Below, in pieces: positions 1 through 64,000 of a stretch of 64,000 bases of DNA (positions are counted from its first letter, which is position 1; the number at the start of each line of letters is the position of its first letter). A model generated the notes under the pieces. It was given only the letters and a program-made list of their open reading frames with translations, had not been told where the DNA came from and searched no databases. The position numbers and the translations under genes were made by a program. The DNA comes from Thermoleophilaceae bacterium (GTDB taxonomy: Bacteria > Actinomycetota > Thermoleophilia > Solirubrobacterales > Thermoleophilaceae). The stretch is from contig JAFGJG010000020.1 in the NCBI GenBank assembly GCA_016929195.1, positions 2,722 to 66,721 of the forward strand. The letters are read 5' to 3'.

Positions 1-4
1 TCGC

Positions 5-604
5 CTAGACGCCGAGGACCGCGACCAGCGCGAACGCGATCGCGGCGATCACGAGCAGAGAGGCGAGCAGGAGCAGCGCTCCGGCGGCGACCGCGACGAT
101 CCCCCCGAGCTCCACGGCGCTCGCCGGCTCCTCCGGCTGCACGAGCGTGAGCTCGGCCGGGACGGCCGTGCTCGGCTCGCGGCCGAACGCCGCCACGAGG
201 GAGTTCTGGGCCTGGATCAGGCGGCGCTCGTGCTCGGCACAGCGTGGGCAGTTCTGGAGGTGCACGCCGAGGCGTCCGGCGCCGCTGTCGCCGAGGGCCC
301 CGTCGAGCCGGTCCGAGAGCAGCGACTCCGCCCGGAGGCACCAGCCGGCTCCCTCGAGCGGGCGGACGGTGCGCCTGAGCGCGGTGCGCGCCGACGCGAG
401 CAGCCGCCCCAGGTCGGCCTCGGGAATCCCCAGGCCCGCGGCCGCCGCGGGCCGCTCCGAGCCGGCGATGACGACGAGCGCCAGCGCCTTCGCGTGCGCC
501 TCCCCGAGCCCGGGAATACGGGACGAGACGTGCTCGACCGCGCGGTCCAGATCCACCGGCCCGGCGGGGGCGAGTGGCACGGGGCGCAGGGGCGCGTAGT
601 CCAC
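5..604 (-). CDS. membrane-anchored zf-HC2 anti-sigma-factor-like protein with a sigma region-4-like N-terminus
   Basis: 199-aa ORF. H-x3-C-x2-C motif (HLQNCPRCAEH). C-terminal hydrophobic helix (LLLLASLLVIAAIAFALVAVLGV). N-terminal LGIPEADLGRLLASARTALRR resembles a sigma-70 region 4 HTH. Confidence 0.6.
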   Translation of the reverse strand: MDYAPLRPVPLAPAGPVDLDRAVEHVSSRIPGLGEAHAKALALVVIAGSERPAAAAGLGIPEADLGRLLASARTALRRTVRPLEGAGWCLRAESLLSDRLDGALGDSGAGRLGVHLQNCPRCAEHERRLIQAQNSLVAAFGREPSTAVPAELTLVQPEEPASAVELGGIVAVAAGALLLLASLLVIAAIAFALVAVLGV

Positions 605-671
605 CGCTGGAAGCTTACGCCGACTAGTAGTCTGACCCTCAAATACCGGAAAGCCGTCTGAGAACGAGGAA

Positions 672-1535
672 ATGGAGGACTCCGTGGCCGACTACGCCAA
701 CGACGTTCTCGTTGACACCCAGTGGGTCGAGGACCACCTGAGCGACGACTCGATCCGCGTCGTCGAGGTCGACGAGAACCCCGCGCTCTACGCCGAGGCG
801 CACATCCCCGGAGCGATCGGCTTCGACTGGAAGAAGGACCTCCAGGACCAGGTCAAGCGCGACTTCCTCGGCCCGGCCGAGTTCGGCGAGCTGTTCGGGA
901 GCCGCGGCGTCTCGAACGACCACACCGTCGTCCTCTACGGGGACCGCAACAACTGGTTCGCGGCCTACACGTTCTGGTACCTGAAGTACTACGGGCACGA
1001 CAGCGTGAAGCTCATGAACGGGCCGCGCGAGAAGTGGATCTCGGAGGGCCGCCCGACCACCGGCGACCTGCCCCGCTTCGAGCCGCAAACCTTCAGCACG
1101 ACCGACGGCGACCAGTCGATCCGGGCCTACCGGGCCGAGGTCATCGAGGCGCTCGACGCGGGCACGAGCCTGGTCGACGTCCGCTCGCCCCAGGAGTACT
1201 CGGGCGAGCTGATCGCGATGGCCGGCTACGAGCAGGAGGGCGCCCAGCGCTCGGGCCACATCCCGGGCGCCGCCTCCGTGCCCTGGGCGCAGGCGGTGAA
1301 GGAGGACGGCACCTTCAAGACGGCCGACGAGCTGCGTGAGCTCTACGAGTCGAAGGGCGTGATCGGCGGCGGCCCGGTGATCGCGTACTGCCGCATCGGC
1401 GAGCGGTCGGCCCACACCTGGTTCGTGCTGCACGAGCTGCTCGGCGAGGGGGACGTCAAGAACTACGACGGCTCCTGGACCGAGTGGGGCAACCTCGTGG
1501 GCGTCCCCATCGAGAAGAACGCCCAGCCGGGCTAG
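672..1535 (+). CDS. thiosulfate/3-mercaptopyruvate sulfurtransferase (tandem rhodanese)
   Basis: 287 aa. Two rhodanese-like halves. Active-site loop CRIGERS. GHIPGA motifs in both halves. Confidence 0.9.
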   Translation: MEDSVADYANDVLVDTQWVEDHLSDDSIRVVEVDENPALYAEAHIPGAIGFDWKKDLQDQVKRDFLGPAEFGELFGSRGVSNDHTVVLYGDRNNWFAAYTFWYLKYYGHDSVKLMNGPREKWISEGRPTTGDLPRFEPQTFSTTDGDQSIRAYRAEVIEALDAGTSLVDVRSPQEYSGELIAMAGYEQEGAQRSGHIPGAASVPWAQAVKEDGTFKTADELRELYESKGVIGGGPVIAYCRIGERSAHTWFVLHELLGEGDVKNYDGSWTEWGNLVGVPIEKNAQPG

Positions 1536-2173
1536 AGCAGGGGCTTCAGCCGGTCGAGCAGCGACTGCACGATCCGCGCCGTCGCTCCCCACACGAGGTG
1601 GCCGTCCACGGTGTAGGTGGGCGTGCGGAAGGGCACGCCCTTCCGCACCAGCCGGCGCATCTCGTGGCCGCTGACGAGGTCGGCCAGCGACAGCTCGAGC
1701 ACGCGCTCGACCTCGGTCTCCTGCGGTCGCCACGCCGGGCCGTCGGCCACCACCCCGACGAACGGGTGCACGCGGTAGCCGGTCACGAAGGTCCCGACCG
1801 GCGGCAGCGCCCCGACCAGGTCCACGCGGGCCGGCTCGAGGCCGATCTCCTCGTCGGCCTCGCGCAGCGCGGTCAGTCGCAGGTCCTCGTCGGGCTCGTC
1901 CTGGCGCCCGCCGGGGAACGAGATCTCTCCGGCGTGCCGGTTGAGGTCCGCGCGGCGCTCGGTGAAGACGGCCACGAAGCCCTCGGGACGCGGCAGCAGC
2001 GGCACGAGAACGGCGGCGTCCTTGGTGCCCGGCGCGTCCAGCTCCGCGGCCTCCTCCTGTGACAGCAGCAGATCGCGGAGCGAGGGCGGGATGACCACCG
2101 TCCTATTATCCGCGCGCATGTCGGACCGAGCGCTCTGGAAGCGGATGCACGCCAGCATGTGGCTGGCCTTCAA
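1532..2173 (-). CDS. NUDIX hydrolase (CoA pyrophosphatase-like)
   Basis: Nudix box GGRQDEPDEDLRLTALREADEEIGL. The start is uncertain; an internal Met would place it at 2119. Confidence 0.8.
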   Translation of the reverse strand: MKASHMLACIRFQSARSDMRADNRTVVIPPSLRDLLLSQEEAAELDAPGTKDAAVLVPLLPRPEGFVAVFTERRADLNRHAGEISFPGGRQDEPDEDLRLTALREADEEIGLEPARVDLVGALPPVGTFVTGYRVHPFVGVVADGPAWRPQETEVERVLELSLADLVSGHEMRRLVRKGVPFRTPTYTVDGHLVWGATARIVQSLLDRLKPLL

Positions 2174-2882
2174 GGCCGTCCCCGCGGCATCGTCCGGCCG
2201 CTCGATCGAGCTCGACGGGGTCCTGGCCTGCGTGACGCCCGCGGTCCCGGAGCGCTCCCTGCCGAACTCGGTCCTCTACGAGAGCGAGGACGCCCTGGAG
2301 GCGGCCCTGCCCACGCTCGCCGCCGCATACGAGGAGGCCGGGATCGAGGCCTGGACGGTCTGGGTGCCGGAGCACGACGAGCGTGCGCGGACCCTGCTCG
2401 CGGAGGCCGGGCACAAGCTCGACGCCACGCCGACCGCGATGATCGCCGACCTCGACGATGTCGAGCCGCCGCGACCGGAGGACCCGGCGCCCGACGCCGA
2501 GCCCTCGCTCCGGGACCTGGGCGTGATCAACGACCGTGCCTACGACACCGGCGACTCGTTCCAGCGCATCCTCGGCGACGGGCCCGCCGACCCGCGCCAC
2601 AACTACATCGCGCGCCGGCGCGGGGAGGCGGTCGCGTCGGTCGTGAGCCAGGATCATCGCGGCGACTGCAGCATCTGGTGGGTGGCCACCGTCCCGGAGG
2701 CGCGCGGCTCCGGCCTCGCGGCCGGGCTGATGCGCCGCGCGCTCGCCGACGGCCGTGCCCGCGGCAACGAGGTCACGACGCTCCAGGCCACGAAGCTCGG
2801 CCGCCCGGTCTACGAGCGGCTCGGCTATCGGGGCTTCGGGACGATCGAGATGTGGGAGCGCCGCCGGGCTACGTCAGCGTGA
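2118..2882 (+). CDS. GNAT family N-acetyltransferase
   Basis: C-terminal acetyl-CoA motif region (WWVATVPEARGSGLAAGLMRRAL ... YERLGYRGFG). Start taken at the ATG at 2118 (MSDRALW); the track ORF from 1941 overlaps the NUDIX gene. Confidence 0.75.
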   Translation: MSDRALWKRMHASMWLAFKAVPAASSGRSIELDGVLACVTPAVPERSLPNSVLYESEDALEAALPTLAAAYEEAGIEAWTVWVPEHDERARTLLAEAGHKLDATPTAMIADLDDVEPPRPEDPAPDAEPSLRDLGVINDRAYDTGDSFQRILGDGPADPRHNYIARRRGEAVASVVSQDHRGDCSIWWVATVPEARGSGLAAGLMRRALADGRARGNEVTTLQATKLGRPVYERLGYRGFGTIEMWERRRATSA

Positions 2883-3264
2883 CGCGCTCGTCGAACATCA
2901 CTTCGCCCTCGAGCGTCCGGTGCACCGGGCACTTGGCGGCGATCTGCATGAGGCGCTCGCGCGCCTCGTCGGGCAGCTCCTTCGGCATGCGCACCTCCAT
3001 GCTGAAACGCGTGGGCGAGCCGCGCTGTGCCGGCTCGTAGGTCACGTCCACCTCGAGGTCGCCCACGTCCCATCCCTTCCGGGCCGCGTACATCTCCATC
3101 GTGATGGCCGTGCAGGAGGCCAGGCTCGCGGCGAGCAGCTCCTGCGGGCTCGGCGCGCTGTCCTCGCCGCCGTTCTCACGCGGCTCGTCGGCGAGCAGGC
3201 GGTGGGTGCGGACCTTCAGGTCGTGCTTGAGCGACCCATGTCTGCGCGTTGCTGTGGCTTTCAT
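2869..3264 (-). CDS. OsmC family peroxiredoxin-like protein
   Basis: 131 aa from MKATATRR. OsmC-like pattern (PQELLAASLASCTAITM ... KCPVHRTL). Its ATG overlaps the upstream gene stop (ATGA). Confidence 0.85.
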   Translation of the reverse strand: MKATATRRHGSLKHDLKVRTHRLLADEPRENGGEDSAPSPQELLAASLASCTAITMEMYAARKGWDVGDLEVDVTYEPAQRGSPTRFSMEVRMPKELPDEARERLMQIAAKCPVHRTLEGEVMFDERVTLT

Positions 3265-3818
3265 CCTCTCCCCTCGAACTGCTCCGGATCGGGCACGTCC
3301 GCGAAGCGCGCCATCGCGAACAGCGCGTCCGACAGCCGATTCAGGTACCTGACGACGAGATCGTCCTCGAGCTCGCCGGCGTGGTGCAGAGCGCTCACGC
3401 GCCGCTCCGCGCGGCGGACGGCGGTGCGCGCCACGTCCAGGCGCGCCGACAGTTCCGTGCCGCCCGGGATCACGAACTTGGGCGGCAGGTCCACCCGGTC
3501 CATGTATCGGTCGATGTCCGCCTCCAGGCGGTCGACCATCGCGGGCGTGACACGCGAGACGCCCGCCTCCAGGCGGTCGGCGGCCTCGGGGGCCGTTGCG
3601 AGCTGGGCGCCGCAGACGAAGAGCTCGTTCTGCATCCGCAGGATGTCGGCGTACAGCTCGCCGGCAGGCTCGGCCGCCGCCCGGCAGACACCGAGCGCGC
3701 ATGCGGCCTCGTCCACCGAGCCGTACGCCTCCGGGCGGCCGTCGTGCTTCGCGACGCGCCCGCCGTACCAGAGCCCGGTCGTGCCGTCGTCGCCCTTTCG
3801 CGTGTAGATCTTGACCAC
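3261..3818 (-). CDS. ATP:cob(I)alamin adenosyltransferase, PduO type
   Basis: N-terminus VKIYTRKGDDGTTGL plus FVIPGG motif. GTG start at 3818; the longer track ORF upstream is low-complexity. Confidence 0.9.
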   Translation of the reverse strand: MVKIYTRKGDDGTTGLWYGGRVAKHDGRPEAYGSVDEAACALGVCRAAAEPAGELYADILRMQNELFVCGAQLATAPEAADRLEAGVSRVTPAMVDRLEADIDRYMDRVDLPPKFVIPGGTELSARLDVARTAVRRAERRVSALHHAGELEDDLVVRYLNRLSDALFAMARFADVPDPEQFEGRG

Positions 3819-4026
3819 GGCGCGCCATCCTACGGCCGCCCGACCCCGGGTACATAAACCCGGGGTTAAGCCTGTGAAATCCCGGGGCTCAGGTTGTGCG
3901 GACCCCGGGGACAGGGGGTCCAAAGACCGGTACCCCTCCCTGGTGCGGCGTCCCCCGTACGCGCGTAGGTTCGAGCCGATGCCGCTTGCCATGGGGGTGA
4001 GCGCAAATGAACCCAGGAGGTTGGTC

Positions 4027-6222
4027 ATGCGACGACTCGGGAGGCTCAGGCTGAGCCTCGCGTTCCTTGCGTGTGTCCTGGGCTCGGCGCTCGCGAGCGG
4101 TCCCGCCGCGGCGCAGGGTCCCCCAGATCCGCAGACCACGAACATCCCGTACCTGGCCTGGCGCGGCGAGCAGATCCGGCTCGTCAAGTGCGACCCGGCC
4201 ATCGGTGAAGAGGGCGCCAGCGTCGACTGGCTGGTCGAGGAGTGGACAGGTCCGGGCCTGAAGCCCCAGATCGAGACGTCCACGATCACCGGCTTCGAGG
4301 ACTGCGTGGCTGCGGACATCGTGAGCCTGGAGCCCGGGCTCGCGCGTGTGAAGCTCGTCGTCAGCGACGAGTCCGGCACTGCGATCCTGAAGCACCAGTT
4401 CCTGTCCATCTGGATGAGCCTGAACAAGCCGAGCATCGACGAGGTGGGGCAGGCCGATCCGACGGGCAACAGCCGTCTGGGCGACCCGCCCGGAGACGGC
4501 ATCTTCACCGCCGGCGACCTCAACGGCCGCATCCAGGTGAAGGTGACGGGCACGTTCCCCGGCCACGGGGGCATCAGCTACACGCTGCCCGACGCGTGGC
4601 CGGCTCTGGCGAGCGTCCTGGCGGACGACTCGGACTCGGATCCGGACAACAACGCGGCCCGCTGGGACATCCACGACGACCTCGCGAAGACCGAGGGTCA
4701 CGTGAGTGGCTACTGCGGACCGGGCACGGCAGTCGTCGACGCCGTCGACAACTGCAAGCTCCCGAGCACCGCCTCCGGCCCGTTCTCGCGGGTCTACGGC
4801 GACAGCTCGGGCCCGAACACGGTCGGCCCGTTCGACCCGCTCGTGCTCAGCACGCTGCTGGGTGACGGCAACCTGAACGCAGGCGATGCCCCGATGCCGG
4901 CGGCTCGCGTGGACGTTCAGATCGCCAAGAACACCGGCGGGACGGACATCGGCGGCGTCGGCTCGCTCGAGCCTGCCGACAAGGCCGAGGTGTACAGCCG
5001 GGACACGAACGGCACCGCGAGTGCCCACAACTACTACGCGCCGTTCTACAGCGCGTGGATCCCGGCGACGTCGAGGCCGGGCCTGTCCTCCGGGATCGAC
5101 GGTCCCGCGCAGGGCAACAATTTCCGCGGTTTCCTGGTCGACGGTCAGTACGACTACTGGGAGTTCGCGGAAGTGCTGCGCTCCGAGGTCGCGCGGTCGA
5201 CGCAGTGCCTGCGCCGCACCGACCAGGCGCCGGCGTATCGCCAGACCCCGGCCGGTCCTCAGAACGTGGCCGTCTACACGGACGAGCACGGCGAGGCCCA
5301 GGTCGAGTACAACCCCGGCACCGGCGCCTACTACGACGCCGTCGGGGCGATCAAGAACGACAACGGCGGGTGTGACCTCGAGGATGTGGACCTCCTCGGC
5401 CGTTCGGTCATCACCGCGACCGCTCGTTACCCGTACCAGCCGGTCAGCGACCCGGCGAAGGCGTCCGATCCGCTGACCAAGCAGGTGAAGTCACTGTTCA
5501 CCAAGTACCTCGGCTACTTCACGAAGGGCCCGGGTACGGCGAACTCCACCGCTCGCATCGTCGTTGCGCACGCGCAGGACGTGGACGGACGGGCGTTCGC
5601 CAACGAGCGCGTCTGCTTCTTCGTCGATGACGAGGCGGACGGTGCGTTCGGGTTCTCCGGCACGACCGGACCGGCCAACGCCCGGTTCACCGTCGGAGGC
5701 TCCGACGCCCCGCTGCTCGGCAACGCGCCGGTGTGTCGTTACACGGATGCCAACGGCAACGCCGCGGTGGAAGTGATCAACAGCGACCCGCAGAGCATCA
5801 ACGTGGTCGCCTACTTCGTGCCCGAGGGGATCCTCAGGGACATCGACGTGGAGTTCGGGACGGCAGCGACGCCGACCCCGCCCGGCGATTTCGACGACGA
5901 TCCGCCGGCCCGTGGTGCGGAAGGCACGAACCCGCCGACTGAGAGCGTCCTGAAGTCGGTCGGTGCCACGAGCGTCAAGAAGAAGGCCAAGAAGGCTGTC
6001 TCTTCCTCGATCCGCGTCGCGCGGCTCGTGAAGAAGGGCGGCAAGGTCTACCTCGTGGTCAAGGTCAAGAGCAACGTTCGCTACGCGAAGCTGCGGGTGA
6101 AGGTGCTCAACAAGCACGGCCGCAAGATGGCCGTCAAGACCAAGCGGATCCGGACGAACCGCACGGTCAAGCTCCGTCTCTCTGCCAAGGCGCAGGGGGC
6201 GGCGGTGTCCATCGTCCGGTAG
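4027..6222 (+). CDS. large exported protein of unknown function with a Lys/Arg-rich C-terminal tail
   Basis: ATG at 4027 preceded by AGGAGG. Signal peptide MRRLGRLRLSLAFLACVLGSALASGPAAAQ. About 730 aa with no catalytic motif I recognise. Ig-like beta-rich segments. Tail KKGGKVYLVVKVKSNVRYAKLRVKVLNKHGRK. Confidence 0.8.
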   Translation: MRRLGRLRLSLAFLACVLGSALASGPAAAQGPPDPQTTNIPYLAWRGEQIRLVKCDPAIGEEGASVDWLVEEWTGPGLKPQIETSTITGFEDCVAADIVSLEPGLARVKLVVSDESGTAILKHQFLSIWMSLNKPSIDEVGQADPTGNSRLGDPPGDGIFTAGDLNGRIQVKVTGTFPGHGGISYTLPDAWPALASVLADDSDSDPDNNAARWDIHDDLAKTEGHVSGYCGPGTAVVDAVDNCKLPSTASGPFSRVYGDSSGPNTVGPFDPLVLSTLLGDGNLNAGDAPMPAARVDVQIAKNTGGTDIGGVGSLEPADKAEVYSRDTNGTASAHNYYAPFYSAWIPATSRPGLSSGIDGPAQGNNFRGFLVDGQYDYWEFAEVLRSEVARSTQCLRRTDQAPAYRQTPAGPQNVAVYTDEHGEAQVEYNPGTGAYYDAVGAIKNDNGGCDLEDVDLLGRSVITATARYPYQPVSDPAKASDPLTKQVKSLFTKYLGYFTKGPGTANSTARIVVAHAQDVDGRAFANERVCFFVDDEADGAFGFSGTTGPANARFTVGGSDAPLLGNAPVCRYTDANGNAAVEVINSDPQSINVVAYFVPEGILRDIDVEFGTAATPTPPGDFDDDPPARGAEGTNPPTESVLKSVGATSVKKKAKKAVSSSIRVARLVKKGGKVYLVVKVKSNVRYAKLRVKVLNKHGRKMAVKTKRIRTNRTVKLRLSAKAQGAAVSIVR

Positions 6223-6245
6223 GACGAGGGTTCAGCCAGCGCAAC

Positions 6246-6272
6246 GGGGGCCCGCTTCGGCGGGCCCCCTTT
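6246..6272. terminator. bidirectional intrinsic terminator hairpin
   Basis: Perfect 10-bp GC stem GGGGGCCCGC-TTCG-GCGGGCCCCC followed by TTT. Lies between the convergent genes ending at 6222 and 6288. Confidence 0.75.
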
Positions 6273-6287
6273 GCGTCCGGGCTCGTA

Positions 6288-9146
6288 TCAGGCGGAGCGC
6301 TCGAGCGACTCGGGCTCGCCGAGCGCGCCGATCAGCGATCCGCGCGAGTGCAGCTCGAGCTTCCGGTACGCGTTGCCGAGGTGCCACTCGACGGTCTTCG
6401 GAGTGATGAACAGGCGCTGGGCGATGTCGCGGTTGCGCACGCCGCGGGCCGCCAGCTGGGCCACCTGGCGCTCGCGCGGGGTCAGCGCCTCGGAGCCGCT
6501 GACGCGCTGGCGCCGCGGCCGCGCGCCGGCGGCGGTGAGCTCCTCCCGCGCTCGCAGCTCCAGCCGCGTCGCCTCGCAGCGCTGGGCCAGGTCCATGCCG
6601 GAGCGCAGGGCCTCGCGCGCCTCGCGGCGCCTGCCGGCCCTGCGGAGCTCGGTGCCGAGGTCCACGAGCACGCGCCCGCGGTCGAGCGCGGCCGGGGAGC
6701 GCTCCAGGCAGCGGACCGCCTCGCGCAGACGATCGAGGCGCTCGCTCGCCGGGCCGACGATCGCGGCCGAGCGGAGTGCGACGCCGAGCGGGCCCGGGGC
6801 GCCGAACGTCCGGGCGAGCGACACCTCCTCGCCCGCGAGCGTCATCGCCCGGGCGGCGTCCCCGGTGGCGGCGGCGGCGATCGCGGCACGCGAGCGCCAG
6901 GGCAGGACGGCGGGGTTGTGCACCCCCAGCGCCTCCATGACGCGGCCGGCCTCGAGCAGCTCGGCCAGGGCGGCCTCGGGGTCGCCGCGAAGATGGTGGA
7001 GGCGCCCGCGGGCCGCCAGGTGGAAGGCGTGCCGCGGGCCGTCGTCCCACTCCGTCTGCTGGGCGGGGTCGTGGAGGCCGAGAGCGGCCTCGTCCATGCG
7101 CCCCTGCTCCATGTCGACCTCGGCGAGGATCGTCCCCGCGGCGGGGATGCCGGGTGAGGGCCCGTCGCCGGTCGGCCCGCTCGCCTCGAGGGCGTCGGCA
7201 GACGCGTGGGCCAGGCGCCCGCGCTTGAACACGGCCCAGGCGCGGAAGCGCGAGATGGTGGAGGCCGCCGCGGCGTTGCCGCGCCGGTGGGCGCTCTCGA
7301 GCGCCATCGTGAGCGCGATCTCGGCCGTGGCCAGCGAGTCGGCCCACATGAGCGCGCAGCAGGCCGCGTAGCACTCGGGGCCCGGCACGGAGTCGAGGTC
7401 GGCCAGCACGCCCTCGAGCGAGCGCTCCGCAAGCTCCGCGACACGGGTGCTCCGCCGGCCGGCGAGCGCGCGCTCGAATGCGACGGAGGCGAGCAGGGCG
7501 GGGTCGCGCTGCCGACCGAAGCCGGGCTCGCGCAGCGATGGCGCCAGCCGCTCGATCGTCCTGACCCGGAGATCGGCGTCGAGGCGGGCCGCCAGCAGGA
7601 GTCCGGCGCGCAGGGAGGGGGCCTGGGCGTGGTCGCCGGAGGCCTCGGCGTGGTCGAGCGCGCGCTCGAAGGCCTCGGCCGCGGCGCCCTCCTGGCCGAG
7701 CAGCCACAGCGCGCCGCCGAGCCGTTCGAGCGTCCCGGCGCGCTCCGCGCCGGTCTGGGCTCCCTCGACCGCGAGGGCCAGCCGGGTCGTCCCCGCCGGG
7801 TCGCCCGAGGCGGCCTCGGCCTCGCCCAGCTCGGCGAGCAGGAGCGAGCGCTGAACCGGGTCCGGGTCCTCGTCGAGCGCGCGTCGCAGGTAGGCGATGC
7901 CGAACGCCAGCCTGCCCCCGGACAGGGCCGAGCGCCCGGCCTCCCAGAGCGCCTCGAGGGCCCAGTCCTCACCGAGGCGCTGCGCCTCGAGCAGGTGCGC
8001 GGCGGTGCGCTCGGCCGGGGCGTCGGCAGCCGCGAGCGCACGCGCCGCCTGCACGTGCGCGCCCGCGCGTGCGCGCGGCGACAGGCCCTCGTAGAGCGAC
8101 GCCCGCACGATGCCGTGCCGGAAGCGCAGCTCGGGGCGCGAGTCGAAGATCTCGGCTCGGCGCAGGACGTCGGCCGCCTCGAGCGCGGTGAAGTGGTCGA
8201 GCCCGGCCACGTCGGCCGCGAGCATCCGGGTGGCGTCGTTGTGCAGCACCGCCGCCGCGTTCGCGAGCGCGCGGGCGCCCTCGGGCAGGCGCTCGAGCCG
8301 CAGGCAGGTCGCCCGCGCGACGGCGTCCGAGCTGAGCCCCCGGAGCCTGCCCGGGTCGCTGCCGCGCACGCCGGCCGCCCGGGCGCTCTGGAGCAGGGCC
8401 TTCGCCAGGAACGGCACCCCGCCCGACTCCTGGAGGACGGCGCGGACGAATGCGTCTCGCGGGTCGGTCTCGCCCTCGGCCTCGAGCAGCTCGCGGATCC
8501 CGTGCTCGCCCAGCGGCTCGATGCGGTGTACCTGCGCCGACGGGGAGCTCGCGAGGCGGTCCACCAGCGTGGCGTGCGGCCCGTCCTCCCCGGTGATCCG
8601 GGTGCAGGCGATGACCACGGGCAGGTCGTCGAGGCGCTGGGCCAGGTAGAGGAGCAGCTCGAGCGACGGGCGGTCGGCCCACTGAACGTCGTCGACCGCG
8701 ATCAGCGACGGGGTGCGCTCGGACAGGTGCCTGACCAGCCTGAGCATGCCGCTGAAGTTCTCCTGCGGCGAGGCCGCCTCGCTGCCCGGAGCCCCCGTGA
8801 GAACGGCCCCCGCCGCGCCGGCGAGGCCGCGGAGCGCGGCGCGCTCGAGCGGGTCCGGCTGGTCGAGCCGCGGCTCCAGCAGCTGCCGCGCCACGCCGAA
8901 CGGGAAGTTGACCTCGAGCTCGCCGCCGCGGGCGCGCATGACGAGCGCCCCGCGCGCCTCCGCGGCGCGCGCCGCCTCGGCGAGCAGGCTGGACTTGCCC
9001 ACGCCCGCCGCGCCCTCGAAGAACAGCAGCGCTCCGCAGGCCGGGGCATGGTCGAGGCTCAGCGCCAGCAGGTCGAGTTCGCCTGCGCGCTCGATCAGCT
9101 GAGCCGGCACCGGAGCGGGCGCCGGCGTCGGGAGGGTCCGAGCCAT
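6288..9146 (-). CDS. LuxR-family (LAL/MalT-like) regulator: AAA ATPase + TPR-like repeats + LuxR HTH
   Basis: 952 aa. Walker A GAAGVGKSSLL. Walker B IAVDDVQWAD. C-terminal LTPRERQVAQLAARGVRNRDIAQRLFITPKTVEWHL. Confidence 0.9.
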   Translation of the reverse strand: MARTLPTPAPAPVPAQLIERAGELDLLALSLDHAPACGALLFFEGAAGVGKSSLLAEAARAAEARGALVMRARGGELEVNFPFGVARQLLEPRLDQPDPLERAALRGLAGAAGAVLTGAPGSEAASPQENFSGMLRLVRHLSERTPSLIAVDDVQWADRPSLELLLYLAQRLDDLPVVIACTRITGEDGPHATLVDRLASSPSAQVHRIEPLGEHGIRELLEAEGETDPRDAFVRAVLQESGGVPFLAKALLQSARAAGVRGSDPGRLRGLSSDAVARATCLRLERLPEGARALANAAAVLHNDATRMLAADVAGLDHFTALEAADVLRRAEIFDSRPELRFRHGIVRASLYEGLSPRARAGAHVQAARALAAADAPAERTAAHLLEAQRLGEDWALEALWEAGRSALSGGRLAFGIAYLRRALDEDPDPVQRSLLLAELGEAEAASGDPAGTTRLALAVEGAQTGAERAGTLERLGGALWLLGQEGAAAEAFERALDHAEASGDHAQAPSLRAGLLLAARLDADLRVRTIERLAPSLREPGFGRQRDPALLASVAFERALAGRRSTRVAELAERSLEGVLADLDSVPGPECYAACCALMWADSLATAEIALTMALESAHRRGNAAAASTISRFRAWAVFKRGRLAHASADALEASGPTGDGPSPGIPAAGTILAEVDMEQGRMDEAALGLHDPAQQTEWDDGPRHAFHLAARGRLHHLRGDPEAALAELLEAGRVMEALGVHNPAVLPWRSRAAIAAAATGDAARAMTLAGEEVSLARTFGAPGPLGVALRSAAIVGPASERLDRLREAVRCLERSPAALDRGRVLVDLGTELRRAGRRREAREALRSGMDLAQRCEATRLELRAREELTAAGARPRRQRVSGSEALTPRERQVAQLAARGVRNRDIAQRLFITPKTVEWHLGNAYRKLELHSRGSLIGALGEPESLERSA

Positions 9147-9247
9147 GCAGGCGTTGTTCTAACCCACTCGGAGAGGGCGTGCAATCTTCCTCTACAAAAC
9201 TTGACCAAATCCAGGCAAATCGTTTTCGCCACAACCTCCGGCGGGGG

Positions 9248-10513
9248 CTAGCCGAGGGGGCTGAAGACGAGTCCTGTAGGTACCTTCGGGAAGAAGTACG
9301 TCGACTTCGGGGGCATCGATTCCCCAGCCTCCGCCACCTCACGGACCTGCTCCACGGGCGTCGCCCGCATGAAGAAGCCGGCGTCGGCGCGCCCGCTCTC
9401 GACGGCCTCGATGGCGTCCTCCAGGTTCTTCGAGTAGTCGAGCCCGTGAAGGTGCGAGATGTCGTCCTCGGTCATGCCGAGGGCGCCGCGCAGCACGAGC
9501 GCCTCCAGCACCGCGGTGTCGAGCCGGCGATAGGGCTCCGGCTTCCCCTCGAGGGCGCGGTCGGCGATCGACTGGTCCTTGAGCGTGACTCGGTAGGGCT
9601 TGCGGTGGAAGCTGTCCATGTACCCGAAGGCGACCGCCGAGTCGTCGGAGGGCTCGAGCTCGCCCGCGCTGCCGAGCTCCGTGATGTCGAAGTCGCGCAT
9701 GAGCGTCTCGCGGATCGCCTGCTGCTTGGCGGTGTCGTCCTTCAGCCCGGTCAGGAGCCGGTGCGTGGGGAAGATGGTGAGCCCGGGGTCGGAGAGCGAG
9801 CAGAGCAGCATGAGCACGTAGCGGTGGTCGCCCTCCCCGCCGACCTCCTCGGCGTAGACGCGCGCGGTCTCGTAGCGGTGGTGGCCGTCGGCGATCAGGA
9901 GCTCCGAGCCGGCGAGCGCGTCCGCCAGCCCTGCGACGGCGCCCGGCTCGGCGACCCGCCAGAGCGTGTTGAGCGTGCCCTCGTGGTCGGCCGCCACCGC
10001 GAAGGGCTCGCCCTCGGCGGCTGCGGCGAGGGCTGCGCCGCCGGCGCCCCCGGGGTCCGTGAACAGCGAGAAGATCGGCGAGAGGTTGGTGCGCGTGGCG
10101 CGGGTGAGCCGCAGCCGGTCCTCCTTCGGGCCGGGGTGGGTCCGCTCGTGCGGGCGGATCCGGCCGGGCCCGTAGTCCTCCACGCGTACGCGTGCGAGGA
10201 ACCCGTTGCGGGTGAGGCTGCGGCCGTCCGGGGCCGTGTAGTCCTGGCGGAGCGCCCAGAGCGCGGGCTCGTCCTCGCGCACGAGCACTCCGCGCTCGAT
10301 CCACCCGGCCATGGTGGCCGCGGCGTGCTCGTAGGGGTCGCCGCCCCCGGCGCGGGGGAGGTCGATCTCGACGACGTTGAACGGGCTGCGCGCCACCAGC
10401 TCGGCTCGCAGCTCGTCGTCGATGACGTCGTAGGGGGGTGCGATCACGTCCTCCAGCGGGCCCGCGGCGGCGGGCTCGTACCGGAGCGTCCGGAGTGGCT
10501 TGACCTCGGCCAT
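9248..10513 (-). CDS. DUF1015 domain-containing protein
   Basis: 421 aa. N-terminus KPLRTLRYEP...VIAPPYDVI and the ADGHHRYETA motif are typical of DUF1015. Confidence 0.85.
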   Translation of the reverse strand: MAEVKPLRTLRYEPAAAGPLEDVIAPPYDVIDDELRAELVARSPFNVVEIDLPRAGGGDPYEHAAATMAGWIERGVLVREDEPALWALRQDYTAPDGRSLTRNGFLARVRVEDYGPGRIRPHERTHPGPKEDRLRLTRATRTNLSPIFSLFTDPGGAGGAALAAAAEGEPFAVAADHEGTLNTLWRVAEPGAVAGLADALAGSELLIADGHHRYETARVYAEEVGGEGDHRYVLMLLCSLSDPGLTIFPTHRLLTGLKDDTAKQQAIRETLMRDFDITELGSAGELEPSDDSAVAFGYMDSFHRKPYRVTLKDQSIADRALEGKPEPYRRLDTAVLEALVLRGALGMTEDDISHLHGLDYSKNLEDAIEAVESGRADAGFFMRATPVEQVREVAEAGESMPPKSTYFFPKVPTGLVFSPLG

Positions 10514-10634
10514 AGCCGCGGCAGGCTAGCGCGGCCCGGAGGGTTTACCGCGCGCGCCGCGCGAGGTAGGCTCGCCGCGGGAGGCGGTCAACCGGGCCGC
10601 TCTGGCCGGCGGCCCGCAGAGAGAAAGGTGGCGT

Positions 10635-11282
10635 ATGGCTACCACTCAAGGGGCGCCCGCGGCAAAGACCGCCGGCTACCGGCTCGAGGGCTCGCTGCTG
10701 GAGGTCTGCTCGTGCGAGACGCTCTGTCCCTGCTGGATCGGCGAGGACCCCGACTACGGCACCTGCCAGTCGGTCGTCGCCTATCACCTGGACAAGGGCG
10801 ACATCGGCGGAGTCGACGTGAGCGGCCTGACCCTCGTCTCGGTGGTGCACATACCGGGCAACGTGCTCGCGGGCAACTGGCGGCAGCTGGTGTTCGTGGA
10901 CCAGGACGCCAGCGACGAGCAGGCGGACGCGCTGCTCGCAGCGTTCGGCGGTGATGCCGGCGGCCCGCTCGCGGACCTCGCGCAGCTGATCGGCGAGCGC
11001 GTGGCGGTGGAGCGTGCCGAGATCAGGCACGAGATCGTCGACGGCGCGGGGACGCTCACCGTCGGGGACAAGATCCACTGCGCGATGCATCCGTACGTCG
11101 GTCCGGACGGGAGCACGACGAAGCTGCTCGACTCGATCTTCTCCACGGTGCCCGGCTCGCCGGCGTACGTGGCGAAGGCGGACAGTCAGCGGGTCGACAT
11201 CCCCGAGCACGGCTACGCCTGGTCCTACGAGGGCAAGAACGCGATCCAGTCCGACTGGAAGATCGACTACCCCGGCGAGTGA
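10635..11282 (+). CDS. DUF1326 domain-containing protein
   Basis: 215 aa. Cys cluster LEVCSCETLCPCW near the N-terminus is characteristic of DUF1326. Confidence 0.8.
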   Translation: MATTQGAPAAKTAGYRLEGSLLEVCSCETLCPCWIGEDPDYGTCQSVVAYHLDKGDIGGVDVSGLTLVSVVHIPGNVLAGNWRQLVFVDQDASDEQADALLAAFGGDAGGPLADLAQLIGERVAVERAEIRHEIVDGAGTLTVGDKIHCAMHPYVGPDGSTTKLLDSIFSTVPGSPAYVAKADSQRVDIPEHGYAWSYEGKNAIQSDWKIDYPGE

Positions 11283-12064
11283 GCTCCGGCCCACCCCAGC
11301 TCGCCGGCCGGCGGGTGTCCGCCGGGGTGCCGGCGCCGATCGTGGTCGGGATCGCCGCCGCCTGGGCCGCCTGCGCGGCGGCTCAGGCGGGAGGGGCGGC
11401 GGCGCTCGTCCACCACGACCGGCTGATCGAGGACGGCCCCGGCCCGCTGCTCGGGCTGGGGCTGTTCCTGCTCGCGTGGCAGCTGATGGTCGCGGCGATG
11501 ATGTTGCCGTCGAGCCTGCCGCTCGTCCGGTTGTTCGGCGCCGCGTCGCGCGGCGCCCCGCGGTCGGGCGCCGCCATGGCGGCCTTCCTCGGCGGCTACG
11601 CGCTGGTGTGGTCGGCCTTCGGCGCGCTCGCCTTCGGCTTCGACGTCCTGGTGCACGCCGCGGTGGGCTCGAGCCCCTGGCTGGCAGCACACGACTGGCT
11701 GATCGGCGGCTCGGTGCTCGCTCTCGCCGGCGCGTTCCAGTTCACGCAGCTCAAGGACGCCTGCCTCGAGGGGTGCCGCCATCCCGCGCAGTTCATGATC
11801 CGGTTCTACGAGCGCGGCCCCGGCGGCGGGTTCCGGCTGGGGGTGCGCCACGCGGCCTTCTGCGTCGGCTGCTGCTGGGCGCTGATGCTGGTCATGTTCG
11901 CGGCCGGGGTCGCGAGCCTGATCTGGATGGCCGCCCTCACCGCCCTGATGGTCCACGAGAAGACCCGCCCGACGGGGCGGACCGCCGTGCCGGTCACCGG
12001 GGTGGCGCTGCTGGCGCTGTCGTCGGTCGTGCTGCTGTACGGGGCCGCCGCGGGGCCGGTCTAG
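11279..12064 (+). CDS. DUF2182 family predicted metal-binding integral membrane protein
   Basis: 261 aa, multiple TM helices. GTGA overlap with the DUF1326 gene. CxxC-type motifs (KDACLEGCRHP, FCVGCCWALM). Confidence 0.75.
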   Translation: MSSGPPQLAGRRVSAGVPAPIVVGIAAAWAACAAAQAGGAAALVHHDRLIEDGPGPLLGLGLFLLAWQLMVAAMMLPSSLPLVRLFGAASRGAPRSGAAMAAFLGGYALVWSAFGALAFGFDVLVHAAVGSSPWLAAHDWLIGGSVLALAGAFQFTQLKDACLEGCRHPAQFMIRFYERGPGGGFRLGVRHAAFCVGCCWALMLVMFAAGVASLIWMAALTALMVHEKTRPTGRTAVPVTGVALLALSSVVLLYGAAAGPV

Positions 12065-12075
12065 ACTCGCGTCCA

Positions 12076-12149
12076 CGGGGCGTAGCGAAGCCTGGAATCG
12101 CGCTCGCTTTGGGGGCGAGAGATCGCCGGTTCAAATCCGGCCGCCCCGA
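12076..12149 (+). tRNA. tRNA-Pro (anticodon TGG)
   Basis: 74-nt cloverleaf folded by hand. Acceptor CGGGGCG/CGCCCCG, D stem GCGA/TCGC, anticodon arm CTCGC-TTTGGGG-GCGAG, T arm GCCGG-TTCAAAT-CCGGC, discriminator A. No encoded CCA. Confidence 0.9.
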
Positions 12150-12154
12150 CTCGC

Positions 12155-13570
12155 TTGCCGCTTGCACCCCGCTCTCGCGTGGACGACAATTGGCTCGTGC
12201 GCGGGACCGCCGGCGCCGTCACCGCTTCACTCCTGCTCGGTGGGCTCGTGCTCGCGCCGGGCGCTCTCGGCGCGTTCCCGGGCACCAACGGGCGGATCGC
12301 GTTCCAGACCACCAACGGCCTGGGCACGATGAACGCGTCAGGTGGCGATCGGCTGCCGCTGGTCAGCGGGACCGGCGTGTTCGCCACTCCCACCTGGTCG
12401 CCGGACGGCCGGCGGGTGGCCTTCGCCAGCAACCGCGACACGGCCACCTTCGAGATCTACGTGACCGGCGCGCAGGGTGGGGCGGTCACCAGGCTGACCA
12501 CCAACTCTGTCCAGGACGGCAACCCCACGTGGTCGCCGGATGGCCGGCGGATCGCGTTCGAGAGCGAACGGGCGGACGGCCGCCCCCAGATCTGGGTGAT
12601 GGATGCCGACGGCGGAGGACCCGTGCGTGTGACGACGAGCGTCGCGGAGGACCGCGCGCCGGCGTGGTCGCCGGACGGGACGCGAATCGCCTTCGCGAGA
12701 GGGCCCGATGGGAACGCGGACATCTGGTCGGTGCCCGCGAGCGGTGGGGTCGGCACGCCCCTGACGATCGATCCCGCCGACGAGACGAACCCCGACTGGG
12801 CCCCCACGGGCAACCGGATCGCCTTCCAGCGCGGCGGCACCATCGCCGTCATGGCCGCGAACGGAACTGGCCAGGCCCCGCTTCCGCTTCCGGGCGGCGG
12901 AGCCCGCCCGGCGTGGGCTCCCGACGGCAGCCGGATCCTCTTCGACCTGGCCGCGCAGATCTACGTGGCCAACGCGAACGGCACCGGGACCGTCCAGCTC
13001 ACCTCGGCCGGGAGCAGCTCGCTGATCGCCCAGGCACCGACGTGGCAGCCCGTCCCGAGGGTGAGCGGCCCCGGCGTCGTGGACCGCGACGGCGACGGCG
13101 TGCCGGCGTCCTCCGACTGCAACGACGGCGACCCGGGGATCCGTCCCGGGGCCGAGGACAAGCCCGGGGACAGGATCGATCAGGACTGCAGCGGTCGCGA
13201 TGCGCGGTGGCCGTTGCTGAAGCGAAAGGTCGGTGCTGCGCTGAGCACCAGCCGCACGGGCGGCTACACGCTCGTCGCGTCGCTGGTGGTGAAGCCGGTG
13301 CGCAAGGGGGACGTGCTGCGGCTCACGTGCAGGGGGCGCGGCTGCAGGCGCAGGGCCGTTACGGTGCGGGTCAAGAAGAGCCGGAGCAGCCTCTCACTGC
13401 TGCGCTACGTGCGCGGCGCCCGGCTCCGCAAGAAGGCCATCGTGCAGCTGCGGGTGACTCGCAGGGGCGCGCTCGGCCGCGTGACCACATGGAAGATCCG
13501 CGCCCCGAAGCGTCCGCTCGTGAGCCGCGCGTGTCTCGTTCCGGGCAAGAAGAAGCCCTCGCGCTGCTGA
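12155..13570 (+). CDS. exported TolB-like PD40 beta-propeller protein with an Asp/Cys metal-binding-type motif and a basic C-terminal domain
   Basis: Repeated PTWSPDGRRIAF / PAWSPDGTRIAF / PDWAPTGNRIAF / PAWAPDGSRILF blades. DRDGDGVPASSDCNDGDPGIRPGAEDKPGDRIDQDCSG motif. The start may be the GTG at 12197 rather than the TTG at 12155. Confidence 0.85.
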   Translation: MPLAPRSRVDDNWLVRGTAGAVTASLLLGGLVLAPGALGAFPGTNGRIAFQTTNGLGTMNASGGDRLPLVSGTGVFATPTWSPDGRRVAFASNRDTATFEIYVTGAQGGAVTRLTTNSVQDGNPTWSPDGRRIAFESERADGRPQIWVMDADGGGPVRVTTSVAEDRAPAWSPDGTRIAFARGPDGNADIWSVPASGGVGTPLTIDPADETNPDWAPTGNRIAFQRGGTIAVMAANGTGQAPLPLPGGGARPAWAPDGSRILFDLAAQIYVANANGTGTVQLTSAGSSSLIAQAPTWQPVPRVSGPGVVDRDGDGVPASSDCNDGDPGIRPGAEDKPGDRIDQDCSGRDARWPLLKRKVGAALSTSRTGGYTLVASLVVKPVRKGDVLRLTCRGRGCRRRAVTVRVKKSRSSLSLLRYVRGARLRKKAIVQLRVTRRGALGRVTTWKIRAPKRPLVSRACLVPGKKKPSRC

Positions 13571-13579
13571 CGGGCCCGG

Positions 13580-14116
13580 TCAGTCCCCCGGCAGCCAGCC
13601 CTTCCGGTACGGCGTGAACGTCGGCTCGGGGTACGGGCGGTAGGCCTCCTCCGCGGAGGTCGTCTCCTCCTCCACGCCCGCCTCGTGCTCCAGGGCGGCG
13701 TCGGAGCGCGGGTAGACGATTCCCGCATCCGGCGACCGGGCGCCGATCAGCAGCAGCGTGCAGGGCTCGTCGCCGTCGCCGACGAAGACGTGGTCGGTGC
13801 CGGGAGGGCAGTGGACGAAGTCCCACCGGCGAAGGCGCCGCTTCTGGCCCTCCACGATCAGCAGGCACTCTCCAGACAGGACCAGGAAGTTCTCCTGGTC
13901 GTCCTCGCGGTGGTACATGCAGTTGGGCTGCCCCGGCTCGAGCACCGCGATGCTCACGCCGACCTGGGGGAAGCGCACGTCGCCGGCGAACGGCGTGTAG
14001 AAGCCGAACGGGCCGTCCTCGCGCCAGCGGGCCTCGGTCGCGTTGAGCACGAACCAGCCGTCCCCGTCCGGGACGAGGCCCTCGTCGGTGCGGCGCAGCG
14101 GCGCTTGCCCGGGCAC
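13580..14116 (-). CDS. cupin domain-containing protein
   Basis: 178 aa. Cupin motifs (HREDDQENFLVLSGE ... HCPPGTDHVF). Confidence 0.8.
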   Translation of the reverse strand: MPGQAPLRRTDEGLVPDGDGWFVLNATEARWREDGPFGFYTPFAGDVRFPQVGVSIAVLEPGQPNCMYHREDDQENFLVLSGECLLIVEGQKRRLRRWDFVHCPPGTDHVFVGDGDEPCTLLLIGARSPDAGIVYPRSDAALEHEAGVEEETTSAEEAYRPYPEPTFTPYRKGWLPGD

Positions 14117-14168
14117 GGCGGCGAGGATACCCCTGGGCCGTCGCGACCCGCCTTACCCTTCGGGGGAG

Positions 14169-14242
14169 GCCCCCGTAGCTCAGCTGGATAGAGCGGCTGC
14201 CTTCTAAGCAGCGGGTCGCAGGTTCGAGTCCTGCCGGGGGCA
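14169..14242 (+). tRNA. tRNA-Arg (anticodon TCT)
   Basis: 74-nt cloverleaf. Acceptor GCCCCCG/CGGGGGC, D arm GCTC-AGCTGGATA-GAGC, anticodon arm GCTGC-CTTCTAA-GCAGC, T arm GCAGG-TTCGAGT-CCTGC, discriminator A. Confidence 0.9.
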
Positions 14243-14294
14243 CTGCAATACCGAGACCCCTGCGGCGTCGCCTGTCACGCAGGCAGGAGCGCGC

Positions 14295-14708
14295 TCAGGT
14301 GGCCGGCATCAGCCCGAGCTGGCCGAGCAGCTCGGACTGATCGAAGTACAGATGTTCCGAAGTCAGCTCGTCGCCGCGCACCTGGTAACTCGACATCCAG
14401 CGGAGGTCCACGGGCCGTCCCGTGGCCGCGACGTCCCCTGCCGGCGTGCGCATCACACCGTTGTGCGTGCCGATGAACCGGCCCTCGGCGGCGACGACGG
14501 ATCCTTCGGCGAGAAGGTGTGACAGCTCAAGCCGCCCGTCCGGAAACGCGTCCCAGAACACACCGAAGAAGCCCATGACCTCCTCGCGGCCGTGCATCGC
14601 CCCGTTCGGTGCGACGAAGTCGGCGTCGTTGCTCCACGGACTGGCGTTCACGTCCCGTGCGTTGAACGTCTCGACATGCCGTTCGACGACGCTCTTGGGA
14701 TCAGCCAT
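14295..14708 (-). CDS. SnoaL-like ester cyclase / NTF2-fold protein
   Basis: 137 aa. Typical pattern VVERHVETFNARD ... GRFIGTHNGVM ... YFDQSELLGQLGL. Confidence 0.8.
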   Translation of the reverse strand: MADPKSVVERHVETFNARDVNASPWSNDADFVAPNGAMHGREEVMGFFGVFWDAFPDGRLELSHLLAEGSVVAAEGRFIGTHNGVMRTPAGDVAATGRPVDLRWMSSYQVRGDELTSEHLYFDQSELLGQLGLMPAT

Positions 14709-15253
14709 CAGGCCATACCTCCTATCGGTTTCCGTGCGCGGATACTCGCACTCTGCGATCTGGTGGCCCTGACAGGATCCGGTAGAAGCCGCACACTAGT
14801 CTCGAGCCTCGGTTGAGGGTCCCAGCGCGTAGGGTGTGTCGAGGCCCGACCCGGAGAGTGCTGCAGGACCGTGGCCGCGAAGACAAAGACGATCACGGCG
14901 AGGGAGCTGCGGGCGCTGCTCGCGCTCCCAGGCGTGACGGCGGGCAGGTTCGTGTCCCTCTCCGTGGGCGAGGCGGTCGTGGACCTGGTCACGCCGCGAG
15001 GTCCCCGGACGATGCGCGTCGTCGATGACGGCGGTCGGCGCAGGCCTGCCGCCAGGCGCTGACCGGGCCTCCGATTCCCCGCCGAGGCGCCTGGTCGTAG
15101 ACGCCGCGCGGAGAGGGAGCTCGGGATCGTCGAACTGGTCGACACGGTGCCGCGGCGCGGCGCATCGGCTGACCGGCTGCCCGATGAGTGTTTGGACGCC
15201 AACTTCTGGGTACTTAGAGACATCTCACCATTCACGCCTCGGGCGGGGGGCCC

Positions 15254-15559
15254 ATGCCGGTCGTCATCAGATACACGACCACCATCGGAGCGGACGCGTA
15301 CGACGAGATCGCCGCTCGCATCAGGTTCCATGACGACGTGCCCGAGGGGCTGATCGTCCATTCCGCGGCGGTCACCGACGCCGGCCAGATGAGGGTCTTC
15401 GACGTGTGGCGGAATGTGGAGGCCTTTGAGCGGTTCCTCGAGACCAGGCTGGGCCCGGCGCTCGCCGACGTCGCGGGCCCGCACCAACAGGAGGCCGACG
15501 CGGTCGAGGTCTTCGAGCTCCACAGCCTCGTCCGGCAAGGCCGGCCGCTCGCCTCCTGA
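15254..15559 (+). CDS. small hypothetical protein (possible dimeric alpha/beta-barrel, ABM-like)
   Basis: 101-aa ORF with non-repetitive composition and a G-rich stretch upstream of the ATG. No diagnostic motif. Confidence 0.5.
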   Translation: MPVVIRYTTTIGADAYDEIAARIRFHDDVPEGLIVHSAAVTDAGQMRVFDVWRNVEAFERFLETRLGPALADVAGPHQQEADAVEVFELHSLVRQGRPLAS

Positions 15560-15582
15560 GGCGCAGGCGGCCGCGCCCTCGC

Positions 15583-16977
15583 TCAGTAGCCGGTGCCCGT
15601 CTTGACCCGCCTGCGGTCGATGGGGTGGAGGCCGCCCTTCTTCTCGAGCGTCTGACAGGCGTCGACGATGTCGTCCGCCAGCGTCGTGACCAGCGAGCGG
15701 CCGAGCGTGAGCTTCACGAGCGCCCGCATGATCTTCACGTGGTCCGCGTTCGGCGGGAGCGTGTAGGCCGGCACCATCCAGCCGCGCTCCGCGGCCAGCT
15801 GCGAGGCGACGTCGAACTCGTCGTAGTCGTGCTCGCCCTCGAGCTGGAAGGCCACCAGCGGGAGCTGCTCCGCGCCCTCGTCCCCGATCAGGCGGAACTC
15901 GCCGATGTCGGTGATTCGCTCGGCCAGCGCCCGGGTGTTCGCCTGCATCGTCTCCATGATGTAGCGGTAGCCGCCGTGGCCGAAGCGGACGAAGTTGTAG
16001 TACTGGGCGAGCACCATCGCCGAGCCCGTCGAGAAGTTCAGCGTGAAGGTCGCGTCCGTCTTGCCCAGGTAGTTCTCGTAGAAGACGAGGTCCTCGGGCA
16101 GGTCGCTCCGCTCCCGGAACACGAGCCAGCCGATCCCCGGGTACACGAGCCCGAACTTGTGGCCGGACACGTTGATCGAGCGCACCTGCTCGAGCCGGAA
16201 GTCCCACTCGGAGTGGGGGTAGAGGAACGGCCAGACGAACCCGCCGCTCGCCGCGTCCACGTGGAGCGGGACGTCCATGCCCTGCTCGTCCTTGAGCCGG
16301 AGCAGCAGGTCGTTGATGCCGACGATGTCGTCGGCGTGGCCCGTGAAGGTGGTGCCGAGCACGGCGGCGACGCCGATCGTGTTCTCGTCGACGTGGGGCT
16401 CCACGTCCTCCGGGCCGATCGTGTACTTGTCGGGCTGGAGCGGGATGATCCGCGGCTCGACGTCGAAGTAGCGGCAGAACTTCTCCCAGACGACGTGCAC
16501 GTCCCCGCCGAACACGAGATTGGGACGGCTCAGGTCCTTGCCGGCCTGCTCTCGGCGCCCGCGCCACTTCCACTTCAGGGACAGCGCCCCGAGCATGATC
16601 GCCTCCGAGGACCCCTGGGTGCGCGCCCCGGTGGTCTCGCCGGGGGCGTTGAAGAGATCGGCGATCATCCGGATGCAGCGCTGCTCGATCTCCGCCGTCT
16701 GCGGGTACTCGGCGTGATCGATGAAGTTGCGGTGGAGGTTCTCCGCGATGATGCGCGCCGCCTCGGGCTCCATCCAGGTGGTCACGAACGTCGCGAGGTT
16801 GCGCATCGGGATCCCGTCGAGCACCAGCTCCTCGCCGATCAGGCGCATGGCGTCCACGGAGCGCATGCCGTGTTCAGGCAGATGGTCGTCGGGGGCCCCC
16901 TCGAGGAGGAACCGGTTCCCGTAGCTCTTGGCGAGGTCGTCGAGCTCTTGGGCCAGATGCTCGTGCGACATGCTCAC
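15583..16977 (-). CDS. gadB: glutamate decarboxylase (PLP-dependent)
   Basis: PLP-lysine motif [17 protein letters not shown] and full-length similarity to the GAD family. The start is either the GTG at 16977 (GTGA overlap with the upstream stop) or the ATG at 16971. The 838-aa track ORF is an artefactual extension. Confidence 0.9.
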
Positions 16978-18632
16978 ACCTCTTTCATGAATTGGTGGAC
17001 GAATGCGATGGCCATGCTGCCCTCGCCGACTGCCGCTGCAACGCGCTTCACCGGGCCGAGCCGCACGTCGCCGCAGGCGAAGATCCCCGGCACGCTCGTC
17101 TCGAGCAGGTACGGGTCGCGCTCGAGCGTCCAGTCGGCGCCCGCGCGCATCTCGGCCCCCGTCAGGACGTAGCCGCGCTCGTCGCGCGCGATCTCGGGCG
17201 GCAGCCACTCGGTCTGCGCGTCCGCCCCGATGAAGATGAACAGCCCGCCCGACTCGACCCGTGTCGCGGTGCCCGACTCGTCGATGTCGATCGCCTCGAG
17301 CGAGAGCTCTCCGTGCACCGCGGTGACCGTGGAGCCGAGGCGCGTGTGGATGTTCGCGCGCGCCGCGAGCTGGTCGATCAGGTAGCGCGACATGCTCTTC
17401 TCGAGGCGGTCCCCGCGCGAGACGATCGTGACGCTGCGGGCGTGCGTCGAGAAGAACAGCGCGGCCTGCCCGGCCGAGTTGCCCGCGCCCACGATGTGGA
17501 CGTCGAGGCCGTGTGTGTTCGGCGCCTCGCTGCGCGACGCCCCGTACGAGACGCCCTTGCCCGCCAGCCGGTCGAAGCCCTCGATCTCGAGCCGCCGCCA
17601 GGAGACGCCGCAGGCCAGGATGATGGTCTTGGCGCGGAGCACGTCCCCGCCGTCGAGGTGCAGCTGGCGCGTGGCGGCGTCGATCCTTGCGATCGAGCGG
17701 GTCACGAGGATCTCGGCGCCCAGCCGTCGCGCCTGGTTGAGGGCGCGGCTGGCGAGCTCGTCGCCGGACACGCCGGAGGGGAAGCCGAGGTAGTTCTCGA
17801 TCCGCGCGGAGGTGCCCGCCTGCCCGCCCGGCGCCTCGCGCTCGACCACGATCGTGCGCAGACCCTCCGACGCGCCGTACACGGCTGCCGCGAGCCCGGC
17901 CGGCCCGGCGCCCACGATGACCGCGTCGTACTCGGCCGCCTCGGCCTCGGTGCCGAGGCCGAGCAGCTCGGCGACGCGCCGGAGCTGCGGCCGGATCACG
18001 GTCTTCCCGTCGACGATCCGGACCGCCGGCAGGTCCGCCTCGCCCGGCAGCGGCCCGTCCCAGCTCAGCTCGGCGTCGGGCGCGGTCGGCTCGAGCCACC
18101 TGTAGCTGATCTGGTTGCGGTCGAGGAAGTGCCTCAGCTCGGCGCAGGCCGGGTCCCAGCGGTTGCCCAGCACGATCGCCCGCGGCGGCGGCGGGTCGGC
18201 CGCGATCCCCTGGAGCCCGCGCGCTCCGCCCATCCGGTGCGCGGCCAGGCGGCCGACCTCCTGCGCGACCTCGGGGACCACCGAGGCGACCGCGTGGTAG
18301 TCGGCCGGGTCGATCCGCATGACCCGCGTGGGCTCCGAGGCACGGAAGCCGACGGGGAACACGGTGCCGAGGGCGATCGGCACCTCGCCGAACACGTCGC
18401 CCGGCATCCGCTCGCCGAGGACGCGCTCGATCCCGTCGACGTGCCGCACCGGCTCGATGCGGCCCTCGAGCACCGCGAAGAGCGCTCGCTCAGCGCCCTC
18501 GTGGGCGGCGTACTCGCCGGGCACGAGCGTCACGTCCGCCGCGACGCGGGACAGCTGTTCGCACTGGGCCAGGTCGAGATCGGCGAAGAGTGTGATCCCG
18601 CCGATCTCCTCGGGGGTCACCACGCGTCGCAA
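16974..18632 (-). CDS. cyclic-nucleotide-binding domain / Grx-like linker / thioredoxin-reductase-like FAD oxidoreductase fusion
   Basis: 552 aa. cNMP domain (FGEVPIALG...FRASE). FAD motif [19 protein letters not shown](P) motif [14 protein letters not shown]-terminal GIFACGDV. The TrxR CATC redox motif is replaced by [10 protein letters not shown]. Confidence 0.9.
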
Positions 18633-18647
18633 CCTAACATTCGCGGC

Positions 18648-19265
18648 ATGGGCCTATACGGCGATCATGTGCTCCCACGTGTCGTGAACGTCGCCTGCGG
18701 CATGAAGAACACCCGGCCGCTGCGGCAGCGGGTGTGCGAGGGACTCGCGGGCGAGGTCGTGGAGATCGGCTTCGGCTCGGGCCTGAACGTGCCGCACTAT
18801 CCCGCCGCCGTGACGCGGATCGCCGCCGTGGAGCCGGCCGATACGGGCTGGAAGCTGGCCCGGAAGCGCCTGGAGGCGGCGACCGTCCCGGTGGAGCGCT
18901 CGGGCCTCGACGGGCAGTCGCTTCCGTTCGCCGACGACAGCTTCGACACCGCGCTGTCCACGTGGACGATGTGCACGATCCCGGACGTGGACCGCGCGCT
19001 GGCCGAGCTGCGCCGGGTGCTGAAGCCCGGCGGCACGCTGCGCTTCGTGGAGCACGGGCTGGCGCCCGACGAGTCGGTGCGCCGCTGGCAGCACCGCCTC
19101 GAGCCGGTGCAGAAGCGCGTCTTCGGGGGCTGCCACCTGACGCGGCGGGTCCCGGACCTGCTGAGAAGCGCCGGCTTCGAGATCGTGGAGCTCGACTCGT
19201 TCTACGAGGAGGGGGCGCCCAAGGTGGTGGGTGCGAACTCCCTCGGCGCGGCGGTGTCGCCCTAG
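18648..19265 (+). CDS. class I SAM-dependent methyltransferase
   Basis: Motif [12 protein letters not shown]. Post-I and motif II region [16 protein letters not shown] at 18648. Confidence 0.85.
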
Positions 19266-19269
19266 ACGG

Positions 19270-19968
19270 CTAACCGCCGTTCGCGCTCAGCAGCGCCGCG
19301 ACGGCGAAGCCGAGCGTGACGACCAGGCCCGTGGCGAGGCTGCGCTTCTCGTGCTCGAACGCCTCGGGGATCATCGAGTCCGCGAGCATCGTGATGATCG
19401 CGCCCGCGGCGAAGGCGTTCACGAAGCCGAGCAGGTCGTCGTCGGCTCCGTCCAGCGCGACGTAGCCGATCGCGGCCGACAGGGCGCACACGATCGCGAC
19501 GATCGACCACAGGACGAGGATCCAGGCGGCGCTGTGCTCGCTCCGCAGATCGGCCGAGGACGAGAGCGACTCGGGGATGTTCGAGACGAACACGGCCACG
19601 ACCACCGCCGTGCTGACCCCTCCGGGGTCGAGGACCGAGAGGCCGATGGCCGCCGACTCGGGTATCCCGTCGAGGACGGCGCCGACGACGATCGGCACGG
19701 CGCCGCCGCCCTTGACAACGCGGCTGACGGCGAAGAAGGTCAGCGCTCCGGCGGCCAGCCCGCCCGCGGCGGCGTCCGAGCCGCCCGTGCGGAATGCCTC
19801 GGCCGTGAGATCGAAGGAGGCAGCGCTGATCAGCACGCCCGCCCCGAACGCCATGACGGCTCCGACCACGCGGCCGGGCACGTCCGCGACGAGCGCGATG
19901 CCGGCCCCGGCCAGGAGGGCGAGCCCGCCGAGCAGGCCCCACAGTCCCGCCTCGATCACGCCGGGCAC
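19270..19968 (-). CDS. ZIP family divalent-metal transporter
   Basis: About 232 aa of TM helices. ZIP-type motifs (LDGIPESAAIG, VSNIPESL, FAAGAIITMLADSMIPEA). GTG start chosen at 19968; the upstream part of the track ORF is low-complexity. Confidence 0.8.
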   Translation of the reverse strand: MPGVIEAGLWGLLGGLALLAGAGIALVADVPGRVVGAVMAFGAGVLISAASFDLTAEAFRTGGSDAAAGGLAAGALTFFAVSRVVKGGGAVPIVVGAVLDGIPESAAIGLSVLDPGGVSTAVVVAVFVSNIPESLSSSADLRSEHSAAWILVLWSIVAIVCALSAAIGYVALDGADDDLLGFVNAFAAGAIITMLADSMIPEAFEHEKRSLATGLVVTLGFAVAALLSANGG

Positions 19969-19980
19969 GCTAGCGCGACG

Positions 19981-21237
19981 GTGACCGGCGGCAAGGCCTA
20001 CGTGCGGCTGGTCGCGCTCGGCGCGCTCGTCGGCATCCCGGCGGCGCTCGCGGGAGCGCTGTTCCTCGGCCTGATCCACGAGCTCCAGCACGTGCTCTGG
20101 ACCGACCTCCCGGACGCGCTCGGCGAGTCCTCGCCGCCCTGGTACCTCCTGCTGGGGCTGCCGGTCGCGGGCGCCGCGCTCGTGATCGTCGCCCGCAGGC
20201 TGCTTCCCGGGGACGGCGGGCACGACCCGCTCGCGGGCCTCAGCACGGACCCCACGCCGCTGTCACACGCCCCCGGCGTCCTCCTGGCGGCCACGGGAAC
20301 GCTGGGCTTCGGCATCGTCCTCGGCCCGGAGGCCCCGGTTATCGCGCTCGGGTCCGTCGTGGCGCTCGCCGTCACGAGCATCGTCACCCTGGACGAGCGC
20401 GAGGGGCGGGTGCTCGGGCTGGCGGGCTCGTTCTCCGCGATCTCGGCCCTCTTCGGCGGCCCGATCGTCGCGGGCGTGATGATGCTCGAGGCCGGCGTGG
20501 GGCTCGGCGCGGCGCTGCTTCCCGCGATGCTCCCCGGATTCGTCGCGGCGGCGGTCGGCTACCTGATCATCATCGGCTTCGGCGACTGGGGCGGTCTCGA
20601 CGCGCCGGGGCTGGCGGTTCCGAACCTCCCGGTCTACGACGGCGAGCAGGTGCTCGACCTGATCGCGGCGCTCGTGGTGGGGGTGACCGTCGCGGTCACG
20701 ATCTTCGCCGTCCGAAAGCTCGCCAAATGGGTGCGCGAACGCGAGCGCGGCATGGGCATGACCGCGGCCCTGCTCGGCGGCGGCCTTGCGGTCGGCGCGA
20801 TCGCGCTGGTGGCCGACTGGCTCGGCGCCAACTCGCAGGACGTCCTGTTCTCGGGCCAGCAGTCCATCCCGGCGGTGATCGCGGAGGAGTCCACCGGGAT
20901 CGTCCTGCTCCTGATCGCCGCGAAGGCGATCGCCTACGCCGTGAGCCTCGCGTGCGGCTTCCGCGGCGGCCCGATCTTCCCGGCCGTGTTCCTGGGCGTC
21001 GGCATCGCCGCGCTCCCGGTCGTCTGGTTCGACGCGTCACCGACGCTCGCGATCGCGATCGGCGCGGCGGCGGGGATGGCGGCGCAGGCGCGCCTGCTGC
21101 TGACTTCGATGCTCTTCGGGGGGCTGCTCGTGGGCACCCCGGGAGTCGACGCCGTGCCCGCGGCGGTGATCGCCGCCGCGGCTGCATGGATGACGATCAT
21201 GGCGCTCGACCCGCCGCCGAAGCCCGCCGCCGGCTAG
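19981..21237 (+). CDS. voltage-gated chloride channel (ClC) family protein
   Basis: Multi-TM protein with ClC motifs GPEAPVIALG and FGGPIVAGVM. GTG start at 19981; the track ORF from 19231 is an off-gene extension. Confidence 0.85.
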   Translation: MTGGKAYVRLVALGALVGIPAALAGALFLGLIHELQHVLWTDLPDALGESSPPWYLLLGLPVAGAALVIVARRLLPGDGGHDPLAGLSTDPTPLSHAPGVLLAATGTLGFGIVLGPEAPVIALGSVVALAVTSIVTLDEREGRVLGLAGSFSAISALFGGPIVAGVMMLEAGVGLGAALLPAMLPGFVAAAVGYLIIIGFGDWGGLDAPGLAVPNLPVYDGEQVLDLIAALVVGVTVAVTIFAVRKLAKWVRERERGMGMTAALLGGGLAVGAIALVADWLGANSQDVLFSGQQSIPAVIAEESTGIVLLLIAAKAIAYAVSLACGFRGGPIFPAVFLGVGIAALPVVWFDASPTLAIAIGAAAGMAAQARLLLTSMLFGGLLVGTPGVDAVPAAVIAAAAAWMTIMALDPPPKPAAG

Positions 21238-22220
21238 GCCGTCGCGCGCAGCTCCGCCAGGCCCTGCTCCTTCGACACCACCGGCGCGTAGCCCAGCTCG
21301 CGGCGCGCCTTCGAGATGTCGAGCGTGCACTCCTGGGCGGAGACCCAGTAGGCGAAGCGGGTCATGGGCGGCTCGCCCTTGAGCGGGAGCACGCGCCAGA
21401 GCCCCTCGACGGCCGGGGCGGCCAAACGGGCGACCCAGCCGGGCACGGAGCGCGTGGGGGGCTCAACCCCCTTCGCCGAGATCAGCTCCGAGAGGAACTC
21501 GCGGAAGACCACGGGCTCGCCGTCGGTCACGAAGTAGATCTCGCCCGGCCTGCCGCGCCCGGCGGCGAGCAGGAGCCCCTCCACGACGTTGTCCACGTGC
21601 GTGATCGAGGTGAGGTGGCCGCCGCCGTCGACCCACGCGAAGCGGCCCGCCTTCACCATCGCGAGGATGTTGGGGAGCAGGGTCGTGTCGTCGGCGCCCC
21701 ACACGAAGCGCGGGCGCACCGAGATCGTCTCGAAGCCCTCGCGGTTGGCCGCGATCACGGCCTCCTCGGCGCGCGCCTTGGTGGCCGAGTAGAGCGCCTT
21801 CGAGTCGGGCCGCCGCGGCGCCGTCTCATCCACGTTCACGAGCGGCTCGCCGGCCATCAGCGCCGCCTCGGTGCCGCAGTGCACGAAACGGCGCACGCCG
21901 GCCTGCTCGCAGGCCGCGAGCGCGTTGCGCGTGCCGGTCACGTTGCCGCGCTCGAACTCCTCCGGCGTGCCCCACTGGCCGAGGTGGGCGGCGAGGTGGA
22001 ACGCGACCTGGCAGCCCTCCGCGCCTGATGCCATCGCACCGGTGTCGCCGAGGTCGCCGCGCACGGGCTCGGCGCCCAGGTCCGCCACCGCGTCGGCGGA
22101 CGCCTGTGACCGCGCGAGCGCCCGCACGCGCCACCCGTCCGCCACGAGCCGGCGGACGAGGTGGCGCCCGATGAAGCCGGAGCCGCCGGTGACGAACGCG
22201 CTCTTCTGCTCGGTTGCCAC
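21234..22220 (-). CDS. NAD-dependent epimerase/dehydratase (3-beta-HSD-like SDR)
   Basis: Rossmann motif FVTGGSGFIGRHLVRRL and catalytic YSATKARAE. Start uncertain (GTG at 22220 or ATG at 22274). Confidence 0.8.
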   Translation of the reverse strand: MATEQKSAFVTGGSGFIGRHLVRRLVADGWRVRALARSQASADAVADLGAEPVRGDLGDTGAMASGAEGCQVAFHLAAHLGQWGTPEEFERGNVTGTRNALAACEQAGVRRFVHCGTEAALMAGEPLVNVDETAPRRPDSKALYSATKARAEEAVIAANREGFETISVRPRFVWGADDTTLLPNILAMVKAGRFAWVDGGGHLTSITHVDNVVEGLLLAAGRGRPGEIYFVTDGEPVVFREFLSELISAKGVEPPTRSVPGWVARLAAPAVEGLWRVLPLKGEPPMTRFAYWVSAQECTLDISKARRELGYAPVVSKEQGLAELRATA

Positions 22221-22340
22221 GGGAGGGGAACCTACCGCCCCGAGTTTCTGGGAGCTTCGGAGAAACCAGGCCATGTTAAGGCTCTGTTTTTTGCAGACCC
22301 TTGACAAACCCGGGTCGGATAGAAGAGGGTCGCACCGGCG

Positions 22341-23531
22341 ATGACCGGATCGCTCGGATCACTGCGTGAGCTCAACCGACTGCGCATAGTGGACGCCCTC
22401 CGCCACGACGGACCCGCCAGCCGCGCCGACATCGCGAGGCAGACCGGCCTGTCCGCCTCGACCGTCTCCTCGGTGATCGGCGAGCTCCAGAGCGCCGGCT
22501 TCGTCGTCGAGAGCGAGCTGGCGCCCGACGGCCGCCAGGGCCGGCCGGCCGCCCAGCTCACGCTCGACCCCTCCGCGGGCGCCGCCGTGGGCCTCGACTT
22601 CGACCACGACAAGGTTCGCGTGGCGGTCAGCGACCTCGCCCGGAGCGTGCTGGCGGAGGCGAGCGTCCGCCTCGACGTGGACCAGGACGCCACCGCGGCG
22701 ATCGAGCACGCCTCCGACCTCGTCGGCCAGGTGCTGGACGAGGCGGGCGTGGGCCCGGGCCAGGTGCTCGGCGCGGGCATGGCTCTGCCCGGACCCGTGG
22801 ACCATGCGCGCGGAGCGCTTCACCAGAGCCCGATCCTCTCCGGCTGGACGGGAGTCGACGCGGCCTCGGAGCTTCAGCGGCGGATCGGCATCCCGGTGCA
22901 TCTCGACAACGACGCCAACCTCGGCGCGCTCGCCGAGGTCACGCTCGGCGCCGGCCGCAACGCCCGCTCGGCGGCGTACATCCAGATGTCCTCCGGCATC
23001 GGCGCGGGGCTGATCGTGGACGGCCGCCCGTACCACGGGCACCGCGGCACGGCCGGGGAGATCGGTCACGTGCTCGTGGACGAGCAGGGCCTGATCTGCC
23101 GCTGCGGCAACCGCGGCTGCCTGGAGACGCTCGCGTCCGGGCCGGCACTGCTCGCGCTCCTGCGCTCGAGCCACGGCGACCTGACCGTGGAGCGATTGAT
23201 CGAGATCGCCCGCGAGGGCGACCCCGGCGCGCGCCGTGTGATCGCGGACGCCGGTCGCGCCGTCGGCCGTGCGGTCGCGGGACTCTGCAACCTCTTCAAC
23301 CCCGAGATGGTCGTCGTGGGCGGGGATTTGAGCGCGGCCGGCGAACTGCTGCTCGATCCCCTGCGCGAGTCCATCGAGAGGTACGCACTTCCGGCGGCGA
23401 CGGAGAACCTGGACGTCGTCGCGGGCGAGCTCGGCGAGCGGGCGAACCTGCTCGGCGCGCTGGCGCTGGCGATCGCCCAGTCGGGAGAGGCAGTGGCTGC
23501 GCGAATTGCGGGAACGGTGAGCGCGGCTTGA
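22341..23531 (+). CDS. ROK family transcriptional regulator
   Basis: 396 aa. N-terminal wHTH (RADIARQTGLSASTVSSVIGEL). ROK Zn motif GHVLVDEQGLICRCGNRGCLET. Confidence 0.9.
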   Translation: MTGSLGSLRELNRLRIVDALRHDGPASRADIARQTGLSASTVSSVIGELQSAGFVVESELAPDGRQGRPAAQLTLDPSAGAAVGLDFDHDKVRVAVSDLARSVLAEASVRLDVDQDATAAIEHASDLVGQVLDEAGVGPGQVLGAGMALPGPVDHARGALHQSPILSGWTGVDAASELQRRIGIPVHLDNDANLGALAEVTLGAGRNARSAAYIQMSSGIGAGLIVDGRPYHGHRGTAGEIGHVLVDEQGLICRCGNRGCLETLASGPALLALLRSSHGDLTVERLIEIAREGDPGARRVIADAGRAVGRAVAGLCNLFNPEMVVVGGDLSAAGELLLDPLRESIERYALPAATENLDVVAGELGERANLLGALALAIAQSGEAVAARIAGTVSAA

Positions 23532-23571
23532 GTTCCCGTGCAAAGGACCCTACGGAGGAGAAGGGAGACAG

Positions 23572-24675
23572 ATGAGGAGGAAGCGGATCTGGAGCGCGGC
23601 TGCGGCCGTGACTCTTGCCATGGCGTCGATCGCCGCCGGGTGCGGTGACGACGATGACGGTGACAGCGGTGGTGGCGGCGGAGACGGCGGCGACGTCGGC
23701 AAGGTCGCGGTGCTGCTGCCGGACTCGAAGTCGTCGGTGCGCTGGGAGACATACGACCGGCCGCTGCTTCAGAAGGCGTTCGAGGACGCCGGCGTCGATG
23801 TCACGATCAGCAACGCCGAGGGAGACAAGTCCGCCCAGCAGCAGCAGGCGGAGCAGGCGATCACGGACGGGGCGAAGGTGCTCCTGCTCGTGAACCTGGA
23901 CTCCGGCTCCGGCGCTGCGATCGAGGAGAACGCCAAGGCCCAGGGCGTGAAGGTGATCGACTATGACCGCCTCACGCTCGACACGGACGCGAACGACTAC
24001 TACGTCTCGTTCGACAACGAGAAGGTCGGTCAGCTCCAGGGGCAGGGCCTCGTGGACTGCGTGGGCGACAAGCAGGGCGCCCAGATCGCGGTCCTGAACG
24101 GATCCCCGACCGACAACAACGCGACGCTGTTCAAGAACGGTTACGACTCCGTCATCAACCCGAAGTTCGACTCGGGTGAGTGGAAGGAGATCGACGACCA
24201 GTCGGTGCCGGACTGGGACAACCAGAAGGCTCTGACCATCTTCGAGCAGATGCTGCAGGCCAACGACAACAAGGTCGACGGTGTGCTCGCGGCGAACGAC
24301 GGCCTGGGCAATGCGGCGATCTCGGCCCTCAAGCAGCGCAAGCTGGCGCAGGTGCCGGTCACCGGCCAGGACGCCACGCTCGAGGGCATCCAGAACATCG
24401 TCAACGGCGATCAGTGCATGACGGTGTACAAGCCCACGAAGAAGGAGGCCGACGCGGCCGCCGACCTGGCGATCGCACTGGCCAAGGGCGAGAAGCCCAG
24501 CGCGACCACGACCCCGGTGGACAACGGGACCCAGAAGGTGCCGTCCGTGCTCCTGGATCCGATCGCGATCACGAAGGACAACATCAAGGACTACCTCGGC
24601 GAGATCGACTTCCCCAAGAAGGAAGACATCTGCGCCGGGAAGGTCGAAGCCAATTGCGAGAAGCTCGGCCTCTAG
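23572..24675 (+). CDS. sugar ABC transporter substrate-binding lipoprotein (CUT2, xylose-binding-like)
   Basis: Lipobox LAMASIAAGCG. Periplasmic-binding-protein fold pattern (VAVLLPDSKSSVRWE...). Confidence 0.9.
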   Translation: MRRKRIWSAAAAVTLAMASIAAGCGDDDDGDSGGGGGDGGDVGKVAVLLPDSKSSVRWETYDRPLLQKAFEDAGVDVTISNAEGDKSAQQQQAEQAITDGAKVLLLVNLDSGSGAAIEENAKAQGVKVIDYDRLTLDTDANDYYVSFDNEKVGQLQGQGLVDCVGDKQGAQIAVLNGSPTDNNATLFKNGYDSVINPKFDSGEWKEIDDQSVPDWDNQKALTIFEQMLQANDNKVDGVLAANDGLGNAAISALKQRKLAQVPVTGQDATLEGIQNIVNGDQCMTVYKPTKKEADAAADLAIALAKGEKPSATTTPVDNGTQKVPSVLLDPIAITKDNIKDYLGEIDFPKKEDICAGKVEANCEKLGL

Positions 24676-24745
24676 GCCGAACCTGTGGTCCCCGGGGCGC
24701 CCGCGTGGCGCCCCGGGCTCCACTCAACCGGGAGGAAGAGAGCCA

Positions 24746-25528
24746 GTGAGCGATACGCCGATCCTGGAGCTGAGAGGCGTCTCCAAACGCTTCGGGGCCG
24801 TCGTGGCCCTGCACGAGGTCGACTTCCACGTCGACGCGGGCGAGGTCATGGCGCTGGTGGGGGACAACGGCGCCGGCAAGTCGGTGCTCGTGAAGAGCAT
24901 CGCCGGCATCCACCACATCGACGCCGGCGAGATCCTGTTCGAGGGCGAGGTCGTGCACATCCACGGCCCGAAGGACGCCTCTCGGCTGGGGATCGAGGTC
25001 GTCTACCAGGATCTCGCGCTGGCGGACAACCTCGACGTGGTCCAGAACATGTTCCTGGGCCGTGAGGAGCTCGACACGCTCCACCGGCTCGACGAGATCG
25101 ACATGGAGTCGCGCGCGCTCGAGACCCTCGGTGACCTGTCGGTCACGACCATCCGATCGGTCCGCCAGAAGGTGGCGGGCCTCTCGGGCGGTCAGCGCCA
25201 GTCCGTGGCCGTGGCCAAGGCGGTGATGTGGAACTCCAAGGTCGTCATCCTCGACGAGCCCACCGCCGCGCTCGGCGTGGCGCAGACGCGCCAGGTGCTC
25301 GAGCTCGTCAAGCGCCTCGGCGAGCAGGGCCTTGCCGTGATCCTGATCTCTCACAACCTTCACGACATCTTCGAGGTGGCCGACTCGATCACGGTGCTCC
25401 GGCTCGGCCAGAACGTGGCCGAGTTCAAGCGGACCGAGACCAACCAGCAGGAGGTCGTCCAGGCGATCACCGCCGGGAAGCTTTCGCACGTGCCCGGCCA
25501 GGCCGAGACTCACGAGGTGACGGCATGA
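24746..25528 (+). CDS. sugar ABC transporter ATP-binding protein (single NBD)
   Basis: Walker A GDNGAGKS, signature LSGGQRQ, Walker B VVILDEPT. Confidence 0.9.
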   Translation: MSDTPILELRGVSKRFGAVVALHEVDFHVDAGEVMALVGDNGAGKSVLVKSIAGIHHIDAGEILFEGEVVHIHGPKDASRLGIEVVYQDLALADNLDVVQNMFLGREELDTLHRLDEIDMESRALETLGDLSVTTIRSVRQKVAGLSGGQRQSVAVAKAVMWNSKVVILDEPTAALGVAQTRQVLELVKRLGEQGLAVILISHNLHDIFEVADSITVLRLGQNVAEFKRTETNQQEVVQAITAGKLSHVPGQAETHEVTA

Positions 25529-26745
25529 GCGCCGCCGCCGGCGCAGCCAAGGCGCCGAGCGCCAGCCTGCGCGACGTCACGAACCGCTGGTGGACGGACG
25601 TCAAGTCCGGCGAGCTCGGCTCGCTTCCGATCATCGTCGGGCTGATCATCATCGCGATCGTCTTCCAGACGCAGAACGACCGCTTCCTGACGGCGGGCAA
25701 CTTCGTCAACCTGATCGTGCAGTCGGCGGCCTACACGACGATCGCCATGGGCATCGTCTTCGTGCTGCTGCTCGGGGAGATCGACCTGTCGGTCGGCTAC
25801 GTGTCGGGTGTCGCCGGGGTCATCGCGACGGTGCTGCTGATCCCCGACGGCAACGAGGTGCCCACGGTCGTCGCCATCCTCGCCGCCCTCGGCGCGGGGG
25901 CCGCGATCGGGGCCTTCCACGGGATCCTGTTCGCGAAGGTCGGGATCCCCTCGTTCGTCGTCACGCTTGCAGGCTTGATCGCGTGGAACGGGGTCGTGCT
26001 GCTGTTGATAGGCAGCCGCGGCACCGTGATCCTGCAGGACGACTTCATCATCGACCTCGCCAACGGGTTCCTCTCCGAGGGCACCGCCTGGCTGTTGATG
26101 CTCGTCTGCGTGGCCCTCTACGCGGGCACCCAGCTCAACGAGATCCGGGTGCGCCGCAAGGCGGGGCTCGAGCAGGAGCCGTACCTGCTGCCGGCTCTGC
26201 GCGTGGCCGCGCTGGCGATCGCCCTCGGCATCGTGGTCTACGTCGCGAACCAGGACCGCGGCATCCCGTACGTGGGCGTCCTGGTCGCGGCGCTGCTCGT
26301 GTTCTGGAGCTTCATCCTCGGGCGGACGCGCTTCGGCCGCTACGTCTACGCCGTCGGCGGCAACGCCGAGGCGGCGCGCCGGGCGGGCATCAACGTCGAC
26401 CGGATCAGGATCTACGTGTTTGCCATCTGCTCGCTGATGGCGGCGGTGGGCGGCATCATCCTGGCCTCGCGCCTGCGCTCCGTCGACACGAACGCGGGCG
26501 GCGGCTCGATTCTGCTCTACTCGATCGCCGCGGCGGTCATCGGAGGCACCTCGCTGTTCGGCGGCCGCGGGCACATCAAGAGCGCGCTGCTGGGCGCGCT
26601 CGTGATCGCGTCGATCGACAACGGCCTCGGCCTGCTCGGCCTGGGGTCGGGCGAGAAGTTCGTGATCACGGGCGGCGTTCTGCTGCTCGCCGTCACGGTG
26701 GATTCCGTGTCTCGCCGCCGCCAGACGCAGGCCGGGCGCTTATAG
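25525..26745 (+). CDS. sugar ABC transporter permease (CUT2 type)
   Basis: ATG at 25525 overlaps the ATPase stop (ATGA). About 10 TM segments. Conserved GINVDRIRIYVFA region. Confidence 0.9.
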   Translation: MSAAAGAAKAPSASLRDVTNRWWTDVKSGELGSLPIIVGLIIIAIVFQTQNDRFLTAGNFVNLIVQSAAYTTIAMGIVFVLLLGEIDLSVGYVSGVAGVIATVLLIPDGNEVPTVVAILAALGAGAAIGAFHGILFAKVGIPSFVVTLAGLIAWNGVVLLLIGSRGTVILQDDFIIDLANGFLSEGTAWLLMLVCVALYAGTQLNEIRVRRKAGLEQEPYLLPALRVAALAIALGIVVYVANQDRGIPYVGVLVAALLVFWSFILGRTRFGRYVYAVGGNAEAARRAGINVDRIRIYVFAICSLMAAVGGIILASRLRSVDTNAGGGSILLYSIAAAVIGGTSLFGGRGHIKSALLGALVIASIDNGLGLLGLGSGEKFVITGGVLLLAVTVDSVSRRRQTQAGRL

Positions 26746-27431
26746 CCGCGCTCTTCGTCACCGGGGCGAGCAAGGGCGTCGGGGCTGCCATCGCCCGGCG
26801 CTTCGCCGGCGAGGGCTGGCGCGTGGCGTGCGCTTCGCGCAGCGGCACCGATCTCGGGCTCGAGGGCGCCCTCGGCCTGACCTGCGACGTGAGCGACGCG
26901 GGCCAGGTCGAGTCCGCCGTCGCGACCGCGGTCGGCGAGCTGGGCGGCCTCGACGCCGTGATCGCCAATGCCGGGGTGGGGTCCTACGGCCCCTTCCTCG
27001 ACATCCCGCCCGACGAGGTCGAGGCGATGATCGACGTGAACCTCAAGGGCACGCTCTACACGGCCCGCTACACGCTGCCGCACCTGATCGAGTCGAAGGG
27101 CGACTTCATCTCGCTGGCGTCCGTGGCCGGGCTCCGGGGCTTCCCCGGCGAGACGGTCTACAACGCGTCGAAGTTCGGGCAGCTCGGCTTCACGCGCTCG
27201 CTCGACCACGAGATGCGCGAGAAGGGGGTGCGCGTGACCAACCTCTGCCCGGGCGGGATCGCCACCGAGTTCGCCATGGGCACCGGGCGCACGCCGGAGA
27301 TGCCGGAGCTCGAGGGCATGATGAGCCCCGAGGAGGTCGCGGACGTGGCGTGGTTCGTCGTCTCGCGCCCGAAGGGGCTGCGGATGATGACGGTGTCGTT
27401 CCGGCCGATGAACGAAGGGTCGTGGGGATGA
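26742..27431 (+). CDS. SDR family oxidoreductase (start codon unresolved)
   Basis: TGASKGVGAAIARRF Rossmann motif, NAG motif, catalytic YNASKFG. No in-frame ATG/GTG/TTG within more than 150 nt upstream of the Rossmann motif. 26742 is an ATA codon overlapping the permease TAG. Confidence 0.75.
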   Translation: MAALFVTGASKGVGAAIARRFAGEGWRVACASRSGTDLGLEGALGLTCDVSDAGQVESAVATAVGELGGLDAVIANAGVGSYGPFLDIPPDEVEAMIDVNLKGTLYTARYTLPHLIESKGDFISLASVAGLRGFPGETVYNASKFGQLGFTRSLDHEMREKGVRVTNLCPGGIATEFAMGTGRTPEMPELEGMMSPEEVADVAWFVVSRPKGLRMMTVSFRPMNEGSWG

Positions 27432-28387
27432 CCCTCCGGCTCGCGCTGCTGAGCACGGCGGACATCAACGAGAAGCTCGTCGCGGGGGCCCGCCAGGCGG
27501 AGAGCGTCGAGGTCGTGGCGATCGGCTCGCGCGACCCGAACAACGCCCGCAGGCAGGCCGGCGAGCTGAACGTGCCGCGCGCCCTGTCCTCCTACGAGGA
27601 GGTGCTCGCCGACCCCGGCGTGGACGCGGTCTACATCCCGCTCCCCAACTCGCTGCACGTGGAGTGGTCCGTGCGCGCGCTCGAGGCCGGCAAGCACGTG
27701 CTCTGCGAGAAGCCGCTGTCGCGCCATCCCGCGGAGGTGGAGCGCGCGTTCGACGCGGCGGAGAGGGCGGGCAAGGTGCTCGCCGAGGCGTTCATGTGGC
27801 GGCACACGCCGCAGGCACGCAAGCTGCGCGAGCTCGCCGCCGGCCTCGGCGAGATCCGCCTCGTGCGCACGGCGTTCTCGTTCCCGCTGCCGGTCGAGGA
27901 GAACGTGCGCTGGCGGGCCGACCTCGACGGGGGCGCCCTGATGGACGTGGGCTGCTACTGCGTCTCCGGCGCCCGCTTCATCCTCGGGGACCCGGAGGAG
28001 GTGACCGCCCAGTCGCTCGGGGCCGATGTTGACGCGCGCATGGTCGCCACCATGCGCTTCCCCGGCGGGGCGCTCGCGCACTTCGACTGCGGCTTCGACC
28101 TGGCCTTCCGCGACGAGCTCGAGGTGGTGGGCGGGAGCGGCGCGCTGTTCGTGGACGACCCGTGGCATTCGCGGCGCACCGGGATCGCGGTGAGCGATCC
28201 CGACGGGGAGACCACGCCGGTGGCGGTGCCCGAGGCGGATCCCTACGGCTGCGAGCTCGAGGACTTCGCGCGCGCGTGCGCGGGCGAGATCGAGCACCCC
28301 TTCGGGCGCGACGACGCGGTCGGCCAGGCGCGCACGATCGCGGCGCTCTACGAGGCGGCGGACAGCGGTCGTGCGGTCTCGCTCTGA
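27428..28387 (+). CDS. Gfo/Idh/MocA family oxidoreductase
   Basis: ATGA overlap with the SDR stop. EKP motif (HVLCEKPL). N-terminal Rossmann fold. Confidence 0.85.
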   Translation: MTLRLALLSTADINEKLVAGARQAESVEVVAIGSRDPNNARRQAGELNVPRALSSYEEVLADPGVDAVYIPLPNSLHVEWSVRALEAGKHVLCEKPLSRHPAEVERAFDAAERAGKVLAEAFMWRHTPQARKLRELAAGLGEIRLVRTAFSFPLPVEENVRWRADLDGGALMDVGCYCVSGARFILGDPEEVTAQSLGADVDARMVATMRFPGGALAHFDCGFDLAFRDELEVVGGSGALFVDDPWHSRRTGIAVSDPDGETTPVAVPEADPYGCELEDFARACAGEIEHPFGRDDAVGQARTIAALYEAADSGRAVSL

Positions 28388-28394
28388 GCGCCGC

Positions 28395-29456
28395 TCAGGC
28401 CGGGAGGCTCACGCGCCGGCCCTCGCGTGCGGACACGACGATGGCGTCGGCCACCTCGCTGGCGCGCACGCCGTCCGCGAACGTCGCCCCGTGCGGTGCG
28501 ACGCTCCCGCGGCCGGCGACCGCGTCGAGGAAGCGGCGCAGCTCGAAGACGAAGGTGTGCTCCCAGCCGAGCACGTGGCCGGGGGGCCACCAGCCGTCGG
28601 GGTTCACGAGCGTGCGGGTGCCGCCGACCACGAGCTCCGCGGGACGCTCGAGGTCGAACGCGAGCGAGCCCTTCGACCCGTTCACCTCCCAGGTGAAGCG
28701 GTTGAGGTTCCCGGTGGCGAAGCGCGTCGCCTCGATCGTGCCGACGGCGCCGCCGGCGAACCGGACGGCGGCCGCGGCCGCGTCGTCGACCGTGCGGCCC
28801 GGCACGAAGGTGGCGACCTCGGCGGCCACGGACTCGACGTCTCCCACGAGGTAGCGCGACATGTCGATCACGTGCGTGGCGAGGTCTCCGAGCGCGCCGC
28901 CGCCGGCCTGGGCGGCATCGAAGCGCCAGACCCCCTCGCGCGACGGGTCCGCACCCCACGACTGCCGGTAGACGCCACGGAAGTGATGGATGTCGCCGAG
29001 CTCGCCGGCCTCGATCATGTCGCGAGCGCGGCGCACGGCCGGCACGAAGCGGTAGTTGAAGGCGCACATGTGCACGACGCCCGCGTCCTCGGCGGCCGCG
29101 AGCATCGCGCGCGCCTCGGCCGCGTCGAGCGCGAGCGGCTTCTCGCAGAGCACGTGCTTGCCGGCGCGTGCCGCGGCGATCACCGGCTCAGCGTGGAGGT
29201 TGTTCGGGAGCAGGTTCTCGACGATCTCCACGTCCGGGTCGTCCACGACCTCCTGCCAGCCCTCCACGGCCCGCTCGAAGCCGAAGCGCACGGCGAACTC
29301 CGCGCGCCGCGCCTCGTCGCGGCCCGCCACGGAGACCAGGCGCGGCCTGATCGGCGGCGGACCCGTCATGTGGCCGAGGGTGATGAGCGCGTGCGCGTGC
29401 GCCCTTCCCATGAACGCGTAGCCGAGCAGCCCTACCCCGGGAGTCTCCACCGTCAC
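28395..29456 (-). CDS. Gfo/Idh/MocA family oxidoreductase
   Basis: 353 aa. GLLGYAFMGRAH N-terminus and HVLCEKPL motif. GTG start. Confidence 0.85.
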   Translation of the reverse strand: MTVETPGVGLLGYAFMGRAHAHALITLGHMTGPPPIRPRLVSVAGRDEARRAEFAVRFGFERAVEGWQEVVDDPDVEIVENLLPNNLHAEPVIAAARAGKHVLCEKPLALDAAEARAMLAAAEDAGVVHMCAFNYRFVPAVRRARDMIEAGELGDIHHFRGVYRQSWGADPSREGVWRFDAAQAGGGALGDLATHVIDMSRYLVGDVESVAAEVATFVPGRTVDDAAAAAVRFAGGAVGTIEATRFATGNLNRFTWEVNGSKGSLAFDLERPAELVVGGTRTLVNPDGWWPPGHVLGWEHTFVFELRRFLDAVAGRGSVAPHGATFADGVRASEVADAIVVSAREGRRVSLPA

Positions 29457-29482
29457 AACCTATCCATCGAGAGGAGCCGCCG

Positions 29483-30478
29483 ATGAAGACCAGCCTCGGC
29501 ATCTGGGCCCTGGGCCCAATGGTCACCCGCTTCGTGCCCGTGGGCTATCAGCCGGAGCACAACGAGCCGACGGCGGAGAAGGTCCACCGTGCCGTGGAGG
29601 GGCTCGGCGAGCTGATGGACGGATATGAGTTCCACTACCCGCAGGAGCTGTCGCCGGACAACCTCGAGGAGGTCCGCGCGGCGCTCGGCGACCACGACGT
29701 CTACTGCATCGCGAGCGGCCTCCACCTCGACCCGCGCTTCGGGCGCGGCGGCCTCGTCTCCCCGGACGAGGCGACGCGCGCGGAGGCGCGGCGCATCACG
29801 CGCGAGGCCGCCGAGTTCGCGGGCTCGCTCGGCGCCCACTTCATCGTCTGGCCCGGGATCGAGGGGTACAACTACCCCTTCCAGGCGCCCTACGCGGACT
29901 CCTGGCGCTGGCTGATCGAGGGTGTGGGGGAGGCCGCCGAGGTCTGCGACCGGCACGGGGTGAAGCTCCTCCTCGAGCACAAGAACTCGGAGCCGGCCAT
30001 GAAGATCCTGATGCGGAACATCGGGATGACGCTGCACGTGATCCACAAGCTGCGCGCCGAGGGAGTCTCGAACGTGCAGGTGAACATGGACTGGCAGCAC
30101 CTGATCATGAACGGCGAGCACCTGCCGGAGTACGCGGCGCTGCTCAATGCTGAGGGGCTCCTGGGGCATCAGCACGCCAACTCCGGCTGGGGCACCTTCG
30201 ACGACGACAACATGGTCGGCGCCACCGCCTTCATGGAGACCGTCGAGCTGGCGCTCGAGCTGCGGCGGGCGGGATACGGCTCGGGCGGTGAGCGGCTCGG
30301 CTTCGACCTCTACCCGTACACGGAGGACCAGGTCGGCGCCGTGAAGCGCTCGATCCTCCAGTGGAACTTCATCGACGGCGTGGCCGCTCGCATCGACGAG
30401 CCGGCGCTCAAGGAGGCACAGAGGGAGAAGGACGCGGTGCGCGCCTACGAGCTCGTGTACGCGGCGCTCGGCGCGTGA
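29483..30478 (+). CDS. xylose-isomerase-like TIM-barrel sugar isomerase/epimerase
   Basis: 331 aa. FIVWPGIEGY and LLEHKNSEP echo the XylA WGGREGY and EPKPNEP motifs, but the protein is shorter than canonical XylA. Confidence 0.85.
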   Translation: MKTSLGIWALGPMVTRFVPVGYQPEHNEPTAEKVHRAVEGLGELMDGYEFHYPQELSPDNLEEVRAALGDHDVYCIASGLHLDPRFGRGGLVSPDEATRAEARRITREAAEFAGSLGAHFIVWPGIEGYNYPFQAPYADSWRWLIEGVGEAAEVCDRHGVKLLLEHKNSEPAMKILMRNIGMTLHVIHKLRAEGVSNVQVNMDWQHLIMNGEHLPEYAALLNAEGLLGHQHANSGWGTFDDDNMVGATAFMETVELALELRRAGYGSGGERLGFDLYPYTEDQVGAVKRSILQWNFIDGVAARIDEPALKEAQREKDAVRAYELVYAALGA

Positions 30479-31899
30479 CGACGGTCGGCCTCGACGTCGG
30501 CACGTCGGGGCTGAAGGGGATCGCCCTCGGTGACGACGGCTCCGTGCTCGCGCGCGCCGAGCGCGGCTACGGATTCGACACGCCGCGGCCCGGCTGGGCC
30601 GAGCAGGACCCGGCGCTCTGGTGGGACGCCGCCGAGGCGGTCCTCGCGGAGCTGGGCGCCGCGGGCAAGCCGGCCGGGATCGGGCTGTCGGGGCAGATGC
30701 ACGGCCTCGTGGCCCTCGACTCGGCCGACGAGGTCCTCCGGCCGGCGATCCTCTGGAACGACCAGCGCACCGCGGCCGAGTGCGCGGAGATCGAGGAGCG
30801 CATCGGCCTGTCCGAGCTGATCGCCCGCACGGGCAACCGCGCCCTGACCGGGTTCACCGCCCCGAAGCTGCTCTGGATGCGCAGGCACGAGCCGGAGCTG
30901 TACGGCCGGATCGCCTCGATGCTGCTGCCGAAGGACTACGTGCGGCTGCGGCTGACGGGGGAGCGGGCCATCGACGTGGCCGACGCCAGCGGCACGCTGC
31001 TGTTCGACGTCGCCCGGCGGTGCTGGTCGGACGAGGTGGTGGAGGCGCTCGAGCTCGACCCGGCCTGGCTGCCGCGGTCCCTTGAGTCCCCGGAGGTGTC
31101 CGGCAGGACGGCCGCCGGGGTGCCGGTCGCGGCCGGCGCCGGCGACCAGGCGGCCGGCGCGCTCGGGGTGGGGGTGGACCGGCCCGGCCCCGCGTCCGTC
31201 GTGCTCGGCACCTCGGGTGTGGTGTTCGTGGCGCTGGACGAGTTCGCCGCCGATCCCGAGGCGCGCGTGCACTCGTTCTGCCACGCGGTGCCGGGCGCCT
31301 GGCACGCGATGGGCGTGATGCTGTCGGCCGCCGGCTCGCTGCGGTGGCTGCGCGACGTGGCCGCGCCGGGCGAGGACTTCGGCACGCTCGTGGCCGAGGC
31401 CGAGGCGTGGCCGCCGGGCGCGGAGGGGCTGACCTTCCTGCCGTACCTGTCCGGCGAGCGGACGCCCCACGCGGACCCGGATGCGCGCGGATCGTTCACC
31501 GGGCTGTCCCTGCGCCACGATCGCGGCGCGCTCGTTCGAGCCGTGCTCGAGGGTGTGGCCTACGGCCTGCGCGACTCGCTCGACCTCCTGATCGAGATGG
31601 GCGCCGTCCCCACGGCCGGGCGCGTGTCCGGCGGCGGGGCGCGGAGCGACCTCTGGCTGCAAATCGTCGCCTCGGTGCTCGAGCTGCCGCTGGAGCGCAC
31701 CGCGGTGGACGAGGGGGCCGCCTTCGGCGCCGCGCTGCTGGGCGGGGTGGCCGGGGGCGTCTGGGCGGACGTGGGGGAGGCGGTTGCCGCCGCCCAGGGC
31801 ACGACGGGCGTGGTTGAGCCGGTGGAGGAGTGGGTCGAGCCGTATCGCGCGGGGCGCGAGCGCTTCAGGGCGCTCTACCCGGCGCTCCGCGACGTGTGA
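30475..31899 (+). CDS. xylB: xylulokinase (FGGY family)
   Basis: GTG at 30475 overlaps the isomerase stop (GTGA). N-terminus VGLDVGTSGLKG...GWAEQDP. FGGY C-terminal GGGARS motif. Confidence 0.9.
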   Translation: MTTVGLDVGTSGLKGIALGDDGSVLARAERGYGFDTPRPGWAEQDPALWWDAAEAVLAELGAAGKPAGIGLSGQMHGLVALDSADEVLRPAILWNDQRTAAECAEIEERIGLSELIARTGNRALTGFTAPKLLWMRRHEPELYGRIASMLLPKDYVRLRLTGERAIDVADASGTLLFDVARRCWSDEVVEALELDPAWLPRSLESPEVSGRTAAGVPVAAGAGDQAAGALGVGVDRPGPASVVLGTSGVVFVALDEFAADPEARVHSFCHAVPGAWHAMGVMLSAAGSLRWLRDVAAPGEDFGTLVAEAEAWPPGAEGLTFLPYLSGERTPHADPDARGSFTGLSLRHDRGALVRAVLEGVAYGLRDSLDLLIEMGAVPTAGRVSGGGARSDLWLQIVASVLELPLERTAVDEGAAFGAALLGGVAGGVWADVGEAVAAAQGTTGVVEPVEEWVEPYRAGRERFRALYPALRDV

Positions 31900-31927
31900 G
31901 GAGCGGTCTCACGGGTAAGCACGGGGG

Positions 31928-32338
31928 ATGCCCAAGAAGATCCTTGCCCTCGTTTCCGAGCCGGTGTCGGCGGATGCCCTGAGAAGCGCGATCGGCGACG
32001 GCGCCGGCGACGCCGAGGTGCTCGTCGTGGCCCCGGCGCTCGAGAGCCGCGGCCGCTGGCTGCTCGATGCACCGGACCCGGCCATCGAGCGTGCAGCGGC
32101 CGTGCAGGAGGAGACCGTCGAGCGGATGGACGAGGGGGGCGTGGACGCCGCCGGGGACACCGGCGAGGCCGACCCGCTGCTCGCCATCCAGGACGCGCTC
32201 CAGACCTTCGAGGCCGACGAGATCGTCGTGTTCACGCATCCGGAGGGAGAGGCCAACTGGATGGAGGAGGGCCTCGTCGAGGACGCGCGCGAGCGATTCG
32301 GACGGCCCGTGCGCCATCTGGAGGTAGAGGCGGGCTGA
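31928..32338 (+). CDS. hypothetical protein (possible USP-like alpha/beta fold)
   Basis: 136-aa acidic ORF of normal composition. No diagnostic motif. Confidence 0.55.
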   Translation: MPKKILALVSEPVSADALRSAIGDGAGDAEVLVVAPALESRGRWLLDAPDPAIERAAAVQEETVERMDEGGVDAAGDTGEADPLLAIQDALQTFEADEIVVFTHPEGEANWMEEGLVEDARERFGRPVRHLEVEAG

Positions 32339-32398
32339 GTCAGCGCATTTCGGGGCTAATGGTGCGGCTCGCGCCGACCGACGTTATCTTGGAGCGCG

Positions 32399-33346
32399 AT
32401 GCCCACCTCACTCGTCACCGGCGGAGCCGGCTTCCTCGGCTCTCACATCTGCGACCACCTCCTCGAGCGCGGCCACCGCGTCATCTGCGTGGACAACCTC
32501 GAGACCGGCTCGCTCAACAACATCAAGCACATCCGCGAGCCCGGCTTCCGGTTCGAGATGCTCGACATCACGGACCACTACGACATCGACGAGCCCGTCG
32601 ACTTCGTCTACCACATGGCCTCGCCGGCCTCGCCCATCGACTACGCCCGGCTGCCGCTCCACACGCTGAAGGTCGGCGCCTACGGAACGCACAACACCCT
32701 CGGGCTGGCGAAGAAGCACCGCGCGCGCTTCCTGATCGCCTCCACCAGCGAGGTGTACGGCGACCCGCTCGTCCACCCGCAGCCGGAGAGCTACTGGGGC
32801 AACGTGAACCCGATCGGCCCGCGCGGCGTCTACGACGAGGCGAAGCGCTACGCCGAGGCGCTGACGATGGCCTATCTGCGCCAGCAGGGCGTGGACACGT
32901 GCATCGCGCGGATCTTCAACACCTACGGGCCGCGCATGCGCCCGAACGACGGGCGCGCCGTGCCGACCTTCCTCCGCCAGGCGCTCACCGGCCAGCCGGT
33001 GACGGTCTTCGGCGACGGTTCCCAGACACGCAGCTTCTGCTACGTCCAGGACCTGATCCGCGGCCTCGTGGCGCTGAACGAGTCGGAGGTCCACGACCCG
33101 GTGAACATCGGCAACCCAAACGAGATGAGCCTCCTCGAGATGGCCGAGCTCGTGATCGAGATCACCGAGTCGCGCTCCGAGCTGGTCTTCGAGCCGCTGC
33201 CCGTGGACGACCCGCAGGTGCGCCAGCCGGACATCACCCGCGCGAAGCAGCTGCTGGGCTGGGAGCCCGAGGTTGCGCTCCGCGAGGGGCTCGTGGAGAC
33301 GGTCGAGCACTACACCAAGGTGCTCGCCTCTCCGGCCGCGCGCTGA
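32399..33346 (+). CDS. UDP-glucuronate decarboxylase (UDP-xylose synthase)
   Basis: [11 protein letters not shown] Rossmann motif, STSEVYG, YDEAKR catalytic motif, [10 protein letters not shown]. Full-length UXS pattern. Confidence 0.9.
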
Positions 33347-33362
33347 GCGTTACGCTCCGGAC

Positions 33363-33644
33363 GTGAGCCGCGACGCCGAGGTCAAGAACCTCGAGGCCAT
33401 CTCGAAGGCCATCGACCAGCACAACGAGGGCTGCGAGTGGCCCGCCGTCGCGATCGAGATGAACCCCTTCGAGGTCGAGCGCCTCGGCTGGGACTCGATC
33501 CGCGGCCTGCCGGTGCGCGCCAACCCCGAGCTGGGGACCGGCGCCTTTCGCGTCGTCTGCGCCCGCGAGGAGGGCGAGCCCGCCGACGAGGTCGAGGCCG
33601 TGGCCGAGCAGACGGTGCCGGTCGAGCCGCTCTCGGTGCCCTAG
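33363..33644 (+). CDS. hypothetical protein
   Basis: 93 aa from the GTG at 33363, non-repetitive composition. The upstream part of the track ORF overlaps the UXS gene. Confidence 0.45.
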   Translation: MSRDAEVKNLEAISKAIDQHNEGCEWPAVAIEMNPFEVERLGWDSIRGLPVRANPELGTGAFRVVCAREEGEPADEVEAVAEQTVPVEPLSVP

Positions 33645-33663
33645 AGAGCGCGAGACCTGAATT

Positions 33664-33682
33664 GGGGGCCATATGGGCCCCC
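33664..33682. terminator. hairpin between convergent genes
   Basis: GGGGGCC-ATATG-GGCCCCC followed by TATT. Lies between the gene ends at 33644 and 33703. Confidence 0.5.
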
Positions 33683-33702
33683 TATTCCGGTTTCGCGGCC
33701 GT

Positions 33703-34182
33703 TCAGGCCGTCGCGCGGTCCAGCTCGAACCAGACGGTGGTCGAGCCGGGCGAGCGGTCGATGCCCCAGCGGCTCGCCATCCGGTCCACGAGCAGGAGGC
33801 CGTAGCCGCCGGGCTCCAGCGGGTCGTCGCTCATCCGCCCGTTCCACTCGAAGCCGGCGCCGGGGTTCGTGACCGCTGCGCCCACGGCCGCGTCGCACTC
33901 CACGACCTTGACCGCCACTCCGCGCGGCCGCTCGGCGCCCTCGCCGTGGCGGACGGCGTTCGTGACCAGCTCGGTCAGCATCAGCAGCATCGGCTGACGC
34001 TCGTCCTCGGACAGGGTGTCCTCGGCGGCCTGGAAGGCGTGCCGCGCCTCGGCCGCCGCCAGGGGGCCCGCGCGGAGGTTGAAGCCGAACACCCGGGCCG
34101 GCGCCGACGAGAGGGATGGCATCGGGACCTGCTCGAGCGGGCCGGAGTCATGGGTTGAGGAGGCCGTCATCTGAAAGCTCAT
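33703..34182 (-). CDS. RsbW/SpoIIAB-like anti-sigma serine kinase (HATPase_c)
   Basis: 159 aa. N-box-like LTELVTNAVRHG and G-box-like GGYGLLLVDRMASRWG. Confidence 0.75.
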   Translation of the reverse strand: MSFQMTASSTHDSGPLEQVPMPSLSSAPARVFGFNLRAGPLAAAEARHAFQAAEDTLSEDERQPMLLMLTELVTNAVRHGEGAERPRGVAVKVVECDAAVGAAVTNPGAGFEWNGRMSDDPLEPGGYGLLLVDRMASRWGIDRSPGSTTVWFELDRATA

Positions 34183-34206
34183 GTGCGTGGCGAGGTGTCG
34201 GGCGGA

Positions 34207-34413
34207 TCAGCGGAGCGTCAGCGCCCGTCGCTCCCTCTTCGGCGGCGCCGTGGGCTCGAACTGCGCCCAGACGCCGCACACCTCACACCGCATGTGCCCG
34301 TCAGCATGGTCAAGAAGCTCAGAGTAATCCACGCTCTGCATGAGCGCGTGGGCGCCGCAGCTTCCGCACTGCAGGCGGACCGTCTCGGTACCCCTGTCCA
34401 TCAGCATCTTCAC
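34207..34413 (-). CDS. small zinc-ribbon protein
   Basis: 68 aa with CGSCG ... CEVCG (two CxxC pairs). Ends 24 nt upstream of the RsbW-like gene. Confidence 0.5.
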   Translation of the reverse strand: MKMLMDRGTETVRLQCGSCGAHALMQSVDYSELLDHADGHMRCEVCGVWAQFEPTAPPKRERRALTLR

Positions 34414-34542
34414 GATGCCTCCCCTTGGTTGCCCGCGGGAGGATTGTTCCTCGTGGCAGGGGCGTCACTCCGGCTGTGCGAATAACGCACACCTTCCGGG
34501 GACCGATCCCGTGAATCCGGCGGAGGTTGCCGCCCAGGGGCG

Positions 34543-36063
34543 CTAGCGCTGAGAGAAGCCGATCGCCGGCGGCGAGGTCACGCGCCTGCCGAAGTAGTCC
34601 CACGCCGGCAGCCCGGGGACCGGCGTGCCGGCGCCGATCGCGGGCGAGCCGGGGCGAAGCCGGAAGCCGCTGCCCACGTAGAGCAGCCCGCGGCCGCGCC
34701 TGCCCGGGTCCGCGAAGAGCGGGTCCGCGCTCACGGCCGCCGCCCCGGCTGGCGGCAGCCCGGAGAAGAGGTTGTTCGAGCACCGTTCGCTACAACCCAG
34801 CGCCGTCGTCTGCGGTGCGGTCGCGTGGAAGAGGTTGTTGCGCACCTCCAGCGCGGGGTTGAGGAGCCCGGCGGTGGGGGTTCCGAGGATGCCCCAGGTG
34901 ATGGACGGCGCCACGAACGTGTTGTTCACGAGGCTCACGCCCTCGTAGGTCGACCCCGGCTGGAGCGAGCAGGGCGACTGGTTGGCCGCGAACCGGTCGT
35001 CGACGCTCAGGTTGAAGCGCACCTTCGCCGTGCGCGGCTGCGCGTCCGTGCAGAACAGGATGAACCCGCCCTCGTTGTCGTGGCTCAGGTTGTACTGGAC
35101 GATCGTGCCGTCCTGGTCGTAGTCCACGTCGTAGCCGGATCCGTCGCAGCCGTTGAAGCGCATCGCGAAGACCTCGTTGCGCTGGATGACGGTGCCGTTG
35201 GCGTGGAAGGCCCAGATCCCGGCGTTGCAGATCATCCCGCGCGGGTCGCTGAGCGCGCGCCCGCGCAGGTTGCCCTCGCTGACCACGTTGTGCTCCACGA
35301 CGGCGCCGACGGTCCCGAGCGGCACGATGCCGTCGCCGCCGAGCCGGAGCAGCCGGTTGGCGCGGACGCGCACGCGCGTGGACGCGGCGGGCCAGGGCTC
35401 GGTCGCGCGCGGGCGGTCCCCGTCCGCCGTCCCGACGACGAAGATCCCGCTGCGGCTCACGTCGGCGATCAGGTTGCGCTCGATCAGGAGATCGTCGAAG
35501 CGGGTTGGCTCCGGGCCGAGCACGTCCACCTGGATGCCGCCGCTGCCGCCCGCGTCCTTCGCGAGGTCGCCCTGCACGTCATGGATCCAGAGGTCGCGCA
35601 AGGTCACGCCCTGGGCGACGCCGCTCGTGGCCACAACGTGCACGCCGCGCCGGCGCGCCTCGCCCTCGCCTCGGTTGGTGAGCTCGAGCGAGGTCAGCGT
35701 CACGTGGCTCATGTCCTTCAGCAGGACGGCGTCCTCGGCGGCCCCCTCCACGTGCGGGAGCGGCCCGCGGCCGTAAGCGCCGATCACCGCCGGCCGCCAC
35801 GCGCTGCCCGAGCCGGTGGGAGCGAGCAGGCCCGTGCAGCTCGTGCCGCGGCGGAGCAGGAGACGCGACCCGGGCCGGAGCCTCACGGCGCTCGCCTGGG
35901 CGAGCGAGTTGAACGGGCGCCAGGGGGTCCCGTCGCCGGGATGGCGCGCCGAGCAGTCCACGTACCGCGCCGGGCTCGGCCCGTGCGCCGCCGCGGGGGA
36001 CGCCGCCGCGAGCGCGGCCAGCAGGGCCACACAGGTCCAGCGAGCTGTGCGCGTGCCCGGCAC
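34543..36063 (-). CDS. secreted right-handed parallel beta-helix repeat protein
   Basis: Signal peptide MPGTRTARWTCVALLAALAAASPAAAHG. Repeated N/G/I-rich beta-helix turns (IHDVQGD, IERNLIADV, VEHNVVSEGN, IQRNEVF, NLSHDN). Confidence 0.85.
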   Translation of the reverse strand: MPGTRTARWTCVALLAALAAASPAAAHGPSPARYVDCSARHPGDGTPWRPFNSLAQASAVRLRPGSRLLLRRGTSCTGLLAPTGSGSAWRPAVIGAYGRGPLPHVEGAAEDAVLLKDMSHVTLTSLELTNRGEGEARRRGVHVVATSGVAQGVTLRDLWIHDVQGDLAKDAGGSGGIQVDVLGPEPTRFDDLLIERNLIADVSRSGIFVVGTADGDRPRATEPWPAASTRVRVRANRLLRLGGDGIVPLGTVGAVVEHNVVSEGNLRGRALSDPRGMICNAGIWAFHANGTVIQRNEVFAMRFNGCDGSGYDVDYDQDGTIVQYNLSHDNEGGFILFCTDAQPRTAKVRFNLSVDDRFAANQSPCSLQPGSTYEGVSLVNNTFVAPSITWGILGTPTAGLLNPALEVRNNLFHATAPQTTALGCSERCSNNLFSGLPPAGAAAVSADPLFADPGRRGRGLLYVGSGFRLRPGSPAIGAGTPVPGLPAWDYFGRRVTSPPAIGFSQR

Positions 36064-36101
36064 GCGGGCATCCTAGGTCAGGGCAAGGGGCCCGGGAGCC
36101 G

Positions 36102-36959
36102 CTAGCCCCGGCTGCCTTCGCTCTCGACCCCGGGCGGGGCCCAGCCCGGCCCGTGGTAGAGCACGCCGAGGCGGTCGCGCAGGCGCCGGGCCCGGCGAAC
36201 GTCGTGCCACATCGCGATGTACTCGTGGAACGCGGCGCGCACGGGATTGAACGTGTCGATGTTCTTCGTCAGGCCGTAGCGAACGCGCTCGCCCTCCGGC
36301 TCGTAGGTGCCGAACAGCCGGTCCCAGATGATCAGGATGCCACCGTAGTTGCGGTCGAGGTAGACCTGGTTCGAGCCGTGGTGCACGCGGTGGTGCGACG
36401 GCGTGTTGAGCACCGCCTCGAGGAACCAGGGCAGCCGGCGCACGCGCTCGGTGTGGATCCAGAACTGGTAGATCAGCGACCAGGACTGGGCGAGCAGCAC
36501 CATCCACGGCTCGAAGCCGACCGCCGGCATCCAGAGCCAGAACGGGAAGTAGGTCATCGGCACCCAGGTCTGGCGAAGGGCGGTCGAGAGGTTGTAGTGC
36601 CGGCTCGAGTGGTGGACCACGTGGCTCGCCCAGAAGAAGCGGCTCTCGTGGCTGACGCGGTGGAACCAGTAGTAGGAGAAGTCGTCCGCGAAGAAGAGGA
36701 GGACCCAGACCCACCAGTCACCGGGGTCCAGGCGCAGCGGCGTGAGCTCGTAGATCAGCGCGTAGGCGGCCACGACCACGACCTTCCAGCCCACGTTGAT
36801 GACCACGTTGCCGCTGCCGAGCAGGAGGCTCGTGCGCGTGTCCTTCGGCTCGTAGCCGATCAGGTCGTCGTGGTCCTCGCGCGTGTGGCGGAAGGAGAGC
36901 GCCTCCACCACGAGCAGCAGGATGAAGAACGGGATCGCGTAGTAGAGGATCTCGGCCAT
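36102..36959 (-). CDS. sterol desaturase / fatty acid hydroxylase family membrane protein
   Basis: Histidine boxes HRVSHE, HVVHH, HHRVHH. N-terminal TM helices. Confidence 0.9.
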   Translation of the reverse strand: MAEILYYAIPFFILLLVVEALSFRHTREDHDDLIGYEPKDTRTSLLLGSGNVVINVGWKVVVVAAYALIYELTPLRLDPGDWWVWVLLFFADDFSYYWFHRVSHESRFFWASHVVHHSSRHYNLSTALRQTWVPMTYFPFWLWMPAVGFEPWMVLLAQSWSLIYQFWIHTERVRRLPWFLEAVLNTPSHHRVHHGSNQVYLDRNYGGILIIWDRLFGTYEPEGERVRYGLTKNIDTFNPVRAAFHEYIAMWHDVRRARRLRDRLGVLYHGPGWAPPGVESEGSRG

Positions 36960-36974
36960 GGCGGGAACGGCAGA

Positions 36975-37637
36975 TTAACCGGCGCGCCGCTGCCGGCCCA
37001 GCACCATCAGGCCCACGAGGCGCGACACGACGAGCGCCACGTAGCCGAGCCCGGCGAGCTGCTCGATCATCACGACGGCGCGTGCGAAGGCCTTCACCGG
37101 CACCACGTCGCTGAGCCCGGTGCTGGTGAGGGTCGTGAAGCTGAGGAAGAGCAGCTCCATCCAGCTCCGGTTCTCCTGCGGGTCCACCGCTGCCGTGAAG
37201 CTGCCCGGCTCGACCGCCTGCACGACCTGGAACACGTACGCGAACGCCCAGGCGACCAGGGTGAACGTGGCCCCGACCGCGAACAGCTCGTCCGTGGTGA
37301 TGTCGTGGTCGGCGAGCATGTACCTGACCAGCGCGTAGGCCGCGTAGAAGTAGAGCGCGGCCTCGAGGGCGGACGACCAGCCGAGCAGCGACTCGTGATC
37401 GCCCGTCGCCTGGATCAGCAGCAGGACCGTGGCCGGCAGGGCGAGCAGCAGCGCGACCGGGGTGAGCGCCGGCGAGCTGCGGACCGCGACCACGACCAGC
37501 GCCAGGAAGCCGATGCCGAGGGCGCTGAAGATCGCACGCCCCGCGTCGCTGTCCTCGAGGAACGGATACACGAGGACGGCGCCGAGCTGCGCGAACAGCA
37601 GGATCGCCGAGGGGTGGCGCCGAGCGGCGGTCAGCAC
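36975..37637 (-). CDS. two-pore-helix ion channel family membrane protein
   Basis: 220 aa, TM helices. Pore-like segment FLSFTTLTSTGLSDV is degenerate relative to the K-channel TVGYGD filter. Confidence 0.65.
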   Translation of the reverse strand: MLTAARRHPSAILLFAQLGAVLVYPFLEDSDAGRAIFSALGIGFLALVVVAVRSSPALTPVALLLALPATVLLLIQATGDHESLLGWSSALEAALYFYAAYALVRYMLADHDITTDELFAVGATFTLVAWAFAYVFQVVQAVEPGSFTAAVDPQENRSWMELLFLSFTTLTSTGLSDVVPVKAFARAVVMIEQLAGLGYVALVVSRLVGLMVLGRQRRAG

Positions 37638-37911
37638 GCCGGGGAAGCTAGCCCCCGGCCCGGCCGTCGCTACCTGATTGCGACCGGCGTGCCCGGGTAG
37701 CGCCAGACCATGCTCGAAGTCGCGTTGACGTTGATCGCAGAAGGCCGTGGTGAGGACCCCGGAATCGCCGGGGGAATCGCCATCATCGTCGGGATCGCCG
37801 CGCTCGTGCTCGCCACCGCCGCGCTCGGCATGTGGACGATCGCACGCCGGCGCGGGAGGTCGTGATGGGCACGCTCGGCCAGATCAGCCCCGCGAAGGAC
37901 CACGAGGTCTT

Positions 37912-38772
37912 CTAGGGCGTCGCCGCTGCGAGGAACGGCAGCGCGCGTGCAAGCACGCCGCCGGGCGCCTCCTCCGGCAGGAAGTGCCCGGCTCGCGGCA
38001 CGTATTCGACCTGCATGCTGCGCGTGGGCTGAGGGTCGAGGATCCGGCGCAGGGGGCTTTCCCCGCCCATCAGCAGGAGCGTCGGCACCTCGAGCCGGTC
38101 GCCGCTGCGGGACAGCGCCGGGAGCTCCTTCAGCAGGAACGTCCGATAGCAAGCGGAGCTCGCCCGGGCCCGCTCGGGAGCGCTCAGGACCCTGGCGTAG
38201 CCGTCCAGCTCCGCGTCGCTCCAGACGGCTCCCCTCCCGCTTCCCGCGCGGATGATCGACGGGACGAAGCGCCTCCGCCGCAGCACGCTCTCACCCAGGC
38301 GCGGGGTGGCCAACAGCATCTGGTAGGAGGCGAACACCGGCGCGGCGAGCCGCCTCGGCCGAAACGGCCCGGTCCACGGCGGCGAGATGTCCAGCGCCAC
38401 GAGCCGCTCGATCCGCTCGGGGCGCTCGAGGGCCATCAGGAAGGCCGTGTAGCCGCCCCAGTCGTGCCCGATCACGGACGCGCGGGAGATCTCCTCGTGG
38501 TCGAGCAGGCCGATCATGTCCTCGGCGAAGGTCCGCTTGGCGTAGTCGCCCGCGGGCGCGTCCGACCAGCCCCAGCCCCGGAGATCGGGTGCGATCACCC
38601 GGTACTGCTCCGCGAGCCGCGGGATGACCCGGCGCCAGCACCACCAGTGCTGTGGCCAGCCGTGCAGGAGGAGCAGGGGCGGCCCGTCGCCGGCTTCCGC
38701 CACGTGAAGGCGGATCCCGCGCAGCCGCACGTCGCGATGGGTGACACCCGGGAGGTCGGGCGGGCCGCTCAC
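37912..38772 (-). CDS. alpha/beta hydrolase (epoxide hydrolase-like)
   Basis: HGWP oxyanion motif, nucleophile elbow GHDWGG, C-terminal GHF. The GTG at 38772 overlaps the stop of the upstream PP2C gene (GTGA). Confidence 0.85.
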   Translation of the reverse strand: MSGPPDLPGVTHRDVRLRGIRLHVAEAGDGPPLLLLHGWPQHWWCWRRVIPRLAEQYRVIAPDLRGWGWSDAPAGDYAKRTFAEDMIGLLDHEEISRASVIGHDWGGYTAFLMALERPERIERLVALDISPPWTGPFRPRRLAAPVFASYQMLLATPRLGESVLRRRRFVPSIIRAGSGRGAVWSDAELDGYARVLSAPERARASSACYRTFLLKELPALSRSGDRLEVPTLLLMGGESPLRRILDPQPTRSMQVEYVPRAGHFLPEEAPGGVLARALPFLAAATP

Positions 38773-40874
38773 GAGGCGGGAGACAATACGACGGCCACGG
38801 CGTCGTCCTGAAGCGGGTCCTCGGCGGCGCTCATCACCGCCTCCTGGATCGACCTGGCCGCCGCCGTCGCGGACGGGCCCCGAGCGGCCGCGAGCGCGCG
38901 GCGGATGCCGTCGATTCCGAACAGGCCCCCGGCGGTGCGGCGTGCGCTGACGCCGTCCGAGTGGAGCACCAGGCGCTCGCCCGCCTCCAGGCGTCGCTGG
39001 CTGCGGGAGAACCTGCGCTCCCGCTCCCACAGGCCGAGCGGCAGCGAGGAGACGGTGCCCAGCTGCTCGACGGATCCGTCCACACCGACCACGAGCGGCG
39101 GAGGGTGCCCGCAGTTGATCCAGCTGAACGTCGAATAGACCGCGTTCCAGCGCGCCACGACGGCGGTGACGAAGAACTCGGGCCGGGAGACGTCGTACAC
39201 CGCCTGATGCATCTTCGCGCCGGCTTCCTCGAGGGTCGCGTCGCTACGGCGAGCCGCCCGGAGCGCCGCCAGCGCGATGCTTCCGAGAGCGGCCGCCGTG
39301 GCGCCCCTGCCGACGGCGTCGGCAACGGCCAGCCATGCGCCGTCGCGGTTCTCCACGTAGTCGAACCAGTCGCCGCCCACCTCGTAGGCGGGCATCACGC
39401 TGCCCGCGATCTCGCCGCCGCCGACCCGGGCGATCCGCGGCGGCAGGAGGCTCTGCTGCAGCTCGGCCGCCGCCTCGGTCTCCTTGCGCCTCCTGGCTGC
39501 GTCGAAGACGTCCGTGTATCCGGCGGCGAGCTCCATGGCCGCCGCGCCGTGGCGGGCGACGTCGGCGAGGGTGTCCTCGGCGGCGCCGAGCGCGAGCAGG
39601 ATGCCCACGGCCCGGCCGCGCACCCACATCGGGGCGAGCGACGCGCCGGGGAGATCCCGGGCGATCCGCTCCCGTAGCTCCGGCACCCCGTCCTCGGCCA
39701 GCTCGGGCCCGAGCGCGAGCGGCGCGTCGAGCCGCTCCGGGAAGTCGTCCGGCCCGGACAGCCGGAGCAGGTGCGTCCCGTCGATGTCGAGCACGTAGAG
39801 GGCCACGGGGCCGCCCGCGATCCGCCGGGCCTCCGAGGCGAACTGCTCCGGGAAGAGGTGAGGGGGGATCTCGTCGAGGATCCGGGCGATGTCCACCGGC
39901 ACGGGGCGGGTGCGCCCGAGGCGTCCCGGCGGCCGGAGGCGCTCGAGCTCCCATCCGCGCTGGGCGGTCACGTCGTAGAGGACGCCGAGGTAGCCGTAGG
40001 GCAGCCCGCCCCGCGGCTCGCGCAGCGGGAGCGCGAACCCCTCGATCCACGCCACCGTCCCGTCGCCGCGCACGTGCCCGCGCACCGCGCTCTGCTCGTC
40101 ACCCGTCCGCACGGAGGCCGCCAGCGGATGCGCGCCCACGGGCGCCGGCGACTCGTCCTCGTAGAGCAGCCGGAGTGGGAGCTCGGACACGCGCTCACCC
40201 ACGGCCGGCTCCGCCGGTGCGAGCATCTCGCTCGCGCGCGGGTTGAGTGAGAGGACCGCGCCGTCGGCGTCCAGCACGATGATCCCCTGGTCGAGGGGCT
40301 CCGTCAGCCGGTCGAACAGCGCCCGCGCCGCGGCGGGCGGGTCGGTCGGCTCGCGGGCACCCGTCGCGAGGCAGGCGTGCACGAGCTGGTTGGACGCCTG
40401 CTCGAGCCACTCGCGCGGCGGCCGCGGAGCGATCTCGGCCGCGGTGGCGACCCGGTCGAGCACCGGCAGGGCGAGCCTGGCCGAGTCGTCGCTCACCTGC
40501 TCGAGCGCCTCCTGTCCGAGCCGGCCCAGCCGGCGCTCGGCGCCGAGCAGGACGAGCCGCTTGACGAACCCGCTGACAACGGCCAGCGGTGGGCGGTCCT
40601 CGTCAGCCGTGGCCATCCGCGCCTCGCGCGAGGCCAGCGCCGCGGCCTGCTCACGCAGCTCGGCCTCGAGTCCCTCGCGCGTGGAGAAGTGCCGGTAGAG
40701 GGTCGAGCGGCTCACGCCGGCCTCGGCCGCCAGCCGGCGCATGTTGATCCGCCCGTCGCGGGCGAGCTGGGCCGCCGCCGCGGACAGGATCAGGGCGCGG
40801 TTCGCCTCCTGATCCGAGCGCGGGCCGCGTCCTGACACAGATGCCCCCGATCGCTCAGACACGGTGTCCGACAT
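38769..40874 (-). CDS. TetR-type HTH / PAS / GAF-like / PP2C (SpoIIE) phosphatase fusion protein
   Basis: ATG at 40874. TetR HTH MRRLAAEAGVSRSTLYRHF. PAS segment (IIVLDADGAVLSLNPRASEML). SpoIIE motifs GGDWFDY, AVADAVGRG, LVLHSDGV, DDAVAVVL. Confidence 0.85.
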   Translation of the reverse strand: MSDTVSERSGASVSGRGPRSDQEANRALILSAAAAQLARDGRINMRRLAAEAGVSRSTLYRHFSTREGLEAELREQAAALASREARMATADEDRPPLAVVSGFVKRLVLLGAERRLGRLGQEALEQVSDDSARLALPVLDRVATAAEIAPRPPREWLEQASNQLVHACLATGAREPTDPPAAARALFDRLTEPLDQGIIVLDADGAVLSLNPRASEMLAPAEPAVGERVSELPLRLLYEDESPAPVGAHPLAASVRTGDEQSAVRGHVRGDGTVAWIEGFALPLREPRGGLPYGYLGVLYDVTAQRGWELERLRPPGRLGRTRPVPVDIARILDEIPPHLFPEQFASEARRIAGGPVALYVLDIDGTHLLRLSGPDDFPERLDAPLALGPELAEDGVPELRERIARDLPGASLAPMWVRGRAVGILLALGAAEDTLADVARHGAAAMELAAGYTDVFDAARRRKETEAAAELQQSLLPPRIARVGGGEIAGSVMPAYEVGGDWFDYVENRDGAWLAVADAVGRGATAAALGSIALAALRAARRSDATLEEAGAKMHQAVYDVSRPEFFVTAVVARWNAVYSTFSWINCGHPPPLVVGVDGSVEQLGTVSSLPLGLWERERRFSRSQRRLEAGERLVLHSDGVSARRTAGGLFGIDGIRRALAAARGPSATAAARSIQEAVMSAAEDPLQDDAVAVVLSPAS

Positions 40875-40963
40875 AAGCGCTCCCTTACCCGCTTCACGGA
40901 TTGACACTCGCCAGGGCGGGCAGGCGAGACAGACCGCAAGTCTGAAAAACGGAGGAGGCATTC

Positions 40964-41521
40964 ATGGAAGGGACGGTCGAAACCCGGCCGCAGAGCGAGA
41001 CCGGGGGACAGGACACGAAGGAGCAGGCGAAGGAGCAGGTCCAGGAGAAGGCGCAGCAGGTCGCCGATCGCGCGCAGGAGGGCATGGGCCAGGCGCGCGA
41101 GCAGGTCCGGCGCCAGGTGGACGAGCGCTCCACGCAGGCCGGGCAGCAGGTGCGCTCGGCGGCCGGCGACGCCCGCTCGGTGGCGGAACAGCTCCGCTCG
41201 CAGGGCAGGGATCAGCCGGCGCGCGTGGCCGAGCAGGCCGCGGACCGGGCGGAGCGGCTCGGCGGCTACCTGGAGCGGGCGAGTGGCGAGGACATCCTGC
41301 GCGACGTCGAGGACTACGCCCGCCGCAACCCATGGGCCGTGGTGGCCGGCGGAGTCGCGCTCGGCTTCACGCTCTCGCGGATGTTGAAGGCGTCGAGCGG
41401 CGAGCGCTATCGCCAGGGCTCGCAGCAGGAGCCGGCCCGGCTCCCCGGGCCTCCGGCAGGCGCCGGCAACGGCGCCGGCGGCACGGTGGAGACCACGGCA
41501 TCGGCCGTCCCGGGACGATGA
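40964..41521 (+). CDS. DUF883/ElaB-YqjD-like tail-anchored stress protein
   Basis: Gln/Arg/Ala-rich helical N-terminal region. C-terminal DYARRNPWAVVAGGVALGFTLSRML anchor. Confidence 0.7.
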   Translation: MEGTVETRPQSETGGQDTKEQAKEQVQEKAQQVADRAQEGMGQAREQVRRQVDERSTQAGQQVRSAAGDARSVAEQLRSQGRDQPARVAEQAADRAERLGGYLERASGEDILRDVEDYARRNPWAVVAGGVALGFTLSRMLKASSGERYRQGSQQEPARLPGPPAGAGNGAGGTVETTASAVPGR

Positions 41522-41937
41522 CCGCCTCGCAGGAGAACCCGCTCCGCGACCGGCCCACGGGAGAGCTTCTGAAGGAGCTCTCCGATCAGAGCACGACGCT
41601 GATCAAGCAGGAGGTCGAGCTCGCGAAGGCGGAGCTCCAGGCCAAGGGCAAGCAGGCCGGGGTGGGCGCCGGGATGTTCGGCGGTGCCGGGGTGTTCGGC
41701 ATCGGCGCGTTCGCGGCCCTGACCACGGCCGTGATCGCCGTGCTCGCCACGGCGACCGACACGTGGCTGGCGGCGCTGATCGTCGCCGTCGTCTACGGCG
41801 CCGTGGCCGGGGCCCTGGCGATGCAAGGCAAGAGCAAGGTGCAAGAGGCCGTTCCGCCGGTGCCGGAAGAGGCCATGGACAGCGTTAAGGAGGATGTGGA
41901 ATGGGCCAAGACCCGAGCCAGATCAGGCAGGACATAG
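41518..41937 (+). CDS. phage-holin-family (actinobacterial Holin-X-like) membrane protein
   Basis: ATGA overlap with the previous gene. LIKQEVELAKAEL followed by two TM helices. Confidence 0.75.
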   Translation: MTASQENPLRDRPTGELLKELSDQSTTLIKQEVELAKAELQAKGKQAGVGAGMFGGAGVFGIGAFAALTTAVIAVLATATDTWLAALIVAVVYGAVAGALAMQGKSKVQEAVPPVPEEAMDSVKEDVEWAKTRARSGRT

Positions 41938-42389
41938 AGGAGACGCGCGGGCGCCTGGGCGACACCGCCGAGGCCCTCGGGCACAAGACGGACGTGACCG
42001 GCCGCGCCAAGGAGGCCATCTCCGGCAAGGTCGACTCCGTCCGCGAGAAGGTATCCGGCGCCACACCCGACTCGGGCGAGGTGAAGGAGGGCGCTCGCAA
42101 CGCTGCGGGCGTCGCGAAGGAGAACCCCCTCGGCCTGGCCATCGGAGGCGTGGCGGTGGGGTTCATCGCCGGCATGCTCGTGCCCGCCACCAAGGTGGAG
42201 AACGAGCGCATCGGCCCGATCGCCGATCAGGTCAAGGAGAAGGCCCGGGAGACCGGCCAGGAGGCCATCGAGGGCGCGAAGGAAGTGGCGAGCCAGGCTG
42301 CCGAGACCGCCAAGGAGGCGGGTCGCGAGAAGGCCGAGGAGGTCCGGGACAGCGCCCAGGAGAAGGCCGGAGAGGCCGCGCGGGCGTGA
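41901..42389 (+). CDS. DUF3618 domain-containing protein
   Basis: N-terminus DPSQIRQDIEETRGRLGDTAEAL, a central TM helix, and a Lys/Glu/Ala-rich tail. Overlaps the preceding gene by 37 nt out of frame. Confidence 0.75.
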   Translation: MGQDPSQIRQDIEETRGRLGDTAEALGHKTDVTGRAKEAISGKVDSVREKVSGATPDSGEVKEGARNAAGVAKENPLGLAIGGVAVGFIAGMLVPATKVENERIGPIADQVKEKARETGQEAIEGAKEVASQAAETAKEAGREKAEEVRDSAQEKAGEAARA

Positions 42390-43375
42390 GCGAGCAGACG
42401 GTGGACAGCGAGAAGCGCATGGGGCGCCGGCCGGAGGGGCCGGCGCACCCGCGCAAGGGTGGCGTGGTCCAGACGGTCAAGCGGACCGTCACGGAGTTCC
42501 AGGAGGACAACCTCACCGACTGGGCCGCGGCGCTGACCTACTACTCGGTGCTGTCGATCTTCCCGGCGTTGATAGCGCTGGTCTCGATCGTCGGGCTCGT
42601 CGGAGATCCGAAGACCGTGACCGATTCGCTGACCGACGTGGTCACGACCATCGGGCCGTCCTCGGCGGCGGAGACCTTCAAGGGCCCGATCGAGGAGCTG
42701 ACCCGCAGCTCGGGCACGGCCGGGATCCTGCTGATCGTCGGCATCGCGTCCGCGCTGTGGACCGCGTCGGGATACGTCGGGGCCTTCATGCGCGCATCGA
42801 ACTCGATCTACGAGGTCGAGGAGGGCCGCTCGTTCATCAAGCTGCGGCCGCTCCAGATGCTCGTGACGCTGGTGCTGATCCTGATGCTGGCACTGGTGCT
42901 CGTGGCCCTCGTCGTCACAGGCCCGGTGGCCCAGAAGGTCGGCGAATCGCTGGGCGTCGGCGACGCGGCGGTGCAGATCTGGGACATCGCCAAGTGGCCG
43001 GTGCTCGCGATCGTCGTGCTGTTCATGTTCGCGGTCCTCTACTACTCGGCGCCGAACGCGAAGCTCCGCGGGTTCAAGTGGGTCACGCCGGGGAGCCTGC
43101 TGGCGATCGTCGTGTGGCTGCTCGCCTCCGCGGCGTTCGCGTTCTACGTCGCGAACTTCGGTTCCTACAACAAGACCTACGGCGCCCTCGGCGGGGTGAT
43201 CGTCTTCCTTGTTTGGATGTGGCTCACGAACGTGGCCATCCTCCTCGGAGCCGAGCTGAACGCCGAGCACGAGCGCTCGCTCGAGATCAAGGAGGGCGTG
43301 CCCGGAGCCGAGCGCGAGATCCAGCTCGAGCCGCGCTCCGAGCCGAAGGACGCCAAGCGGGCGAGGACGGCGTAG
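42386..43375 (+). CDS. YihY/BrkB family membrane protein
   Basis: GTGA overlap with the previous gene. Motifs AAALTYYSVLSIFPAL and YGALGGVIVFLVWMWL. Confidence 0.85.
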   Translation: MSEQTVDSEKRMGRRPEGPAHPRKGGVVQTVKRTVTEFQEDNLTDWAAALTYYSVLSIFPALIALVSIVGLVGDPKTVTDSLTDVVTTIGPSSAAETFKGPIEELTRSSGTAGILLIVGIASALWTASGYVGAFMRASNSIYEVEEGRSFIKLRPLQMLVTLVLILMLALVLVALVVTGPVAQKVGESLGVGDAAVQIWDIAKWPVLAIVVLFMFAVLYYSAPNAKLRGFKWVTPGSLLAIVVWLLASAAFAFYVANFGSYNKTYGALGGVIVFLVWMWLTNVAILLGAELNAEHERSLEIKEGVPGAEREIQLEPRSEPKDAKRARTA

Positions 43376-43609
43376 ATGGCCGAGGAGCGGACAGCTCGCG
43401 GAACGATGATCCCGGCGCGCGGCCGCCGCAGGTTCAGGGCCGAGTCGGTCCTGATGCGGCTGGTCGCGACCGCCGGGATCGTGGCCCTCGGCGTCCTGCT
43501 CGGGGCGATCCTCGTCTCGGCGGACGTCCAGGGCTGGATCGTCGGGCTCGTGGTCGCGCTGATCAGCGTGGTGCTGGCCGGCGTGCTCTGGTCCTCACGT
43601 CAGCTCTGA
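43376..43609 (+). CDS. small two-TM membrane protein
   Basis: 77 aa. The ATG immediately follows the YihY stop. Two hydrophobic helices after an Arg-rich N-terminus. Confidence 0.5.
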   Translation: MAEERTARGTMIPARGRRRFRAESVLMRLVATAGIVALGVLLGAILVSADVQGWIVGLVVALISVVLAGVLWSSRQL

Positions 43610-45306
43610 CCGGAGGCGGCTGACTCGCGGTCGGACGAGAGCAGCGTCTCGTGGACCTGCTTGATGACCGCCGAGCCGTCGCCGACTGCGGCGGCCACGC
43701 GCGCGATCGAGGCCTGGTTCAGGTCGCCGACCGCGAAGACGCCGGGGAGTGAGGTCTCCCACACGCGCGGCTGGCGCTCGAGCGGCCAGCCGTCGGCCGG
43801 CGACAGGTCGACGTCGGTCGGCACGTAGCCGTAGTCGTCGCGGGCGATCGAGTCCGGCAGCCAGTCGCTGTTCGGCCGCGCGCCGATCAGGACGAACAGG
43901 GCGCGGGCGGGGACGGTCTCCGTCTCGCCGGTCTTCCGGTCGCGCAGCGTCAGGGTCTCGAGCCGCGCCTCGCCGCCGCCGTCGATCACCTCGGTGCAGC
44001 GCCGCAGCTCCACGTTCTCGGTCGCCTCGAGCTGGCCGCGCAGGTACTGGGACATGCTGTCCGCGAGCGTCTCCCCTCGCACAAGGATCGTCACCTTGCG
44101 GGCGTAGCGGGAGAGGTGCATCGCGGCCTGGCCCGCCGAGTTGCCGCCGCCGAGCACGAACACGTCGCCGCCGGCCGACGCGGCGGCCTCCGGCCCCGAC
44201 CCCACGTAGTAGACGCCCGACCCGACCAGGTCCTCGAGCGCGGGGATGCCGAGCCGCCGGTACGCGGCGCCGGTGGCGAGCACGACCGTGCGGCCATGGA
44301 CCTCGGCGCCGCCCACGAGCGTGAGCACGTGGCAGTCCGGCTCCGTCCGGAGCGAGGCGACCTCGGACATCAGCAGGAAGCGCGACCCGAACACCCAGGC
44401 CTGCTGATAGGCGCGCTGGGCGAGGTCCGCGCCGCCGACGCCGCGCTGGAAGCCCAGGTAGTTGCGGATCAGCGAGCTCGACCCGGCCTGCCCTCCGATC
44501 GACTCCTTCTCGATGGTCAGCACCGACAGGCCCTCCGACGACGCGTAGACCGATGCGGCGAGCCCCGCCGGGCCGGCGCCGACGACGATCACGTCGAACA
44601 GCTCGTCCGGGTCGCCGAGCTCGGTGTTGACGCCGTAGCCGGCGGCCAGCTCCGCGTTCGTGGGGTCGGCGAGCGAGCGACCGTCGAGGAAGACGACGAC
44701 CGGCCTGCGCTCGCCGGGGTGCCCCGCCTCCTCGAGCAGCTCGCGGCCGCGCTCCGAGTCGGTGGGGTGGTAGCTGTGCGCCATCCCGTTGCGGGCGAGC
44801 AGGCTGCGCAGGTCGTGCACGCGCGCCTGCCACGGCTCGCCGATGACCGCTATCTCGGTCGGGAGGCTCGAGCGCGCGCGGGTCCACTCCAGGAGGAACT
44901 CGGTGACGACCCGGTGGAAGTGCTCGTCCGGGTTCCGCCAGGGCTTCGGGATGTAGTAGTCGATCTCGCCGCGGCCCATGCAGTCGACGATCGCCTTGGT
45001 GGTCTTGCTCTGCCCCCACGCCCCCCACTCGATCAGGAGCGCGCGGCGCGAGTGGGGGTGGATCGCACCGACCCGGGCGAGCAGCTCAGCGCCGTTCAGG
45101 CCGGACGTCCAGAGCGCCGCGAGCACCAGCGCGACCGGCGTCTCGCTCCCGCGCAGCTCGTCGAGATGCGCGAGCGCCGCGCTGCACGACGCCTGGACCA
45201 CGATCTCGTAGTCGCTCGAGTAGCGCCGCCGGAGGTGCTCCTCGACCATCGCGAGCGCCGCCGGATCGTCGTCGACAGCGAGGATCACGGGCTTGCGATC
45301 GGCCAT
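43600..45306 (-). CDS. receiver(REC)-like domain / Grx-like linker / thioredoxin-reductase-like FAD oxidoreductase fusion
   Basis: 568 aa. REC N-terminus ILAVDDDP. FAD motif [20 protein letters not shown](P) motif [20 protein letters not shown]. No CxxC at the TrxR active-site position (GVYYVGSGPE). The expected phospho-acceptor position reads LVLAALW. Confidence 0.9.
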   Translation of the reverse strand: MADRKPVILAVDDDPAALAMVEEHLRRRYSSDYEIVVQASCSAALAHLDELRGSETPVALVLAALWTSGLNGAELLARVGAIHPHSRRALLIEWGAWGQSKTTKAIVDCMGRGEIDYYIPKPWRNPDEHFHRVVTEFLLEWTRARSSLPTEIAVIGEPWQARVHDLRSLLARNGMAHSYHPTDSERGRELLEEAGHPGERRPVVVFLDGRSLADPTNAELAAGYGVNTELGDPDELFDVIVVGAGPAGLAASVYASSEGLSVLTIEKESIGGQAGSSSLIRNYLGFQRGVGGADLAQRAYQQAWVFGSRFLLMSEVASLRTEPDCHVLTLVGGAEVHGRTVVLATGAAYRRLGIPALEDLVGSGVYYVGSGPEAAASAGGDVFVLGGGNSAGQAAMHLSRYARKVTILVRGETLADSMSQYLRGQLEATENVELRRCTEVIDGGGEARLETLTLRDRKTGETETVPARALFVLIGARPNSDWLPDSIARDDYGYVPTDVDLSPADGWPLERQPRVWETSLPGVFAVGDLNQASIARVAAAVGDGSAVIKQVHETLLSSDRESAASGQS

Positions 45307-45379
45307 CCGCCGATGATATCCGGGGTCTGCCCGGTGCTAGATTCGACCCGGGCGGCCGGCCTCTACGGCCGCCCACCTT

Positions 45380-45453
45380 GGTGGGCGTAGCTCAGTTGGT
45401 AGAGCTCCTGGTTGTGGTCCAGGCGGTCGCGGGTTCGAGTCCCGTCGCTCACC
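45380..45453 (+). tRNA. tRNA-His (anticodon GTG) with encoded G-1
   Basis: G-1 plus acceptor GTGGGCG/CGCTCAC (one G-T pair), D arm GCTC-AGTTGGTA-GAGC, anticodon arm CCTGG-TTGTGGT-CCAGG, T loop TTCGAGT, discriminator C. Confidence 0.9.
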
Positions 45454-45509
45454 CTCAAGGGCTGCGAACCGTCGCGCTGCGGCGTCTTCGGTCGCTCGGT
45501 TCTCACGCT

Positions 45510-45541
45510 GATGGGTGAGCGACCGAGGTCGCCCACCCATC
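45510..45541 (-). terminator. 13-15 bp hairpin downstream of the hydrolase gene; its stem copies the tRNA-His acceptor stem
   Basis: GATGGGTGAGCGACC-GA-GGTCGCCCACCCATC. On the minus-strand transcript the single mismatch becomes a G-U pair. Lies 23 nt after the stop at 45564. Confidence 0.5.
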
Positions 45542-45563
45542 AATCGAGCTCAGGGCACGGGGG

Positions 45564-46391
45564 TCACCGCTTGACGGCCTTGAGCACCAGCTTCGTGACC
45601 TGCCGGGGCTTGGACACGTGCACGGCGTGCGAGGCGCCCTTGGCCACGACGGTCCTCGCGCCCATGCGCTTCGCCATGAACTTCTCCAGGCCCGCGCCGA
45701 TCGCCCGATCCTTGCCGGCGACCATGTACCACGACGGGATCGTCTTCCAGGCGGGCTCGCCCGACGGCTCGCCGAGGACGGAGAGAGCGACGGGCCGTTG
45801 CGTCGCTGCCAGGAGCGCGGCCTTTGCGCGCGGAAGGTCGGCAGCGAAGATCCCGCGGAACAGGGACGGCTTGATGAACCCCTCGGGCGCGGTGGTCCTG
45901 CCGTCCGGCAGTAGGTAGGGCCGGATGTCGAGCGTTGCCGGACTGACCATCCCGCCGGACACCTTCGCCTGCAGCTGCTCGAGGTTCTCTCCAGCCTCGG
46001 GCGCGAAGGCGGCGATGTAGACGAGGGACTTGACGTTCGGGTTGCCCGTCGCGGCGTTCGTGATCACCGCCCCGCCGTACGAGTGGCCGACGAGCACGAT
46101 CGGGCCGCGAATCGTCGACAGGAACAGGCGCAGGTCGCCGGAGTCGGACGACACGCCGCGCAAGGGGTTGGAGAAGGCGATGGTCGGATAGCCCCTGCGC
46201 CTGAGCGCTCCCATCTCCGGCAGCCAGCCCGAGGAATCGGCAAAGGCACCGTGTACGAACACGACCGTGGGCCTCGGGGCGGCCGACGCGGGCGCCGGGG
46301 CGGCGAGCGTCAGCAGCAGAGCCGCGGCGGCGATCGCCCCGGAGAGCCACAAGCGCGTGGAGCCGCGCGGCGCGGTGAGGAAGGTGGACAT
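45564..46391 (-). CDS. secreted alpha/beta hydrolase
   Basis: Signal peptide ...LLLTLAAPAPASAAP. VFVHGAF and nucleophile elbow GHSYGG. Paralog of 46619..47353. Confidence 0.85.
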   Translation of the reverse strand: MSTFLTAPRGSTRLWLSGAIAAAALLLTLAAPAPASAAPRPTVVFVHGAFADSSGWLPEMGALRRRGYPTIAFSNPLRGVSSDSGDLRLFLSTIRGPIVLVGHSYGGAVITNAATGNPNVKSLVYIAAFAPEAGENLEQLQAKVSGGMVSPATLDIRPYLLPDGRTTAPEGFIKPSLFRGIFAADLPRAKAALLAATQRPVALSVLGEPSGEPAWKTIPSWYMVAGKDRAIGAGLEKFMAKRMGARTVVAKGASHAVHVSKPRQVTKLVLKAVKR

Positions 46392-46523
46392 TGGAGCCTC
46401 CTGTGGATGGGTGTGCCGCCGCGGATCGGGCGGCGGACCGAACGTATGGCCCGCTCGACCGCGCGGCTTCGGTCAGGTGACGTCGAGTTGTCGCTCCTCA
46501 GGCATCGGCCTCCGTCGCCACGG

Positions 46524-46582
46524 CTGCCGCGACCACACCGTCATCTGACGGTCGCGACGGCTGGCGCCGCGACCGTACCGTC
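46524..46582. repeat. direct repeat pair with a central palindrome in a divergent intergenic region
   Basis: GCCGCGACC-ACA-CCGTC (46526..46542) and GCCGCGACC-GTA-CCGTC (46566..46582), 40 nt apart. CCGTCA-TC-TGACGG palindrome at 46538..46551. Confidence 0.35.
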
Positions 46583-46618
46583 GCCGGTGTCCACGACCAG
46601 AAGGAAGGAAGCAACCGA

Positions 46619-47353
46619 ATGAACTCGCAGAACGAAGCCAGCGTCGTGCTCGTGCACGGTGCCTTTGCCGACGGTTCCTCGTGGGAGGCTGTGATCGCCG
46701 AGTTGCAGCGCGCGGACATACCCGTCACTGCGCCGGCGAATCCACTTCGAGGGGTCGAGCACGACGGCGCGTACATCGCGAGCGTCGCAGGCGAGATCGA
46801 CGGCCCGGTGATCCTTGTCGGCCATTCCTACGGCGGAGTGGTGATCACCCAAGCCGCAGACCGTGCTTCCAACGTCGTCGGACTCGTCTACGTCGCCGCG
46901 TTTGCACTCGACGCCGGGGAGCGCCCGCTCGACGTCATCACCCGGTTCCCGGAGGCCGCAATCGGATCAGCCCTGCGGCCCGCCACGCGGCCGGGCATGG
47001 GCGGCGAGCCGCAGGTCGAGCTGTCCATCGAGCCCGCGCAGTTTCCGAACGTCTTCGGCGCCGACCTTCCGGCGGACAGGACCTCGGTCGGCGCGGTGTC
47101 GCAGCGCCCGGTCGTGGCCTCCGTGTTCGAGGAGGTCTCTCCGGCCGCTGCTTGGAAGCGCCTCCCGTCCTGGTACGTCGTGAGCGGTGAGGATCATGCA
47201 ATCCACCCGGACGCACAGCGCTTCATGGCCAGGCGAGCCGAGGCCACGACGATCGAGACGGATGGCTCCCACTCCGTCGCGCTCTCGCGCCCGGAGGCCG
47301 TCGTGGACGCGATCCGGGCGGCGGTAGCCGTAGTGGTTCCGCAGGCGGTGTGA
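46619..47353 (+). CDS. alpha/beta hydrolase (cytoplasmic paralog)
   Basis: 244 aa. VLVHGAFADGSSW and GHSYGG. Collinear with 45564..46391 but lacks a signal peptide. Confidence 0.85.
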   Translation: MNSQNEASVVLVHGAFADGSSWEAVIAELQRADIPVTAPANPLRGVEHDGAYIASVAGEIDGPVILVGHSYGGVVITQAADRASNVVGLVYVAAFALDAGERPLDVITRFPEAAIGSALRPATRPGMGGEPQVELSIEPAQFPNVFGADLPADRTSVGAVSQRPVVASVFEEVSPAAAWKRLPSWYVVSGEDHAIHPDAQRFMARRAEATTIETDGSHSVALSRPEAVVDAIRAAVAVVVPQAV

Positions 47354-47384
47354 GCCGGCGGCATCCAAGAAGCACTGACCCGGC

Positions 47385-49946
47385 TCAGTCGGCGCGTCCG
47401 AGCGCGTAATCGACCACGCGCGGCAGGTCCATCGCCTGGCCCTCGGTGCGGGCCTGCTGGAACGTCTCGTCAGGCATGTGCGGCGGGGGCAGCGGAGGGG
47501 CCGCGCCGATTGCCTGCAGTCGTGGCCAGAGGCTCCCACCGGCGCCGCCGAGCAGCCGCTCGGCGGCGCCGTCGAGGAAACCCGCGCGCTCGGGGTCGTC
47601 CTGCTCCGCGGCGACTACCGCCAGCGCGCGGAGGAGGTGAGCCGTGCTCGTGACGTAGCCGCTCGCAACGGCCAGGGCGAGCCCGTCGGCCAGTAGCCGG
47701 GTGGCAGAAGCGGCGTCGCCGTTCTCTTCGTGCGCTACGGCGAGGTTGTAGCTCGAGAGCAGGACTGCCAGCGGCGCGCCGGCGCGCCGTGCGTCATCGA
47801 GCGCCGCGGAGTAGAACGCGACGGCATCTGCGTACCGCCCCTCCAGGAACGGGATCTGCCCTCGGAAATTGAGCAGCATCGCTCGCTCCCACGGGAGGTC
47901 TTCGCCGCCCAGGCTCTCCAGTCCTCGGCCGAGCAGCTCCGCCGCGCGCGCATGGTCGCCCTCCAGTGAGGCCAGCTGGGCTTGCGCGGCGAGGATCAGC
48001 ACCAGGTCTGCCGGTCTCCCGCCGTGCTCGAGCAGGGCCACCCCCTGGTCGAGCAGGTTCCCCGCCCTCGCGCCGCCGCGGTCGCGCTGGAACACGAGCT
48101 TGGCTGCCCGAGCGATCACCGCCCCCCGCAGTGCCGGCGGGAGCGAGCCGCCGGTGGTCAGCAGCTGATCCATCCATCGGATCGCCTCTTCGACGTGCCC
48201 GTTCAACCACCAGAAGAGCCACAGGCCTTCGGTCGCCCGTGCCGCACGCTCGCTCTCACAGTGCTCGATGAGCCACGACAGGGCGGCGCGCAGGTTGTCG
48301 TGCTCGGTCTCGAACCACTTGAGCGCAGCGGGTTGGCGCGGACCCCTCAGGTCCGCGCCTCCCTGTTCGGCCAGACGCGCGAAGTGCACCGCGTGGCGGT
48401 TGTGCGCCTCGTCCCAGTCGGGCGTCTGCCGAAGGCGTTCGACCGCGTACTCCGAGATCGTCTCCAACATGCCCAGGCGGGGCGCTGCGGTGCCGCAGTC
48501 CCTTCGAAGCAGACTGCTGTCGACGAGGCCGCCCACTGCGTCGAGGGCCTCGGAGTCGCCGAGATCTGACACCGCCGCCACGGCTTCCAGGTCGAATCCG
48601 CCCGCGAACACGCCGAGACGGTCGAACAGTCCCCGCTGATCAGGACGCAGCTGCTCGTAGCTCCACGAGATCGTGGCGCGAAGCGTCCTCTGACGCTCCG
48701 GCAGGTCCTTTGCCCCGCCGGTCAGGAGGCCCAGCCGGGAGTCGAGCCGCGCGAGTAGTGCGGAAGCGGTCAGCATGGGCATCCTCGCGGCGGCGAGCTC
48801 GAGGGCGAGAGGCAGTCCGTCGAGCCGTCGGGTGATGGCAGCCACTGCCTCCGCGTTCTCGGAGGTGAGCTCGAAGTGCGGGTCTGCGGCGCGCGCCCGC
48901 TCGACGAACAGCTTCACGGCGCCGTAGCGATTGACCGCGGCCGTGGTGGTCTCGACGGCGGGGTCGGGCGTGGGGAGGGGCTGTACTTCGTGGACGTGCT
49001 CGCCGCGAAGGTGCAGTGGAGCCCGGCTCGTCACCAGGGCGCTCACGGCCTCCGTGGAGGCGAGCACATCGGCGAGCACCGGGGCCCCCTCGACCACCTG
49101 TTCGAAGTTGTCCATCACGAGCAGCACGTCGCGCTCGAGGAGGAATGCCTTCACGAGATCGACGGCATCCGCCGTGGCGAGACGCCGGACGCCGAGCGCA
49201 CCCGCCAAGGTGGTGCCGAGGAGCTCGGGATCGGTCACCGCCGTGAGGTCCACGAACGCGACACCGTCCTCGAACTCCGACTTGAGCTGCACGGCGAGCT
49301 CGGCGGCGAGGCGGCTCTTGCCGACTCCTCCCGGGCCGATCAGCGTGACCAAGCGCCGCCCCTGGGCTACGAGCAGGGTGCGTGCTCGGGCGATGTCACG
49401 GTCGCGGCCCACCAGAGGCGTCATGGCCACGGGAACCGCGACCGGCGCGGGCGGCTCGCGTGCGGTGACAGCTCGGCCCGCGGCTTCGAAGTTCTCGCTG
49501 AGCAGCACGGCGAGGTCGTTGGCAACCAGCCGTCGCAGCTCGGCCGGCGTCGCGAACCGCTGGTATGAGGTGCGGCCGTCCTCCCGAACCCGTGCGAGCA
49601 TGTCTCCGAGCCGCGGCTCGCGGTGAGGGGCCGGATGCTTGACGTAGACGAGCTTGGGCAGGTTGCCGGCGCGGCGGTATTCGTCCTCCAGCGCCGAGAC
49701 CCCCTCCCCGGGCGGGACGTTCCCGTAGCTCTGCCAGTAGACGCCGATGAACACCTGGCTCTGAGAGAGATAGGACCGGTAGACGTCGCGCGCCGGGTGC
49801 GCTCGCGCGCCGGCCTCGAACATCACCGGCGTGAGATGCAGACGCTTGATCGCGGCGCGCACGGCGTCCCGCTCCGCGGCCAGTTCACGCAGCGTGGAGC
49901 TCACGAAGACCCGCAGGCGCTGGTCCGGGGTGGCTATGCGTGTCAC
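47385..49946 (-). CDS. DUF4062 (TIR-like) / NB-ARC STAND ATPase / TPR-repeat protein
   Basis: The GTG at 49946 overlaps the upstream stop (GTGA). N-terminus RVFVSSTLRELAAERDAV...VFIGVYWQSYG. P-loop GPGGVGKSRLA. Walker B LLVMDNFE. NB-ARC GLPLALE motif. About 350 aa of C-terminal helical repeats. Confidence 0.85.
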   Translation of the reverse strand: MTRIATPDQRLRVFVSSTLRELAAERDAVRAAIKRLHLTPVMFEAGARAHPARDVYRSYLSQSQVFIGVYWQSYGNVPPGEGVSALEDEYRRAGNLPKLVYVKHPAPHREPRLGDMLARVREDGRTSYQRFATPAELRRLVANDLAVLLSENFEAAGRAVTAREPPAPVAVPVAMTPLVGRDRDIARARTLLVAQGRRLVTLIGPGGVGKSRLAAELAVQLKSEFEDGVAFVDLTAVTDPELLGTTLAGALGVRRLATADAVDLVKAFLLERDVLLVMDNFEQVVEGAPVLADVLASTEAVSALVTSRAPLHLRGEHVHEVQPLPTPDPAVETTTAAVNRYGAVKLFVERARAADPHFELTSENAEAVAAITRRLDGLPLALELAAARMPMLTASALLARLDSRLGLLTGGAKDLPERQRTLRATISWSYEQLRPDQRGLFDRLGVFAGGFDLEAVAAVSDLGDSEALDAVGGLVDSSLLRRDCGTAAPRLGMLETISEYAVERLRQTPDWDEAHNRHAVHFARLAEQGGADLRGPRQPAALKWFETEHDNLRAALSWLIEHCESERAARATEGLWLFWWLNGHVEEAIRWMDQLLTTGGSLPPALRGAVIARAAKLVFQRDRGGARAGNLLDQGVALLEHGGRPADLVLILAAQAQLASLEGDHARAAELLGRGLESLGGEDLPWERAMLLNFRGQIPFLEGRYADAVAFYSAALDDARRAGAPLAVLLSSYNLAVAHEENGDAASATRLLADGLALAVASGYVTSTAHLLRALAVVAAEQDDPERAGFLDGAAERLLGGAGGSLWPRLQAIGAAPPLPPPHMPDETFQQARTEGQAMDLPRVVDYALGRAD

Positions 49947-52052
49947 GGATCCGTTGCGTCCGCGACCGTCCCGTTCCGGAGAGCCGCGTCGAGCTGGGAT
50001 CGCGACGTGATCGCAAGCTTCGGAAAGACCCGGTGCAGGTGCGAACTGATAGTCCGATGCGACAGATAGAGCCGTTGGCCGATCTCCTTGTTGCTGAGCC
50101 CTTCGGCGGCCATCTGGGCGATCTGCAGCTCCTGCGGAGTGAGCTGATCGCGAACATCGGGGGTCAGGACCCGGAGGGTCTCGCCCGATGCGCGCAGCTC
50201 CTGACTGGCGAGCGCGGACCAGGGAGAGGTTCCGAGTGCGTGAAAGGCTTCGCGCGCGGAGCGGAGAAAGGCGCGCGAGTCGGCAGGCCGGCGGCGGCGG
50301 CGCAACCACTCGCCGTAGGCCAGCTGGATCCGGGCGCGCAGGAACGGCCATCGCCTCATGTCCTCAGTCAGCGCGGCATCGAACAGAGATTCGGCATGTT
50401 CGTCGTCGGCGAGCAGGGCACGTGCGTAGAGCAGGCTGGCCAGTAGGCCGGGGACCGGGAGACGGGTGGCGAGCCCTTCCAGCTCCGCGACGATCGGGCG
50501 AGCGACCTGATGCTGGCCACTGCGCGACGCGGCCTCCGCCAGGTCAGCGGCGGTGAAGCTGCGGCTCGAATAGTGGTGCGCTGGGTCGCTGGGATCGTGG
50601 ACCCGGCACAGATGCTCGAGGGCGGCTGCCGGCCGCCCGTCGGCCAGGGCGGCGATGCCGCGGGCGTGCTGGGCGGCGCAGAGCAGCGCAGCGGCGCCGA
50701 TCGGCGCGCCCACCGCCTCGGCAGCGGCGATCAGCACCTCCGCGCGGGGCGTGTCGCCGCGCAGTGCGGCCGCGATCGCTTGGCCTGTCTGTGCCACGGC
50801 CGCGATCAAGGGCTGTTCGGTTTCCCTGGCCAGCCGCTCCGCCTCCTCTGCGGCGGCTGCGGCCATCTGCAGGTTCGCGAGTTGCCCAGCACTCATCGCC
50901 TGGAAGGCGAGCCTGCGGCTGAGCGCGCCGAGATGCCCCTGGAGGCGAAGCTCGCCGTTCGCGGCGCCGAGCAGCGGCCTTGGCGATCTCGAATGCGCCG
51001 ACGGCGGCCGCCGCAAGCGATGTGAAGCTGGCGCTCTCCGCGTGACCATGCTCGCCGGAGACCCCCTGGAGCCACGTGACCACCTTCGTACCGCGCTCGA
51101 TCGGGGCTGCGAAGGCGAGGATGGCCAGCAGGCGCGAGTCTCGTCCCTGCGCGCCGAGACCGTCCGCGATGCTCACGATCCGGTCGCGCACGTCCGATCC
51201 CGAGTCCGACCACCAGCAGTGCATGGCGGCGCACAGGAGAAGGTTGATCGCCAGGTCGCGCTCGCCGCGGCGAACAGTGTGCTCGGCCATGAGGATGAGG
51301 GCTGGGATGCGATGACCTCCGGCGCCGGCCTCTTTTTCGAGCAGCCCGCGCAGCCATAACAGACGCGCCTGCCCGTCCGGTCCCAGCGGCAGCCGTTCCG
51401 CGAGCGCGAGAAGGCGGTCGACCGAACCCTCGCCGTGGATCTCATAGGAGAGCTCCGCGGCACGAAGGAGTCGTGCGGCGCGCGACGCCGGATCGGGGCT
51501 GACCTGGGCAGCCCCCTCAAGCGCGGTGATCGCGGCGGTCGGAGAGCCTCGCCGGGAGGCCGCGGCCGCTGCGGCTTCGAGGTCGGCGGCAGCGGCCTCA
51601 TCTGGACTCGTCAGCGAAGCGGCCCGATGCCACGCGCGGCGCTCGCGCTGATCCTGGAGCACGCTCGCGAGCGCTGCATGGGCGCCCTGCCGGCGCCCAG
51701 CGGCGGCCGATTTCTGGACCGCGGCTCGCATCAGGGGATTGCTGAACCGGACTCTTCCGTCCTCGACGTCGATCAGCCCCGCCTCGACGGCGGCGGGAAC
51801 AGCAGCGTCGACCCGCTCCCGGCCGAGCACGCCCGCCGTGGCCTCGACTACTTCATCGAGCCCGCCTCCTTCGTCGGCGGCAGCTACGAGAAGCAGCATC
51901 CGGATGTCATCGGGTAGCCGCCTGACCTGGTCGGCCAAAGCCTGCTCCAAGCGGCCGGTGAGGGTCCGGCCACCCGGCGCCGGCGAGGGGGAATCCTTGG
52001 AGTGGTCCCAAGAGCGGGACAGATCCGGCTCGTCATCGACAAGGAATGACAT
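49943..52052 (-). pseudogene. decayed LuxR/LAL-family regulator (no P-loop region, frameshift near 50975)
   Basis: Frame 1 (52052 down to about 50980) carries the post-ATPase and TPR part (RRLPDDIRMLLLVAAA...). Frame 2 (about 50975 down to 49943) carries more TPR plus the LuxR HTH (LTPQELQIAQMAAEGLSNKEIGQRLYLSHRTISSHL). Only a Walker-B-like remnant FLVDDEPDL is left at the N-terminus. Confidence 0.6.
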
Positions 52053-52100
52053 GGCTCACCCGGATTGATAGAGTTGAACTCCAGTGACAAGAGATGTTGT

Positions 52101-52117
52101 CTAGAGCAAGACTCTAG
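52101..52117. promoter_or_regulatory. candidate operator palindrome upstream of the TetR gene
   Basis: CTAGAG-CAAGA-CTCTAG lies in the only AT-richer stretch of the 52053..52133 divergent intergenic region, 17 nt before the TetR ATG. Confidence 0.25.
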
Positions 52118-52133
52118 CGAGTAGAGAAGATGT

Positions 52134-52763
52134 ATGTCAAGCGAAGCCTCGAACGATGATCAATTCCGGAGCCGGCGTGACGAGTACGCGGAGGTAACGC
52201 GTCGCGCCGTCGTTGCTGCCGCGCGCGAGCTATTCGGCGAGAAGGGCTACTCGAGCACGACCGTTCAGGAGATCTCGCGACGGGCGCGTGTCTCGCCTGC
52301 AACCGTCTATGCGCAATGCGGCGGCAAGCAGGGACTGCTCGAAAGCCTGATGGACGCCTGGACTGCGGGCGCGTTGGTCCGCGAGATCATCGACTCCTGC
52401 GCGATGGCCCGAACGGGGGCGGAGAGGCTTCAGGTGCTCGCCGACGGCTACCTGAAGATCTTCGAGACATCCGGCGACATCATCCGCATCGTGACCGACG
52501 CGGCCGCCACTTCCCCGGTAGCGGCCGAGTTCCTCGGGACTGCGAACACCCGGCATCACCAGGCCCTGCTCGAGATCGTGGCGCAGATCCGCGAGTCCGG
52601 CGACCTGATTGAGGGTCTGTCGGACGAGGACGCCGCCAACATCATCTTCTTCCACTTCCGGGCCGAGCAGTTCATGCTCGCGGCGTATGGCTTCGGGTGG
52701 GGTGAGGCTCGAACGCGCGACTGGCTTCGCGAACGCATCGAGTCGGCCATCTTGAAGCGGTAG
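52134..52763 (+). CDS. TetR/AcrR family transcriptional regulator
   Basis: 209 aa. HTH STTVQEISRRARVSPATVYAQCGGKQGLL. Confidence 0.9.
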   Translation: MSSEASNDDQFRSRRDEYAEVTRRAVVAAARELFGEKGYSSTTVQEISRRARVSPATVYAQCGGKQGLLESLMDAWTAGALVREIIDSCAMARTGAERLQVLADGYLKIFETSGDIIRIVTDAAATSPVAAEFLGTANTRHHQALLEIVAQIRESGDLIEGLSDEDAANIIFFHFRAEQFMLAAYGFGWGEARTRDWLRERIESAILKR

Positions 52764-52818
52764 CGCCCGCGAGTGGCTCGGCCGGGCGAGGCGAACTGAC
52801 GCGGCCGCGGCGGCCGTG

Positions 52819-53085
52819 CTAGCGACCCGTGCGCTCGCGGTGGCTGCAGCCCGGCCAGCAGCAGGGTCGGCGCTGGCCCTCCTCGAGCTCCTCCTGGGTC
52901 CGGCGAATGCGGCGCTCCCGGGTCGGCTCCCGCTTGGCGTCCTCGACCCAGCAGATGAACTCGTTGCGAGCCAGGGGCGTGATGTCCTTCCATGCCTCGA
53001 GTGCCGTGGTGTTGGCGATCAGCGCCTCGCGCAGATCCGTGGGCAGCTTGTGGACCACTCCACCGGGCACTCGCTGGGTGCTCAC
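52819..53085 (-). CDS. YdeI/OmpD-associated family protein
   Basis: 88 aa. LPTDLREAL...AWKDITPLARNEFICWVEDAKREPTRERRI is typical of this family. Confidence 0.7.
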   Translation of the reverse strand: MSTQRVPGGVVHKLPTDLREALIANTTALEAWKDITPLARNEFICWVEDAKREPTRERRIRRTQEELEEGQRRPCCWPGCSHRERTGR

Positions 53086-53209
53086 AGGGCCACGGTAGCG
53101 GGCTCGCGCTCGGTCCCGGTGCGGTCATTCGGGTCCGCGCTCCTCTGGCGTCGACTACTCTCATTGGTGAGGGAATTTTTCTCGGTCCGATGGAACCAGG
53201 AAGGCCTTA

Positions 53210-53386
53210 GTGAAGACACAGCGGGAACGAGCCGAGGCGCGCCGTCAATTGAAGCTGGCGGACGTCCGGGATCAGGTCGAGCGTGGCACGCTCACCATCA
53301 GGAAGATGACGGCGAAGGAGAGCGCCGCGCTCCCGCCCCGCCCCCGAGGCGAGCGGCCTCGGGGCACCAGGTCGCGCTGGGCCTGA
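53210..53386 (+). CDS. possible small basic protein (58 aa, below the ORF-track cutoff)
   Basis: GTG at 53210 with AGGAAGG 6 nt upstream. VKTQRERAEARRQLKLADVRDQVERGTLTIRKMTAKE... The Arg/Pro-rich tail weakens the call. Confidence 0.3.
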   Translation: MKTQRERAEARRQLKLADVRDQVERGTLTIRKMTAKESAALPPRPRGERPRGTRSRWA

Positions 53387-53396
53387 GCCGGCACCG

Positions 53397-54794
53397 TCAG
53401 TCGGTGTTGACGCTGAGCACGAACATGTCCTTGTTGTCCGGTTCCGAGGCGGAGTAGGCCGCGGTGCCCGGGTACTGGACGGTGCCGAACACCACCCCCG
53501 CCATCACCAGCCGCCCGCCGGGCGCCGGCGCGATCTCGCCGGCCACGGTCCGGACGTCGGTCTGACTCGGGCTCGACACCCATAGGAGCCGCCCCGCCGG
53601 GTCGTATTTCGCGATGAAGGCGCGGGTGGCGCCGGCGCTCAGCGTGGACCCGGGTCCGCCGGTGGACGAGAACTTGGTCGGGCCGGTGTACGAGCCCGTG
53701 ACGTAGAGATTGCCCGCGGCGTCGGTGACGTTCTCGCCGCCCAGGATCGCGCTCGCGCTCGTGATCGCGTTGGCCCAGCGCGGGGTACCGTCCGGGCCGA
53801 GCCGCGCCACGAAGGTGCCCGCCGCGTCGCCGTCGCCCTGGACGCTCACACCGCCGCCGAATGACATCGTGCCCGTGAACGTCCCGGACAGGAACGCGTC
53901 GCCACCGGCGTCGCCGGCGATCCCGCGCCCGACGTCCTCCACCCCCGCGGTCCCGTACACCGCGGAGTCGAGCACGGCTCCGCTCGCACCGTCGAGACGG
54001 GCGGTCCAGACGTCGAAGGCGCGGCCGGCGATCGAGTAGCTGTCGGAGCCGATCGTCGTGGCGCCGAAGGCCTCGCCGGTCACGACCACGGCACCGCCGC
54101 CGGTCGTCTCGATCCCGCGGGCGCGCTGGCGGCCGGAGCCGCCGATCTTCCGCGTCCACACGCGCGTCCCGTCGGGCCGGAACTTGATGACGAACGAATC
54201 GATGTCGCCGTCGTTCGCCCAGGTGACGGCGCCGTCGCTGAACGGACCGTTCGAGAGCGCGAGCACGTAGACGTTCCCGGCCGCGTCGGTCTCCACCTCG
54301 TTGCCGCCGTCCTCGGCGGCGCCGCCGAGCCGGCGCACCCACTGGGTGGATCCCGCCGCGTCCTGCTTGACCAGCGCCATGTCGTGCCCGCCGGCGCTGA
54401 CGGCGGTGCATCCGGCGCAGGCGCCGAAGCTCACCGTCTGCCCGAACCAGCCGCTCAGGTAGGTCGCGTCGGACGGGCCGGTGGTCGAGTCGAAGATCGC
54501 ATCGTCCGCGCCGGCGCCGTACGTGGCCACCGAGATGAGCGCGCCGGCCGGCGTGTAGCGGGCCACGAACATGTCCTCGCCACCCGCAGCGGTGCGGGTC
54601 TGCGTCCCCCAGGTGGCGGTGCGCAGGAACTTGCCCGCCACGATCACGCGCCCGCCGCTGTCCGCCGAGATGCCGTCGGCCTCGTCCTCCTGGGTCGGCC
54701 CGCCGGAGCCGGCCAGCCAGTTGTAGGTCGGCGCGCAGCCCGCCAAGGTCGCCACGGCGACGGCGGACGCGAGCAGTGCCGGGAGGCGCGTCAT
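53397..54794 (-). CDS. lipoprotein with beta-propeller (SBBP-like) repeats
   Basis: ATG at 54794. Lipobox AVATLAGC. Recurring D-x-F-V/L-A/V-K/R-Y/L-x-x-x-G units (DMFVARYTPAG, DMALVKQDAAG, DSFVIKFRPDG, DVWTARLDGASG, TFVARLGPDG, AFIAKYDPAG). Confidence 0.8.
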   Translation of the reverse strand: MTRLPALLASAVAVATLAGCAPTYNWLAGSGGPTQEDEADGISADSGGRVIVAGKFLRTATWGTQTRTAAGGEDMFVARYTPAGALISVATYGAGADDAIFDSTTGPSDATYLSGWFGQTVSFGACAGCTAVSAGGHDMALVKQDAAGSTQWVRRLGGAAEDGGNEVETDAAGNVYVLALSNGPFSDGAVTWANDGDIDSFVIKFRPDGTRVWTRKIGGSGRQRARGIETTGGGAVVVTGEAFGATTIGSDSYSIAGRAFDVWTARLDGASGAVLDSAVYGTAGVEDVGRGIAGDAGGDAFLSGTFTGTMSFGGGVSVQGDGDAAGTFVARLGPDGTPRWANAITSASAILGGENVTDAAGNLYVTGSYTGPTKFSSTGGPGSTLSAGATRAFIAKYDPAGRLLWVSSPSQTDVRTVAGEIAPAPGGRLVMAGVVFGTVQYPGTAAYSASEPDNKDMFVLSVNTD

Positions 54795-54825
54795 CAGCGC
54801 AGCTTGGCGTGGCGGCGAGGCCAGG

Positions 54826-55401
54826 TCAATGGAGGGCGGGCCGGTAGACGAGCTCCTGGGTGTTGCCGTCGAGCGTCCGGCTCTCGAGCAGCTCCAGGTC
54901 GAAGTCGGCCGCACCCTGGAAGATCGGGTCAAGCCCGGTCTGGCCGGTGATCACGGGGAAGAGCGTCACCTGCACGCGGTCGACGAGGCCGGCTGCCATC
55001 AGCGCCCGGTTCATGGCCAGGCTGCCGTGCGAGCGCAACGGCACCGCGGACTCCTCCTTGAGCCGGGCGACGACGTCGACGGCATCCCCGCTCACGACGG
55101 TCGCGTCGGGCCAGTCGAGGGGCTCCTCCAGGGTCGTCGACACCACCGTCGCCGGCAGGCTCCTCATCCGGGTGACCCACGGGTCGCGCACCTCGGACTC
55201 CGCGGTGCTCGAGGCCAGCATCCGCGCGAACGCCCGGTACGTGTTGGCCCCGAAGACCATCCGCTGCTCCGCGTCGTACGAGGCAAGGCGGTGGTCGAGC
55301 AGCTCCGGGCCCTGCTTGCCCCAGTAGCCGGTCCAGTCGCCGCCGGCGGCGCCGTAGCCGTCGAGGCTGGAGAAGACGTCGAAGGTGTACGTGGCGGTCA
55401 T
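54826..55401 (-). CDS. dihydrofolate reductase family protein (RibD C-terminal domain)
   Basis: From MTATYTFDVFSSLDGY. LRSHGSLAMNRALMAAGLVDRVQVTLFPVITG pattern. Confidence 0.85.
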   Translation of the reverse strand: MTATYTFDVFSSLDGYGAAGGDWTGYWGKQGPELLDHRLASYDAEQRMVFGANTYRAFARMLASSTAESEVRDPWVTRMRSLPATVVSTTLEEPLDWPDATVVSGDAVDVVARLKEESAVPLRSHGSLAMNRALMAAGLVDRVQVTLFPVITGQTGLDPIFQGAADFDLELLESRTLDGNTQELVYRPALH

Positions 55402-55466
55402 GCCGTTCTCCTCGAGTGGGTTGATCGGTGTGCCTACAGACCGGGTCACGCTGCGAGACTCATCGC

Positions 55467-55868
55467 GTGCCCTACACCCTGAGGAACCTGAGGGACGATC
55501 TGGACGACGTGGGGTCGAACTTCGACGGCGCGCCGGACCTGGAGTTCCGGCTCGCGACCGACGCGCTGGAGCTCGAGCGGTCCGGGCTGAGCTACCAGCG
55601 CGTCCCGCCCGGCTATCGCTTCCCGTACGGCCACACGCACAGGCAGCAGGAGGAGGTGTACGTGGTCGTGCGGGGCAGCGGGCGGATGAAGCTCGACGAC
55701 GAGATCGTCGAGCTCAGGGAGTGGGACGTCGTGCGCGTCCCGCCCGGTACGTGGCGGGGCTACGAGGCCGGGCCGGACGGCCTCGAGATCCTCGTCTTCG
55801 GAGCGCCCAGCCTCGGCGGAGCCCGGCGCGATGACGTGGAGGGCCGGCGCGACTGGTGGGCCGACTAG
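55467..55868 (+). CDS. cupin domain-containing protein
   Basis: GHTHRQQEEVYVVVRGSG ... VRVPPGTWRGYEAG. GTG at 55467 preferred over the ATG at 55428, which would crowd the divergent gene. Confidence 0.75.
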   Translation: MPYTLRNLRDDLDDVGSNFDGAPDLEFRLATDALELERSGLSYQRVPPGYRFPYGHTHRQQEEVYVVVRGSGRMKLDDEIVELREWDVVRVPPGTWRGYEAGPDGLEILVFGAPSLGGARRDDVEGRRDWWAD

Positions 55869-55930
55869 GGACGACGTCGGAAGCACAGCGATGGGCGGCG
55901 ACGATTTGCTCGTCGTTCCTGGTGCTGCCC

Positions 55931-58900
55931 TCACCGACCCCGGCCGGCGCGCCGGGAAAGCGTCCGGGCGTAGGCGTTCTGAGTCTCGACAAGCCACGTC
56001 GTCGATCCCATCCTGCCGTTCATGTCGAGAGCGGTCTCGTAGTGTCCGGTGGCGACGTCGAGATCGCCTCGATGCTCGGCCAGAAGCCCCAGCGGTCGCC
56101 CGACCGATCCGAGCGACGCCTCGCCTACCGCTATCGCATTGAGCTGCTCGTGGGGAAGCAGCAGGTCGTACAGAGGCCCCGCCGCTTGATCGTGTCCAAC
56201 GGTCGCGCAGGTCTCGGCCAGGAGGGCGACGCTGAAGAGCCACTCCTCGTCGACGTGCCAATCCGCCAGGCCGTGTGCCAACAACTCGTCGAGGCTGTTC
56301 GCCGCCTGTCGGCTTCTGCCGGCCGCGGCGTGCAGATACGCCGTGACCGCGCCATACGCGAGCGGCTCCGATACCGCTTCGCCCGGCGTTCGCGTCTCTG
56401 TCTCGAACTGGTCGAGGCGGCCTTGGAGACGCCGGAGCATGAACTTCTGGAAGAAGTGAGCGACCCTCGCGTTCCAGCCTTGTGTCGCTTCGCCCACGGT
56501 GACCGCGCTCTCGACGAGCGACTCGGCCTCGTCCAAACGCCCCTCGTCGAGTGCCAGGACCCCGCGCGCGAGCCCGAGCAGCCACAGCTGTGAGGGCTGT
56601 CGCAACTGGTCGGCCGCCCGCTCCATCGCCGCCAACTGACGGTCGCGCTCCGGTCGGTCGCCGAGCTCCCAGGCGCACCAATAGAGATGCTCGTGCCCGT
56701 CGAACAGGCGCTCACCGTCCCCGATCTGCTCGGCCAAGACGAGGATCTCCTTGCCCTCCGCGTAGCGCCGGTGCACGGTGTGCGGACTGAACAAGGCCGC
56801 TTCGGCAGCGGCCAGCGCGTACGCGAGGGCGGCAGGGTCCTCGAGCCGCCGGGCGCACGCGATGGCCTCCTCGCAGATCGGCTCGCGCTGCGCGCGTGAA
56901 GCCTCGTCGCGCAGGGCCGCCGCGAGGCGGGAGAGCAACTGGACGCGCAGGATGCTGTCCTCCTCGCCGATGGCTCGAAGCGCCTCCTCGACGAGCGGGA
57001 CCAGCTGGCTGTCGCTCACCGAGCGCTGCCAGAGAAACCGACCGCCGTATCCGACCGCGGCTCGCGCGAGCGCCTCGGGTGCGCCACTGGCGGACGCTTG
57101 GCGGGCCGCCGTCAGGAAGGTGCCCTTGGCCGCCTGAAGGCTCCCGGCCCTGCCCTGGGCATCGCCCAGGCTCAGGAGCAATTCGAGTCGCGCCCGGCTA
57201 TCGGGCTGCGTCCCGGCTGCGAGCGCCTCCAGGGCCGCCTCATAGAGGCGCACCGCTTCCTCGAAGGCCAACAGAAGCGCGGCCCGCTCCGCCGCGCGCG
57301 TCGCGTACTCAACCGCCTTCTGGGAATCCCCTCCTGCCACCGCGGCGCCGAAGTGATGCGCAATCTCCGCCAGACGCGGGTCGAGGTCGCCGGCGTGGAG
57401 CTCCTCGAGAGCCTGACCGACCTCGCGGTGAAGCTGGATTCGCCGCCGCCGGGGAAGGCCGTGATACGCCGCATCGCGGATCAGCGCATGGCCGAAACGC
57501 ATCCGCCCCGGCGCGCCGGGAACCTCGGCGACGACCCGGACCTCCAGTGCCTCGTCGAGGAGCACCAGCATCTGGTCGCGGCCGGTACCGCTGACGGCCC
57601 CCAGCGCGTCGAGATCGAACTCGCGCCCGAGGACCGACGCGACTTCAAGCAGGGCTCGGCACTCCTGCGACAGGCTGCGCAATCGACGACCGATCACGTC
57701 ACGCACCGTTTGGGGGATGGCGATCGGACCGGTGGGCGGTCGCTCAAGACGATGCTCAGCGGCGAGCAGCCGGACCATCTCCGCCACGAACAGCGGGTTC
57801 CCCGCGGTCTCGGCATGAATCGTGCGAGCCCAATCCGCTGCCGGCGCGGTGGGCGATACCAGCTCGATGAACTCGCCCACCTCCGTAGCCGCGAGCCCGG
57901 CCAGGTCGATCTTGTGGGTCACGGCCTCACGCGCCAGCTCTCCCAAGGAGCCGGCCAACGGCTCCGCCAACGACGGGTCGAGGTCGCGGTAGGTCGCGAC
58001 GACCAGCAGCCGGCTCCGAGCGATGTCGCGGGCGACGAACTGGAGCAGCAGCAACGAGGGCTCATCAGCTCCGTGCAGGTCCTCGAGCACCAATAGGACG
58101 GGCTGCACCGAGGCGATCCCCCGAAGCAGCTCCGCCACCGCGTCGAAGAGCCGGAAGCGAGCCCCGTCCGCGTCGCCGGCGCCAGCCGCAGGGAGGTTGG
58201 GGATCACTTCCCGAAGCTCCGGCAGGAGCTGTGCGAGATCGCTCGCTCTCTCACCCAGTTGAACCCGGAGCACCTCTGGGTCGGCCCCGTGAAGGTAGGA
58301 GCGGAGCGCCTGCACCCACGGCCAGTAGGCGGGGGCACCTCCAGCCTCCCAGCACCGGCCGACCAGCACGAGCCCGCCCTGCGATGGGACCCGAGCGACC
58401 AGCTCCTCCGCCAGCCGACTCTTGCCGATTCCGGGTTCCCCGCCGACGAGGAACAACGACCCGCGCCCGGCGACCGCGGCCTCGAAGCCGCTGGTCAATG
58501 CCGCCAGCTCGGACGCGCGTCCTACCAAGCGCCTACCCGGCCTTCCCTCGCTCGACGGTCCACTCCCCGACGTGCTCAGGCCGCCCGGGCGTGACCAGTC
58601 AAGCGACGGGTCTTGGATGAGCACCGCCTGCTCGAGTTGGCGGAGGTCGTTGCTCGGCTCGAGACCGAGCTCGGCGACGAGCGCCGAGCGCCGAGAGCGA
58701 TAGACCTGCAGGGCGTCCGCCTGCCGCCCCGACCGATAGAGGGCGAGCATCAGCTGTCGCGTCACACGGTCGCGGAGCGGCTGCTCGCGCGCGAGTCGCT
58801 CGAGCTCAGGGACGAGGTCGGCATGGCGTCCGAGCGCAAGGTCGGCCTCGGTCCGCAACTCGAGAGCAATCAGGCGCCGCTCGGTGAGCTGCTCGGCCTC

Positions 58901-59368
58901 GGCTTGAACGAACGGCTCGTAGGTGAGGTCCGCCAGCGGTTCCCCGCGCCAGAGCGCAAGTGCCTCCGCGAGTGTTCGGGACGCTTCGGACGGCGTTCCT
59001 GACGCGATCAGGTCACGCCCTTTGGCAACCAGTGCGTCGAACTCGTCGAGATCGAGCTGACCCGGCTCCAGTCGCAGCACGTAGCCCGGCGTCCTCGTCA
59101 CGAGGATCTCCTCCCCGCGACGGGTCGGATCGATGGCTGTCCGCAGACGCGAGACAGCAACGTGGAGCGCTTTCAGGGCATCCGGGCGATCGGCGCCGCC
59201 CCAAAGCTCGTCGATCAGGCGGTCTCCGGGCACGACCCGGTTGGCATTGAGCAGGAGAAGCGCGAGAAGACCCCGCTGTCTGGGCCCTCCGATCTCGACG
59301 CGTGCCCCACCCAGTCGGACCTCGAGCGGACCGAGAATGCGGAAGCTGAGTCGGTTCTGCTCACCCAT
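55931..59368 (-). CDS. SARP/AfsR-type regulator: OmpR-like wHTH + BTAD + AAA ATPase + TPR
   Basis: ATG at 59368. FRILGPLEV start. BTAD region (ALALWRGEPLADL ... LMLALYRSGRQADAL). Walker A GEPGIGKSRLAEEL. Walker B LLVLEDLHGADEPS. Long helical-repeat C-terminus. Confidence 0.9.
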   Translation of the reverse strand: MGEQNRLSFRILGPLEVRLGGARVEIGGPRQRGLLALLLLNANRVVPGDRLIDELWGGADRPDALKALHVAVSRLRTAIDPTRRGEEILVTRTPGYVLRLEPGQLDLDEFDALVAKGRDLIASGTPSEASRTLAEALALWRGEPLADLTYEPFVQAEAEQLTERRLIALELRTEADLALGRHADLVPELERLAREQPLRDRVTRQLMLALYRSGRQADALQVYRSRRSALVAELGLEPSNDLRQLEQAVLIQDPSLDWSRPGGLSTSGSGPSSEGRPGRRLVGRASELAALTSGFEAAVAGRGSLFLVGGEPGIGKSRLAEELVARVPSQGGLVLVGRCWEAGGAPAYWPWVQALRSYLHGADPEVLRVQLGERASDLAQLLPELREVIPNLPAAGAGDADGARFRLFDAVAELLRGIASVQPVLLVLEDLHGADEPSLLLLQFVARDIARSRLLVVATYRDLDPSLAEPLAGSLGELAREAVTHKIDLAGLAATEVGEFIELVSPTAPAADWARTIHAETAGNPLFVAEMVRLLAAEHRLERPPTGPIAIPQTVRDVIGRRLRSLSQECRALLEVASVLGREFDLDALGAVSGTGRDQMLVLLDEALEVRVVAEVPGAPGRMRFGHALIRDAAYHGLPRRRRIQLHREVGQALEELHAGDLDPRLAEIAHHFGAAVAGGDSQKAVEYATRAAERAALLLAFEEAVRLYEAALEALAAGTQPDSRARLELLLSLGDAQGRAGSLQAAKGTFLTAARQASASGAPEALARAAVGYGGRFLWQRSVSDSQLVPLVEEALRAIGEEDSILRVQLLSRLAAALRDEASRAQREPICEEAIACARRLEDPAALAYALAAAEAALFSPHTVHRRYAEGKEILVLAEQIGDGERLFDGHEHLYWCAWELGDRPERDRQLAAMERAADQLRQPSQLWLLGLARGVLALDEGRLDEAESLVESAVTVGEATQGWNARVAHFFQKFMLRRLQGRLDQFETETRTPGEAVSEPLAYGAVTAYLHAAAGRSRQAANSLDELLAHGLADWHVDEEWLFSVALLAETCATVGHDQAAGPLYDLLLPHEQLNAIAVGEASLGSVGRPLGLLAEHRGDLDVATGHYETALDMNGRMGSTTWLVETQNAYARTLSRRAGRGR

Positions 59369-59535
59369 CCGCACGAGGGACCGGAGCCTACGGCCCAGCG
59401 CCCCGGCGCGACCCCAGCTGCCGCGATCAGGGAGCCTGCCGCGGCCGCCGGCAAGACGTCGCTGGCGGGGGCGTTGAGCAGAGCGTCCCGGCCGCATAGG
59501 CTCCACGCATCACGAGTCATGCACGAGGGGAGTCA

Positions 59536-60903
59536 ATGAGCAGCTACGCAGTCACCGACCCGGCCACCGGCGAGACCGTCAAGGAGTACCCGGAGATCAC
59601 CGACGACGAGCTGCGCGCGGCCATCGGTCGCGCGGACGCCGCTCACCGCGAGTGGGCCGCGTCGTCGAGCGTGGCCGATCGCGCGGCGCTGGTCCGGCGC
59701 GTCGGCGAGCTGCACCTCGAGCGGCGTCAGGAGCTCGCCGAGATCATCGTGCGGGAGATGGGCAAGCCGATCGAGCAGGCGCTCGGCGAGGTCGACTTCT
59801 GCGGCGACATCTACGGCTTCTATGCCGACAACGCCGAGGAGCTGATGGCCGACGAGCCCATCGAGCTCGCGGGCGGGGAGGGGTCGGCGGTCGTTCGCCG
59901 GAGCTCCCTGGGCGTGCTGCTCGGGATCATGCCGTGGAACTTCCCGTACTACCAGGTGGCGCGTCTCGCCGGCCCGAACCACGTGATCGGGAACACGATC
60001 GTGCTGAAGCACGCGCCACAGTGCCCCGAGTCCGCCGAGGCGATCCAGAAGCTCTTCGACGACGCCGGCTTCCCGGAGGGCGCGTACGAGAACGTCTACG
60101 CGACGAACGAGCAGATCGAGTGGGTGATCGCCGATCCTCGGATCCGCGGCGTCTCCGTCACGGGCTCGGAGCGCGCGGGGGCCGCGGTCGCCGAGATCGC
60201 GGGCCGGAACCTCAAGAAGGTCGTGCTGGAGATGGGCGGCTCCGACCCGTTCATCGTGCTCGGCACGGACGACCTGGACAAGGTGGTCGAGGACGCCGTG
60301 GCCGCCCGTCTCGACAACACGGGCCAGTCGTGCAACGCGGCCAAGCGCTTCATCGTGGTCGACGACCTGTACGAGCCCTTCCTCGAGAAGTTCAGTGCCG
60401 CGATGACCGCGACGAAGCCGGGTGACCCGACTTCGGAGGACACCGAGATCGGGCCGCTCTCGTCCAAGACCGCGGCCGACCGCCTCGAGGACCAGGTCAG
60501 GCGGGCGATCGACCAGGGGGCGAAGGTCGCCGTCGGCGGCAAGCGCGACGGCAACTTCTTCGAGCCGACCGTCCTGACCGACATCGAGCCCGACAACGAC
60601 GCCTATCGCGAGGAGCTGTTCGGCCCGGTCGCGCAGGTGTACCGCGTCTCGTCCGAGGAGGAGGCGGTGAAGCTGGCCAACGACACGCCGTTCGGCCTCG
60701 GCTCCTACGTGATGACGACGGACTCCGAGCAGGGGGAGCGCGTGGCGGACCAGATCGACGCCGGGATGGTCTACGTGAACATCGTCGGCGCCGACTCCGC
60801 GGAGCTTCCGTTCGGCGGCACGAAGCGATCCGGGTTCGGCCGCGAGCTGGGCAGGCTCGGCGCCGACGAGTTCGTGAACAAGAAGCTCATCCGCATCGGC
60901 TGA
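59536..60903 (+). CDS. gabD: NAD(P)-dependent succinate-semialdehyde dehydrogenase (aldehyde dehydrogenase family)
   Basis: 455 aa. MPWNFPYYQV, catalytic LEMGGSDP, and QSCNAAKRF (Cys nucleophile). Confidence 0.85.
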   Translation: MSSYAVTDPATGETVKEYPEITDDELRAAIGRADAAHREWAASSSVADRAALVRRVGELHLERRQELAEIIVREMGKPIEQALGEVDFCGDIYGFYADNAEELMADEPIELAGGEGSAVVRRSSLGVLLGIMPWNFPYYQVARLAGPNHVIGNTIVLKHAPQCPESAEAIQKLFDDAGFPEGAYENVYATNEQIEWVIADPRIRGVSVTGSERAGAAVAEIAGRNLKKVVLEMGGSDPFIVLGTDDLDKVVEDAVAARLDNTGQSCNAAKRFIVVDDLYEPFLEKFSAAMTATKPGDPTSEDTEIGPLSSKTAADRLEDQVRRAIDQGAKVAVGGKRDGNFFEPTVLTDIEPDNDAYREELFGPVAQVYRVSSEEEAVKLANDTPFGLGSYVMTTDSEQGERVADQIDAGMVYVNIVGADSAELPFGGTKRSGFGRELGRLGADEFVNKKLIRIG

Positions 60904-60958
60904 CGCCCCACGCCCGCCGGCCGGGCGAGGAGGCGCCGGACGGGGCAGCGCCGAGCCT

Positions 60959-61744
60959 TCAGGCGGCCGCCGCCTCGCCGTGCACCCGATCCATGACGCG
61001 GCTGAGCAGCCGCGAGACGTGCATCTGCGAGTAGCCGATCCGATCCGCGATCTCGGACTGCGTCATGCCCTCGCCCAGACGCAGCGCGACGACCCGGCGC
61101 TCCAGCTCGGAGAGCCCGCCCCAGACGTGCGCGATGGTCTCGCGTGTCTCCACGAGCTCGTACGCGGCGTCCTCGGCGCCGAGGCGCTCTCCGAGCGTGG
61201 CGCCCTCGCCGTCCTCGGTGGTGACGGGAACGTCGAGGGAACGGGCCTCGTGCGCGGACGCCGTCACCTGGGACGCCTCGATCGCGTTCTCGACGCTGCA
61301 TCCGGCGGCCTGGGCGAGCTCGCGGATGTTGGGCGAGCGACCGAGCTCCTTTGCGAGCGTCTCGCGCTTCTGGGCGATCACCAGGCTCAGCTCCTGAAGG
61401 CCGCGGCTCACGTGCACAGCCCAGCCGGCATCTCGGAAGTGGCGCTTGAGCTCACCGAGGATCGTGGGCGCCGCGAAGCTCGTGAACCTGACGCCGCGGT
61501 CAGGGTCGAAGCGGTCGATCGCCTTGAGCAGGGCCAGCGAGGCGACCTGTGTGAGGTCGTCGAGGGACTCGCTCGTGTAGCTGTAGCGGGCGGCGAGGCT
61601 GCGCGCGAACGGGAGCAGCCTGGCGACCAGCTCCTCACGGGCCGCAAGGTCGCCGTCACGGTGGTAGCGCTGGAGGAGGGCGTGCTCGAGTTCCGCGCGC
61701 TGTGGACGTGCGCGCTGGGAGGGACGGGAGGGTGCAACTGCCAT
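60959..61744 (-). CDS. SigB/SigF/SigG-family RNA polymerase sigma factor
   Basis: 261 aa. Region 2 (DDLTQVASLALLKAIDRFDP, FTSFAAPTILGELKRHFRD). Region 4 HTH (MTQSEIADRIGYSQMHVSRLL). Confidence 0.9.
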   Translation of the reverse strand: MAVAPSRPSQRARPQRAELEHALLQRYHRDGDLAAREELVARLLPFARSLAARYSYTSESLDDLTQVASLALLKAIDRFDPDRGVRFTSFAAPTILGELKRHFRDAGWAVHVSRGLQELSLVIAQKRETLAKELGRSPNIRELAQAAGCSVENAIEASQVTASAHEARSLDVPVTTEDGEGATLGERLGAEDAAYELVETRETIAHVWGGLSELERRVVALRLGEGMTQSEIADRIGYSQMHVSRLLSRVMDRVHGEAAAA

Positions 61745-61789
61745 GGGTGGAGCTCCGCTGTCGACTGCAGAGGTCCACTGGGCGGCCGG

Positions 61790-61803
61790 ATGTCCGCGGA
61801 CAT
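61790..61803. promoter_or_regulatory. perfect 14-bp palindrome upstream of the sigma-factor gene
   Basis: ATGTCCGCGGACAT lies 46-59 nt upstream of the sigma start codon at 61744. Confidence 0.3.
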
Positions 61804-61836
61804 GTCTCTCCGTTGGGCAGGTGCGCCCCCGGCATG

Positions 61837-61883
61837 GCTATCCGGGGGAACAACCTCGCGGGCCTGTTGCCCCCCCGGATAGC
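61837..61883 (-). terminator. long hairpin downstream of the Mn-catalase gene
   Basis: 12-bp perfect arms GCTATCCGGGGG / CCCCCGGATAGC, extendable by AACA/TGTT. Lies 24 nt after the stop at 61907. No U-tract. Confidence 0.5.
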
Positions 61884-61906
61884 GGTTCAAACCTGTGTCC
61901 GGAGCG

Positions 61907-62860
61907 TCAGCTCACGGCGTCCTTCACCTTCTCGACGACGCCGTTGCCGTCGTTCACGACGACCCCGGTGGGCTCGTCGGGCATGCCCGCCTCCTTGCGG
62001 AGCCGCTTCGCGATCTCGGCGATCTCCTCGGGCGCATAGTCGGGGGCGAAGACGCCCTCCTGTGCCGGCAGGTCGAAGGGTGGGAAGCCCTCGGGCGGCT
62101 CGTCCACGACCTGAAGCTCGTCGCCGGTCTCGGGGTGCTTGCCGTTGAAGACGGCCGCGAGCTCGAGGTAGTCGCTGCGTGAGAAGCGGTAGAGCTTCGT
62201 GTGCTCGCCCTTCTCGATGTGCGGCCGGCACTCCGGAATCTTGTCCGTGGGGATCCGGGGCGACGGGAACATCTTCGAGAGGTCCGCGCCGGTCAGGTTC
62301 TCAACTGCGCGCGCGTACGCGACCTGATGGACTCCTCCGCGCACCAGGAGGTAGCCGGTGAGCGCACGGGCCGCCGGGTGGTCGACCATCTCGTAGACCT
62401 TCAGCTTGTTGTTGCGCGCGCCGGTCTCGAGGAAGAAGTTGTGGGTCAGGTCCTCCACGAGATCGCCGGTGGAGGTCACGTAGTCGCCGTTCCACGGCTT
62501 GCCGTTCGAGTCCTGCACGAGCGTCGCCGCGCCGCCGCCGATGATCTGCTGGGGGTTCAGCAGCTCGTCCGGGCTCGGCAGCTTGCCCTTCTCGCCGGCG
62601 CCGGTGAGCATCGTGTTGATGGCCGTCGAGACGAGCTCGATGTGGCCGAACTCCTCCGCGGCGATGTTCGCCACCAGGTCATAGAACGGGCGAGCGCCCT
62701 GGCGCGCCCGGAAGTTGAACGACTGGAACGTGTAGTTCATGAAGGTCGACATCTCGCCGAACTTCCCACCCAGCAGCTCCTGGACGACGGCGGCGCCGGC
62801 GGGGTCCGGATCGGACGGCGGCGGCATCTCCGTTTGCAGGCGGTCGATACGCAGGATCAT
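61907..62860 (-). CDS. manganese catalase family protein
   Basis: From MILRIDRLQ, with AGGAG upstream. GEMSTFMNYTFQSFN and AEEFGHIELV di-Mn ligand motifs. Confidence 0.9.
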   Translation of the reverse strand: MILRIDRLQTEMPPPSDPDPAGAAVVQELLGGKFGEMSTFMNYTFQSFNFRARQGARPFYDLVANIAAEEFGHIELVSTAINTMLTGAGEKGKLPSPDELLNPQQIIGGGAATLVQDSNGKPWNGDYVTSTGDLVEDLTHNFFLETGARNNKLKVYEMVDHPAARALTGYLLVRGGVHQVAYARAVENLTGADLSKMFPSPRIPTDKIPECRPHIEKGEHTKLYRFSRSDYLELAAVFNGKHPETGDELQVVDEPPEGFPPFDLPAQEGVFAPDYAPEEIAEIAKRLRKEAGMPDEPTGVVVNDGNGVVEKVKDAVS

Positions 62861-62958
62861 CGAAGCTCCTAGGGGTGAGACGACAGGTCGGCTCACGGGC
62901 TGCCCGAGGCCGCATCGCCTAAACAGCAGCTCGGCGCGCCCGCCTAGAATCCCGGCCC

Positions 62959-63381
62959 ATGCCGTTCCCCGACGAGGAGACCGCGCGTGAGGCCGATCGC
63001 CTCACGGAGCCCGACTGGAGCGCCGGGGTGACGATGGAGCGGGCCCACTCAGTTCGCCAGGAGATCTCGAACGCGATGGTCGGCCTGAAGAAGGAGTTCT
63101 ACGGGAAGGGGCCGACCGAGGCGAAGACCTACATCAACGATCAGTACGTCTTCTGCGTCATGAAGGGCGGCCTCACCCGCAACGAGCTGACCCTGATCGA
63201 GAAGGGGGAGGAGCTGTTGGTCCGCCAGTACCGCCTTCGCTTCCAGGAGGCGATGGCAGACGCCACGACCGAGAGCATCGAGCGCATCACGGGCCGACAG
63301 GTGCTTGCCTACCACAGCCAGATCGTCTTCAACCCCGAGCACACGGTCGAGTTCTTCGTCCTCGACCGCCCGCTCTCCTGA
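62959..63381 (+). CDS. DUF2294 domain-containing protein
   Basis: ISNAMVGLKKEFYGKGPTEAKTYI ... GGLTRNELTL ... TGRQVLAYHSQI. The true start may be the Met at 63034. Confidence 0.8.
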   Translation: MPFPDEETAREADRLTEPDWSAGVTMERAHSVRQEISNAMVGLKKEFYGKGPTEAKTYINDQYVFCVMKGGLTRNELTLIEKGEELLVRQYRLRFQEAMADATTESIERITGRQVLAYHSQIVFNPEHTVEFFVLDRPLS

Positions 63382-63476
63382 CGGGTCCGCCGCATGGCGC
63401 CCGTGCTTTCGGCGCCGCGTCCCGGGTAATGGCGCACGCGTAGAGCCAAGCGCCGGTCTGGAGGAGGGCCGAAAGC

Positions 63477-63683
63477 ATGAGACGAGGACCCGGCTGGGAG
63501 GAAGCCGAACCCCCGCCAGTGAGCGCAGCGCGCGTCCAGATGCCCCCGGACCTGGACCCCGAGGACACCGCGCGCTGGGAGGCGTACCGCGGAGAGCTCG
63601 ACGCCGCCATCGCCGACGATGAGTCAGACCGAGCGCTGCACGCTCAGGCGATGCTCGATCGGGTGCGGTACGGCAGCCATTAG
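63477..63683 (+). CDS. possible small acidic hypothetical protein
   Basis: 68-aa ORF. The second half (DPEDTARWEAYRGELDAAIADDESDRALHAQAMLDRV) looks protein-like. No motif and no clear RBS. Confidence 0.3.
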   Translation: MRRGPGWEEAEPPPVSAARVQMPPDLDPEDTARWEAYRGELDAAIADDESDRALHAQAMLDRVRYGSH

Positions 63684-63708
63684 CCCAGTTGCGAGGAGGA
63701 GGATCTGG

Positions 63709-64000
63709 ATGGCCAAGGCCAAGGGGAGCAACAAGGAGTACAAGCAGATGCGCGCCGCCGGTGTCCGCAAGCGCGTCGCCAAGGAGCTGACCCAGCTACG
63801 GGCGCACGCGAAAGATGGGAAGCGGGCGCCGAAGGGCCTGCGTGAGGCCGTGGATCGCCTCGAGGCGACCGTCGCCGAACTGCGCGGGCATGTCGGGCGA
63901 GGCGACCGCAAGGCAGCCGGCCGCAAGGCCGCCCGCACTCGAAAGGCCAAGACCGCCAAGCGCAAGGCCGCGGCGCGGAGGGGTTCGCGAAAGCGCGGCT
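63709..64000 (+). CDS. Lys/Arg/Ala-rich basic protein, 3-prime partial at the window edge
   Basis: ATG at 63709 preceded by GAGGAGGAGGA. Open to the window end. Tail AAGRKAARTRKAKTAKRKAAARRGSRKRG resembles histone-H1-like nucleoid-protein tails. Confidence 0.5.
   Translation, partial: MAKAKGSNKEYKQMRAAGVRKRVAKELTQLRAHAKDGKRAPKGLREAVDRLEATVAELRGHVGRGDRKAAGRKAARTRKAKTAKRKAAARRGSRKRG

Follow-up and report, generated by a model that had tools for sequence, protein, structure and literature searches.

The window (the whole stretch of 64,000 nucleotides analysed here) contains, on its minus strand, a flavoprotein gene followed immediately by a glutamate decarboxylase (GAD) gene, with a methyltransferase gene diverging from the former and starting approximately 15–25 nt from its start. 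A paralogue of the flavoprotein gene and an aldehyde dehydrogenase gene are located farther along the window. The features are listed below; CNB, Grx and TrxR stand for cyclic nucleotide-binding, glutaredoxin and thioredoxin reductase, respectively.

15583..16971, minus strand: PLP-dependent GAD gene, 462 aa (TIGR01788, Pyridoxal_deC, SGHK)
16969..16985, minus strand: gene junction AAAGAGGTGTGAGCATG, with Shine-Dalgarno (SD) GAGG, the flavoprotein TGA stop, 2 nt and the GAD ATG (junction sequence, comparison of GAD leaders)
16974..18632, minus strand: flavoprotein gene, CNB-like / Grx-like / TrxR-like, 552 aa (ORF list, Pfam, NCBIfam, exact protein P0001)
16977..17936, minus strand: TrxR-like FAD/NAD(P)H module, residues 233–552 (Pyr_redox_2, PDB TrxR matches)
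17523..17552, minus strand: segment in place of the TrxB ..SxCATCD.. redox disulfide (alignment to TrxR, family alignments)
17958..18185, minus strand: glutaredoxin/mycoredoxin-fold linker, residues 150–225 (AF2 secondary structure, profile match to 2lqo)
18228..18632, minus strand: N-terminal CNB-fold (cNMP_binding-like) sensor domain, residues ~1–135 (PF00027, PDB alignments, hhalign, family alignments)
18648..19265, plus strand: class I SAM-dependent methyltransferase gene, divergent from the flavoprotein gene
43600..45306, minus strand: paralogue of 568 aa, degenerate REC / Grx-like / TrxR-like (family alignments)
59536..60903: aldehyde dehydrogenase gene, SSADH-like (scores best against SSADH models, under every curated cut-off)

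In the ORF list the flavoprotein gene starts with TTG at 18632 and ends with the TGA stop at 16976–16974; the public gene call uses an alternative GTG start at 18623 and yields 549 aa. Pfam detects the cNMP_binding domain (PF00027) in residues 35–114 (44.5 bits, the cut-off being 27.5) and Pyr_redox_2 in residues 235–538 (E = 1.7e-37), and TrxRs from PDB match the protein at E = 1e-39. The score against NCBIfam TRX_reduct (TIGR01292) is 211.5 bits, lower than the cut-off of 343.45, and the protein falls below the curated cut-offs for TrxB and AhpF. The AlphaFold (AF2) model has pLDDT 89.4 and pTM 0.78. The three modules are collinear over the full length (residues ~3–551) with family members from at least 38 loci in several phyla, the identity being 43–88%. 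Pfam, the AF2 model and profile matches agree with the three-part architecture proposed in the preliminary description of this DNA, in which a glutaredoxin-fold linker connects a CNB-fold domain with a TrxR-like body.

The TrxR-like body carries both dinucleotide folds, as had been proposed: apart from the Pyr_redox_2 match, the FAD motif GAGPAG is found at residues 241–246 and the NAD(P)H motif GAGNSA at residues 382–387, both invariant in the family. Residue-level alignment to the segment kgvsycai-cdgpf of the TrxR 4zn0 shows that the CATC disulfide is indeed lost. The flavoprotein reads GASRS at the CATC position, with both CxxC cysteines replaced by G364 and S368 and a one-residue insertion. 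No CxxC was found in the whole 552-aa sequence, which has only four cysteines (C24, C163, C341 and C520). In place of the CxxC it matches the motif G-x-G-[VI]-x-Y-G-A-[AS]-x-[ST]-E-A; Y363 and G364 are invariant in the family, E369 and A370 are conserved in at least 90% of members, and E369 occupies the position of the acidic Asp that follows the TrxB CATC. At the position of HRRxxxR, the 2'-phosphate (NADPH) motif of TrxB, the protein has SRGDRLEK, with an invariant R406 followed by G407 instead of the second Arg. A canonical TrxB with CATC and HRR (HRRNDFRA) is encoded elsewhere in the same genome. In Foldseek comparisons the TrxR-like module is closest to the FR conformation, with TMt of 0.92 to the Lactococcus lactis TrxR 5mh4 vs 0.62 to the FO form 5mjk; overall, TMt equals 0.90–0.92 for FR-state TrxRs and ~0.62 for FO-state structures. 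The top overall Foldseek match is AhpF, including its N-terminal Trx-fold domain.

The linker has the order of elements beta-alpha-beta-alpha-beta-beta-alpha (DSSP of the AF2 model, residues 152–223), and its profile matches the mycoredoxin Rv3198A (2lqo) with E = 8e-9. Its WDPAC aligns to the mycoredoxin WCGYC, so the nucleophilic first Cys is changed to Asp and the second one (C163) is kept; the description of this segment as glutaredoxin-like with no CxxC is thus confirmed. The position of C163 is occupied by Cys in 70% of 54 aligned family members: Cys is kept in most members with the CNB-type input domain and is usually Ser in members with the REC-type one, which mostly read WSxxS at the active-site position of the linker.

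The sensor domain aligns with E. coli CRP at 96.6% hhalign probability. It shares the beta-barrel CNB fold with the CNB domains of the CRP/PKA type, its PF00027 score exceeds the gathering threshold, and its phosphate-binding cassette retains the Gly-Glu (residue 82 and E83). In contrast to those domains, which have an Arg-Ser/Thr cyclic-phosphate clamp, RxA in PKA, it has Phe-Pro: F92/P93 align with the cyclic-phosphate ligands R82/S83 of CRP in both the profile alignment and the PDB alignments. The same F92/P93-type cassette is present in the other CNB-type members examined. The FRAS motif, initially taken for a cNMP signature, aligns with R87/A88 of CRP (as R97/A98) and not with R82/S83. 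The fold is therefore present, but the canonical Arg and Ser/Thr are replaced, and the initial label 'cNMP-sensing' does not hold. Judging from the sequence, sensing of cNMPs by this domain is doubtful, and it probably does not bind cAMP or cGMP canonically as its ligand. CooA, CprK and NtcA are examples of CRP/FNR-superfamily sensor domains with non-cNMP ligands, in which the Arg-Ser/Thr clamp is likewise replaced.

Database searches yielded at least 8000 matches to the flavoprotein, and the best 120 of them are all at least 79% identical to it. They are annotated as 'thioredoxin reductase (NADPH)' or 'FAD-dependent oxidoreductase'. We take the NCBI name of the family to be 'cyclic nucleotide-binding domain-containing thioredoxin-disulfide reductase', and it presumably includes the 'TrxB'-class response regulators. 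Literature searches with the NCBI product name and with a three-way combination of terms returned nothing. In species-representative genomes at least 588 family loci were confirmed; among the loci listed, the family occurs in Thermoleophilia, Burkholderiales, Myxococcota, Acidobacteriota, Chloroflexota, Cyanobacteria, Bacteroidota and others. The flavoprotein thus belongs to a catalogued but poorly understood, very large family of sensor-fused, TrxR-shaped flavoproteins.

Loss of the CxxC had been presented as a novelty of this gene; it is a trait of the whole family. The CxxC is absent from the TrxB position in all 84 relatives examined, which represent many phyla, and the conserved YYGAAx[ST]EA (YYGAAxxEA) stands there. 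Relocation of the disulfide was also considered and rejected: in a search of 54 members no conserved Cys column was detected, 53 of them have no CxxC anywhere, and no Cys is invariant. The FAD and NAD(P)H residues are invariant in the family alignment. Paralogues from the same genome are 42–49% identical to the flavoprotein over residues ~145–550; the one in the window (42% identity) reads GVYYVGSGPEAAAS at this place and has no CxxC. The orthologues from three Paraburkholderia loci (L016–L018) show 62% identity.

Among known enzymes, TrxB and AhpF share with the flavoprotein the two-Rossmann FAD/NAD(P)H fold with the GxGxxG and GxGxxA motifs, whereas the flavoprotein has no redox CxxC in either the NADPH domain or the Trx-fold domain. 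It further differs from TrxB in having SRG instead of HRR and an extra sensor domain. Ferredoxin/flavodoxin-NADP+ reductases (FNRs) of the YumC type and the bacillithiol-disulfide reductase YpdA demonstrate that a TrxR scaffold without CxxC may still be a working NAD(P)H flavoenzyme. However, the FNRs match the flavoprotein much more weakly (E ~1e-13 in PDB vs 1e-39 for true TrxRs), YpdA scores only 54 bits, neither has a sensor domain or a Grx-like domain, and both lost the CxxC independently of the studied family.

A characterized homologue is ATII-TrxR from the Atlantis II brine pool, which is 87% identical to WP_011516654 of Cupriavidus metallidurans (PLoS One 2019, PMC6544261). Its gene of 1659 bp encodes 552 aa in the same architecture, a Crp/cNMP domain at the N-terminus being followed by a TrxB-like body. 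The Paraburkholderia loci show this subfamily to be present in Burkholderiaceae, which include Cupriavidus too. Hence we treat ATII-TrxR as a distant orthologue with approximately 60% identity, an estimate derived from the Paraburkholderia loci and not from the ATII sequence. In the only published study of a homologue, ATII-TrxR bound FAD, oxidised both NADPH and NADH, and was reported to reduce thioredoxin and DTNB (PMC6544261). The latter result, if correct, would argue for some dithiol-type activity. That study treated the protein as a 'high-Mr TrxR', the missing CxxC went unnoticed, and cyclic nucleotides were not tested there. ATII-TrxR has no GAD context.

The sister subfamily has a REC domain as its input, and in 41 of its 45 loci a histidine kinase gene is located downstream. 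All five kinases tested have an N-terminal cNMP_binding domain with the same atypical cassette as in the flavoprotein. Since the partner kinases of REC-type members carry this atypical CNB-like domain, the CNB-like sensor and the TrxR-like flavoprotein form a conserved signalling unit. A CNB-like input to a TrxR-like output recurs in two forms, either fused in one protein or split as a two-component system. The 'TrxB'-class response regulators (REC + TrxR-like), e.g. SCO7298 of Streptomyces coelicolor with the kinase SCO7297 (PMC9739842, PMC9953108), have the same Grx-like linker and CxxC-less output module, the likeness being drawn via the paralogues from the genome studied here, and their partner kinase carries the atypical CNB-like domain that is fused in the flavoprotein. 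They differ in that the input is a phosphorylatable REC domain and that they form a conserved two-gene operon with the histidine kinase, whereas no neighbour of the CNB-type gene is conserved. SCO7298, placed in the family by its description and not by its sequence, is reportedly induced by acid shock (PMC2631018). Acid shock is the stress that GAD answers.

The gene downstream of the flavoprotein gene encodes a full-length GAD, scoring 571.4 bits against TIGR01788 (cut-off 380.4) and also matching Pfam Pyridoxal_deC, with the PLP-lysine motif SGHK at residue 269. The flavoprotein gene ends with the codons AAA GAG GTG and the TGA stop at 16976–16974, which is followed by gc and the first GAD codons ATG TCG, the ATG being at 16971. 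The SD sequence GAGG at 16982–16979 is spaced 7 nt from this ATG. An alternative GTG start at 16977 would produce a GTGA overlap with the flavoprotein stop. The overlap noted initially does exist, but the GTG is the poorer candidate for the start: the GAD orthologue from a genome of the same genus (G007) begins at the equivalent of the ATG and is also 462 aa long, therefore we prefer the ATG with the 2-nt gap. In both cases the tight physical coupling of the two genes stands, and they are probably co-transcribed in this genome. Scanning of 15200..19000 for promoters and terminators revealed no σ70-like promoter and one terminator-like hairpin, which lies in coding sequence and is at the chance level; such a scan says little about an actinobacterium with 70% GC.

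The junction is homologous to the native leader (aaGGAGGTnTGAnc-ATG) of GAD orthologues with no flavoprotein gene upstream, and GGAGGTnTGAnnATG is already present in GAD orthologues preceded by unrelated DNA. Thus the GGAGGT-n-TGA-nn-ATG junction is GAD's own pre-existing leader. The gene at 59536..60903, initially called SSADH, encodes an aldehyde dehydrogenase that does score best against SSADH models, but under all curated cut-offs. No GABA transaminase had been seen in the window, and no GABA aminotransferase gene (gabT) in the whole genome exceeds the cut-off. A GABA-shunt context was rejected, as the SSADH-like gene lies at a distance of 42 kb and does not reach the curated cut-offs, and no gabT exceeds its own.

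We compared the neighbourhoods of both genes in three sets of loci. GAD was found beside a flavoprotein family member in none of 80 species-representative loci, the two genes were adjacent in none of eight genomes of the same genus holding both, and a family member was found beside GAD in none of 68 metagenomic GAD loci. The pairing, proposed as a conserved operon, is seen only in this genome among the 80 + 8 + 68 comparison loci. Because the tight junction was found only in this genome and corresponds to the native GAD leader, the comparisons provide no evidence of a functional link to GAD, and the suggested connection with GABA production is not supported. When the ORFs lying within ±6 kb of the CNB-type gene in 38 loci were clustered all against all, no conserved neighbour emerged, the best neighbour family being common to four loci. 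Therefore inference of function from operon structure was abandoned. The best non-overlapping cluster of GAD neighbours occurs in 14 of 104 loci, hence GAD is a lone gene in variable contexts.

Upstream synteny, i.e. the methyltransferase gene, is kept at the locus of the 88% identical orthologue and not at that of the 83% identical one (L085 and L086, respectively). Synteny with the former breaks exactly at the 3'-end of the flavoprotein gene. In G007 a different family paralogue is located ~740 nt upstream of the GAD orthologue, and the two are separated by an ORF on the opposite strand. This TrxR-like fragment was rejected as an orthologue of the flavoprotein, as it shows 64–70% identity to all members of the subfamily and has no close partner, and so it does not reflect ancestral synteny. 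Given this paralogue, a weak non-random association with GAD is conceivable.

We consider it likely that the gene encodes a signalling flavoprotein of a large family and has GAD as a neighbour by genome-specific rearrangement, with no sign of an evolved partnership. Family members consist of three modules, namely, an input domain (atypical CNB-like or REC), a glutaredoxin/mycoredoxin-fold linker that has lost the nucleophilic Cys and a FAD + NAD(P)H module derived from TrxR/AhpF. The flavoprotein would then be a ligand-gated NAD(P)H-dependent flavin oxidoreductase, presumably reducing its acceptor by means other than a TrxB-type dithiol, and the flavin-reducing (FR) conformation may be its permanent state; the ligand, the acceptor and turnover itself are what we infer. 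A normal GAD gene would have come downstream through the rearrangement seen only here, with its SD-TGA-nn-ATG leader re-used at the junction. Alternatively, co-translation might tie a cNMP/redox sensor functionally to GAD, and GABA production or acid resistance would then be governed by the redox state or by cyclic nucleotides. With the SD inside the upstream gene and only 2 nt between the genes (or an overlap of 4 nt), coupled translation and co-transcription are likely here, and the family member upstream of GAD in G007 and the acid-shock induction reported for SCO7298 (PMC2631018) point in the same direction. We nevertheless find this coupling quite improbable: adjacency is absent from all the comparison loci, the junction is a pre-existing leader, the canonical cNMP phosphate ligands are missing, and neither gene has conserved neighbours in general. 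With the discovery case set aside, one loose case in ~84 GAD loci fits a rough chance estimate, which assumes 3–5 family copies per ~3500-gene genome. It is highly improbable that the junction is an assembly chimera, as it is situated well within a long contig, of which the window already covers 64 kb, and both ORFs are intact with good coding context. This explanation would account for the synteny with the closest orthologue stopping exactly at the junction in a metagenome-assembled genome that is a 193-contig draft, and for the AAGGAG-type microhomology common to both native sequences (contributed by K-E codons and by the GAD SD, respectively); real rearrangements, however, use microhomology too.

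The chemistry may also be read differently. A genuine thioredoxin (or mycoredoxin/mycothiol) disulfide reductase of the kind claimed for ATII-TrxR, in which non-canonical cysteines or Cys163 of the linker would act, seems unlikely, since the family has no invariant Cys and no conserved pair, REC-type members usually carry Ser in place of C163, a canonical TrxB is already present in the genome, and the TRX_reduct score is well under the cut-off. C163, retained by most CNB-type members, does stand where a mycoredoxin-like fold has its resolving Cys, and kcat of 28 s-1 with thioredoxin in an insulin-coupled assay, along with DTNB reduction, was reported for ATII-TrxR (PMC6544261). However, the A340 and A412 assays also register diaphorase or oxidase activity, the cysteines proposed in that study (206/223, 376/467) have no counterparts in the flavoprotein, and the missing CxxC was never addressed. 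We regard as rather unlikely a pseudoenzyme, that is, a FAD/NAD(P)H-binding sensor or scaffold reporting redox or nucleotide state by conformation or protein contacts with no turnover. The nucleophilic Cys has been lost from both ancestral redox centres (the Grx-like CxxC and the TrxR CxxC), and the protein is embedded in signalling architectures (REC + histidine kinase, or a CNB-like domain), as one would expect of it. In REC-type members, however, the TrxR-like module takes the output position of a response regulator, usually held by an effector; the very strong conservation of the NAD(P)H/FAD sites together with the new YYGAAxxEA motif fits retained chemistry, and the homologue ATII-TrxR oxidises NAD(P)H (PMC6544261).

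Returning to the signalling flavoprotein, a tentative extension of this reading is that the atypical CNB-like domain, with a ligand other than cAMP or cGMP, controls a Cys-less TrxR-like flavoenzyme either by fusion or through a CNB-kinase/REC phosphorelay. This would be a widespread unrecognised redox-output pathway with new non-dithiol flavin chemistry. The pathway might act in acid or oxidative stress; if that is true, the co-transcription with GAD and the acid-shock induction of SCO7298 would be more than coincidence.

The flavoprotein–GAD locus itself matters little, as the coupling was not seen outside this genome and there are thousands of such genes. The family merits attention: it is very large, occurs in many soil phyla and forms the output of a conserved two-component system. 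In databases its members are routinely named 'thioredoxin reductase' though every member examined lacks the catalytic disulfide. Once defined, its ligand and electron acceptor would correct this widespread mis-annotation and might uncover a new kind of signal-controlled redox enzyme.

Re-reading of the open reading frames, domains and junction upheld the physical account of the flavoprotein and glutamate decarboxylase (GAD) genes given in the preliminary description:

16974–18632, minus strand: flavoprotein open reading frame, TTG start, 552 aa
Flavoprotein residues 35–114: cNMP_binding domain (Pfam, 44.5 bits, cut-off 27.5)
Flavoprotein residues 235–538: Pyr_redox_2 domain (Pfam)
15583–16971, minus strand: GAD (TIGR01788, 571 bits, cut-off 380), SGHK PLP motif

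The public gene call starts the flavoprotein at a GTG at 18623 (549 aa). The protein scores 211 bits with the NCBIfam TrxB equivalog, under its cut-off of 343, and far under the cut-off of the AhpF model. It adds one protein to a family of sensor/Grx-like linker/TrxR-like proteins that is already known and catalogued, and is mis-named. At least 8000 proteins were matched in a word-based search; the best 120 of these matches are all at least 79% identical and annotated as ‘thioredoxin reductase (NADPH)’ or ‘FAD-dependent oxidoreductase’. At 18623–18650 the starts of the flavoprotein gene and of a divergent SAM-methyltransferase gene lie about 15–25 nt apart, a layout kept in the closest orthologue (L085, 88% identity) and implying overlapping divergent promoters or leaderless mRNAs. 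Orthologues in two same-genus genomes (G012:C6:9733-11368 and G020:C3:401106-402717) are each split into two overlapping frames, one with an internal TGA; the splits mark pseudogenes or else stem from indel errors in these few-contig assemblies.

The reported loss of the redox-active CxxC is genuine, yet family-wide. HMMER aligned the ‘GVSYCAI-CDG’ of TrxR structures to an 11-residue CxxC-less segment of the flavoprotein. In an alignment of this region covering 84 members (80 related loci from species-representative genomes and the paralogues from the same genome), CxxC is absent from the TrxB position in 84/84, and G-x-G-[VI]-x-Y-G-A-A-x-[ST]-E-A takes its place. Across an alignment of 54 sequences Y363 and G364 never vary, and E369, which corresponds to the Asp after CATC in TrxB, is nearly invariant. 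A relocated CxxC is excluded, since this alignment has no invariant cysteine column and 53 of its 54 members contain no CxxC anywhere. A normal TrxB, with GVSYCATCDAAF and HRRNDFRA, is encoded elsewhere in the same genome.

The AlphaFold2 model, for which the same 54 aligned sequences served as input, has high confidence (pLDDT 89.4, pTM 0.78). Linker residues 152–223 have the order beta-alpha-beta-alpha-beta-beta-alpha in it, the thioredoxin/glutaredoxin topology, and the linker profile matches the mycoredoxin Rv3198A of M. tuberculosis (2lqo, E 8e-9), with WDPAC opposite WCGYC. Asp occupies the position of the nucleophilic Cys and the second Cys (C163) alone is kept; members with an N-terminal receiver domain (REC type) usually have Ser at the latter position. 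The top PDB match of the model in Foldseek is AhpF, which likewise combines an N-terminal Trx fold with a TrxR-like core. The TrxR module superimposes on TrxRs in the flavin-reducing (FR) state (5mh4, 3cty) with TMt 0.90–0.92 and rmsd about 2 Å, and on the flavin-oxidising structure 5mjk, of the same enzyme as one of the FR structures, with TMt of only about 0.62. It is plausible that the flavoprotein rests in the FR state, because no disulfide remains for reduction.

The proposed link to GABA production found no support in comparison. No GAD lies within 6 kb of a family member in 80 species-representative loci, and clustering of all ORFs at 38 loci of the CNB type (those with a fused cNMP_binding-like N-terminus, as here) gave no conserved neighbour. 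Among 40 relatives, eight same-genus genomes carry both the orthologue (76–83% identity) and GAD; the genes are adjacent in none of the eight, lying on different contigs or 100–290 kb apart. Nor was a TrxR-like gene found within 3 kb of GAD in any of 68 metagenomic GAD loci (72–89% identical, each including 300 nt or more upstream). L085 retains the methyltransferase upstream and the gene after it, and its synteny with the window stops exactly at the 3’-end of the flavoprotein gene; downstream of the 83% orthologue the genes are convergent and unrelated. The sole further case, one of about 84 GAD loci with the discovery case left out, is that of the relative G007, where a distinct paralogue (identity 64% across its final 88 aa) ends about 740 nt upstream of GAD, beyond a 255-aa multi-pass membrane ORF on the opposite strand. 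By a rough estimate this is within chance expectation. In that locus (L140, G007:C67, 4232–6625) the C-terminal 88 aa of the paralogue lie at the contig end, followed by the membrane ORF and a GAD orthologue (86%).

The junction reads AAA GAG GTG TGA gc ATG. Of the two GAD starts considered, the ATG at 16971 is the better choice: it is preceded by GAGG at a distance of 7 nt, and the G007 orthologue of 462 aa begins at the equivalent ATG. The stop codon and Shine-Dalgarno (SD) sequence that hinted at evolved translational coupling are GAD’s native leader, since GAD orthologues with unrelated upstream DNA (L090, L141, L146, L093, L184) already carry aaGGAGGTaTGAcc ATG, and the window junction (AAAGAGGTGTGAGC ATG) has the same SD-TGA-nn-ATG arrangement. 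In the window, all sequence upstream of the SD has been swapped for flavoprotein coding sequence. The short C-terminal tail of the flavoprotein is FMKEV* in the window and FLKEP* in L085; because its K-E codons (AAG GAG in L085) look like an SD, a microhomology-mediated join is plausible. The juxtaposition was found in this genome only, with GAD’s own leader re-used. Four of these loci (L090, L141, L146, L184) share a conserved leader some 45 nt ahead of the GAD start, ggcgggccgccc..tcgtcccc-aaGGAGGTnTGAnc-ATG, which may represent a 5’ regulatory element or else the end of a short conserved ORF lying upstream. The ‘SSADH’ gene at 59536–60903 (plus strand) encodes an aldehyde dehydrogenase whose best NCBIfam matches are SSADH models, all under their cut-offs (491 vs 730 bits). 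Across the 3.46-Mb genome, no protein passes the cut-off for a GABA aminotransferase.

Of the suggested cNMP sensor, the homology stands but the ligand is doubtful. Pfam and PDB alignments show the domain to be homologous to CNB domains, and profile-profile alignment with E. coli CRP gives a probability of 96.6%. In the latter, G82/E83 lie opposite CRP G71/E72, and F92/P93 opposite the cyclic-phosphate ligands R82/S83; the ‘FRAS’ previously taken as part of the sensor corresponds to CRP R87/A88. PDB alignments to 2pqq, 4ev0 and PKA RI-beta concur with this pairing, and the cassette FGEVPxxLGTxFPxxxRA is common to the other CNB-type members examined. With F92/P93 in place of R82/S83, canonical cAMP or cGMP binding is unlikely; any ligand is probably something other than a canonically bound cyclic nucleotide.

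The genome also encodes two REC-type paralogues, 49% and 42% identical to the flavoprotein, respectively:

L002 (contig C55), 1087–4127: REC/Grx-like/TrxR-like gene (549 aa, GVYYGAALAEAKSC) and histidine kinase
43600–45306 of the window, minus strand: third family member, weak REC (Pfam E 0.0011, under cut-off), divergent motif GVYYVGSGPEAAAS

In L002 the REC-type gene runs 4 nt into the start of the kinase gene, whose product has a CNB-like N-terminus. The ORF list has no obvious kinase gene beside 43600–45306, which may be an orphan or degenerate copy. Of the 45 REC-type loci compared, drawn from many phyla, 41 have the same gene directly downstream on the same strand; all five of these genes that were tested encode a histidine kinase whose N-terminus is a cNMP_binding domain. 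The kinase phosphate-binding cassettes resemble that of the flavoprotein (e.g. FTGEVPLLTETPFVASARS and FSGEVPLLSGTPYVASARA), canonical R-S-A occurring in only one of about 40. Thus the same atypical CNB-like sensor is joined to the same kind of cysteine-less flavoprotein either directly, as a fusion, or by a kinase-to-receiver relay; by the Rosetta-stone argument the pair would be a functional unit without need for GAD.

REC-type proteins are listed among response regulators as the ‘TrxB’ class, e.g. SCO7298 with kinase SCO7297 (PMC9739842, PMC9953108), and up-regulation of SCO7298 (‘trxB3’) by acid shock and sulfane sulfur has been reported (PMC2631018, PMC9952706). ATII-TrxR, a purified Crp-TrxB protein of 552 aa that derives from a brine-pool metagenome, reportedly contains FAD, accepts both NADPH and NADH, and reduces DTNB as well as a thioredoxin (PMC6544261). 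That paper is silent on the missing CxxC, and cyclic nucleotides were outside its tests. The cysteines proposed for ATII-TrxR have no counterparts in the protein studied here, and the assignment of ATII-TrxR as a TrxR calls for re-examination. Overall, the original observation was confirmed and its interpretation found support only in part. The protein is most likely an NAD(P)H-dependent flavin oxidoreductase that is gated by its sensor and makes no use of a TrxB-type dithiol; the interest of the locus itself is modest, and that of the family-level question is greater.

What the first reader, a model, noticed from the sequence alone, without database searches (positions are those of the whole stretch)
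47385..49946. DUF4062(TIR-like)-NB-ARC-TPR protein: an NLR-architecture candidate conflict/immune sensor
The N-terminal 130 aa or so (RLRVFVSSTLRELAAERDAVRAAIKRL...SQVFIGVYWQSYG...LPKLVYVK) match the DUF4062 pattern (hhhSST..-L..ER, then hhG.RYG). As far as I recall, DUF4062 is grouped with TIR-like/STIR folds and has no assigned function. It is followed by a STAND NTPase with P-loop GPGGVGKS, Walker B LLVMDNFE and the hallmark NB-ARC GLPLALE motif, then about 350 aa of TPR-like repeats. This is the tripartite effector-switch-sensor logic of plant TIR-NLRs and of bacterial Avs/bNACHT-type antiphage proteins. The other STAND proteins in this window put a DNA-binding domain (BTAD/wHTH or LuxR HTH) at the effector position, whereas this one has a non-DNA-binding, possibly nucleotide-processing domain. 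It lies in the tRNA-His-adjacent variable segment and is translationally coupled to a decaying regulator gene. I cannot tell from sequence alone whether it signals, degrades NAD-like nucleotides or regulates.
Basis: partly seen in the sequence, partly recalled or inferred. Interest (0 to 1): 0.75.

Follow-up and report, generated by a model that had tools for sequence, protein, structure and literature searches.

The report
NLR-like NAD-cleaving sensor protein
This gene encodes an intact three-part switch protein (DUF4062 TIR-like NAD-cleaving domain, NB-ARC-type ATPase, TPR repeats); 2026 preprints showed this kind of protein works as an NAD-depleting anti-phage sensor, so it is an untested member of a known class rather than a new system.

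Summary
Window 47385-49946 (minus strand) is an intact 853-aa gene with a full-length DUF4062 domain, an NB-ARC-type STAND ATPase and about 340 aa of TPR repeats. The P-loop, Walker B and GLPLA motifs are all present.

Three 2026 preprints show that DUF4062 (renamed NIR) is a TIR-like NADase, and that a DUF4062-STAND-TPR Avs2 protein defends by depleting NAD+. The catalytic Glu-Tyr (E89-Y90), the preceding E87 and F14 are conserved here and near-invariant in the family.

The protein belongs to a large chromosomal clade:
- About 628 clusters at 50% identity, and at least 593 loci in species-representative genomes.
- It spans Actinomycetota, Chloroflexota, Acidobacteriota, Bacteroidota and Cyanobacteria.
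- It has no conserved neighbour gene and sometimes occurs in tandem arrays.
- Conservation falls from effector (62%) to NTPase (about 46%) to sensor (about 25%).

Other evidence does not point to defence. There is no PADLOC/Avs match, and no defence-island signal in the window or in 48 homologous loci. No copies were found on plasmids, phages or viral contigs. The ATPase-TPR part is closest to AfsR, PknK and LuxR-type regulators.

Verdict: a new, untested member of a known kind. The biochemistry is likely; the immune role is plausible but unproven.

The parts
47385..49946 (-). Whole gene: 853-aa DUF4062-NB-ARC-TPR protein (stop codon 47385-47387, GTG start 49944-49946)
   Evidence: It is 100% identical to NCBI 'DUF4062 domain-containing protein [Thermoleophilaceae bacterium]'.
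49482..49919 (-). DUF4062 / NIR TIR-like domain (residues 10-155), the predicted NADase effector
   Evidence: Pfam PF13271 E 1.4e-18. The AF2 model has pLDDT 87 with five strands and five helices. A family profile hits KpSwz DUF4062 in the PDB at E 9.8e-6. Foldseek finds DNPH1, plant TIR domains and SARM1.
49677..49697 (-). Active-site motif S84-A-L-E87-D-E89-Y90; E89-Y90 is the predicted catalytic Glu-Tyr
   Evidence: E87 is present in 120 of 120 and E89 in 119 of 120 family members. The motif aligns to the KpSwz E97 region and to the Eva01 E87-Y88 motif.
49422..49481 (-). Poorly conserved, low-confidence linker (residues 156-175)
   Evidence: pLDDT is below 50. Mean pairwise identity is 21%.
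48957..49421 (-). Nucleotide-binding domain of the STAND ATPase (residues 176-330). It holds the P-loop (49314-49337), Walker B (49101-49124) and TSR sensor motif (49023-49031).
   Evidence: Pfam AAA_22 and NB-ARC, motif positions, AfsR profile match at E 4e-19.
48417..48956 (-). ARC / winged-helix part of the NB-ARC module (residues 331-510), including GLPLALE (48798-48818)
   Evidence: Foldseek on the full model finds 6mfv, RPP1, Apaf-1, CED-4, Sr35 and ZAR1.
47388..48416 (-). TPR-like superhelical repeat region (residues 511-853), the predicted ligand sensor
   Evidence: Helical repeats in the AF2 model, mostly with pLDDT around 90. The profile matches LGN and kinesin light chain TPRs at E 1e-15 to 2e-17. 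This is the least conserved part of the family, at 24-28% identity.
49943..52052 (-). Upstream remnant of a LAL-type LuxR regulator (two overlapping ORFs, 50544-52052 and 49943-51049). Its stop codon overlaps the start of the target gene.
   Evidence: The GerE HTH scores E 1.2e-15. The two ORFs align to residues 285-619 and 622-949 of an intact LAL protein. This implies one frameshift and loss of the roughly 284-aa N-terminal ATPase.
52111..52140 (-). Promoter-like site upstream of the LuxR remnant; it might drive a shared transcript with the target gene
   Evidence: TTGACA-18-TAGAGT, 10 of 12 matches. This is a consensus match only, not shown to function.

Best explanation
The gene encodes a single-protein, NLR-like, ligand-gated NADase.

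**Proposed mechanism.**
1. At rest, the NB-ARC-type ATPase is closed and the TPR superhelix holds it shut.
2. A ligand binds the TPR region. Most likely this is a protein of an invading phage or other foreign element.
3. Binding allows nucleotide exchange and oligomerisation of the ATPase.
4. Oligomerisation brings the N-terminal DUF4062 (NIR) TIR-like domains together and opens their active sites.
5. [quoted passage not shown]
6. The NAD+ pool collapses and the cell stops growing or dies (abortive infection).

**Shown here.** The three domains are present and intact. All ATPase motifs and the DUF4062 catalytic motif are conserved. The gene stands alone.

**Taken from the literature.** DUF4062 is an NADase, and a DUF4062-STAND-TPR Avs2 protein defends by NAD+ depletion.

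**Inferred.** Activation by oligomerisation, the nature of the ligand, and the immune role of this particular clade.
For: **Architecture and motifs.**

**Link to characterised DUF4062 proteins.** The N-domain profile hits the solved KpSwz DUF4062 at E 9.8e-6, and TEP1 weakly. F14, E87 and E89-Y90 are near-invariant in 120 homologues. They correspond to Eva01 F11 and E87-Y88 and to KpSwz E97.

**Literature.**
- PsAvs2 (DUF4062-STAND-TPR) depletes NAD+ on phage infection, and its E108Q mutant is dead.
[quoted passage not shown] **STAND fold.** Foldseek on the full model finds an archaeal STAND-TPR protein (6mfv), the TIR-NLR RPP1, Roq1, Apaf-1 and CED-4.

**Family behaviour typical of NLR-like conflict genes.**
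- Conservation falls from effector (62%) to NTPase (45-47%) to TPR (24-28%).
- Tandem paralogue arrays of up to four copies occur.
- No conserved neighbour gene was found across 80 loci.
- The context varies even within a genus.
- The family is spread across five phyla, in loci with 37-76% GC.

**Local context.** Third-position GC is lower than in the flanking core genes. The closest homologue lies near an integrase, an HNH nuclease and a WYL regulator.
Against: - There is no PADLOC hit, so the protein does not match the Avs1-5 models.
- Neither the window (22 neighbours) nor the +-2 genes at 48 homologous loci show defence systems. The neighbours are ordinary metabolic and regulatory genes.
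- No DUF4062-bearing copy was found on 72,556 plasmids, 50,697 phage records or IMG/VR contigs.
- The ATPase-TPR part is 33-41% identical to PknK-like kinases, SARP and LuxR regulators. These are usually regarded as physiological signalling proteins.
- The window copy has substitutions in the conserved BB-loop (P49A, P52A) and next to the catalytic site (G85A, L92R).
- One preprint reports that three isolated prokaryotic TEP1-like domains showed no NADase activity in vitro.
- No activity was measured here.
Confidence: 0.6

Rival explanations
1. The protein is a physiological, non-immune switch. The TPR-ATPase part senses an endogenous metabolite or stress signal, as MalT, AfsR and PknK-type STAND proteins do. 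It then uses the NADase to lower NAD+ and impose dormancy, developmental arrest or programmed cell death in filamentous or multicellular-type bacteria.
For: - The ATPase-TPR part is closest to AfsR (profile E 4e-19). It is also 33-41% identical to PknK-like kinases, SARP and LuxR proteins over residues 180-850.
- One homologue also carries an adenylate cyclase domain (P0066).
- Neighbours are housekeeping or regulatory genes, with no defence-island signal.
- The family is chromosomal only.
- The effector domain is unusually well conserved.
Against: - The distribution is patchy.
- The genomic context is not conserved even within a genus.
- Tandem paralogue arrays occur.
- The sensor region is strongly divergent.
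- There is no conserved regulon partner.
- Every bacterial DUF4062 protein tested so far acts in phage defence.
Confidence: 0.22
2. The N-domain acts on a substrate other than bulk NAD+. It could be a nucleotide N-glycosidase like DNPH1 or a CMP hydrolase. Alternatively it could make a signalling nucleotide, as Thoeris and plant TIR domains do.
For: - The top Foldseek matches for the N-domain include DNPH1, with TM-score up to 0.75, slightly better than the TIR domains.
- The same domain in Avs2 was first annotated as a CMP hydrolase.
Against: [quoted passage not shown]
- No conserved downstream effector gene is present that could read a signal molecule.
Confidence: 0.1
3. The window copy is a decaying or inactive relic, carried along in a degrading locus next to a broken regulator gene.
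For: - The upstream LuxR gene is truncated and frameshifted.
- No promoter-like site lies directly upstream of the target gene.
- The copy deviates at 6 of 116 columns that are at least 90% conserved, against a median of 3. These include P49A, P52A, G85A and L92R.
- The nearest relative is only 55% identical.
Against: - The 853-codon frame is intact with a clear coding GC pattern.
- All catalytic and ATPase motifs are present.
- The number of deviations is not an outlier; five of the 84 sequences deviate at more columns than the window copy and others tie with it.
Confidence: 0.08

Closest known systems
PsAvs2, the NIR(DUF4062)-STAND-TPR Avs2 protein of Pseudomonas chlororaphis (Le Mouellic et al. 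2026, bioRxiv 10.64898/2026.09.04.749371)
   Same: It has the same three-part order: an N-terminal DUF4062 NADase, a central STAND ATPase and C-terminal TPR repeats. It is also a single gene with a conserved catalytic Glu.
   Different: The window protein matches no PADLOC Avs model. Its ATPase is of the NB-ARC / AfsR type. It comes from Thermoleophilia, in a clade spread over Actinomycetota, Chloroflexota, Cyanobacteria and others. Its trigger is unknown, whereas PsAvs2 senses phage terminase. It shows no defence-island context.
Swarozyc (KpSwz) and Evangelion (Eva01), single-gene DUF4062 defence proteins
   Same: They share a homologous DUF4062 domain (profile E 9.8e-6 to KpSwz), with the same F...SS and E-Y motifs.
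   Different: Those proteins have no STAND ATPase. They carry a short auxiliary domain and sit on plasmids or in defence islands. The window protein is about 2.5 times longer and chromosomal.
Plant TIR-NLRs (RPP1, Roq1, WRR4A)
   Same: They have a TIR-like NAD-cleaving domain, an NB-ARC ATPase and a repeat sensor, and are activated by oligomerisation. They appear among the Foldseek matches of the full model, with E from 1e-9 to 6e-6.
   Different: Their effector is a canonical TIR domain rather than DUF4062. Their sensor is LRR rather than TPR. Sequence identity is about 14-20%.
AfsR / SARP, PknK-like kinases and LAL (LuxR) regulators of actinomycetes
   Same: They share the same ATPase-TPR part. 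AfsR matches at profile E 4e-19 over residues 160-518. The others are 33-41% identical over residues 180-850.
   Different: Their output domain is DNA-binding or a protein kinase, not an NADase.
Human TEP1, NWD1 and NWD2 (DUF4062/TeTIR-NACHT-WD40)
   Same: They have a DUF4062-family NADase at the effector position of a STAND protein.
   Different: They use a NACHT rather than an NB-ARC ATPase, and WD40 rather than TPR repeats. Their DUF4062 domain is extended. The profile match to TEP1 is only weak (E 0.055).

Membership tests
DUF4062 / NIR TIR-like NADase domain (Pfam PF13271) | Significant full-length match to the PF13271 profile | tested here: met
   E 1.4e-18, 67.3 bits against a cut-off of 24.7, profile positions 1-82 of 82.
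DUF4062 / NIR TIR-like NADase domain (Pfam PF13271) | Five-stranded parallel beta-sheet with flanking helices (a TIR / nucleoside deoxyribosyltransferase-like fold) | tested here: met
   The AF2 N-domain model has pLDDT 87 with alternating strands and helices. Foldseek finds DNPH1, RPS4/RRS1, RUN1, RPV1 and SARM1, with TM-scores of 0.5-0.75. Generic flavodoxin and Ras folds score similarly.
DUF4062 / NIR TIR-like NADase domain (Pfam PF13271) | Conserved catalytic glutamate (KpSwz E97, PsAvs2 E108, Eva01 E87-Y88) and the N-terminal aromatic residue (Eva01 F11) | tested here: met
   F14, E87 and E89-Y90 are present and near-invariant in the family. They align to the KpSwz active-site region. Which Glu is catalytic (E89 or E87) is inferred, because the deposited KpSwz chain appears to carry the E97A mutation.
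DUF4062 / NIR TIR-like NADase domain (Pfam PF13271) | NAD+ hydrolysis to ADP-ribose and nicotinamide | not testable with these tools
   This needs a biochemical assay.
NB-ARC (AP-ATPase) clade of STAND NTPases | P-loop, Walker B, sensor motif, GxP (GLPLA) motif and a winged-helix domain, with a profile match | tested here: met
   The motifs are at residues 204-211, 275-282, 306-308 and 377-383. Pfam NB-ARC scores 23.5 bits, exactly at the cut-off, so it is borderline. The family profile matches AfsR (E 4e-19) and the plant NLRs Sr35, ZAR1 and ADR2. Foldseek finds Apaf-1 and CED-4. An MHD-type His was not examined.
Avs (antiviral STAND, types 1-5) | Match to the Avs protein models used by PADLOC | tested here: not met
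   The only PADLOC hit is mad8 at E 0.015 on the P-loop. The library dates from 2023 and predates the NIR systems.
Avs (antiviral STAND, types 1-5) | Effector, STAND ATPase and C-terminal repeat sensor in one polypeptide | tested here: met
Avs (antiviral STAND, types 1-5) | Activated by a conserved phage protein; protects against phage | not testable with these tools
   This needs phage challenge or co-expression experiments.
Defence-island resident gene | Enriched next to known defence systems or carried on mobile elements | tested here: not met
   In the window, only 2 weak single-component hits were found among 22 neighbours. At 48 homologous loci, the +-2 genes gave only scattered generic hits. 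No copy was found on plasmids, phages or viral contigs. This is limited to raw HMM hits, without system calling, a +-10-gene window or a background control.

The most novel reading that the evidence does not exclude
This large chromosomal clade may not be an anti-phage system at all. It could be an endogenous NAD+ 'kill or dormancy switch'. In this reading, the same ATPase-TPR sensor that drives transcription factors (AfsR, LAL), kinases (PknK) and cyclases in actinomycetes is wired to an NADase. A self-derived metabolite or developmental signal would then trigger NAD+ collapse. This would be a bacterial counterpart of SARM1-type physiology, found in bacterial phyla that include many filamentous or multicellular forms.
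Probability: 0.2. Interest if true: 0.7.

Novelty: new member of a known kind. Interest (0 to 1): 0.4.

Why it matters
All tested bacterial DUF4062 NADases come from Proteobacteria or Firmicutes and sit in defence islands or on plasmids. This clade makes up roughly a fifth of detectable DUF4062 sequence clusters (628 of 3308). It uses a different ATPase type, the plant-NLR/Apaf-1-like NB-ARC, which it shares with actinomycete regulators. It also sits among ordinary chromosomal genes.

Testing one member would answer two questions. First, does the NIR-NLR defence principle extend to Actinomycetota, Chloroflexota and Cyanobacteria? Second, can the same sensor architecture serve either regulation or NAD+-depleting cell suicide? 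It would also give the closest bacterial analogue of a plant TIR-NB-ARC receptor.

The idea itself is already published, so the gain is incremental.

Tried and rejected
- **Exact-sequence look-up of window proteins in public assemblies.** I wanted strain variants to test presence/absence, but the target and the aldehyde dehydrogenase are not on record. Nor is the Synechocystis homologue. Presence/absence among close relatives could therefore not be tested.
- **Integration at tRNA-His.** No second copy of the tRNA 3' end was found and there is no integrase nearby. Insertion of a mobile element at the tRNA is therefore not supported.
- **Single-sequence search of solved structures.** This found only P-loop noise from Clp ATPases. 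Profiles were needed to get real matches.
- **Foldseek on the N-domain.** The PDB library stops in April 2026 and lacks the KpSwz and TEP1 entries. TIR and DNPH1 matches are mixed with generic flavodoxin and Ras folds. On its own this is weak evidence.
- **A conserved partner gene.** All-against-all clustering of 1064 neighbour proteins found only large generic families: short-chain dehydrogenases, ABC transporters, response regulators, alpha/beta hydrolases, MFS transporters and sigma factors. An apparent link with alpha/beta hydrolases (7 of 80 loci, and also in L081) was judged to be chance plus local shared ancestry.
- **The upstream 299-aa gene in the closest homologue's locus.** It is unrelated to the window's upstream gene.
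- **My early impression that the TPR sensor is highly conserved.** This came from one densely sampled soil clade. It was withdrawn after the analysis of 84 genome copies.
- **Pseudogene reading of the target.** Considered and judged unlikely.
Full report
**1. The observation**

The window has about 71% GC, which fits an actinomycete. On the minus strand an ORF ends at 47385. Its longest form begins at ATG 50351. However, the stretch above 49946 overlaps, in another frame, a LuxR-type gene that has strong homology right up to its stop at 49943. The start that fits the homologues is GTG 49946-49944, which overlaps that stop codon as GTGA. Codon-position GC is 0.78/0.50/0.86, a clear coding signal.

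Pfam results:
- DUF4062: E 1.4e-18, covering the whole profile on residues 12-93.
- AAA_22: above its cut-off.
- NB-ARC: exactly at its cut-off (23.5 bits) on residues 189-431.
- TPR_12 and TPR_MalT: below their cut-offs.

The quoted motifs are all present: RVFVSST 12-18, SALEDEY 84-90, GPGGVGKS 204-211, LLVMDNFE 275-282, TSR 306-308 and GLPLALE 377-383. The protein is identical to an NCBI entry from a Thermoleophilaceae MAG, annotated only as 'DUF4062 domain-containing protein'.

**2. Structure**

A full-length AlphaFold2 model built on 50 homologues has mean pLDDT 81.6. It shows:
- an alpha/beta N-domain (residues 12-155);
- a disordered linker (156-175);
- a P-loop ATPase with helical and winged-helix parts;
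- a helical repeat superhelix from 511 to 848.

Residues 377-418 are modelled with low confidence.

Foldseek against the PDB finds an archaeal STAND-TPR protein first (6mfv, E 2.6e-13). Next come the plant TIR-NLR RPP1, Apaf-1, Sr35, ZAR1, Roq1 and CED-4. A sequence profile of the family matches AfsR (8k60/8jke, E 4e-19 over residues 160-518). It also matches TPR proteins such as LGN and kinesin light chain (E 1e-15 to 2e-17) and several plant NLRs.

The N-domain modelled alone has pLDDT 87 and pTM 0.84, with five strands alternating with five helices. Its Foldseek matches are modest (E 1e-4 to 3e-3, TM-score 0.5-0.75). They mix DNPH1, plant TIR domains (RPS4/RRS1, RUN1, RPV1), SARM1 and TIR-STING with generic flavodoxin and Ras folds. 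That PDB library predates the DUF4062 structures.

The sequence copy of the PDB does contain those structures. The N-domain profile hits KpSwz DUF4062 (10wc/11cq/11cv) at E 9.8e-6, and TEP1 (11gz) weakly at E 0.055.

**3. What DUF4062 is now known to be**

Three 2026 preprints change the background.
- Osinski et al. show that DUF4062 is a TIR-like NADase. KpSwz ('Swarozyc') is activated by a phage portal protein, needs E97, and depletes NAD+. Human TEP1 is also active.
- Le Mouellic et al. rename the domain NIR. They show that an Avs2 protein with the order DUF4062-STAND-TPR (PsAvs2) defends by NAD+ depletion and needs E108. [quoted passage not shown] They find that NIR genes lie near defence systems in 20% of cases against 3.9% expected.
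- Ibarra-Chavez et al. describe Evangelion and point to conserved F11 and E87-Y88.

A fourth preprint on TEP1-like 'TeTIR' domains notes that three isolated prokaryotic domains were inactive in vitro.

In the window protein the corresponding residues are F14 and E89-Y90, with a second acidic residue at E87. Across 120 homologues, E87 is present in 120 and E89 in 119.

The HMMER alignment pairs E87 with a Glu of KpSwz. But the deposited KpSwz chain reads ...SFTEK-A-FDY, and the Ala sits where the E97A mutation of the 15-C construct would fall. I therefore take E89 as the catalytic residue. This mapping is an inference, but both candidate residues are conserved.

**4. The family**

Full-length homologues at 46-55% identity number in the thousands. 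They occur in many orders of Actinomycetota, in Chloroflexota, Acidobacteriota and Bacteroidota, and an 'uncultured bacterium' MAG. A Synechocystis protein is also among the homologues. The loci range from 37% to 76% GC.

An exhaustive search of 1.84 billion cluster representatives with the N-domain alone gave 3308 hits at E <= 1e-3 and 628 at E <= 1e-30. The best 150 are mostly 840-1130 aa long. This clade is therefore a major DUF4062 lineage.

Among 84 genome copies, mean pairwise identity is:
- 62% in the N-domain;
- 45-47% in the ATPase;
- 24-28% in the TPR region.

A conserved effector with a divergent sensor is the usual pattern for NLR-like receptors. Several genomes carry tandem arrays: four copies in an Agromyces, three in two MAGs, and two in others.

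The window copy differs from the family at 6 of 116 strongly conserved columns (P49A, P52A, G85A, L92R, P394A, L432Q), against a median of 3. This is elevated but not an outlier.

**5. Genomic context**

All-against-all clustering of 1064 neighbour proteins from 80 loci and the window found no conserved partner. The commonest neighbour family is present in only 12 loci. The top families are generic: short-chain dehydrogenases, ABC ATPases, response regulators, alpha/beta hydrolases, MFS transporters, sigma factors and similar. Even loci from the same genus share only 4-5 of about 16 neighbours. The gene therefore stands alone and moves between contexts.

I found no defence-island signal:
- The target has no PADLOC match.
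- Among 148 proteins within +-2 genes at 48 loci, there are only scattered PADLOC hits, several of them to broadly distributed domains such as protein kinases, alongside ordinary Pfam families.
- Among 22 window neighbours over about 33 kb, there are two weak single-component hits.
- The window neighbourhood holds two alpha/beta hydrolases, a TetR regulator, a propeller-like protein, a SARP regulator, an aldehyde dehydrogenase and a sigma factor. There is no integrase.
- No DUF4062-bearing copy is on any PLSDB plasmid, and none was found in GenBank phages or IMG/VR contigs.

On plasmids, residues 180-850 instead match PknK-like protein kinases, SARP and LuxR proteins at 33-41% identity. The ATPase-TPR part is therefore shared with signalling regulators. 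One homologue adds an adenylate cyclase domain in front of DUF4062.

The closest homologue (55% identity) lies between alpha/beta hydrolases. It is 7 kb downstream of an intact LAL regulator and has an integrase, an HNH nuclease and a WYL regulator a few genes downstream.

**6. The upstream gene and the 'variable segment'**

The two overlapping ORFs upstream of the target align end to end with that intact LAL regulator. Residues 22-357 of ORF 50544-52052 match LAL residues 285-619 (42% identity). Residues 26-353 of ORF 49943-51049 match LAL residues 622-949 (46% identity).

The window copy has therefore lost the roughly 284-aa N-terminal ATPase and carries one frameshift.

A promoter-like site lies upstream of the remnant at 52140-52111, and none lies directly before the target. 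Co-transcription is possible but not shown.

Most genes between 46.6 and 59.5 kb have third-position GC of 0.81-0.86, against 0.92-0.97 for the flanking genes. This fits a mosaic, acquired segment beside tRNA-His. However, there is no att repeat.

**7. Interpretation**

The best-supported reading is a single-protein, NLR-like, ligand-gated NADase. Ligand binding to the TPR region releases the NB-ARC switch. Oligomerisation then brings the DUF4062 domains together, and NAD+ is hydrolysed until growth stops.

- The domain content and residue conservation are shown here.
- The chemistry is taken from homologues in the preprints.
- The activation route, the ligand and the immune role are inferred.

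The main rival is a physiological switch that responds to an endogenous signal. The regulator-like ATPase-TPR part and the ordinary chromosomal context favour it. The patchy distribution, tandem arrays, divergent sensor and shifting context argue against it.

Less likely rivals are a different substrate or a signalling product, suggested by the DNPH1-like fold matches, and an inactive relic.

**8. Novelty and score**

The kind, a DUF4062/NIR effector on a STAND-repeat receptor, was published in 2026, so this is not a new system. What remains new is an untested, very large clade outside Proteobacteria. It has an NB-ARC/AfsR-type ATPase and no defence-island association.

I rate it a new member of a known kind, with interest 0.4.

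Noticed in passing
window 49943-52052 (-): This is a LAL-type LuxR regulator remnant. It has lost the roughly 284-aa N-terminal ATPase and carries one frameshift near 50990-51040. The two pieces align to residues 285-619 and 622-949 of an intact orthologue in locus L081.
   Followed up: yes
window 55931-59506 (-): A 1191-aa SARP-type regulator (Trans_reg_C + BTAD + AAA_16). It is a second STAND-like protein in the same lower-GC3 segment, and its output domain is DNA-binding.
   Followed up: partly
window 38769-40961 (-): A 730-aa protein that combines a TetR-type HTH, PAS domains and a SpoIIE/PP2C phosphatase domain. Fusing a DNA-binding domain to a phosphatase is unusual.
   Followed up: no
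P0066 (homologue from a JGI metagenome, 1096 aa): A class III adenylate cyclase domain sits in front of DUF4062-NB-ARC-TPR. That would put two different nucleotide-processing output domains on one STAND sensor.
   Followed up: no
L020 9839-22392; L042 7489-17868; L050 5543-12655: These loci hold tandem arrays of two to four family paralogues, in an Agromyces genome and in two MAGs. In L020 all four copies carry the DUF4062 domain. In L042 and L050 one copy each lacks it as called.
   Followed up: partly
L081 16733-21587: A tyrosine integrase, an HNH nuclease and a WYL-domain regulator lie a few genes downstream of the closest homologue (55% identity). This is the only mobile-element or defence-like context seen for the family.
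   Followed up: no
L082 1-1099 (Rhodococcus opacus plasmid pR1CP1): A gene pair encoding a RES-family NAD+ phosphorylase and an HTH protein lies next to the PknK-like kinase that shares the ATPase-TPR part. An NAD-targeting toxin beside a related STAND protein is probably a coincidence.
   Followed up: no
window 46600-59500: Most genes in this segment have third-position GC of 0.81-0.86, against 0.92-0.97 in the flanking genes. One interior gene (53397-54932, weakly beta-propeller-like) has 0.93. This suggests a mosaic of acquired and resident DNA next to tRNA-His (45381-45454).
   Followed up: partly
window 52111-52140 (-) and 52046-52074 (+): Two divergent promoter-like sites lie in the 80-bp gap between the TetR gene and the LuxR remnant. 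The TetR protein might control the transcript that runs into the DUF4062 gene.
   Followed up: no
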